Shown here one piece after another: positions 1 to 13,362 of a stretch of 13,362 nt of DNA. Source of the DNA: an uncultured archaeon. Its GTDB lineage: Archaea; Iainarchaeota; Iainarchaeia; Iainarchaeales; CSSED10-239. Numbering within the stretch: the stretch's first letter is position 1; every line of letters begins with the position of its first letter. The notes beneath the pieces were generated by a model. That model was not told where the DNA came from. It saw nothing but the letters and a program-made list of their open reading frames with translations, and did no database searches. The translations under genes and the position numbers were made by a program. The DNA is taken from contig CAYXWT010000012.1 of assembly GCA_964468895.1 (NCBI GenBank), forward strand, positions 3,939-17,300. Reading direction: 5' to 3'.

Positions 1-120
1 GACATAATCAATATTGTTTACTATAGTTTGAGATTTGTAGGAGCTACTAAAATCTACTATAGTATATTCCCCCTTTAAGGGAAAAACATTTAAACCACTT
101 TTGGCCAATATTTTGGCCAC
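1..120 (-). CDS. Partial (N-terminal) hypothetical protein running off the left window edge; not present in the supplied ORF track
   Basis: The reverse complement of 1-120 reads GTG GCC AAA ATA TTG GCC AAA AGT..., giving (M)AKILAKSGLNVFPLKGEYTIVDFSSSYKSQTIVNNIDYV. That is 40 codons without a stop in DNA where out-of-frame stops are very frequent. GGAGG (complement of 123-127) lies just upstream, but only 2 nt from the GTG, which is short spacing. An in-frame TTG at 141-139 is an alternative start, and an in-frame TAA at 153-151 bounds the frame. The stretch is locally GC-richer than the flanking spacer. No family recognised. Confidence 0.35.
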   Translation of the reverse strand, partial: MAKILAKSGLNVFPLKGEYTIVDFSSSYKSQTIVNNIDYV

Positions 121-210
121 AACCTCCTTTTTATTGCCCAATTTATTTTTTTAAAACTATTTAATACAAATTGTTTTAATACCTTTGTTCTAATTTTATT
201 ATATCTATTA

Positions 211-218
211 TTTAAATA
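211..218 (+). promoter_or_regulatory. Candidate archaeal TATA box (TTTAAATA) for the peptidase/pilus operon, positioned for a leaderless or near-leaderless transcript
   Basis: TTTAAATA matches the archaeal TTTAWATA consensus and starts 24 nt upstream of the ATG at 235. A weak AGGT at 225-228 is an alternative SD. Such 8-mers occur by chance several times in DNA this AT-rich, so this is weak evidence. Confidence 0.3.
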
Positions 219-234
219 TAAATTAGGTAAAATC

Positions 235-975
235 ATGAATTTATTACTTTTTCCATTAATTATAATCTGTTTCATTTTTTTAATTTATTATGGTTATAAG
301 GATTTAAAATTTAGAGAGATAAATATATTACCCTTAATATTCTTTAGTTTGTTTTCTATTATTTATCAAGGTTTATTTATATTTAAAGATAATTTATTTC
401 TTTGGAAAATGTATGGTTTACAAATAGCAATTTCATTAATATTTGTTTTAATAATTTATTTTTTAGGAAGAATATCTACTTTTGCTTATATTGGAGAAGG
501 AGATTTGTATATAATTTTAATGATATCATTTAGTTGTGGTTTTGTAGTGTTATTTTCAGAAATTATTTTTTTAATAGCTTTAATTTTAATGTTATTTATA
601 CCTATATATCTATTTATTAAAAATCTAATTTTTAAAAATATACCTAAGTATTCTTTTTTTAAATCTATAATCATAATGTTTTTAGGCACACCTAAAGATA
701 TTACTAAAATTAATAGTTTTTATACACCTTTAGAAACTCTAAAATTAAAAGATAATAAAATAATTAGAAATATAGATATTACTCCTAATTTTGATTCTGA
801 AAAAGAATTAACAAATATTAAAATAATATCTCAATCTAAAAAAATTGGAAAAATATGGGTTTCACCATTGATTCCTTTTATTATACCAATTATTATTTCA
901 TACGTAATTACAATTATTCTTTTTTTAGGGAAATATTTTGTGGATTTTGGAATATTTATGATTCCTTATATATAA
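235..975 (+). CDS. Peptidase A24 family aspartyl prepilin/preflagellin peptidase (FlaK/PibD/EppA-like, no methyltransferase domain)
   Basis: 246-aa polytopic membrane protein. The first catalytic Asp context is 'YGYKD23LKFREI' (codon 301-303). The second is the GxGD motif 'AYIGEGD90LY' (codon 502-504). The Asp-Asp spacing of about 67 residues is typical of archaeal A24 enzymes. A C-terminal 'VSPLIPFIIP' segment resembles the conserved Pro-rich last TM. A polar insert of roughly 80 aa (nt 619-855) lies between TM blocks. Confidence 0.8.
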   Translation: MNLLLFPLIIICFIFLIYYGYKDLKFREINILPLIFFSLFSIIYQGLFIFKDNLFLWKMYGLQIAISLIFVLIIYFLGRISTFAYIGEGDLYIILMISFSCGFVVLFSEIIFLIALILMLFIPIYLFIKNLIFKNIPKYSFFKSIIIMFLGTPKDITKINSFYTPLETLKLKDNKIIRNIDITPNFDSEKELTNIKIISQSKKIGKIWVSPLIPFIIPIIISYVITIILFLGKYFVDFGIFMIPYI

Positions 976-1037
976 AAATACCTTTAAAAATATTATGTAC
1001 TTATTATTATTAAAATATATTTTACTTAATAAATATA

Positions 1038-3644
1038 TTGTTTGATTTTAAGAAGAATATGGTAGAACTTAAAAAAATACTTACAAAAATATCTGAAGAT
1101 AAGTCTAGAAGTGAGACTCTAAATAAAAATAAGTTTACTCTATCTAATAAAGTAGATCCTAAATTTAAAAATAAACTTAAAAAATTAGATATATTTAATG
1201 TAAGTGTAAATAAAAAACTTTTAGGTAACTATAAAATAACTGAAAATATCTCTAAAGTATTGAAACCTATTAATAAAAAAACTATTAAAAATGATGTTGA
1301 ACTAGTTGATAATAAGAACATAAATACACATGTTTTAAAAAAGCAAGATGTTTCAAATTCTAAAAATGTTGATATTAACCAAATTATATTTAATAAGACT
1401 TTAAAGAAGTCTACCGAAATTAAAAAAGATAAAGAAAAACAAGTTTATTTTGAATCTATAAGTTTTTTAGATGCTAAAGATAAAGAATCAGAAGATGTTG
1501 TAGATAAGTTATTAGATAAATTAAATAAAAAAACAAGTGAAATAAATGCTGACAAAAGCTTTATTGAAAGAATCTCATTTTTAGATTATGAACCTAAAAT
1601 TAAAAAAATGCATTTTAAAGATTCAAATATAGAGCATTTATATTCAAGGTTTGATGATATTGAAAAATCTTTAAAAAATAAAAATCAGCCGGTATCTAAA
1701 TCTTCTAAAAATAAACCTAAAGCTTTGTTTGTTGAAGATATAAATATTCCTGAAATTATATCTCTAAAAGATGATGTGAAAAATAAATCTGATTTAACAA
1801 GTAAATTTTCATCAAGAGATATAGATAATTTGAAATCTACAGATAAAGATTCTAATTTTACTAATACTAAAAAAGGCCTTGATTTAAATTCAACTATTAA
1901 AAAAAATATTGAAAGTATAGATCATAAAAAAAGACAGAAAAAAGATATTAAAAAATTAGTGGTAGAATTTAGAAATAAAGATTTAGATAAAAGTGCTTTG
2001 AAAAATATAATGCCAGAATCTAAAAATAATTCTGATTTATCTTTAAGTTTATCTAATAAAAATAATTTAGATAATACTAATTTACCAATAAGAAATTCAG
2101 TTAGTTCTAAAGAATCACAAGACTTTATGTTTCCTAAAGATTCATCATCATATGTTTCTTCAAATAAAATTAATAAAGATATTGTGCAAAATAGTTTATC
2201 TTCAAAAATGTTATCTTCTTCTTATGATATTAATTCCGCAAATGGAGAACAATTTTCAAAATTAATTTATTCTAAGTCTATTGATAGTAGTTTTAATATA
2301 GATAAAGTAAATGATAGATATAATATTGATGATTTTACTTATGTTGACATAAGTGTAAAGATAGATAAATTATTTTATGATATTGTTCAACCAAAGTTGG
2401 AACCAAAACAGAAAGAAGTGTTTAAAGATATAAAAAAATTATTTTTAGATTCAATAGACCAAAATTATTATTCCTTTAGAGGAGATAAACATAGTATTTC
2501 TAGATATATTAAAAAAGTTTATGAAGTTGTTCTTAATAAGTTATCTTATAATCTTAGTAAACTTGACAAAAAACTATATTTATTATATATTGAAAATGAT
2601 TTTTCAGGCCTTGGATTTTTGTCAAGTTTATTAAAAGATAGAAATATAATTGAAGTTAGTTGTAGGGGTGCTAACTTGCCTATAACTGTTTATCATGTTA
2701 AATATGGAGTTATAGATACAAATATTGATTTTGAATCTATTGCAAAATTAAATATATTTGTTTTGTCTTTAACTAAATTAATGGGTTTGCATGTAAATTC
2801 AAATGCACCTATAATTAATGGCTATCTTCCGAATGGATATAAGGTAGAAGGTTTATATTCTGTAGGAGATATTAGTAGTAAAGGTTCATCTTTTGTAATA
2901 AAAAAATATCTTGAAGAACCACTGACACCAATATCTTTAATAAATTTAGGTATAGGTATTGTAGATATATTTGCTTATCTTTGGTGGGCAATAAATAATA
3001 ATTATAATTTAGTTGTTAGTGGTATTGCTGATAAAAGTATGATAATAAACACTTTAGCATTATTATATCCTAATAAGCAAATAATAAGTATACAACCTCA
3101 AGATAATCTAAAGCTTCCACAAAAAAATTGGATTAAAAGAATAGTGTACAATAATTCTCAAGTTAATATTAAAACAATTTTAGATCAAAGTATTTCTGAA
3201 AAACCAGATTATTTAATTGTTGAAAACTTTACAAGTGATTTATTTGATACACAGTGGTATAATATTAATTTATTAGATATTAAAAATAATGTTTTGCCAG
3301 AATATATTAACAAAATAAAATTAATAGGTCAAAAAACAATATTAATTAAATTAGATAGATTAAAAACACAATCTAAAGAACAAATACAAATTAAAGAAAT
3401 ATTTGAATATAATCATAATTCTGAAAAGCAAATATTCAATTTAGAATCTAAATCTGAATTTAAAGTAGATTTATTATCTTCTGAAATTAGTATAGTAGAT
3501 TTAAATAAAAGAAAAGAGATTTTGAATTGGATGATTGATTCTAAAGTTATTAATTATAAAGATTTTAATAGTGTTGTTAATGATTATTATATTGATTCTA
3601 AGAAATTACTTACAAAATTAGGAATTATTGATAACAAAAGTTAA
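1038..3644 (+). CDS. FlaI/GspE-superfamily ATPase paralog with degenerate catalytic motifs (probable pseudo-ATPase) and a long low-complexity N-terminal extension
   Basis: 868 aa. The C-terminal half carries FlaI-type landmarks: 'YDIVQPKLEPKQKE', 'GFLSSLLKDRNIIEVSCRG', 'INGYLPNGYKVEG', 'GSSFVIKKY' and 'LPQKNWI'. The Walker A position reads 'VVSGIADKSMI' (3018-3038) instead of GxxGSGKTT. The Asp box reads 'ISIQPQDNL'. The Walker B region reads 'KPDYLIVENF' (3201-3230). No His box is visible, and no other GxxxxGK[ST] occurs in the protein. Residues 1 to about 430 are Lys/Asn/Ser-rich. The track start is TTG at 1038; an in-frame ATG at 1059 is an equally plausible start. Confidence 0.75.
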   Translation: MFDFKKNMVELKKILTKISEDKSRSETLNKNKFTLSNKVDPKFKNKLKKLDIFNVSVNKKLLGNYKITENISKVLKPINKKTIKNDVELVDNKNINTHVLKKQDVSNSKNVDINQIIFNKTLKKSTEIKKDKEKQVYFESISFLDAKDKESEDVVDKLLDKLNKKTSEINADKSFIERISFLDYEPKIKKMHFKDSNIEHLYSRFDDIEKSLKNKNQPVSKSSKNKPKALFVEDINIPEIISLKDDVKNKSDLTSKFSSRDIDNLKSTDKDSNFTNTKKGLDLNSTIKKNIESIDHKKRQKKDIKKLVVEFRNKDLDKSALKNIMPESKNNSDLSLSLSNKNNLDNTNLPIRNSVSSKESQDFMFPKDSSSYVSSNKINKDIVQNSLSSKMLSSSYDINSANGEQFSKLIYSKSIDSSFNIDKVNDRYNIDDFTYVDISVKIDKLFYDIVQPKLEPKQKEVFKDIKKLFLDSIDQNYYSFRGDKHSISRYIKKVYEVVLNKLSYNLSKLDKKLYLLYIENDFSGLGFLSSLLKDRNIIEVSCRGANLPITVYHVKYGVIDTNIDFESIAKLNIFVLSLTKLMGLHVNSNAPIINGYLPNGYKVEGLYSVGDISSKGSSFVIKKYLEEPLTPISLINLGIGIVDIFAYLWWAINNNYNLVVSGIADKSMIINTLALLYPNKQIISIQPQDNLKLPQKNWIKRIVYNNSQVNIKTILDQSISEKPDYLIVENFTSDLFDTQWYNINLLDIKNNVLPEYINKIKLIGQKTILIKLDRLKTQSKEQIQIKEIFEYNHNSEKQIFNLESKSEFKVDLLSSEISIVDLNKRKEILNWMIDSKVINYKDFNSVVNDYYIDSKKLLTKLGIIDNKS

Positions 3645-3674
3645 ATAAAAAAATATAAAAAAAGGTCAAATAAA

Positions 3675-4517
3675 ATGTTTGGAAAATTTATAACTAAAAT
3701 ATCAATTTTTTTATTTTCAGATATTAATAAGATTATTTCTCCCTATTTTAAAAATTTATCTAAAGTTCTGAATTATGCAAATATTGGTGAAGATCTAAAT
3801 TCTTATCTTTGTAATGCTTTGTTTATATCTTTTATTTTTGCAATTGTTTTAGAATTTTTAATGATATTTGTAATGTTAAAAATAAATATATTTTTTACAA
3901 TATTAAGTTTTTTAATAACTATATTTTTATCATTTACTTTTGCTGCAATAATTTTTTTTGTATTTTATAGATATCCTTTTTATTTAATAAATTCTAAAAA
4001 AACAGAAGTTGAATTTGAAATAAAGAATAGTCTAAAACATCTTTCAGCTCTTAGAGATAAAGATTTAACTGTTAGAGATATTTTGTTATTATTGCAAAAA
4101 CTAGAATTTAATTCAATTTTAACAATAGAATGTAAAAAAGTACTTTCAATGTCTAGTATTAATAAAAATTTAAGAGGTACTTTAGAATTTATTTGTAAAA
4201 ATACCTATTCAGAATTAGAATATGATTTTTTTAAAAAATTAATAGATGTTATTGATAATAAGAAAATACTTTCAGATGTTATCACAGAATTTTTAGAAAA
4301 TGTAGAACAAAGTATTAGATCTCAAAATGAACAAAGAAAAACTAAAATTAATTTGTTATTTCAAGTAAACATATTTTTGTTTTTTTTAATATTTATACTA
4401 GTATTTGGTGTGTTTTTAACATCTATATTTATACCTCAAATACACAGTATTTTATTAATGATTGCAATTATTTTTCCTATAATTGAAATAATATTAATTA
4501 TTGTATTAAATAAATAA
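3675..4517 (+). CDS. Single-domain T2SSF (TadB/TadC/FlaJ-half-like) type IV filament platform membrane protein, module 1 first half
   Basis: 280 aa. N-terminal TM helices are followed by a cytoplasmic helical segment of about 120 aa ('EFEIKNSLKHLSALRDKDLTVRDILLLLQ...LRGTLEFICKNTYSELEYDFFKKLIDVIDN...ITEFLENVEQSIRSQNEQRKTKINLL'). C-terminal TM helices complete the protein. This is the T2SSF fold pattern. It lies immediately (30 nt) downstream of an ATPase-family gene. Confidence 0.7.
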   Translation: MFGKFITKISIFLFSDINKIISPYFKNLSKVLNYANIGEDLNSYLCNALFISFIFAIVLEFLMIFVMLKINIFFTILSFLITIFLSFTFAAIIFFVFYRYPFYLINSKKTEVEFEIKNSLKHLSALRDKDLTVRDILLLLQKLEFNSILTIECKKVLSMSSINKNLRGTLEFICKNTYSELEYDFFKKLIDVIDNKKILSDVITEFLENVEQSIRSQNEQRKTKINLLFQVNIFLFFLIFILVFGVFLTSIFIPQIHSILLMIAIIFPIIEIILIIVLNK

Positions 4518-4527
4518 AGATATATTT

Positions 4528-5700
4528 ATGACTAAAATAGACACAACATCAAAAAATAAAATTAATAAGAAGTTTAAAATATTGTTCTTTAAATATGAGT
4601 ATACAATTTTAGATTTCGCAGGTGTTATCTGTGGTTTATTAATAATAGCAATTGCTAATAGATATTTTGTAGGTAGTAAAATATATTTTTTAGTTTTTGT
4701 TTTTGGATTATTAATTGGTTTATTTGGTTTTTTAATAGAATATTTTATAAAAAATGAAAAACGAAAAACTTTAGAAAAAGAATTGGCTTATTTTTTAAAA
4801 GATTTATCTAGAGATTATAAAAAAACCAAAAATCTATCTTTAGCTCTTGCAAATGTTGCTAAATCTAATTTTTATGGTAGTATTAATAGTGAAATAAAAA
4901 TCATTTCTTTAAGAGTATCTTGGGGTGAAGAATTTGAAGATGCTTTGAAGTCTGCAAATCAAAATATTCAAAGTAATGTTATAATTCATACTTTAAAACT
5001 ATTGTCTGCTATGAAATATTCTAAAATTCCTTATTATAGAGTTCTTGAAAATATATCTAAAGATTTGAATGTATTTAATATTGAAAAAAGCAATAAAAAA
5101 TATTTTTTAAGCTTGTTTAGGTTATCTGTTGTTTTTTATTTTATATTTATTTTTGTAATAATATATATAGATTTTATAATTGGTAAAAACTTTTTATGGT
5201 TTTCTGATAGTACTGAACTTACTAGAATATTTTTTGATAATTTTCTACTTTATATTTCATTATTATTATCTTTTTTTACTGCTTTTGTAATGTACACTAT
5301 TAATAATAAAAAGACTATTATCTTACTTAAATATGTAACCATTTTCTTTTTAATAACTATATTTATGTTTCAAATATTTATACCTAAACCTGATGCTAAT
5401 GAAGCTATTACTGATACTATAAATTATTTAGAAAATACAAATAATTTATATGATCAATCTTATTTACAAGAAAACATTTTTATTTCTAAAATAATTTCTA
5501 CAAAATCATTAAGTTCTGCACAAATTATTAATAATAGTTGTGCTAAAGAATTAAATTTCATTTCATTTCATAATTATAACTGTGGTTCTTCTTGTTATGA
5601 ATCTATAATTGTAATTGAAGAACCAACTTTTTTTGATTTTGAAATTCAGAATCTTGAAGATAATAAATTTATAATTTATTATCAAGAATATATAAACTAA
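4528..5700 (+). CDS. Single-domain T2SSF (TadB/TadC-like) platform protein, module 1 second half, with an extra C-terminal extracytoplasmic Cys-containing domain
   Basis: 390 aa. After the TM region comes a helical cytoplasmic segment ('LEKELAYFLKDLSRDY...WGEEFEDALKSANQNIQSNVIIHTLKLLSAMKY...VLENISKDLNVFNIEKSNKK'), then several TM helices. A polar tail of about 105 aa (nt 5383-5697) contains 'NNSCAKELNFISFHNYNCGSSCYES'. The start is 10 nt after the previous stop. Confidence 0.65.
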   Translation: MTKIDTTSKNKINKKFKILFFKYEYTILDFAGVICGLLIIAIANRYFVGSKIYFLVFVFGLLIGLFGFLIEYFIKNEKRKTLEKELAYFLKDLSRDYKKTKNLSLALANVAKSNFYGSINSEIKIISLRVSWGEEFEDALKSANQNIQSNVIIHTLKLLSAMKYSKIPYYRVLENISKDLNVFNIEKSNKKYFLSLFRLSVVFYFIFIFVIIYIDFIIGKNFLWFSDSTELTRIFFDNFLLYISLLLSFFTAFVMYTINNKKTIILLKYVTIFFLITIFMFQIFIPKPDANEAITDTINYLENTNNLYDQSYLQENIFISKIISTKSLSSAQIINNSCAKELNFISFHNYNCGSSCYESIIVIEEPTFFDFEIQNLEDNKFIIYYQEYIN

Positions 5701-5712
5701 TAATTTGGATTT

Positions 5713-6075
5713 GTGATTGTTTTGCTTAAAAATATAACTAAGAATAAAATTATGTCTAAAAATACAAAATTTGCAGATAATTTTTTTAAACGTGCAAAAG
5801 GATTAATGTTTAGTTCTAGAAATAATTTTAATTATTCTTTAATTTTTGATTTAGAAAGAAATACAGTACTTGGAGCTTCTATTCATATGTTTTTTGTGTT
5901 TTTTCCTATAAATTTAATCTTTGTAGATGAAAATAAAAAAATTGTAGAAATTAAAAGGAACTTAAAACCATTTCAAATTTATAATCCTAAACATTATTGT
6001 AGATATATAATTGAATTTCCTATTGAATTTGATATTAAAAGTACAACTGTTTCTGATTTATTATCTTGGAATTAA
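5713..6075 (+). CDS. DUF192 (COG1430-like) family protein
   Basis: 'FADNFFKRAKGLMF...SIHMFFVFFPINLIFVDENKKIVEIKRNLKPFQIYNP...CRYIIEFP' matches the DUF192 pattern (GLM motif, hydrophobic-MxxxxxPhD/N-hhF-hD, P-[WF] loop, final hhE-h-P). The track start is GTG at 5713; the in-frame ATG at 5752 (MSKNTKF...) is the more likely true start. Confidence 0.65.
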   Translation: MIVLLKNITKNKIMSKNTKFADNFFKRAKGLMFSSRNNFNYSLIFDLERNTVLGASIHMFFVFFPINLIFVDENKKIVEIKRNLKPFQIYNPKHYCRYIIEFPIEFDIKSTTVSDLLSWN

Positions 6076-6107
6076 TTTTAAAATCTACAAAAATATTAAT
6101 CTAAAGC

Positions 6108-6115
6108 TTTATATT
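6108..6115 (+). promoter_or_regulatory. Possible internal TATA-like element (TTTATATT) ahead of module 2
   Basis: It lies in the 66-nt spacer between DUF192 and the Fe-S ATPase gene and starts 34 nt upstream of the ATG at 6142, giving a near-leaderless geometry. It could easily be a chance AT-rich match. Confidence 0.2.
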
Positions 6116-6141
6116 CTAATTAATTTTAATTATCTCTATAT

Positions 6142-7932
6142 ATGTATATAGAAACAAAAATTAAAGATCCAAAAGATTTAATTAAATATCTAAATACAAA
6201 TAAAATTAATCTATTTCTTAATTGTCCTTATAACTTTAAAAATAAAGATGCTCTTAATATCTTTAATTGTAAAGATTGTAAAGACCCTAAATGTTTATTA
6301 GCTTGTAAAAAAGGAGCAATATATTTCTCTTCAAAAGGAATACTTTCAATAGATCAAAATCTTTGTAATGGTTGTGGTGATTGTGTTAGAGCTTGTGAAC
6401 ATAATGCAATTATATTAAGAGATAAGAAAGCATATAAGTGTGATATGTGTGCTAATAATTCTTTTTTAATGCCATGTTATTATAATAATAAAGATATTCT
6501 TAATTTTGTATCTTCAGGAAAATTTATAAATGAAATTTATGAGAAATATTTAGGATATATTATAGATTCTGATTTTAAAGTTTTAAAAAATATTAGTAAA
6601 GATTATAAAATTTTAGAAGATACTAACAAAGATTTAAGGTATGTCATTGATCACCCTAATCTTTCTATTCAAGAAATACAAATTATAAATAATATTTTAG
6701 ATCAATATAAATTTAAAGAAATTAATTTTAAAGAAACAAATGATATTTCTAGTACTGTAAAAAAAGATTTAGAAAAAGAACTTGTAAACTACTGTTATAG
6801 TAATTCTATAGAATTAGATCCAGATCAATTTACTTATATTTTAAATTTAACTTATTTAAATTTATATAAATTTGGACCAATTACTAGTTTATTAGAAGAT
6901 AATGATCTTGAAGAAGTAACAATAATCGATATTAATAAACCATTATATGTTTTTCATAGAACTTTTGGATGGTTAAAAACAAATATAATTTATATTTCTG
7001 AAAATATTTTAAAAGATTTAGTTAATAAATTATGTTGGGAATCTAATAAATTTATTACATTAAAAAATCCATTATTAGATTCTACCATATCAGGAAATTC
7101 AAGATTAAATGCAGTAATTAGTCCAATTACATCTACTTGTGCAATAACTATTAGAAAATTTAGTGCTAAAGAATTTACAGTTTATGATTTAATTAAATTA
7201 AAAACAATTTCACTTGAAGCAATTTCTTTTTTATCATTAGTATTTTTAACAGATTCTAATGTTTTTGTAGTTGGTAATACTGGTTCAGGAAAAACAACAA
7301 CTCTAAATGCATTCTTAAAATTAATACCTATTAACGAACGGATTATAACTGTTGAAGAAGTAAGAGAAATAAGAATTCCTCATAAACATAAAGTTAACTT
7401 ACTTGTAAATAAAGATTTAGATATAAATTTAGAAAAGCTTGTTATTAATACTCTTAGAATGAGGCCAGATAGAGTTGTTATTGGAGAAATTAGAAATAAA
7501 GATGAATGTTTTGCATTAGTAGATTCTTTACTTTGTGGTCAAGCTAAAGGCACTTATACTACTTTTCATTCTCAAAGTAGTAGAGATGCAATTCAAAGAT
7601 TAATATCTTATGGAGTTTTAGAAAATGATCTTGGAGCAGTAGATTTAATAGTAAATCAAAGAAGATATAATAAATATAAAAATAATTGTTTTAGAGAATA
7701 TAGAACTGTATTTGAAATTTGTGAAGTTTTATTTGAAAATAATAAAGTTAAACTGAATATACTTTATGAATTTGATGTTTCTAAAAATAAATTAATATCT
7801 AAGAATAATTCTATTAAAATCTTTGAAAAACTAAAAATAACTTATGGGATTAATACTTATAAAGAACTTAATAAGTTATTAAAATCTAAATCTAAAGATA
7901 TATCTAAAAGATTAGAAGAATATTTTAATTAA
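6142..7932 (+). CDS. FlaI/TadA-like type IV filament assembly ATPase with canonical motifs, fused to an N-terminal multi-cysteine ferredoxin-like (4Fe-4S type) domain
   Basis: 596 aa. The N-terminus holds 12 Cys in residues 28-112, including CKDCKDPKCLLAC and the textbook CNGCGDCVRACEHNAI, plus CDMC-x8-C. The ATPase part carries 'YVIDHPNLSIQEIQ', 'GPITSLLEDNDLEEVTI', 'AITIRKF', Walker A 'VVGNTGSGKTTTLNA' (GNTGSGKTT = 7273-7299), Asp box 'RIITVEEVREI', Walker B 'LRMRPDRVVIGEIRNKDE' (7465-7494) and His box 'GTYTTFHS'. Confidence 0.85.
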   Translation: MYIETKIKDPKDLIKYLNTNKINLFLNCPYNFKNKDALNIFNCKDCKDPKCLLACKKGAIYFSSKGILSIDQNLCNGCGDCVRACEHNAIILRDKKAYKCDMCANNSFLMPCYYNNKDILNFVSSGKFINEIYEKYLGYIIDSDFKVLKNISKDYKILEDTNKDLRYVIDHPNLSIQEIQIINNILDQYKFKEINFKETNDISSTVKKDLEKELVNYCYSNSIELDPDQFTYILNLTYLNLYKFGPITSLLEDNDLEEVTIIDINKPLYVFHRTFGWLKTNIIYISENILKDLVNKLCWESNKFITLKNPLLDSTISGNSRLNAVISPITSTCAITIRKFSAKEFTVYDLIKLKTISLEAISFLSLVFLTDSNVFVVGNTGSGKTTTLNAFLKLIPINERIITVEEVREIRIPHKHKVNLLVNKDLDINLEKLVINTLRMRPDRVVIGEIRNKDECFALVDSLLCGQAKGTYTTFHSQSSRDAIQRLISYGVLENDLGAVDLIVNQRRYNKYKNNCFREYRTVFEICEVLFENNKVKLNILYEFDVSKNKLISKNNSIKIFEKLKITYGINTYKELNKLLKSKSKDISKRLEEYFN

Positions 7933-7950
7933 ATAATAATAGTTGTAAAT

Positions 7951-8688
7951 ATGAATTTAAATTTGATTTTTTCTAAGAAAAAAGTAATACTTTATTTAGT
8001 TATATTTTTTAGTTTAGTGTTATTATATGTTTTATTATATTTTGTATTTAACTTAGAAATTAAATTTAGATATTTAATTTACTTTTTTATATTTGTAAGT
8101 GTGTTTTATTTTGCAATATTTTTTTTTATAGACACCTTAAAAAAGCAAAATATTTCTAAAGAAATATCTAGAGAACTACCTTTCTTTTTAAATAATCTTG
8201 GTAATGATTTAGATAAAGGTGTTGATTTTAAAAGAGCATTAGAAAATAGAACTTTAGATAATACTTTATTAAGTAAGAAAATAAAAAAAGCTTTAGAAAA
8301 TACTAATCTTAAGGGTTTTAGTATAAAAGATAGTTTGTTAGAAATAAGTTTTGATAATAGTGAATTAAATGATGTTATTATTCAAATAATAAATATCCTA
8401 GAATTTGGATCTAAAAACAAATCTTATTCTTTAAATATAATATCTGAAAGTCTAGTTAATAAACAAAATCTTAAATTAAAAAACTTTTCTTCTAAGTTAA
8501 ATTTGATTACTTTGATATATATTGTTATTTCTACTATACTTCCTGCGATGATATTGATATTTTTTATAGTTGGAAGTAATTTCTTTGAACTTAGTTTCTC
8601 AAAGTTTAGTATTATTTTTATAATAACTATATTATTCCCTATAATAGATATGTTTTTATTATTTTTTTTAAAAAGTACTATGCCTTAG
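7951..8688 (+). CDS. Single-domain T2SSF (TadB/TadC-like) platform membrane protein, module 2 first half
   Basis: 245 aa. Two N-terminal TM helices are followed by a cytoplasmic helical segment ('ISRELPFFLNNLGNDLDKGVDFKRALEN...KKALENTNLKGFSIKDSLLEIS...VIIQIINILEFGSKN...IISESLVNKQNLKLKNFSSKLNLI'), then C-terminal TM helices. It starts 18 nt after the ATPase stop. Confidence 0.7.
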   Translation: MNLNLIFSKKKVILYLVIFFSLVLLYVLLYFVFNLEIKFRYLIYFFIFVSVFYFAIFFFIDTLKKQNISKEISRELPFFLNNLGNDLDKGVDFKRALENRTLDNTLLSKKIKKALENTNLKGFSIKDSLLEISFDNSELNDVIIQIINILEFGSKNKSYSLNIISESLVNKQNLKLKNFSSKLNLITLIYIVISTILPAMILIFFIVGSNFFELSFSKFSIIFIITILFPIIDMFLLFFLKSTMP

Positions 8689-8721
8689 TTAAAATGTATT
8701 ATTTTAATGATTTGATAAATT

Positions 8722-9537
8722 ATGAATTTAAAAAATAAAAAATTAATCACAATTTATTTTTCGGTAATTGTGATTATAATTTCCTTTGTACTTAATTGGT
8801 CTTTATTTAAGGTGTTTTTAGGTTTAATAATAATTAATTTTTTTTATTATTTAGTATTATATCTTATAGATAAATATAATATTCATCTTCAGAAACAAGA
8901 ATTTGAAAAACAATTAATAAACAATATTTTAAGTATTTGTGCATTGGATAGTGTTAATTTAAAATTAATAATTTATAAATTTGCAAGTTCAAAATCAAAA
9001 TTAATATCTAAGGAATTTTCCTTTATTAAATTTAAATTAAATCAAGGTCATAAAATAGAAGAGTTATTTAAAATTCTTAGAGTTAAATATAATTCTAATA
9101 TTTTAAATAAATTTTTAGATTTATTATTAATATCTAGAACTTTTGGAACAACTTCAAATAAAGATTTTAAATATCTTGTAGAGAACTTCTTAGATTCTAA
9201 AAATATAATTAAGCAAAGAGAATCTTTATTGTTATTACAAAAATATACTATTTTTATGTGCTCAGCTATTGTTTTACCTGCTATTATAAGTGTTGTAATA
9301 GAACTTGTTAAAAGTTTAAATACATCTTTAGACTTTAGTAGTTTTGGTTTTGTTGTATCTAGTAATCTATTTTCTACTGTGTACTATTGTGCTTTAATAT
9401 ATATTTTTGAGTATATTTTAATATCTTCTTTTTATTTAAGTTTTATAGAAAACAATAACTCTAAATTTATTGTGTATTTATTGATATTATTACCAATAAG
9501 TATATTTATATTCTTTATATCTAAGTATATTATATAG
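8722..9537 (+). CDS. Single-domain T2SSF (TadB/TadC-like) platform membrane protein, module 2 second half
   Basis: 271 aa with the same architecture. N-terminal TM helices precede the helical segment 'FEKQLINNILSICAL...EFSFIKFKLNQGHKIEELFKILRVKYNSNILNKFLDLLLISRTFGT...YLVENFLDSKNIIKQRESLLLLQKY', followed by TM helices. The sequence is more diverged, so the call rests largely on architecture and position. Confidence 0.6.
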   Translation: MNLKNKKLITIYFSVIVIIISFVLNWSLFKVFLGLIIINFFYYLVLYLIDKYNIHLQKQEFEKQLINNILSICALDSVNLKLIIYKFASSKSKLISKEFSFIKFKLNQGHKIEELFKILRVKYNSNILNKFLDLLLISRTFGTTSNKDFKYLVENFLDSKNIIKQRESLLLLQKYTIFMCSAIVLPAIISVVIELVKSLNTSLDFSSFGFVVSSNLFSTVYYCALIYIFEYILISSFYLSFIENNNSKFIVYLLILLPISIFIFFISKYII

Positions 9538-9551
9538 GATATAGGTGTAGA

Positions 9552-10175
9552 ATGATGTTTTTTGAAAGTTTGTTTTCTTTTATATTAAGTAATATTAATT
9601 ATTATACAATTTTTATATTAATGATAATAGAAAGTAGTTTTATTCCATTTCCTTCTGAAATTATATTAATACCTGCAGGGGTGTTATGTTCATTAGGAGA
9701 TTTGAATTTATTTTTGTGTGTTTTTTGTGGTGCTTTTGCTTCATTAATAGGTGCTTTAATTAATTATTTTATTGGTAAAAAATTAGGAAGATCTTATATT
9801 TTAAAACATCAAAAATTATTTTTTATAAATAAAAAGCATTTACATAATAGTGAGCATTTTTTTAAAAAATATGGTAACATAACAACTTTTGTAGGCAGAT
9901 TAATTCCTGTAATAAGACAGTATATTTCAATACCAGCAGGTTTTTCAAATATGAATTTATTTAAGTTTTCTATATTTACTTTTTTAGGTGCATTTATTTG
10001 GTCTGGTTTTCTTGTTTTTATAGGTTATTTCTTTGCAGAAAATGCAAATAGTTTATTATCTTTATATAATAATATATTAGTTATAATAATAGCACTATTT
10101 TTAATAGCTATTTTACTTGTAAAAGTTTTTTCAAGGAAATTTAATAAGAATAAATCTAAACAACATATAAAATAA
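9552..10175 (+). CDS. dedA: DedA / VTT (SNARE-associated) family membrane protein
   Basis: 207 aa with both hallmark re-entrant loop motifs: 'MIIESSFIPFPSEIILIPAG' and 'FVGRLIPVIRQYISIPAGF'. The length and TM layout are right for the family. GGTG (9544-9547) lies 4 nt upstream of the ATG as an SD. Confidence 0.85.
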   Translation: MMFFESLFSFILSNINYYTIFILMIIESSFIPFPSEIILIPAGVLCSLGDLNLFLCVFCGAFASLIGALINYFIGKKLGRSYILKHQKLFFINKKHLHNSEHFFKKYGNITTFVGRLIPVIRQYISIPAGFSNMNLFKFSIFTFLGAFIWSGFLVFIGYFFAENANSLLSLYNNILVIIIALFLIAILLVKVFSRKFNKNKSKQHIK

Positions 10176-10221
10176 GTTTATAAATATTTTGTATCTATTA
10201 TCTTGTATAGATTGTTCTATT

Positions 10222-10229
10222 TTTAAATT
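10222..10229 (+). promoter_or_regulatory. Candidate TATA box (TTTAAATT) for the tRNA gene
   Basis: It is centred about 27 nt upstream of tRNA position +1 (10253), the canonical archaeal TATA-to-start distance. It is embedded in a perfect AT-only palindrome (10221-10240) that could instead be a DedA terminator element or chance. Confidence 0.3.
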
Positions 10230-10252
10230 TTAATTTAAAATAATATTATTGT

Positions 10253-10324
10253 GCCCTAGTAGTCTATCGGTTAGGATGCGACCCTGTCGAGGTTGCGGGG
10301 CGGGTCCGACTCCCGCCTAGGGCG
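10253..10324 (+). tRNA. tRNA-Asp (anticodon GUC), 72 nt, no encoded CCA, no intron
   Basis: Hand-folded cloverleaf.
- Acceptor stem: GCCCTAG (10253-10259) pairs with CTAGGGC (10317-10323); discriminator is G10324.
- D arm: stem GTCT/GGAT, loop ATCGGTTA containing GG.
- Anticodon arm: stem CGACC/GGTTG, loop C-T-GTC-G-A (GTC at 10286-10288).
- Variable region: 4 nt.
- T arm: stem GCGGG/CCCGC, loop TCCGACT.
It is a conspicuous GC-rich island in AT-rich DNA. Confidence 0.9.
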
Positions 10325-10350
10325 CTTATTAAAATTATAGTGATGTTCTT

Positions 10351-10782
10351 ATGCACATATCTAAAATTTGTTTAATATTATTAATATTCTTATTCTTTTT
10401 TAATATAAATTTTATATTTAGTGAAAATCCAATTGTAGAACATGGATATGTTTATTATTATTATGATGATTATACTGATGTTGAACAAACAGAAGTTATA
10501 ACTCATACTTATTTAGATAGTACTTTAATATATTTTCAAACATATGATCAATCTAACAATGTTTATAGAAGTAAAACTGTTAAAGCATACCCTGATAGTA
10601 TTTTAAGTACTATTACATATTATGATTATACTGGAAATATAAACAATACTATTTGTGTACCTGATTCTTTTGATTATATTAATTATGATATTGATTATTA
10701 TGAACCATATAATTATGAATATAATGAAGTGTTTTATGATAATTCTAATGAAAATAGAAATTATTGGAATTATTGGAGATAG
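10351..10782 (+). CDS. Small secreted Tyr/Asp/Asn-rich protein of unknown function (possible YD-repeat-like beta-hairpins)
   Basis: 143 aa. The N-terminal signal-peptide-like segment is MHISKICLILLIFLFFFNINFIFS|ENP. I count about 24 Tyr, including 'GYVYYYYDDY', 'TYYDYTGNI' and 'DYINYDIDYYEPYNYEYNEVFYD'. A weak SD-like GTGAT lies upstream. Confidence 0.55.
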   Translation: MHISKICLILLIFLFFFNINFIFSENPIVEHGYVYYYYDDYTDVEQTEVITHTYLDSTLIYFQTYDQSNNVYRSKTVKAYPDSILSTITYYDYTGNINNTICVPDSFDYINYDIDYYEPYNYEYNEVFYDNSNENRNYWNYWR

Positions 10783-10789
10783 TTTTTTT
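10783..10789 (+). terminator. Oligo-T tract immediately after the stop codon (archaeal-style termination signal)
   Basis: Seven consecutive T directly follow the TAG at 10780-10782. A 236-nt non-coding spacer comes next. Confidence 0.3.
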
Positions 10790-10865
10790 AAAATTAAATA
10801 AAATCTTTAGTTTCTCTATTTTAAAGGTGATTTCTTTGTAGTTTCGTAGAGTTTCACAAAAAGTA

Positions 10866-10873
10866 TTTAAATA
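10866..10873 (+). promoter_or_regulatory. Candidate TATA box (TTTAAATA) with an A-rich BRE-like flank for the 701-aa secreted protein gene
   Basis: The context is 'cacaaaaagtaTTTAAATAg'. It would give a 5' UTR of roughly 120 nt. A chance match is quite possible in this composition. Confidence 0.2.
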
Positions 10874-11006
10874 GTCATTTTCATAAGTTTATTGTAAAGT
10901 TTAATAACTTGTTTTTACAATCTTTAAATTTTTACTAAAAAATACAAAAGAATAGTGTAAAAACATAAAATTAAAAAAACAAATAAAAAAAAAGTAATTA
11001 AAAAGC

Positions 11007-11011
11007 GGAGG
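11007..11011 (+). promoter_or_regulatory. Shine-Dalgarno sequence GGAGG
   Basis: A perfect GGAGG lies 7 nt upstream of the ATG at 11019. It is the strongest RBS in the window and stands out in an A-rich leader. Confidence 0.7.
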
Positions 11012-11018
11012 AATTAAA

Positions 11019-13124
11019 ATGAACAAAAATTTAATTAAAACAACTAATGGAATTTTACTTGTTTTTGTTGTTATGGCAAGTGTTCTGTTACTAAGTACTA
11101 CTATTTTTGCTTCTGAAAGTGATGATAGTTTAGAATTTGTAAATTTACAAATTAATGGGAATTCAAATATAAACGAAACAGTATTTAATGAAGATATGGT
11201 TTTAACAACTTCAGTAAATACAAATTTAAATAAAAACGATATTCAATTTATTGGTTATTTTATGATAGCTAATAATAATGGTATTTTGCCACTTTCAACT
11301 TTTGAATTTGTTATAGATAATACTGCTGCAATGAATTCAGATGGTATGAGAACATATTACCTTAAGGCTAATTTTAGTAGTTCTGAACTAAAACCAATAA
11401 TAGCTCAAGTTCAAGAAATACTTAATACAAATTATTCTCCAGAAAACGGAGATCAATTAAAAATAAAATTAGATGCAATTGTAGGTAGTGGTAATTCTCA
11501 GGAATTATTTACAAACAATCCATATCCAGAAATATCATATAATAGTATATATGATGAACCTCAAGTTATACCTGAAACAAATTATTATATTTCAGATCTA
11601 AAACAAATAATTAATGGAACTTCTACTTATAATAATTACAAATATACTTTAAATCACCCAAATAATTATCCTTTTGAATTTACATTTCAATCTAATGTAG
11701 AGTCACAAGATGTTATTTTTAAATTAGTTTTAGATGATGGTGATGATCAAACACTTTTATTTAATCAAAAAGGTGATTATATAAAAACAGCTCAACCAAT
11801 AACTCTTTCAACAGCTAGTGGAATAACAAGTGATCCTATAGCTTATAATTATAAGTATAAATTTAATTTAACTGATGATATTTTTACATCTATTGATGAT
11901 TATAAATTAGTTAGTGGAAATTATGATTTATATTTAACAGTTTCTCAAGTTAAAGCTTCACAAGGTTCAGTTACACAAGGTGTAGAAACAAGTATTCCTA
12001 GAGAAGATATTGTTATAGATTTTGAATATTCAAATAAAATTAATACTCTTCCTGAAATTGTTTCTTACAAAGCTGAAAATTTAACTATAAATGTTTCATC
12101 AGTTGATAATGTGAACGAAATGGATGATGGGTATTATGTTGTAGAATTAGGTATATATGATTCTTTAAATTTAACACTTAGTTACACTGTTGAAGGTTTA
12201 GAAGATGTTGAATTAGCTAATGCTGTATTTTTAAAATATAAAAATGATGCTGCTATATTTTATCCTGTTTTAAGATCTAAACATTGTGATAGTAGTAAAT
12301 GTGCTTATACTTATCAAGTAAGTATATATAAGTCAGTTATAGATGATAAACCTTATAAACTTGAATATAGAGTTTATTCTGCAAATGCTAGAAATCCAAA
12401 TTTAAATTATGCCACTTCAACTAATAAAGTGACTTCAACAAGATCATATAGTTCTGAAGATATAAAAGTTGTATTAAGTAATGAGTCACAAGTTTTGAAA
12501 ATACCTATTGATCATATAATTAGTTTCTATAATGATAATAGTTCAAAACTAGTTCAATATAAAACTTCAATTTCTCAAAAAAATTCTCCAACACCTATAA
12601 TTGGAATAGAACCTGAATTAGAACAAAATGTTGACAGTGATAATATAGTCAGAGATACAGATGATGAAACAAATTCTGAAGGAGAAATGGCTCAAGATTT
12701 TCAAAATAACAAAGTAGCTATAGAAAAAAGTCTTAGTGGTAAGAATGTTTCAAGTGGTATTAGTTACCCTAAAGTAAGTACTAGTACAAATAATATGTAT
12801 GCTCAAAGAGATTATTATTTAGAAAAGTTAAGTCCTATTTTAAAACAAAATGGTGTTAACTACAAATATATTACTTCTATATCTCTAAAAGATACAGGTG
12901 ATGAAGAAACAACAACATATATTTTAGAGGTTAACGAACCAAAAAAGTTTTTAGGAATTTTTAAAATTGGTGAAAGAACATATACTAAAGAAGTATCTAT
13001 TCCTACTAAAGATTTAATAAATTTAGATCTACAGTATAATAGAGCCAAGCCAAAACCTAAAATACTTACTGAAATAAAGAGTGAAGCAGTTAGTCAAACA
13101 GAATCTGATAATAGTAACAATTAA
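11019..13124 (+). CDS. Large secreted or surface protein of unknown function (candidate adhesin or surface-layer component), N-terminal signal sequence, no C-terminal anchor
   Basis: 701 aa. The N-terminus is MNKNLIKTTNG-ILLVFVVMASVLLLSTTIFA|SESDD (11019-11111). The mature part is polar and rich in Asn/Ser/Thr/Tyr, with alternating beta-strand-like patterns and many N-x-S/T sequons. It has only two Cys (HCDSSKC). An acidic linker 'DSDNIVRDTDDETNSEGE' is present. The C-terminal segment 'TTTYILEVNEPKKFLGIFKIGERTYTKEVSI' is faintly reminiscent of PepSY-like motifs (tentative). No terminal TM helix or sorting signal was seen. Confidence 0.75.
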   Translation: MNKNLIKTTNGILLVFVVMASVLLLSTTIFASESDDSLEFVNLQINGNSNINETVFNEDMVLTTSVNTNLNKNDIQFIGYFMIANNNGILPLSTFEFVIDNTAAMNSDGMRTYYLKANFSSSELKPIIAQVQEILNTNYSPENGDQLKIKLDAIVGSGNSQELFTNNPYPEISYNSIYDEPQVIPETNYYISDLKQIINGTSTYNNYKYTLNHPNNYPFEFTFQSNVESQDVIFKLVLDDGDDQTLLFNQKGDYIKTAQPITLSTASGITSDPIAYNYKYKFNLTDDIFTSIDDYKLVSGNYDLYLTVSQVKASQGSVTQGVETSIPREDIVIDFEYSNKINTLPEIVSYKAENLTINVSSVDNVNEMDDGYYVVELGIYDSLNLTLSYTVEGLEDVELANAVFLKYKNDAAIFYPVLRSKHCDSSKCAYTYQVSIYKSVIDDKPYKLEYRVYSANARNPNLNYATSTNKVTSTRSYSSEDIKVVLSNESQVLKIPIDHIISFYNDNSSKLVQYKTSISQKNSPTPIIGIEPELEQNVDSDNIVRDTDDETNSEGEMAQDFQNNKVAIEKSLSGKNVSSGISYPKVSTSTNNMYAQRDYYLEKLSPILKQNGVNYKYITSISLKDTGDEETTTYILEVNEPKKFLGIFKIGERTYTKEVSIPTKDLINLDLQYNRAKPKPKILTEIKSEAVSQTESDNSNN

Positions 13125-13146
13125 GTCTAGTAGTTTAATATCAGAT

Positions 13147-13197
13147 AAGTAAATAAATTATTAATTTTAATAATTTATTTATTTTTTTTATTTTTTT
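13147..13197 (+). terminator. Hairpin plus double oligo-T terminator after the 701-aa gene
   Basis: Perfect inverted repeat: AAATAAATTATTAA (13151-13164) pairs with TTAATAATTTATTT (13167-13180), extendable by a few flanking pairs. It is followed by T8 (13182-13189) and T7 (13191-13197). The stem is entirely A-T, so the T-runs may be the functional signal. Confidence 0.5.
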
Positions 13198-13286
13198 AAA
13201 ATTTAATTTTAAAATGTATTTTTATGTTTTTTAGAAGCATTTAAATAAGGTTTATAGGTATTATAATTATTAATTTATGAGAAATT

Positions 13287-13362
13287 ATGACTTTTAAAAC
13301 AAATATGTTTGTAGTTACAGTATTATTTATTTTTATATTATCTTTAAATAATGTTTTTGCAA
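13287..13362 (+). CDS. Partial (N-terminal) secreted protein running off the right window edge; not in the ORF track
   Basis: The ATG at 13287 opens MTFKTNMFVVTVLFIFILSLNNVFA..., a classic n-region, h-region and small-residue c-region signal peptide, open to the end of the window. TTTAAATA at 13240-13247 is a possible TATA box. Only 25 codons are visible. Confidence 0.4.
   Translation, partial: MTFKTNMFVVTVLFIFILSLNNVFA

Follow-up and report, generated by a model that had tools for sequence, protein, structure and literature searches.

A conserved and very probably non-catalytic FlaI/GspE2-type protein in the ATPase slot of a type IV filament locus of Iainarchaeota

The window, the stretch of 13,362 nucleotides of archaeal DNA analysed here, encodes at positions 1059..3644 an 861-residue relative of the type IV filament ATPases in which the residues that handle nucleotides have been replaced. 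It is very probably a conserved non-catalytic protein, as judged by alignment with its orthologues, and is called the pseudo-ATPase below. It would descend from the FlaI/GspE2 branch of PilT-like secretion ATPases, and its gene stands where a type IV filament locus has its ATPase. All features described here lie on the forward strand.

The mechanical open reading frame starts with a TTG at position 1038 and ends at 3644. This frame, which a sequence-only reading of the same DNA had taken as the gene, is present, but the true start is most likely the ATG at 1059, since the resulting N-terminus (MVELKKI...) is identical to that of the database protein P0009 and to the N-termini of many orthologues. 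The peptides quoted in that reading are found in the frame, VVSGIADKSMIINTLAL at 3012-3062, including SGIADKS at 3018-3038, and KPDYLIVENFTSDLF from 3201. The frame is open over 861 codons in DNA of 20% GC.

The C-terminal 440 residues of the pseudo-ATPase have the FlaI/GspE2-type two-domain fold, with the PilT-like/VirB11-like architecture of an N-terminal PAS-like and a C-terminal RecA-like domain. Among solved structures, phmmer matches afGspE (PDB code 2OAP, E=3e-42) and FlaI (PDB code 4II7, E=1.6e-24). The AlphaFold2 (AF2) model of this fold, calculated from a shallow alignment of 10 sequences, has a pLDDT of 85 and a pTM of 0.77, and its best Foldseek matches are again 2OAP (8e-33) and 4II7 (3e-30); 2OAP, 4II7, CpaF, VirB11 and PilT are each matched with a probability of 1.00. 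The FlaI/GspE-like fold proposed from the sequence is thus borne out by phmmer, AF2 and Foldseek. The homology to the neighbouring ATPase at 6142-7932 is distant (BLASTP E=6e-11, 22% identity over 207 residues).

The Pfam model T2SSE (PF00437, gathering threshold 24.9 bits) gives no match to the pseudo-ATPase at E<=0.1, while the neighbouring Fe-S ATPase scores 119.6 bits with the same model, and none of six close homologues of the pseudo-ATPase carries a precomputed Pfam domain. The best-scoring curated family is NCBIfam FlaI (NF058587), with 120.3 bits against a cut-off of 550, so that the equivalog level is not reached; the match spans profile positions 17-357 of 527 and ends at Walker B. 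No archaellin, ArlH/ArlJ or other archaellum gene is seen at the locus near the pseudo-ATPase. A match to Adcy_cons_dom in the Pfam scan is considered spurious.

The N-terminal domain of the fold (residues 420-640, positions 2316..2978), delimited by alignment to afGspE and FlaI, is the most conserved part of the protein, with the motifs LPNGYKVEGLYSVGD, GSSFVIKKYL and PLTP and conservation values of 0.6-0.83. These N-terminal motifs had been described as well preserved relative to the neighbouring Fe-S ATPase; they are indeed kept, but the proteins they resemble are the afGspE-type relatives, where the counterparts are LPDGSR.., GSSFTIRKF and HENWI. The degenerate RecA-like C-terminal domain (residues 641-800, positions 2979..3458) is recognized by its topology in the AF2 model, where the strand-loop-helix arrangement is retained, and by its identity to relatives; it lacks about 28 of the residues found in canonical relatives. 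The identity to these relatives is 18-23% for the C-terminal domain as opposed to 34-37% for the N-terminal domain, whereas in canonical pairs the two values are roughly equal. By this measure the C-terminal domain has diverged selectively. The protein ends with a helical tail (3459..3644) of the kind found in afGspE/PilB3-type ATPases, which is matched by Pfam PilB3_C with E=3.4e-4, below the cut-off, and contains the second stretch aligned by HMMER to 2OAP.

All nucleotide-handling motifs had been read by eye as degenerate, and the columns of these motifs are borne out by profile and by multiple alignment, which show the loss of Walker A, Gln in place of the Asp-box Glu, Glu-Asn in place of the Gly-Glu of Walker B and no His box. 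The Walker A remnant SGIADKS (3018..3038) stands in place of GxxxxGK[ST]; it has a two-residue deletion and lacks both glycines, and no Walker-A-like string is found anywhere else in the protein. The original alignment was right about the loss of the motif, but it needs a two-residue gap, which places the K-S of ADKS opposite the K-T of GKT. This K-S vestige is confined to the window and one related locus, L018, where it is R-S; in the 34 other sequences this place is taken by acidic or hydrophobic residues, and the multiple alignment of the orthologues gives G.[DE][DE].. with a three-residue deletion. The G4xGK[ST] pattern is absent from every member of the clade and present in nearly all of the nearest outgroup proteins.

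In the Asp-box remnant ISIQPQDNL (3084..3110) the position of the Mg-coordinating Glu is occupied by Gln, as it is in all 36 clade sequences. The Walker B of PilT-like ATPases was taken in its atypical form, hhhhG followed by the catalytic Glu. In the remnant KPDYLIVENF (3201..3230) the Gly is replaced by Glu and the catalytic Glu by Asn. Across the clade the Gly position is always acidic (Asp or Glu), placing an acidic residue one position early, while the position of the catalytic Glu varies between N, D, E, H, Q, Y and V; one subclade retains D-E (‘VDEF’). The His box has no counterpart in the window or in the orthologues, where the aligned columns contain no His and the stretch is shortened. 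Both arginine-finger positions are occupied by Lys in the window and in most clade members. Lys595 (2841..2843) is aligned by HMMER to arginine finger 1 (R208 of afGspE); ‘GYK’ is the majority consensus of the clade here, and Lys is found in 12 of the 14 members of alignment A4, the exceptions being P0002 with V and P0012 with SGYK. Lys615 (2901..2903) corresponds to arginine finger 2 (R227 of afGspE), IRK having become IKK, and this position (K188/K189) is invariant in alignment A2. The arginine fingers and the Mg2+-coordinating Asp-box Glu are fully conserved in active members of the family (PMC5424180), and it is exactly these residues that are replaced in the pseudo-ATPase. The alignments, together with the model, suggest that the pseudo-ATPase has lost the ability to bind ATP.

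The 36 distinct orthologues are 48-57% identical and all come from Iainarchaeota, including Ca. Forterrea (CP045477.1). The motif losses are common to the window and to all of them, and none of the 36 carries canonical motifs, the finding that would have pointed to a local error. A local frameshift or assembly artefact is ruled out by 36 independent sequences that share the losses. The dN/dS of the pseudo-ATPase fold is 0.04-0.24. Between the window and L018 it is 0.115 for the N-terminal domain, 0.29 for the C-terminal domain and 0.17 for the tail, comparable to the 0.11-0.28 of the neighbouring genes; the value for the Fe-S ATPase gene is 0.185. The claim that the gene is under purifying selection as a folded protein, and is not a decaying pseudogene, agrees with these ratios. 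In a neighbour-joining tree calculated without support values the pseudo-ATPase and its orthologues form one clade, set on a long branch next to canonical GspE2-like ATPases, whose sister P0025 is likewise degenerate. The monophyly and the degenerate sister indicate that the motif loss is likely a single ancient event. A recent duplication of the neighbouring Fe-S ATPase is excluded by an identity of 14-22% and by the tree.

The N-terminal extension (residues 1-419, positions 1059..2315) is rich in K, N and S and mostly disordered according to AF2, with pLDDT below 50 over most of its length. It is probably translated, because its frame is uninterrupted over 420 codons in 20% GC DNA. The conservation profile shows short conserved motifs in it (ELKKI; EEI..P.I...DD; DYILP.D; LVY), and its dN/dS between the window and L018 is 0.74. 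It also includes two islands. The first (residues 145-209, positions 1491..1685) is conserved and predicted to form a helix, a hairpin and a second helix, with pLDDT of 57-78; its motif D.LL..L..KT...F.E..SFLD.PK..KI....NLYSKID, with the invariant residues L155, E170, S173, F174, P179 and L194, is found only in the pseudo-ATPase family among all open reading frames of the loci examined. The second (residues 261-306, positions 1839..1976), a predicted β-hairpin followed by a long helix, is partially conserved and has pLDDT of 76-87. The IPEI and Y.LIP parts of the extension are also present in canonical relatives.

The pseudo-ATPase gene is preceded by that of a class III (prepilin) signal peptidase (235..975; Pfam Arc_PepC_II, E=2.5e-11), which is found directly upstream in all related loci that extend far enough. 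Downstream are platform protein 1, the TadB/FlaJ-like half (3675..4517; Pfam T2SSF E=3.6e-5, NCBIfam ArlJ/FlaJ E=5e-8), syntenic in 15 loci, and platform protein 2, the TadC/FlaJ-like half with an extra C-terminal region (4528..5700; T2SSF E=4.3e-3), syntenic in 12 loci, whose counterpart in L021 matches T2SSF at Pfam strength. The last gene of the core module encodes a DUF192 protein (5713..6075; E=1.1e-13) and is found in 14 loci. The order peptidase, pseudo-ATPase, platform 1, platform 2, DUF192 is kept in at least 17 loci; in L012 the pseudo-ATPase is present and the adjoining platform genes are absent. The two T2SSF/FlaJ-like genes adjoining on the 3' side support the earlier description of the gene as heading its own platform module, and an ATPase homolog with two platform genes is the pattern of archaeal type IV filament loci of the system 1/Epd-like type. 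Pilin genes with class III signals of the KK[GSA]-ISPII type follow the DUF192 gene in L003, L010, L013, L014 and L017. A search of the window for class III signal peptides found none. The 701-residue open reading frame at 11019 is the sole candidate in the window with an N-terminal hydrophobic segment, which is not a clear class III signal.

A second module of the window is headed by a canonical secretion ATPase (6142..7932) with an N-terminal 2x[4Fe-4S] ferredoxin domain (T2SSE E=1.7e-34, with Fer4 families), whose motifs GSGKT, GEIR and TFHS are intact. It is followed by two platform-like membrane proteins (7951..9537, namely 7951-8688 and 8722-9537), the first of which matches T2SSF with E=3.2e-4. 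The same succession of ATPase, two membrane proteins and VTT is found in L018, L019, L020, L027 and L028, and no peptidase or pilin gene is found in the Fe-S modules examined; in L028 the Fe-S ATPase has a DUF192 gene 10 kb upstream. The two modules adjoin each other only in the window and L018. On contig JAQVTI010000004.1 the Fe-S ATPase is about 16 kb downstream of the pseudo-ATPase on the same strand. No second T2SSE gene occurs within 10 kb of the pseudo-ATPase in 15 loci. F3/F4, DedA and the two downstream open reading frames of the window likewise have no counterparts within 10 kb in related loci, except L018. Among these loci only L018 has the Fe-S ATPase within 10 kb, so that the side-by-side arrangement seen in the window is not conserved, and since the Fe-S ATPase has a platform pair of its own, it need not serve the pseudo-ATPase module.

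A protein without the ATP-handling residues in the slot of the motor is probably a structural part and not the engine. The proposed mechanism, in which a catalytically silent ring or adaptor serves its own platform and energy is provided in trans, is given slightly better than even credence. As a static ring or an adaptor, the pseudo-ATPase would dock on the two platform proteins of its own module through the strongly conserved N-terminal domain and the inter-domain region, while the disordered extension of about 420 residues, with its conserved motifs, would recruit partners. Taken alone, this structural or adaptor role stands at about an even chance. The energy for pilin polymerization would be supplied in trans, most plausibly by the Fe-S ATPase module, which shares the genomic neighbourhood and lacks peptidase and pilin genes of its own, no second T2SSE gene being found within 10 kb in 15 loci; the Fe-S ATPase as this motor is a tentative assignment, somewhat short of even. 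The fullest version, a split machine in which the dead-ring platform organizes the peptidase and pilins and recruits partners while a redox-sensing Fe-S ATPase on its own platform supplies all energy, is rather unlikely.

The same fold, with its conserved N-terminal domain and linker, would also suit a protein that occupies the docking site of an active ATPase. Such a dead ring could compete for the platform as a lock or brake, a regulator and not a permanent structural subunit, keeping assembled filaments immobile, for instance to stabilize attachment, or gating their assembly. An active ATPase lies in the same neighbourhood and no dedicated retraction ATPase gene is found in the loci examined; however, the fixed ‘motor’ position in the operon and the dedicated platform pair suggest a stoichiometric component, and the Fe-S ATPase has a separate pair, so this reading has perhaps one chance in a handful. 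The shared fold and the proximity of the genes (neighbours in the window and L018, and on a common contig in a third genome) could also indicate mixed hexamers in which the pseudo-ATPase is a regulatory subunit, dead and live subunits alternating as in F1 α/β. Against this are the 14-22% identity between members of distant clades, the separate platforms, the absence of adjacency in 15 of 17 other loci, and the extension of 420 residues and different C-terminal tail of the pseudo-ATPase. Mixed hexamers are thus the least favoured of the options raised by the sequence-only reading, and are decidedly improbable. An exaptation unrelated to filaments, for instance as a hub anchored in the membrane to which the extension draws other machinery, with the pilus context being historical, would explain why the extension motifs and the two small predicted modules occur in no other open reading frame of the loci, and why L012 retains the gene without adjacent platform genes. 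The very stable place of the gene beside those of peptidase, platform and pilins, both in the clade and in its sister lineage, and the parts of the extension shared with canonical relatives, make it improbable, if a little less so than the mixed hexamers.

Lys at the arginine-finger positions and the invariant acidic residue in Walker B make an anionic ligand or a novel site conceivable, and the pseudo-ATPase might then still bind or hydrolyse nucleotide at a non-canonical site, the motif columns being misleading. The K-S of the window at the helix start of the shortened loop and the ‘VDEF’ subclade fit this reading. It is nevertheless very improbable. The K-S is restricted to the window and L018, with acidic or hydrophobic residues and a three-residue deletion in the 34 others; Gln stands in place of the Asp-box Glu throughout, the domain has lost the His box and about 28 residues, T2SSE gives no match, and the NCBIfam FlaI match stops at Walker B. 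The reading as a pseudogene in decay, or as an ordinary ATPase gene garbled by sequencing or assembly, has in its favour the motif loss itself and nothing else; the long open frame in 20% GC DNA, the recurrence of the losses in 36 independent sequences drawn from many different samples and assemblies, dN/dS far below 1 and the confident AF2 model stand against it, and the shared losses with the dN/dS refute it, leaving it with practically no weight.

To our knowledge, current models of type IV filaments (pili, archaella, type II secretion) place an ATP-hydrolysing PilB/FlaI-type hexamer under the platform. A lineage of Iainarchaeota with small genomes keeps in this slot a motor-fold protein that cannot plausibly bind ATP. 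If it forms a structural ring, the role of the fold (docking, templating, locking) is separable from catalysis, and the protein would be a natural mimic of the ‘ATP-free state’ for structural work on the ATPase-platform interface. If the split machine is true, this would be the first filament system with an obligate pseudo-enzyme at the motor position and power from a second module. Because T2SSE misses the pseudo-ATPase, automated censuses could score these loci as ATPase-less, and looser family models could count them as having a working ATPase. A search for inactivated, pseudo or degenerate ATPases in the type IV filament literature, with subscription journals thinly covered, returned nothing relevant; pseudo-ATPases were said at the outset to lie outside the standard archaeal model, and two surveys of archaeal type IV filament systems, neither of which mentions one, are in agreement.

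The best match in both sequence and structure is afGspE from Archaeoglobus fulgidus (2OAP), of the FlaI/GspE2 clade, with which the pseudo-ATPase shares the N-terminal domain, the RecA-like C-terminal domain and the C-terminal helical tail. Long N-terminal extensions, and a pair of platform genes downstream, are seen in the nearest canonical relatives too. What sets the pseudo-ATPase apart is the replacement of all catalytic and nucleotide-binding residues, a C-terminal domain shorter by about 28 residues and a 420-residue extension with clade-specific motifs. The fold is shared with the archaellum motor FlaI/ArlI (PDB codes 4II7 and 4IHQ) as well, but the pseudo-ATPase scores far below the 550-bit cut-off, has no archaellum genes nearby and is non-catalytic as judged by its residues. 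ArlH/FlaH, the KaiC/RecA-like partner of ArlI, has an incomplete Walker B but still binds ATP, and TadZ is an atypical ParA/MinD-like protein of Tad pili. Both are functional analogs only, degenerate NTPase folds that serve as non-motor structural or regulatory parts of filament machines; they belong to other protein families and are not inactivated copies of the PilB/FlaI motor.

The archaeal ‘system 1’/Epd-like loci, reported in DPANN, consist of an ATPase, two platform genes and a dedicated peptidase (Sivabalasarma & Albers 2026 preprint). The pseudo-ATPase module likewise has an ATPase homolog, two platform genes and a class III peptidase, with pilins in orthologous loci. It differs in the DUF192 gene and in the absence of ATPase motifs, functional ATPase binding motifs being present in the ATPases analysed in that work. 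The sister branch is the P0025 lineage (GCA_043821385.1, locus L021). The P-loop region of P0025 is free of deletions, its Asp-box Glu is still in place and no DUF192 gene follows. Its operon is nonetheless the same, comprising the peptidase, an 824-residue protein lacking Walker A and two T2SSF genes, and P0025 shares with the pseudo-ATPase a long extension and the IP..V.KDE motif.

Over its C-terminal 434 residues, the pseudo-ATPase (1038–3644) is an unambiguous homologue of archaeal secretion ATPases in a phmmer search, with E=3e-42 for Archaeoglobus fulgidus GspE (afGspE, PDB code 2OAP) and E=1.6e-24 for FlaI, in agreement with the FlaI-like fold proposed in the sequence-only reading. It resembles the neighbouring Fe-S ATPase less closely (E=6e-11, 22% identity). 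The peptides on which that reading relied were all found at the positions it gave, and its placement of the motif columns was reproduced, with refinements, in three independent alignments (one by HMMER to 2OAP, two by MAFFT). The decay of the motifs it described is real. The window reads SG--IADKS against the Walker A consensus G.T.SGKT owing to a two-residue gap, Gln replaces the Glu of the Asp box, EN replaces GE in Walker B, and the strand of the His box carries no His. The domain is about 28 residues short, and both arginine finger positions (R208 and R227 of afGspE) are occupied by Lys. Walker A, Walker B, the catalytic Glu, the Asp-box Glu and the two arginine fingers are completely conserved in the family and the His-box His is highly conserved (McCallum et al. 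2017, PMC5424180); all residues on this list, including the His, are replaced in the pseudo-ATPase. It has no match to Pfam T2SSE at E≤0.1, against 119.6 bits for the neighbouring ATPase, and reaches 120 bits with the NCBIfam FlaI equivalog (cut-off 550), in an alignment that ends at Walker B.

The same losses are found in the orthologues. A search of 5.8 billion proteins returned six close homologues with 48–55% identity, followed by a gap to the canonical ATPases, and when 1.84 billion cluster representatives were searched exhaustively with a profile, 17 clusters scored 559–738 bits and the next at most 254 bits. A one-genome-per-species scan gave 15 loci, with the complete genome of Ca. Forterrea multitransposorum among their sources; all are from MAGs assigned to Iainarchaeota/Diapherotrites or left unclassified as “archaeon”. 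Orthologues with canonical motifs, which would point to a local error, were not encountered, GK[ST] being present in none of the 36 distinct sequences pooled. Walker A is usually replaced by G-x-[D/E]-[D/E] with a three-residue deletion; across the 36 sequences the Asp-box Gln is invariant and the Walker B Gly position is always Asp or Glu, while the catalytic position is variable. To judge from these sequences, the motif loss is not a local accident.

Among the best 90 relatives, Walker A is missing only in the pseudo-ATPase clade and in two database proteins, P0025 and P0089. P0089 and P0080 are both partly degenerate: P0089 reads GRT instead of GKT and GD instead of GE and lacks the His of the His box, and P0080 also has GD in place of GE; therefore, motif erosion may have occurred more than once in the subfamily. 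In a neighbor-joining tree without support values, the pseudo-ATPase clade is monophyletic with a long stem, has P0025 as its sister and adjoins canonical GspE2-like ATPases, far from the Fe-S ATPase clade. The pseudo-ATPase is therefore a deep paralogue of its neighbour, the Fe-S ATPase, rather than a recent copy of it. Many canonical relatives (P0038, P0042, P0055, P0059, P0060, P0063, P0065–P0069 and P0075) have an ATPase domain interrupted by large insertions with intein/homing-endonuclease hallmarks, in most cases located between Walker B and the His box; some proteins have two, and P0024 consists of two complete ATPases fused in tandem.

The AlphaFold2 model of the pseudo-ATPase fold, computed from a 10-sequence alignment (pLDDT 85, pTM 0.77), retrieves afGspE, FlaI, CpaF, VirB11, PilB and PilT from the PDB with Foldseek. 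In its P-loop region, strand 237–241 leads through a four-residue loop into a helix, which preserves the topology with a shortened loop. In a separate model, residues 1–453 come out mostly at low confidence (mean pLDDT 49.6) with two islands, a helix-hairpin-helix at residues 145–209, containing the conserved SFLD...NLYSKID segment, and a hairpin with a long helix at residues 261–306. The conservation profile of this N-terminal extension is consistent with the model, and short conserved motifs are ELKKI at the N-terminus, EEI..P.I...DD (226–240) and DYILP.D (355–361). IPEI-like and Y.LIP-like motifs also occur in canonical relatives, and a SFLD-like motif in P0024, which indicates that the extension is older than the loss of catalysis. 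In one related locus (L001, 2897–5375) the extension is called as two genes of 160 and 523 aa, overlapped by a 681-codon open frame; a frameshift, an error in sequencing or an extension that is truly split could explain this. In the window, the mechanically called frame starts at TTG 1038. ATG 1059, which gives the N-terminus MVELKKI, identical in database protein P0009 and common to many orthologues, is probably the better placed start.

The window has a G+C content of ~20%, and all its ORFs of 100 aa or more are on the + strand. The pseudo-ATPase follows a class III signal peptidase (235–975) and precedes two T2SSF/FlaJ-like membrane proteins (3675–4517 and 4528–5700) and a DUF192 (COG1430) protein (5713–6075). 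This order, peptidase, pseudo-ATPase, platform 1, platform 2 and DUF192, recurs wherever visible in all 17 further loci except L012, where DUF192 directly follows the pseudo-ATPase (8756–11676) and both platform genes are absent from the locus, which could reflect deletion, relocation or misassembly. DUF192 is a fixed module member in 14 loci; the sister lineage of P0025 (locus L021) has the same core operon but lacks DUF192. In several loci (L003, L010, L013, L014 and L017), the genes following DUF192, one to three in number, encode proteins with textbook class III signal peptides of the form KK[G/S/A]-ISP/AII..., for example within L017 13782–21257, L010 13798–17281 and L014 13719–16169. In some of these proteins a very large C-terminal region is attached, bringing the length to as much as 1216 aa and suggesting fusions of pilin and adhesin. 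The window contains no pilin-like gene with a class III signal peptide. Its two last, unannotated ORFs (10351–10782, 143 aa; 11019–13124, 701 aa) each have a hydrophobic segment at the N-terminus, show no family matches and no detectable homologues in related loci, and may be lineage-specific surface proteins.

The Fe-S ATPase (6142–7932), a canonical secretion ATPase that carries a 2x[4Fe-4S] ferredoxin-like domain at its N-terminus, is followed by a second pair of platform-like proteins (7951–8688 and 8722–9537) and a VTT/DedA protein (9552–10175). Its homologues are abundant, forming dozens of clusters at 35–60% identity, and those named are mostly from Iainarchaeota/Diapherotrites and Micrarchaeota. 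All Fe-S modules examined consist of the ATPase, two or three membrane proteins and then VTT/DedA, and none contains peptidase or pilin genes. The two modules therefore look complementary, one with peptidase, pilins, platform and a dead ATPase, the other lacking substrates but equipped with a platform and a live ATPase. They adjoin directly only in the window and in its closest relative locus, L018. In JAQVTI010000004.1, the Fe-S ATPase lies 16 kb downstream of the pseudo-ATPase module on the same strand and contig, and in L028 it lies 10 kb downstream of a DUF192 gene, with an L16-methyltransferase-NDK block between them. This block lies downstream of the pseudo-ATPase module in most genomes (such as L005, L006, L008 and L009) and upstream of the Fe-S ATPase module in L019 and L028. 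In L018, NDK (204–662) precedes the peptidase and the modules lie end to end, pointing to a rearrangement in the window/L018 sublineage.

The pseudo-ATPase is under selection, as the sequence-only reading held, and is no decaying pseudogene, dN/dS being 0.04–0.24 for closer pairs (Nei-Gojobori, 421 C-terminal codons); a pseudogene or artefact is scarcely credible. Between the window and L018, dN/dS is 0.115 for the N-terminal domain and 0.29 for the degenerate C-terminal domain, which is therefore constrained, but less so than the N-terminal one. The corresponding values are 0.17 for the C-terminal tail, 0.74 for the extension, 0.11–0.28 for neighbouring genes and 0.185 for the Fe-S ATPase. 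Identity to canonical relatives is 34–37% in the N-terminal domain and 18–23% in the C-terminal domain, unlike canonical pairs, in which it is equal between both. The protein has no Walker-A-like string at any point along its length. A cryptic nucleotide site is most improbable.

The data show a conserved, selected FlaI/GspE2-fold protein devoid of any of the family's nucleotide-handling residues, which stably occupies the ATPase position in a filament locus. In the favoured reading, it would be a ring or adaptor without catalytic activity that docks on its own platform pair, with energy supplied in trans, most plausibly by the Fe-S ATPase. Within 10 kb, no second T2SSE-type gene was found in 15 pseudo-ATPase loci. 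Mixed hexamers of the two ATPases are improbable, a repurposed hub is unlikely, and a lock or brake acting at the platform is doubtful.

A 2016 census of type IV pili in archaea (PMC4858521) does not mention inactivated ATPases, and nothing relevant on pseudo- or degenerate ATPases in type IV filament systems was found in the full-text literature, mostly outside subscription journals. The ATPases analysed in a 2026 preprint on the TFF machineries of archaea are stated there to possess functional ATPase binding motifs. The loci of the nearest canonical relatives, with small genes, then the ATPase and then two T2SSF genes, match the “system 1” type of methanogens and DPANN archaea in the same preprint. 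The degenerate FlaI-like paralog is a real finding, and the sequence-only reading of it is supported; it is no new kind of system, its mechanism is one that we infer, and the protein is a lineage-wide pseudo-enzyme derived from a type IV filament motor.

Follow-up and report, generated by a model that had tools for sequence, protein, structure and literature searches.

Two paralogous Epd/Tad-like type IV filament modules in an Iainarchaeota archaeon, one with a conserved ATPase homologue predicted to be catalytically dead

The stretch of DNA analysed here, 13,362 nucleotides in length and referred to as the window, contains two ancient paralogous Epd/Tad-like type IV filament modules. Judged from its motifs the ATPase homologue of module 1 is catalytically dead, but it is under purifying selection equal to that on the live motor of module 2 (dN/dS 0.19 for both). 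A motor protein without its motifs that is kept as tightly as a working one points to a non-catalytic function not yet described for pilus motor proteins. The reading that we tentatively prefer, with a probability of roughly 45%, is that one live motor serves a non-catalytic, substrate-linked paralogous platform.

Gene organization of the window

The window comes from an archaeon of the Iainarchaeota (Diapherotrites, DPANN), which has been described as tiny and of symbiotic type. The ORF listing gives, on the plus strand, an A24 prepilin peptidase, a first triplet (FlaI/GspE-like ATPase, T2SSF, T2SSF), DUF192, a second triplet (ferredoxin-ATPase, T2SSF, T2SSF) and a DedA/VTT protein (Table 1). 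The spacers are in order 62 (83 if the start is ATG 1059), 30, 10, 12, 66, 18, 33 and 14 nt. The gene order, single strand and short spacers of a preliminary description are therefore confirmed, and the listing and domain matches together bear out its two triplets of ATPase and split platform behind an A24 peptidase. An independently assembled JGI contig (L001) has the identical gene order at ~82% amino-acid identity to the window, which rules out an assembly artefact or chimera as the source of the adjacency.

Table 1. Position and assignment of the features of the two modules
Feature	Module	Coordinates	Strand	Assignment
A24 prepilin/preflagellin-type peptidase	1	235–975	+	Arc_PepC_II, FlaK; first gene of module
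Pseudo-ATPase (ORF2)	1	1038–3644	+	TTG 1038 possible extended start; ATG 1059 probably true start
Pseudo-ATPase, N-terminal half	1	1059–2237	+	Lys/Asn/Ser-rich, length-variable extension with few short conserved motifs
Pseudo-ATPase, C-terminal half	1	2238–3644	+	Complete afGspE/FlaI-type N-domain, RecA-like C-domain, PilB3_C-like tail; catalytic motifs destroyed
Ta, first single-domain T2SSF	1	3675–4517	+	T2SSF, ArlJ/FlaJ; equivalent to FlaJ N-terminal half
Tb, second single-domain T2SSF	1	4528–5700	+	T2SSF at family level
DUF192 (COG1430)	1	5713–6075	+	Last invariant gene of module
Fe-S ATPase	2	6142–7932	+	
Fe-S ATPase, poly-ferredoxin N-terminal domain	2	6142–6480	+	Fer4_6, Fer4_11, Fer4
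Fe-S ATPase, FlaI/GspE/CpaF-type body	2	6481–7932	+	T2SSE, FlaI; motor of module
Tc, first single-domain T2SSF	2	7951–8688	+	T2SSF
Td, second single-domain T2SSF	2	8722–9537	+	T2SSF at family level
DedA/VTT membrane protein (UptA-like)	2	9552–10175	+	VTT_dom; conserved downstream neighbour of module in clade

Module 1 and its neighbours

The five genes of module 1 (A24 peptidase, pseudo-ATPase, Ta, Tb, DUF192) form an invariant block with one exception, the MAG L021, which has neither Ta nor Tb. The peptidase matches Pfam Arc_PepC_II above gathering (2.5e-11; 44.4 bits against a cut-off of 29.9) and also NCBIfam FlaK over residues 10–229 (1.3e-9). Its catalytic Asp pair, D23 and the D90 of G87-E-G-D90, is at least 95% conserved in 26 orthologues, and the gene lies immediately 5′ of the pseudo-ATPase in every locus that extends that far. 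DUF192 (Pfam DUF192 1.1e-13; NCBIfam PRK03760 9.6e-31), in whose window protein no signal peptide was found, comes after Tb in every complete module 1; it also follows an active ATPase-T2SSF-T2SSF string in locus L027, and in L047 it is found a short way 5′ of the Fe-S ATPase. Both genes belong integrally and invariantly to module 1; the peptidase does not lead the two modules jointly, and DUF192 is more than a neutral spacer between the triplets.

In many relatives large adhesin-like genes lie directly after this block, and their products have class-III (prepilin) type N-termini. Across all loci a class-III-like motif was found in 22 of 1199 ORFs, all 22 directly downstream of the module 1 DUF192 and none near module 2. 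The proteins carry PKD, Laminin_G_3, Big_12 and CHB_HEX_C/Fn3_assoc domains. Their putative class-III assignment is based on the N-terminal motif, the best match to Pfam Pilin_N being E 0.027 in one protein. Within the window itself there is no pilin gene.

A pilus ATPase homologue without catalytic motifs

The later of the two possible starts of ORF2 is probably the true one because the database copy P0136 has 861 aa. The full-length product matches NCBIfam FlaI (9.5e-35), and in Pfam there is a weak match of PilB3_C to its tail and no match to T2SSE. The N-terminal half is probably disordered; it has no credible domain in Pfam, its tandem repeats are weak and A-rich only, and its dN/dS between the window and L001 is 0.75. 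Family members have 772 to 1132 aa with all of the length variation within this half, where the family alignment contains conserved islets such as SFL.D.P..KI, LY.KID, IP.I..KDD and YILP.D.

Every family member is without the Walker A lysine, the Asp-box acids and the His box, while the whole afGspE/FlaI fold is kept. In all members the Walker A G..GSGKT is changed to a SGIADKS-type sequence with a deletion of 2–3 residues, the Asp box IEDT to IQPQ and the Walker B GE.RG to EN/DE-F, and the His box is deleted. The family profile matches afGspE (2OAP, 2.1e-49) and FlaI (4II7, 4.8e-33), and the AF2 model of the C-terminal half (pLDDT 87, pTM 0.83) matches 2OAP in Foldseek with E 6.9e-32 and TMq 0.75. 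The family comprises 16 clusters at 50% identity among 1.84 billion representatives and is found in 16 GTDB species. Between the window and L001 the C-terminal domain has a dN/dS of 0.188, against 0.186 for the Fe-S ATPase, with values of 0.19–0.28 for Ta, Tb and DUF192; dozens of residues are invariant.

Module 2 and its Fe-S ATPase

The N-terminal domain of the module 2 ATPase matches Fer4_6 (7.6e-7), Fer4_11 (5e-6) and Fer4 (5.3e-6), all above Pfam gathering. It has 12 Cys (28, 43, 46, 51, 55, 75, 78, 81, 85, 100, 103 and 112), each at least 93% conserved in 99 homologues and predicted to be enough for up to three [4Fe-4S] clusters; this 12-Cys domain is kept in at least 98 related proteins of Iainarchaeota-type archaea. 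The body matches Pfam T2SSE (1.7e-34, above gathering) and NCBIfam FlaI (1.6e-53), and among PDB sequences 2OAP (7.6e-42), FlaI (3e-32) and CpaF (1.9e-29). With Walker A GNTGSGKTT, Walker B RPDRVVIGEIR and the His box TFH conserved in the 99 homologues, the sequence predicts a catalytically competent PilB/FlaI-type motor with its own split platform. Motif alignments and domain matches accordingly uphold the proposal of the preliminary description that the first ATPase is inactive and the second has an Fe-S domain.

The DedA gene (Pfam VTT_dom 2.3e-24; NCBIfam UptA 1e-34, below the UptA cut-off) lies immediately 3′ of Td in L001, L002–L005, L025 and L026 and 2.9 kb downstream in L048, and is absent from the module 2 loci of the outgroups L046 and L047.

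Four split platform proteins

The four membrane proteins had been proposed to be T2SSF proteins, which holds at family level, although in the window the copies of Ta, Tb and Tc all fall below Pfam gathering and Td has no match. Ta is slightly below the cut-off (3.6e-5 over residues 120–246; 24.2 bits against 25.2) and matches NCBIfam ArlJ/FlaJ at profile positions 3–243 of 555 (5.1e-8). Tb scores 4.3e-3 and Tc 3.2e-4 (residues 79–203). PF00482 is matched by 15 of 16 Tb orthologues (best 2e-8) and 4 of 6 Td orthologues (best 2e-7). Tb carries an additional C-terminal domain of ~100 aa, probably extracellular, with two conserved Cys, C352 and C356, that are nearly invariant in the orthologue alignment.

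The split is genuine and not a frameshift, as the halves are separate in more than 30 module 1 loci and in 12 of 12 other module 2 loci read. Ta is always its own gene (17 orthologues), Tc comes after the Fe-S ATPase in L001, L002–L005, L025, L026 and L048, and the position of Td is conserved in all module 2 loci. An ancient duplication is likewise supported: the two ATPases share ~20% identity, and in hhalign Ta matches Tc with E 6.2e-6 (probability 85%) and Tc matches Td with E 3.5e-5, while Tb and Td barely match.

Linkage of the modules across relatives

Modules 1 and 2 are separately conserved units, and the tandem double module is not a conserved feature. Among relatives carrying module 1, module 2 lies directly 3′ of it in 0 of 16 GTDB species genomes and 0 of 18 metagenome loci. 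The modules adjoin only in the window and one close relative (L001), and the tandem layout is therefore derived; in the Fe-S ATPase tree the window lineage is nested among lineages with separated modules. Direct contact in the window is a recent rearrangement. Both modules were nevertheless present in the same genome in all four genomes or lineages checked, namely the window, L001, L025/Forterrea and the sister lineage MAG PWLL01. L025, which is near-identical to Forterrea and overlaps locus L019 of the complete Forterrea genome at 93–95% nucleotide identity, has both modules on one contig and the same strand 9.8 kb apart; in PWLL01 the modules are on different contigs, module 1 on 32 and module 2 on 51. 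In none of the relative loci (more than 30) was an active T2SSE gene found closer than 10 kb to module 1.

A proposed single live motor and the alternatives

If one live motor serves both platforms, the peptidase would trim prepilin-like substrates, and Ta/Tb with a docked ring of the dead ATPase beneath would be a non-catalytic assembly or anchoring platform dedicated to them. Mechanical work would come from the Fe-S ATPase, the sole live motor of its kind seen at these loci, which would either drive Tc/Td, its own platform, or join the dead paralogue directly in mixed or stacked rings. From its domain identity the Fe-S domain could couple filament assembly to the cellular redox or oxygen state. 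We count in favour the catalytic death with retained fold, the equal selection, the co-occurrence of the modules and the intact motor of module 2; the conserved peptidase Asp and class-III-like neighbours, which link module 1 to substrate; and the lack of a live ATPase within 10 kb of module 1 in relatives. There is precedent in Haloferax and other archaea, where paralogous PilB-PilC modules share pilins and one peptidase (PMC4858521 and the accessible part of PMC6491452). Counted against it is that the modules are unlinked in most relatives, which also fits independent functions, and that the window has no pilin gene.

Such independence is the basis of an alternative that we consider unlikely, though well worth weighing, in which module 2 is a dynamic pilus and module 1 a static device needing no ATP. 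Locked by the dead ATPase ring, Ta/Tb would permanently anchor adhesin-pilins processed by the peptidase in the membrane or display them there, making module 1 comparable to a bindosome-like surface layer and not a filament. Each module is indeed conserved on its own and in most cases unlinked to the other, only module 1 is associated with the peptidase and with pilin-like adhesins, and the strong conservation of the pseudo-ATPase domain fits a structural role; the Fe-S ATPase is distantly similar to the bindosome BasE, and display systems use the same toolkit. An ATP-free device would, however, be an exception, since to our knowledge no type IV filament or bindosome system so far characterised works without an active ATPase. 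The two modules also occur together in each of the four genomes that could be checked, and in Forterrea-type genomes lie on the same strand within 10 kb.

A third, active PilB/FlaI-type ATPase elsewhere in the genome may instead power module 1, with the pseudo-ATPase a regulatory or adaptor paralogue and the Fe-S module unrelated. Active relatives with long N-terminal extensions do exist in other Diapherotrites (for example P0151, with 892 aa, 33% identity to the pseudo-ATPase and an intact Walker A), and one archaeal genome often has several ATPase/platform paralogues (PMC4858521). This arrangement appears improbable, given that more than 30 loci show no such gene less than 10 kb from module 1, the genomes are very small (Forterrea 0.84 Mb) and, among the nearest matches, only a few of which had a known taxonomy, no such sequence from the pseudo-ATPase-bearing clade was seen. 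That module 1 is the decaying relic of an earlier pilus system, as its pseudogene-like loss of all catalytic motifs and the MAG without Ta and Tb might imply, or that the tandem layout is a chimera, is effectively refuted by the intact ORFs (at least 30 loci, at least 16 species), the low dN/dS, the invariant residues and the order in L001.

Comparison with known systems

The window resembles the Epd pilus of Methanococcus maripaludis and the bacterial Tad/Flp system (TadA-TadB-TadC), in which an ATPase is likewise followed by two separate one-domain T2SSF genes and there is a dedicated A24 peptidase. According to Denise et al. 2019 (PMC6668835) the Epd-like/Tad clade is defined by fission of the platform into two genes, in agreement with the preliminary description, and L027 groups a TadZ-like gene, an ATPase, two T2SSF genes and DUF192. 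In contrast to Epd and Tad, the window is without a TadZ/FleN-type ATPase, a short Flp-type pilin and a secretin, its peptidase is of FlaK/Arc_PepC_II type, one ATPase is predicted to be dead and the other has a poly-ferredoxin domain.

Several ATPase/platform modules per genome are also found as PilB-PilC paralogues in Haloferax volcanii and Euryarchaeota (Makarova clade 2). The split platform, although real, is less exotic for archaea than had been implied, since Makarova et al. 2016 (PMC4858521) describe pairs of tadC-like genes as common in clade 2 euryarchaeal loci. In Aciduliprofundum a single locus encodes two ATPases (PMC4858521). The closest solved structure is afGspE (2OAP), the best match of both window ATPases. 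In haloarchaeal systems both paralogous ATPases are treated as working motors, with no dead paralogue reported in PMC4858521 or the accessible part of PMC6491452, whereas the window paralogue has lost its Walker A, Asp box and His box yet is retained under selection.

The Fe-S ATPase recalls Makarova subclade 4F, whose type IV pilus ATPases carry an additional N-terminal domain rich in Cys, variable and perhaps forming disulfides according to PMC4858521; the window domain is instead a canonical Fer4 poly-ferredoxin with 12 near-invariant Cys. The Sulfolobus bindosome (BasEF), where a PilB/PilC-type pair and the general prepilin peptidase act on large functional surface proteins whose signal peptides are of class III, provides an analogy for the adhesin-like pilin genes adjoining module 1 in relatives. 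The match of the Fe-S ATPase to BasE is distant (107 bits against a cut-off of 1000), however, and the modules differ in having no Bas pilin-like genes, a split platform and a putatively dead module 1 ATPase.

As ATPase-fold proteins acting as scaffold, hub or dependent partner of a true motor, TadZ and PilU offer parallels to the pseudo-ATPase. In TadZ the Walker A is atypical and the activity low (PMC6668835), and PilU functions only together with PilT, according to the accessible part of PMC6762196. TadZ, however, belongs to a different P-loop family (FleN/MinD) and PilU is catalytically active, whereas the pseudo-ATPase is a full PilB/FlaI-family paralogue without a P-loop and with a platform pair of its own.

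Gene organization of the two modules

The window holds two ancient paralogous Epd/Tad-like modules, in which one motor is live and the other is dead yet under selection. The first module comprises a prepilin peptidase (pep), an ATPase-like protein (pATP), two platform proteins (Ta and Tb) and a DUF192 protein. The second comprises an ATPase with a ferredoxin region (FeSATP) and two further platform proteins (Tc and Td), and is followed by a gene of the DedA/VTT family. The dead module is the one associated with the peptidase, the DUF192 protein and, in relatives, pilin-like adhesins. The window has a G+C content of approximately 20%, every large ORF is on the forward strand and the spacers between the genes of both modules are 10-83 nt long. 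The ORF listing and the searches with Pfam and NCBIfam profiles bore out the preliminary description of the window sequence.

Features of the window, with profile matches of the encoded products
Feature	Position	Strand	Description
pep	235-975	+	archaeal A24 peptidase; Arc_PepC_II 2.5e-11, above gathering
pATP	1038/1059-3644	+	861-868 aa; C-terminal half FlaI-like, NCBIfam FlaI 9.5e-35, weak PilB3_C tail
Ta	3675-4517	+	T2SSF 3.6e-5; first half of ArlJ/FlaJ matched, 5.1e-8
Tb	4528-5700	+	T2SSF 4.3e-3
DUF192	5713-6075	+	DUF192 (PF02643) 1.1e-13
FeSATP	6142-7932	+	Fer4 domains and T2SSE 1.7e-34
Tc	7951-8688	+	T2SSF 3.2e-4
Td	8722-9537	+	window copy without Pfam match
VTT	9552-10175	+	DedA/VTT 2.3e-24
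tRNA-Asp (GTC)	10253-10325	+	between DedA gene and next ORF
secreted-looking protein	10351-10782	+	143 aa, Tyr/Asn/Asp-rich, no Pfam domain
secreted-looking protein	11019-13124	+	701 aa, Sec-like signal peptide, no Pfam domain

The tRNA gene forms a G+C-rich island in the 20% G+C window and gives rise to a spurious minus-strand ORF of 30 amino acids. The 143-residue protein had no phmmer match in any fetched locus. The 701-residue protein is kept only in L001, an independent contig with the same tandem order, at 55% identity and a dN/dS of 0.65; other relatives have a different secreted protein, also unannotated, at this site, with a TrmB/HTH gene after it.

An ATPase homologue that has lost its catalytic motifs

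The C-terminal 468 residues of pATP share approximately 22% identity with FeSATP. The preliminary description had called the motor of the first module inactive, and a multiple alignment of pATP family members with true ATPases confirms this, as the Walker A motif, Asp box and His box have been lost across the family. The Walker A pattern GxxxxGK[ST] is missing from all 26 pATP family sequences checked, and is present in nearly all of the next 130 matches beyond the family. In the Walker B region of pATP, which reads PDYLIVENF, one acidic residue is retained and the glycine and arginine are lost.

Catalytic motifs of active ATPases and their state in the pATP family
Motif	Active ATPases	pATP family
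Walker A	G(N/G)TGSGKT(T/S)	SGIADKS-, TGDCDMS- or TGG-DS-type; deletion of 2-3 residues; no conserved Lys
Asp box	IEDT	IQPQ / VQAY
Walker B	GE(V/I)RG	(E/D)(N/E)F
His box	present	segment deleted

The Pfam T2SSE profile (PF00437) gave no match to pATP at E-values up to 1, and the NCBIfam FlaI profile scored 120 bits, well under its cut-off of 550. A profile of the pATP family searched against the PDB matched the archaeal secretion ATPase afGspE (2OAP, 2.1e-49) and FlaI (4.8e-33). An AlphaFold2 model built from the family alignment (mean pLDDT 87, pTM 0.83) superposes over its full length on 2OAP (Foldseek TMq 0.75, E 6.9e-32) and on FlaI (TMq 0.67), and pATP thus retains the two-domain fold of the T2SSE or PilB-FlaI-GspE family.

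Comparing the window with its close relative L001, a single pair from which all our dN/dS values derive, the dead domain of pATP gave 0.188 and FeSATP 0.186, and the values for Ta, Tb, Tc, Td, pep and DUF192 were 0.17-0.28. The Lys/Asn-rich N-terminal half of pATP gave 0.75 and is almost neutral. This half varies greatly across the family, in which total length ranges from 772 to 1132 residues, and the only tandem repeats found in the N-terminal half of the window protein were short, A-rich and low-scoring. In Ca. Forterrea multitransposorum (L019, 8039-11389) the pseudo-ATPase has 1116 residues, with a hypervariable N-terminal extension whose counterpart in the window is 1059-2237. The paper on the Forterrea genome mentions a "secretion-related ATPase" with a stretch that contains repeats and is prone to misassembly; the gene may be that of the pseudo-ATPase.

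When 1.84 billion cluster representatives were scanned exhaustively with HMMER, only 16 clusters fell in the pATP family, all with E-values of 1e-127 or lower, followed by a gap until 7e-56. The closest active relatives are 27-35% identical to pATP and include P0151, a protein of 892 residues from another Diapherotrites MAG. A FlaI-like protein of 824 residues (P0150, MFH1751976.1; 32% identity) lacks the Walker A motif as well as the Asp and His boxes, and judged by these motifs it may mark a second dead lineage, so the loss of catalysis may be older, or may have been repeated. Two related active ATPases (P0210 and P0239) carry large intein-like insertions exactly within Walker A (GK-C...HN-T).

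Platform proteins encoded by separate genes

The four membrane proteins had been described as single-domain T2SSF proteins. As far as the window copies are concerned this identity falls short, with PF00482 scores of 24.2 (Ta), 17.5 (Tb) and 21.1 bits (Tc) and no match for Td, all below the gathering threshold of 25.2, and it was therefore tested at the family level, where it held. Orthologue sets of Ta to Td were drawn from related loci (alignments A3 to A6). PF00482 matched 15 of the 16 Tb orthologues (best 2e-8) and 4 of the 6 Td orthologues (best 2e-7). In profile-profile comparisons with hhalign, Tc matched both Ta (E 6.2e-6, probability 85%) and Td (E 3.5e-5); the comparison of Tb with Td was not significant (E 0.009, probability 4.5%) and that of Ta with Tb gave no match, so the assignment of Tb and Td rests on the Pfam matches of their orthologues. 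No PDB chain was matched in sequence-profile searches with Tb and Td.

Each protein is 245-390 residues long and contains one T2SSF stretch. In every module 1 locus (more than 30) and in 12 of 12 other module 2 loci the platform genes are separate, and the split is thus genuine and not the product of a frameshift. A 494-residue "T2SSF+DUF192 fusion" in the public gene call for L007 was rejected, as an in-frame TGA had been read through and there are two ORFs; TGA-TAT alone (14393-14401) separates Tb from DUF192 in the same frame. In MAG DAOMZT01 (L021, 8834-11757) pep, the pseudo-ATPase and DUF192 are kept and Ta and Tb are missing, leaving a gap of 72 nt, which could be a deletion or a misassembly.

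A ferredoxin domain on the second motor

FeSATP matches the T2SSE profile (PF00437) with 119.6 bits against a gathering cut-off of 24.9, and across 99 homologues its motifs GNTGSGKTT, IITVEEVRE, RPDRVVIGEIR and TFH are conserved. The redox-type domain previously proposed for this motor is upheld by three profiles that score above gathering over 6142-6480 (Fer4_6, 29.2 against 25; Fer4_11, 27.1 against 26.2; Fer4, 26.5 against 21.1) and by 12 cysteines (28, 43, 46, 51, 55, 75, 78, 81, 85, 100, 103 and 112), each at least 93% conserved among the 99 homologues. Eight of these form the canonical cluster motifs C43-x2-C46-x4-C51-x3-C55 and C75-x2-C78-x2-C81-x3-C85, and C28, C100, C103 and C112 make up a third set. 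By their number the 12 cysteines would be enough for up to three [4Fe-4S] clusters. Fer4 domains are present on most of the best 120 database matches of FeSATP, among which the named organisms are Iainarchaeum or Diapherotrites MAGs. The BasE profile (NCBIfam NF053672) scored 107 bits against a cut-off of 1000, so that FeSATP is not assigned to BasE. In two Iainarchaeum MAGs (L002 and L003, 11880-12872) an extra 327-residue KKEDL-repeat protein is encoded between the Fe-S ATPase and Tc.

Prepilin peptidase, candidate substrates and DUF192

The peptidase passes the curated threshold of Arc_PepC_II (44.4 bits against 29.9) and scores 38 bits against the NCBIfam FlaK cut-off of 330, so it is not a FlaK equivalog. 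Its catalytic aspartate pair, D23 and the GxGD motif G87-E88-G89-D90, is at least 95% conserved in 26 orthologues. In 11 relatives (L007, L008, L010-L015, L022, L029 and L043) a conserved block of TrkH-TrkA, NMD3(-) and beta-CASP nuclease(-) lies upstream of pep, with an ATP-grasp protein of ~205 residues and an unannotated protein of ~311 residues immediately before it. Neither the window nor L001 has this block; in L001, NDK precedes pep.

We searched the 1199 ORFs of all fetched loci for a class-III-like N-terminus, taken as [KR][GSA], then [IVL][ST]x[IVL] and approximately 24 hydrophobic residues. The motif occurs in 22 ORFs, every one directly downstream of the DUF192 gene of module 1; none adjoins module 2 and none lies in the window. 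These candidate substrates of the peptidase have N-termini of the form K-K-[SGA]|[IV]-S-x-I-I. Because the 22 proteins carry PKD, Laminin_G_3, Big_12 or CHB_HEX_C/Fn3_assoc domains they look like adhesin-type pilins. Pfam Pilin_N gave a single weak match (E 0.027) among the candidate pilins of relatives, and their assignment as pilins is therefore motif-based. Small ORFs 3' of the platform genes in L046, L047 and L048 were considered as Flp-like pilins and rejected, as none has a class-III N-terminus.

Module 1 invariably ends with DUF192, which in the window scores 51.5 bits against a cut-off of 27. In an unrelated locus of 45% G+C (L027, 8001-11953) the domain also comes last in a string made up of a TadZ-like gene, an active ATPase gene and two T2SSF genes. 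In L047 (9105-13495) it lies just upstream of a Fe-S ATPase module, which suggests an old link between DUF192 and pili. Against the PDB the only match was 3M7A, an uncharacterised protein, at E 0.12. In Haloferax, one DUF192 protein is secreted and glycosylated (PMC8241124); the copy in the window lacks a signal peptide. The literature searched yielded no paper that connects DUF192 with pili, and the repeated occurrence of the domain beside ATPase-T2SSF-T2SSF strings, including outside the pseudo-ATPase clade, possibly provides the first functional context and lead for this widespread domain of unknown function.

Distribution and gene order of the modules

Module 1 occurs in the genomes of 16 GTDB species, among them that of the iainarchaeote Ca. 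Forterrea multitransposorum, which is complete, and in 18 metagenome contigs; in L006-L008 it is an unbroken block. Module 2 is found without module 1 alongside in L002-L005, L025, L026 and L048. VTT directly follows Td in most module 2 loci of the clade to which the window belongs, and the more distant L046 and L047 have FeSATP and two T2SSF genes and no VTT. The tandem arrangement of the double module is not conserved, as L001 is the only locus besides the window in which one module directly adjoins the other.

The two modules do share genomes, and this is so in all four lineages where it could be checked. In L025 (NPID01) the DUF192 end of module 1 is followed by genes for a PKD pilin-like protein, L16, a methyltransferase, NDK and others; PCC and PRPP synthase are encoded on the opposite strand, and module 2 lies 9.8 kb downstream on the same strand as module 1. 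This contig overlaps the Forterrea chromosome locus at 93-95% nucleotide identity, and the chromosome was read as far as the counterparts of the genes preceding module 2 in L025; Forterrea therefore very likely has the same 10-kb layout of both modules. In MAG PWLL01 module 1 is on contig 32 (L009) and module 2 on contig 51 (L048).

In a neighbor-joining tree of the Fe-S ATPases rooted with distant homologues, the window and L001 are nested in a clade with the PWLL01 group as sister, and are flanked by lineages with a PCC-PRPPS-FeSATP junction. In L001, NDK has been relocated to the upstream side of pep. As the lineage of the window is nested among those with the junction and the modules of its sister are unlinked, the tandem layout is by parsimony a recent rearrangement. 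The DUF192-FeSATP adjacency in L047 had prompted us to consider the tandem layout as ancestral, a reading that we rejected on account of the nested position and the unlinked sister modules; L047 nevertheless leaves a small doubt.

Possible roles of the two modules

Type IV filament motors are thought to operate by ATP-driven conformational cycling of a hexamer against a platform protein. Here a P-loop-less paralogue has been kept under strong selection with a split platform, a prepilin peptidase and, in relatives, adhesin-type pilins, and this conservation implies that in filament machines the ATPase fold serves a second, non-catalytic purpose, which could be that of a scaffold, a substrate selector, a brake or an adaptor for another motor. 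Our preferred reading, to which we give a probability of roughly 45%, is that a dead pATP hexamer and Ta/Tb would form a non-catalytic platform for peptidase-processed substrates, and that this platform would rely on the Fe-S ATPase for work. From the identity of the Fe-S domain we hypothesise that it may serve as a redox gate.

The main rival is that module 1 is a static, ATP-free device for display or anchoring that acts independently of module 2; we consider this somewhat unlikely. That a third, unseen active ATPase serves module 1 appears quite improbable, and phmmer annotation of all module 1 loci found no active T2SSE gene within 10 kb of the module. Decay or an assembly artefact is effectively excluded by the repeated tandem order in L001 and the purifying dN/dS values.

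Returning to the platform that depends on the Fe-S ATPase, the two paralogous ATPase-platform sets could divide the labour between them. A permanently nucleotide-free dead hexamer on its own TadB/TadC-like pair would select and hold large adhesin-pilins cleaved by the neighbouring peptidase, and a single redox-sensing Fe-S motor would work in trans, possibly in mixed or stacked rings. This fuller proposal is unlikely to be right in its entirety; if true, it would provide the first PilB/FlaI-family pseudo-enzyme with a dedicated platform, and redox-state gating of host attachment by episymbiotic DPANN cells. Such a complex of ATPase and platform, locked by nature, could serve well in structural work on the interface between motor and platform, which is still poorly resolved. 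The near-invariant 12-Cys poly-ferredoxin domain occurs in approximately 100 related DPANN proteins, and its presence on the partner motor raises the idea that pilus assembly may be tied to redox state in anaerobic, host-dependent archaea.

Comparison with known systems

Our literature searches found no paper on a pseudo-ATPase or Walker-A-less PilB paralogues of this kind, and none describing Fe-S domains on DPANN pilus ATPases. As far as that literature shows, a PilB/FlaI-family pseudo-enzyme with its own platform pair and a conserved poly-ferredoxin pilus motor are both undescribed; what Makarova et al. noted was limited to variable N-termini rich in Cys, in another subclade (PMC4858521). 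Neither a TadZ/FleN-type ATPase nor short Flp-type pilins were found in the window or in the flanks of its relatives, the only TadZ-like gene being that of the distant locus L027, and since these and a phylogenetic placement are lacking we refrain from classing the locus as Tad or Epd. It is well established that in Euryarchaeota several ATPase/platform paralogues share pilins and one peptidase (PMC4858521; PMC6491452). A split platform is the defining trait of the Epd-like/Tad clade (PMC6668835), and one T2SSF domain per polypeptide, as in TadB and TadC, is what both modules of the window have in common with Tad and Epd.

What the first reader, a model, noticed from the sequence alone, without database searches (positions are those of the whole stretch)
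6142..7932. Type IV filament ATPase fused to an N-terminal 12-cysteine ferredoxin-like (Fe-S) domain
Residues 28-112 (nt 6223-6477) contain 12 Cys:
- C28
- C43-x2-C46-x4-C51-x3-C55, followed by 'KKGAI'
- C75-x2-C78-x2-C81-x3-C85, within 'CNGCGDCVRACEHNAI', the textbook 4Fe-4S ferredoxin signature
- C100-x2-C103-x8-C112

This spacing resembles CooF/HybA/DmsB-type polyferredoxin modules and supplies enough ligands for two or three [4Fe-4S] clusters.

The domain is joined in one ORF to a fully motif-competent FlaI/TadA-like secretion ATPase with Walker A, Asp box, Walker B and His box all canonical. The metal site I know from TFF ATPases is the C-terminal tetracysteine Zn site of bacterial GspE/PilB, not an N-terminal ferredoxin-like domain. 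I am not aware of a characterised Fe-S-bearing pilus or archaellum ATPase.

A redox-, O2- or iron-sensing input wired directly to the filament motor would be a new regulatory principle for surface filament assembly.
Basis: partly seen in the sequence, partly recalled or inferred. Interest (0 to 1): 0.8.

Follow-up and report, generated by a model that had tools for sequence, protein, structure and literature searches.

The report
Pilus motor ATPase carrying iron-sulfur domain
A gene in a very AT-rich DPANN-type archaeon encodes a pilus-assembly motor ATPase with a built-in ferredoxin module predicted to hold three iron-sulfur clusters; about 120 related proteins share this fusion, but I found no paper describing it and its function is untested.

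Summary
ORF 6142-7932 (+) is intact and encodes 596 aa. The 12 Cys sit at exactly the stated positions. Pfam Fer4, Fer4_6 and Fer4_11 score above their curated cut-offs. The rest of the protein is a motif-complete FlaI/GspE2/CpaF-type ATPase.

The fusion is not an assembly artefact. About 120 homologues down to roughly 30% identity share the architecture. The few that carry organism names are Iainarchaeota/Diapherotrites.

The N-terminal module is a derivative of the four-cluster CooF/HycB/FdnH/DmsB-type ferredoxin. About half of the family keeps all 16 Cys. The window's clade has lost exactly the four Cys that ligate one cluster in the canonical cross-ligation scheme, so three [4Fe-4S] clusters are predicted. 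Whole-cluster losses that respect those ligand sets occur about five times on a rough tree. This is strong indirect evidence that the Cys are real cluster ligands.

The gene is followed by two platform (T2SSF-like) genes. It is the only catalytically competent filament ATPase in the window, because the upstream paralogue has degenerate catalytic motifs.

The function of the Fe-S module is unproven. My best guess is a redox- or O2-responsive regulatory or stability module. The main rival is a purely structural docking role, as in ABCE1. No paper describing the fusion was found. I rate it a new variant of a known kind.

The parts
6142..7932 (+). Whole gene: ferredoxin-module plus type IV filament ATPase fusion, 596 aa
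   Evidence: ORF list and translation; Pfam T2SSE plus Fer4 families; AF2 model with mean pLDDT 90.9
6142..6516 (+). N-terminal polyferredoxin-like domain (aa 1-125), a three-cluster derivative of a four-cluster CooF/FdnH-type module
   Evidence: Domain model pLDDT 91.4. Foldseek against PDB hits WOR5-B, AOR Fe-S subunit, EbdB, FdnH, PsrB, HycB and NarH. Sequence and profile searches of PDB agree
6223..6477 (+). Cys-rich core (aa 28-112). Predicted ligand sets are C100/C103/C112+C28, C43/C46/C51+C85, and C75/C78/C81+C55
   Evidence: Cys positions; conservation and co-loss pattern. The ligand assignment follows the canonical cross-ligation of four-cluster ferredoxins (established knowledge, not measured here)
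6517..6549 (+). Linker helix (aa 126-136) between the ferredoxin module and the ATPase N-domain, followed by the invariant G138
   Evidence: DSSP on the models; invariant columns
6553..7155 (+). ATPase N-terminal domain (approx. aa 138-338)
   Evidence: Aligns to afGspE 2oap and FlaI 4ii7
7174..7929 (+). ATPase C-terminal catalytic domain (approx. aa 345-596)
   Evidence: Pfam T2SSE; PDB matches 2oap, 4ii7 and 8rkd
7273..7296 (+). Walker A, GNTGSGKT (aa 378-385)
   Evidence: invariant in 87 homologues
7342..7359 (+). Asp-box / catalytic Glu region, IITVEE (aa 401-406)
   Evidence: E405 invariant
7462..7488 (+). Walker B region, RPDRVVIGE (aa 441-449)
   Evidence: R441, P442, D443 and E449 invariant
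7561..7569 (+). His box, TFH (aa 474-476)
   Evidence: H476 invariant
7951..8688 (+). Platform protein 1 (T2SSF/TadB-like), starting 18 nt after the ATPase stop
   Evidence: Weak Pfam T2SSF hit; same position in L001, L003, L085, L086 and L087
8722..9537 (+). Probable platform protein 2 (TadC-like polytopic membrane protein)
   Evidence: No Pfam hit here, but it is syntenic with the second T2SSF gene in L001, L003 and L086; the sequence is hydrophobic
5713..6075 (+). DUF192 gene immediately upstream, a conserved neighbour
   Evidence: Pfam DUF192; also adjacent in L085 and in the distant L086
1038..3644 (+). Upstream 868-aa paralogue with degenerate catalytic motifs (probable pseudo-ATPase), followed by two further T2SSF-like genes (3675-4517, 4528-5700)
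   Evidence: BLASTP alignment shows GNTGSGKT aligned to G--IADKS and VEEVRE aligned to IQPQDN; Pfam and NCBIfam
235..975 (+). Archaeal prepilin-peptidase-like gene (peptidase A24, C-terminal type II domain)
   Evidence: Pfam Arc_PepC_II, 2.5e-11

Best explanation
The gene encodes the working motor ATPase of an archaeal type IV pilus-like (Tad/archaeal-T4P type) machine. It acts with the two platform proteins encoded directly downstream.

Its first ~125 residues form a polyferredoxin module derived from the four-cluster CooF/HycB/FdnH family. In this lineage the module binds three [4Fe-4S] clusters, ligated by C100/C103/C112+C28, C43/C46/C51+C85 and C75/C78/C81+C55.

Shown here:
- the domain identities and the reality of the fusion;
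- conservation of the ligand Cys;
- cluster-wise co-loss of ligands across the family;
- catalytic competence at the level of motifs;
- the operon context.

Inferred: a hexamer would carry 18 clusters, on what I expect from other T4F ATPase structures to be its N-terminal, membrane-facing side. These clusters would make the motor's assembly, conformation or partner binding depend on the oxidation state or integrity of the clusters. Filament assembly in this presumably anaerobic, ferredoxin-based DPANN cell would then be permitted when the clusters are intact or reduced, and shut down when O2 or oxidants damage them or when Fe-S supply fails.

Sub-confidences: real Fe-S binding about 0.85; filament motor ATPase about 0.85; redox/O2-responsive regulatory role about 0.4. 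The overall confidence given (0.45) is for the whole statement including the inferred regulatory role.
For: - Fer4, Fer4_6 and Fer4_11 score above their cut-offs, and T2SSE scores 1.7e-34.
- All 12 Cys are invariant or nearly invariant (at least 90%) in 87-97 homologues spanning 33-82% identity.
- The family splits into a 16-Cys form (46 sequences) and the window's 12-Cys form (46 sequences). The 12-Cys form lacks exactly I-1, I-2, I-3 and IV-4, which are the four ligands of one cluster in the canonical scheme.
- On an NJ tree the same four-Cys set is also lost separately in P0133 and P0072. The set II-1, II-2, II-3 plus III-4 is lost in P0025/P0041 and separately in P0160. A random choice of 4 of 16 Cys matches one of the four canonical sets with probability 4/1820.
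- The AF2 domain model has pLDDT 91.4. It matches solved four-cluster ferredoxin subunits, with the core at rmsd 1.1-1.5 A and 31-41% identity. Sequence and profile hits to PsrB, FdnH, EbdB, NarH and the AOR Fe-S subunit align the Cys with ligand Cys.
- The ATPase part matches afGspE at 6e-42, and also FlaI and CpaF. Its catalytic motifs are intact.
- Two T2SSF-like genes follow the ATPase in every locus examined.
- The only other T2SSE-like gene in the window has degenerate Walker A and Glu motifs.
- No oxidoreductase partner gene lies nearby.
- Loss of the middle cluster in two lineages, and of the whole module in AR10, fits an accessory, modulatory role better than an obligatory electron wire.
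Against: - No experiment exists. Cluster binding, redox potential and any effect on ATPase activity are all untested.
- A chain of three or four clusters is the hallmark of electron-transfer subunits. Known Fe-S sensors usually need one cluster.
- The module has been lost or eroded repeatedly (P0099, P0196, P0173, P0188), so the motor can work without it.
- The Fer4_11 score is only marginally above its cut-off (27.1 against 26.2).
- The anaerobic lifestyle of the host is assumed, not shown.
- No pilin gene was identified in the window.
Confidence: 0.45

Rival explanations
1. The Fe-S module is structural or a docking piece, as in ABCE1. The clusters are real but serve only to fold a rigid N-terminal domain. 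That domain contacts the platform proteins, the pseudo-ATPase paralogue or the membrane, with no redox signalling.
For: - From my own knowledge, ABCE1 is a precedent: an NTPase with an N-terminal 2x[4Fe-4S] domain used mechanically. It appears only as a weak Foldseek hit here (7o80_Bz, E = 0.15).
- Loss of the middle cluster [II] in P0160 and in P0025/P0041 breaks any wire while the domain is kept.
- No redox partner gene lies in the neighbourhood.
- The module takes the place of the first ~48 residues of afGspE (query aa ~159 aligns from chain residue 49).
Against: Fe-S clusters are a costly way to build a scaffold in a reduced genome. Any solvent-accessible [4Fe-4S] domain is in practice oxidant-sensitive, so this reading and the sensor reading overlap. 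Unfused relatives function without the module.
Confidence: 0.3
2. The module is an electron-transfer conduit. It moves electrons between the cytoplasmic ferredoxin pool and a partner at the base of the machine, for example to a conductive filament or a membrane acceptor, or in an ATP-coupled low-potential electron transfer.
For: The closest relatives of the module are all electron-wire subunits: PsrB, FdnH, NarH, HycB, MvhB and the AOR Fe-S subunit. Three or four clusters are retained in most of the family.
Against: No donor or acceptor oxidoreductase, cytochrome or quinone-site protein is encoded in any of the loci inspected. Two lineages have lost the middle cluster, which would interrupt the chain. 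The terminal cluster [I] was lost three times. Some relatives lack the module entirely.
Confidence: 0.1
3. The Cys-rich region binds Zn or is a vestigial, non-functional remnant of a ferredoxin, with no clusters assembled in vivo.
For: The module is eroding in several lineages (P0196, P0173, P0188). The Pfam Fer4_11 score is marginal.
Against: The 12 Cys are under strong purifying selection across 33-82% identity. Losses remove complete canonical ligand sets rather than random Cys. The spacing and fold are those of [4Fe-4S] ferredoxins, not Zn ribbons.
Confidence: 0.05
4. The fusion is an assembly or gene-calling artefact that joins a ferredoxin gene to an ATPase gene.
For: None found.
Against: The reading frame is continuous. 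About 120 homologues from JGI, ENA, NCBI and Logan assemblies, on contigs up to 1.19 Mb, have the same single ORF. AF2 models the protein as one chain with pLDDT 90.9.
Confidence: 0.01

Closest known systems
Archaeal secretion/filament ATPases: Archaeoglobus fulgidus GspE2 (PDB 2oap), FlaI (PDB 4ii7/4ihq) and bacterial TadA/CpaF (PDB 8rkd)
   Same: The N-domain plus RecA-like C-terminal domain has the same fold (Foldseek E about 1e-33, TM 0.6-0.75). Walker A, Asp box, Walker B and His box are present. The gene is genomically coupled to T2SSF-type platform genes and a prepilin peptidase.
   Different: None of these carries an N-terminal Fe-S domain. The window protein scores 182 bits against the NCBIfam FlaI equivalog, whose cut-off is 550. 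No archaellum genes (FlaH, FlaJ, archaellins) were detected by the Pfam scan of the window ORFs, so it is not an archaellum motor.
Four-cluster ferredoxin subunits of the CooF/HycB/DmsB/FdnH/PsrB/NarH type (Pfam Fer4_11)
   Same: The four-group Cys pattern is complete in the 16-Cys orthologues. The KCDLC motif at group IV is present. The fold matches, and the [II]/[III] subdomain superposes at about 1.1-1.5 A.
   Different: Here the module is fused to a motor ATPase rather than partnered with a molybdo- or tungstopterin enzyme or a hydrogenase. The window's lineage has lost cluster [I]: only the fourth Cys of group I and the first three Cys of group IV remain. No catalytic or membrane redox partner lies in the locus.
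ABCE1/Rli1 (an ABC ATPase with an N-terminal 2x[4Fe-4S] domain)
   Same: Conceptually the closest precedent: a bacterial-type ferredoxin domain at the N-terminus of a mechanochemical NTPase (my own knowledge).
   Different: The ATPase superfamily is different (ABC versus the FtsK-HerA/secretion-ATPase superfamily). ABCE1 has two clusters and 8 Cys, not three or four. The structural match is insignificant (E = 0.15). There is no evidence of common descent.
Metal and sensor add-ons already known on type IV filament ATPases: the C-terminal tetracysteine Zn site of GspE/PilB, and the N-terminal MshEN c-di-GMP-binding domain
   Same: An accessory Cys/metal site, or an N-terminal input domain, on the same motor family (my own knowledge).
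   Different: The window's C-terminal-domain Cys (456, 465, 516, 527) are not arranged as CxxC pairs, and in the sequences inspected C465 is often Ala (LLAGQ). No MshEN or GSPII_E_N hit was found. The add-on here is a multi-cluster Fe-S module.

Membership tests
Type II/IV secretion-type (type IV filament) ATPases, FlaI/GspE2/TadA-CpaF branch | Pfam T2SSE domain above the gathering score | tested here: met
   119.6 bits against a cut-off of 24.9
Type II/IV secretion-type (type IV filament) ATPases, FlaI/GspE2/TadA-CpaF branch | Walker A, Asp box with catalytic Glu, Walker B and His box | tested here: met
   GNTGSGKT at 378, IITVEE at 401, RPDRVVIGE at 441 and TFH at 474; all invariant in 87 homologues
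Type II/IV secretion-type (type IV filament) ATPases, FlaI/GspE2/TadA-CpaF branch | Two-domain (N-domain plus C-terminal domain) fold of solved members | tested here: met
   Foldseek hits 2oap, 4ii7 and 8rkd at E 1e-30 to 1e-34 with TMt 0.7-0.76
Type II/IV secretion-type (type IV filament) ATPases, FlaI/GspE2/TadA-CpaF branch | Genomic association with polytopic platform protein(s) and a prepilin peptidase | tested here: met
   T2SSF-like genes at 7951-8688 (and the syntenic 8722-9537) and Arc_PepC_II at 235-975; the ATPase plus two T2SSF genes are conserved in L001, L003, L086 and L087
Type II/IV secretion-type (type IV filament) ATPases, FlaI/GspE2/TadA-CpaF branch | Hexameric ATP hydrolysis that drives filament assembly | not testable with these tools
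   Needs biochemistry or genetics
Archaellum motor FlaI (NCBIfam NF058587 equivalog) | Score above the equivalog cut-off, with archaellum operon context | tested here: not met
   182.3 bits against a cut-off of 550; the Pfam scan of the window ORFs detects no FlaH, FlaJ or archaellin gene
Four-cluster ferredoxins (CooF/HycB/DmsB/FdnH type; Pfam Fer4_11) | Fer4_11 profile above the gathering score | tested here: met
   27.1 bits against 26.2, which is marginal; Fer4 and Fer4_6 also exceed their cut-offs; the profile of the family against PDB gives E 1e-15 to 1e-17 for 9mqx_E, 2ivf_B, 2vpw_B and 1kqf_B
Four-cluster ferredoxins (CooF/HycB/DmsB/FdnH type; Pfam Fer4_11) | Four Cys groups (16 Cys) ligating four clusters | tested here: not met
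   The window protein has the pattern '...C CCCC CCCC CCC.', that is 12 Cys, so three clusters are predicted. 46 of 97 homologues have all 16 Cys. The window protein is therefore a derived three-cluster form of this module.
Four-cluster ferredoxins (CooF/HycB/DmsB/FdnH type; Pfam Fer4_11) | Fold of solved members | tested here: met
   Foldseek probability 1.00 for 6x1o_B, 9mqx, 2ivf_B, 1kqf_B, 2vpw_B, 7qv7 and NarH; core rmsd 1.1-1.5 A over 64 residues
Four-cluster ferredoxins (CooF/HycB/DmsB/FdnH type; Pfam Fer4_11) | Cys side chains converge into cubane-compatible geometry, and [4Fe-4S] clusters are actually bound | not testable with these tools
   Model coordinates are not exposed, so the geometry was not measured. 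The only indirect support is the cluster-wise co-loss of canonical ligand sets. Spectroscopy is needed.
Four-cluster ferredoxins (CooF/HycB/DmsB/FdnH type; Pfam Fer4_11) | Acts as the electron-transfer subunit of an oxidoreductase complex encoded alongside it | tested here: not met
   No molybdopterin, hydrogenase, CODH or membrane-anchor gene lies in the window or in five related loci
GspE/PilB-type C-terminal tetracysteine Zn site | Two CxxC pairs in the C-terminal domain | tested here: not met
   The C-terminal-domain Cys are at 456, 465, 516 and 527, with no CxxC pair
ABCE1-type Fe-S NTPase | ABC-type twin nucleotide-binding domains preceded by an 8-Cys diferredoxin domain | tested here: not met
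   The ATPase is T2SSE-type, not ABC: ABC_tran scores 20.6 bits, below its cut-off of 25. The structural match to ABCE1 is insignificant (E = 0.15).

The most novel reading that the evidence does not exclude
The three- or four-cluster chain is a working electron wire on the motor. Either the hexamer couples ATP hydrolysis to low-potential electron transfer, as the nitrogenase Fe protein or the benzoyl-CoA reductase activators do. Or it passes electrons from the cell's ferredoxin pool to the base of the filament or the platform, linking a surface filament directly to the redox metabolism of a DPANN symbiont, or to electron exchange with its host.
Probability: 0.07. Interest if true: 0.92.

Novelty: new variant of a known kind. 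Interest (0 to 1): 0.62.

Why it matters
The ATPases that drive type IV filaments (pili, archaella, type II secretion) are well studied, and as far as I know none is known to carry iron-sulfur clusters. Here an apparently old, conserved clade of these ATPases in DPANN archaea has a multi-cluster ferredoxin module built into the motor subunit. In DPANN archaea, surface filaments are thought to mediate attachment to hosts.

If the clusters gate the motor, this would be a direct link between cellular redox or oxygen status and filament assembly. It would add a new kind of input alongside c-di-GMP. If the clusters carry electrons, it would be a new type of machine.

Either way the protein is a tractable target. 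It is a single gene with a confident model, clear ligand predictions, and natural three-, two- and zero-cluster variants for comparison.

Tried and rejected
- **Genome scan for taxonomy.** The genome-contig scan with the full-length alignment used the patterns LRMRPD[RK].. and GNTGSGKT.
- **Cluster names.** The listing of cluster members returned almost no organism names. Taxonomy therefore rests on a few source names: Ca. Iainarchaeum, Diapherotrites, and 'archaeon'.
- **Exact protein look-up.** The exact window protein is not in the contig index. I used the 82% identical relative L085 instead.
- **Split-gene test.** I looked for a separate ferredoxin ORF upstream of the unfused AR10 homologue and found none.
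- **Literature.** Searches found no paper on a Fer4-T2SSE fusion. The archaeal type IV pili census (PMC4858521) does not contain the words ferredoxin, Fe-S or DPANN. I also failed to retrieve an open paper stating the canonical cross-ligation of the four Cys groups, so that point rests on my own knowledge of the Fdh-N and NarGHI structures.
- **Rejected readings.** Zn ribbon, archaellum FlaI, assembly artefact, and GspE-type Zn site.
- **Pilin candidates.** The small ORFs downstream in L001 and L086 are not convincing pilins.
Full report
**1. The observation**

The window has about 20% G+C throughout. All of its large ORFs lie on the + strand. ORF 6142-7932 translates without interruption to 596 aa.

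Its Cys residues are at 28, 43, 46, 51, 55, 75, 78, 81, 85, 100, 103 and 112, with seven more scattered later in the protein. Twelve of the 19 Cys fall within 85 residues (hypergeometric P = 7e-7). The other ten ORFs in the window contain only 0.6% Cys.

Pfam finds T2SSE at aa 323-518 (1.7e-34). Over aa 42-105 it finds Fer4_6, Fer4 and Fer4_11, each above its curated cut-off. Walker A, the Asp-box Glu pair, Walker B and the His box are all present.

**2. The fusion is real and recurrent**

A search of 5.8 billion protein clusters returned more than 100 full-length homologues of about 560-630 aa, from 99% down to about 33% identity. Most carry precomputed T2SSE plus Fer4-family domains. They come from JGI, ENA, NCBI and Logan assemblies. 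Some lie on long contigs, including one of 1.19 Mb and one of 719 kb.

Source names, where present, are Candidatus Iainarchaeum, Diapherotrites or 'archaeon'. IMG's automatic names already read 'Flp pilus assembly CpaF family ATPase/ferredoxin'.

A HMMER scan of 1.84 billion 50%-identity representatives used aa 1-330 as the query. It found 124 hits at E < 1e-10. Roughly 25-30 of the listed representatives match from the ferredoxin region through the ATPase N-domain. The family is real but modest in size. An assembly artefact is excluded.

**3. What the N-terminal module is**

Sequence and profile searches against PDB put it closest to the four-cluster ferredoxin subunits of oxidoreductases. 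These include an AOR Fe-S subunit (9mqx_E), PsrB/NrfC (2vpw_B), EbdB (2ivf_B), FdnH (1kqf_B), NarH, HycB and the MvhB polyferredoxin. The Cys of the window protein align to ligand Cys in these structures. NCBIfam gives the same picture, with weak DmsB, DsrO and FDH-beta matches.

An AF2 model of aa 1-143 is confident (pLDDT 91.4). Foldseek matches it to the same set of structures at probability 1.00. The central 64 residues superpose at 1.1-1.5 A rmsd with 31-41% identity.

Aligning 97 full-length homologues reveals 16 Cys columns arranged in the classical four groups:
- 46 sequences have all 16 Cys.
- 46 sequences, including the window protein, have the pattern '...C CCCC CCCC CCC.'.
- Two sequences (P0025, P0041) have '...C ...C CCC. 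CCC.'.

In four-cluster ferredoxins, each cluster takes the first three Cys of one group and the fourth Cys of the partner group. Group I pairs with IV, and group II pairs with III. This is established knowledge from the Fdh-N and NarGHI structures; I did not re-derive it here.

On that scheme the window protein has lost exactly the four ligands of cluster [I] and keeps complete sets for the other three clusters. The isolated C28 (followed by Pro) is the surviving fourth Cys of group I. It completes the set with C100, C103 and C112.

**4. Cluster-wise co-loss**

I added the 50%-identity representatives and ordered the sequences on an NJ tree of the ATPase core. The tree is rough, so the number of separate events is approximate.
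- The cluster [I] ligand set is lost in the window's clade (about 55 sequences), and separately in P0133 and P0072.
- The cluster [II] set (II-1, II-2, II-3 plus III-4) is lost in P0025/P0041, and separately in P0160, which still has cluster [I].

Each event removes one complete canonical ligand set. A random choice of 4 of 16 Cys would do that with probability 4/1820. This is the strongest evidence available here that the Cys really ligate cubane clusters in the standard topology.

A few lineages show further erosion (P0196, P0173, P0188). Unfused relatives are interspersed among the fused ones. The AR10 homologue truly lacks the module, and there is no separate ferredoxin ORF upstream of it.

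**5. The ATPase and its context**

Residues from about 139 onward match A. fulgidus GspE2 (6e-42), FlaI and CpaF by sequence. The full-length AF2 model (pLDDT 90.9) matches them by fold.

The protein is not an archaellum FlaI. It scores 182 bits against an equivalog cut-off of 550, and the window has no archaellum genes.

The gene is followed after 18 nt by a T2SSF-like gene, after a further 33 nt by a second polytopic membrane gene, and then by a VTT/DedA gene. The ATPase followed by two T2SSF-like genes is conserved in loci at 35-58% identity. A DUF192 gene lies immediately upstream of the ATPase here, in L085 and in the distant L086.

Upstream in the window lie a prepilin-peptidase-like gene, an 868-aa T2SSE-like paralogue and two more T2SSF-like genes. 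The paralogue's Walker A and catalytic Glu pair are degenerate: GNTGSGKT aligns to G--IADKS, and VEEVRE aligns to IQPQDN. The ferredoxin-ATPase is therefore the only motif-competent filament ATPase in the window.

None of the inspected loci encodes an oxidoreductase, cytochrome or other obvious redox partner.

**6. How it most likely works**

Shown here:
- It is a motor ATPase of the archaeal T4P/Tad type.
- Its N-terminus is a bona fide polyferredoxin fold.
- The ligand Cys are under strong, cluster-wise selection.

Inferred: three [4Fe-4S] clusters per subunit, so 18 per hexamer. They would be placed where N-terminal extensions of these ATPases sit, on the N-domain side of the ring.

My preferred reading (about 0.4) is that cluster integrity or oxidation state gates motor assembly, conformation or partner binding. 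That would tie filament production to anoxia, reducing power or Fe-S supply.

The main rival (about 0.3) is a redox-silent structural or docking domain, as in ABCE1. A true electron-wire function (about 0.1) is suggested by the module's ancestry. It is weakened by the lack of any partner genes and by two lineages that lost the middle cluster.

**7. Comparison with what is known, and novelty**

Both halves belong to well-known families. The combination is what is unusual.

Known add-ons on these ATPases are the C-terminal tetracysteine Zn site of GspE/PilB and the N-terminal MshEN c-di-GMP domain (my own knowledge). The Zn site is absent here, since there are no CxxC pairs in the C-terminal domain. 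Pfam gives no hit to an N-terminal sensor domain.

Nine literature searches found no paper describing a ferredoxin-fused secretion or pilus ATPase. They included the archaeal T4P census, which contains no mention of ferredoxin, Fe-S or DPANN. The fusion is visible in public databases only through automatic annotation.

I rate it a new variant of a known kind, with interest 0.62.

Noticed in passing
window 1038-3644 (+): An 868-aa T2SSE-like paralogue. It has a ~400-aa Lys/Asn/Ser-rich N-terminal extension, a weak PilB3_C match, a degenerate Walker A (G--IADKS) and a lost catalytic Glu pair (IQPQDN). It is probably a pseudo-ATPase. It is conserved upstream in L085 (904 aa) and is followed by its own pair of T2SSF-like genes (3675-4517, 4528-5700).
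   Followed up: partly
window 5713-6075 (+); L085 6716-7078; L086 9105-9467: A 120-aa DUF192 (COG1430) gene lies next to the ferredoxin-ATPase gene here, in an 82% relative and in a 35% relative. It may be an unrecognised component or partner of the machine.
   Followed up: partly
window 9552-10175 (+); L003 14552-15154; L085 10879-11484: A VTT/DedA-family membrane protein gene directly follows the two platform genes, 14 nt after the second one in the window. It is in the same position in Iainarchaeum loci.
   Followed up: no
window 10253-10325 (+): tRNA-Asp (GTC), found by both ARAGORN and Rfam. It marks the end of the filament gene cluster.
   Followed up: yes
window 1-13362: Extremely low G+C (about 18-26% in 1-kb windows), with almost all genes on one strand. 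This is consistent with a small, reduced DPANN-type genome.
   Followed up: no
window 11019-13124 (+) and 10351-10782 (+): A 701-aa protein and a 143-aa protein, both with N-terminal signal-like hydrophobic segments and no Pfam match. They may be surface or adhesin proteins. No convincing pilin gene was recognised in the window.
   Followed up: no
L087 5986-7323 (archaeon GW2011_AR10 homologue, P0099): A close unfused relative lacks the ferredoxin module altogether, with no separate ferredoxin ORF upstream. Other lineages (P0196, P0173, P0188) carry eroded remnants. The module is therefore dispensable in some lineages.
   Followed up: partly
homologues P0103, P0106, P0107, P0109, P0119, P0146, P0147: In these sequences the first Cys of group II appears missing in the alignment. 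At least some have a CxC spacing instead (for example 'FDCSCQDKKC'). This may be an alternative ligand spacing rather than a loss.
   Followed up: no
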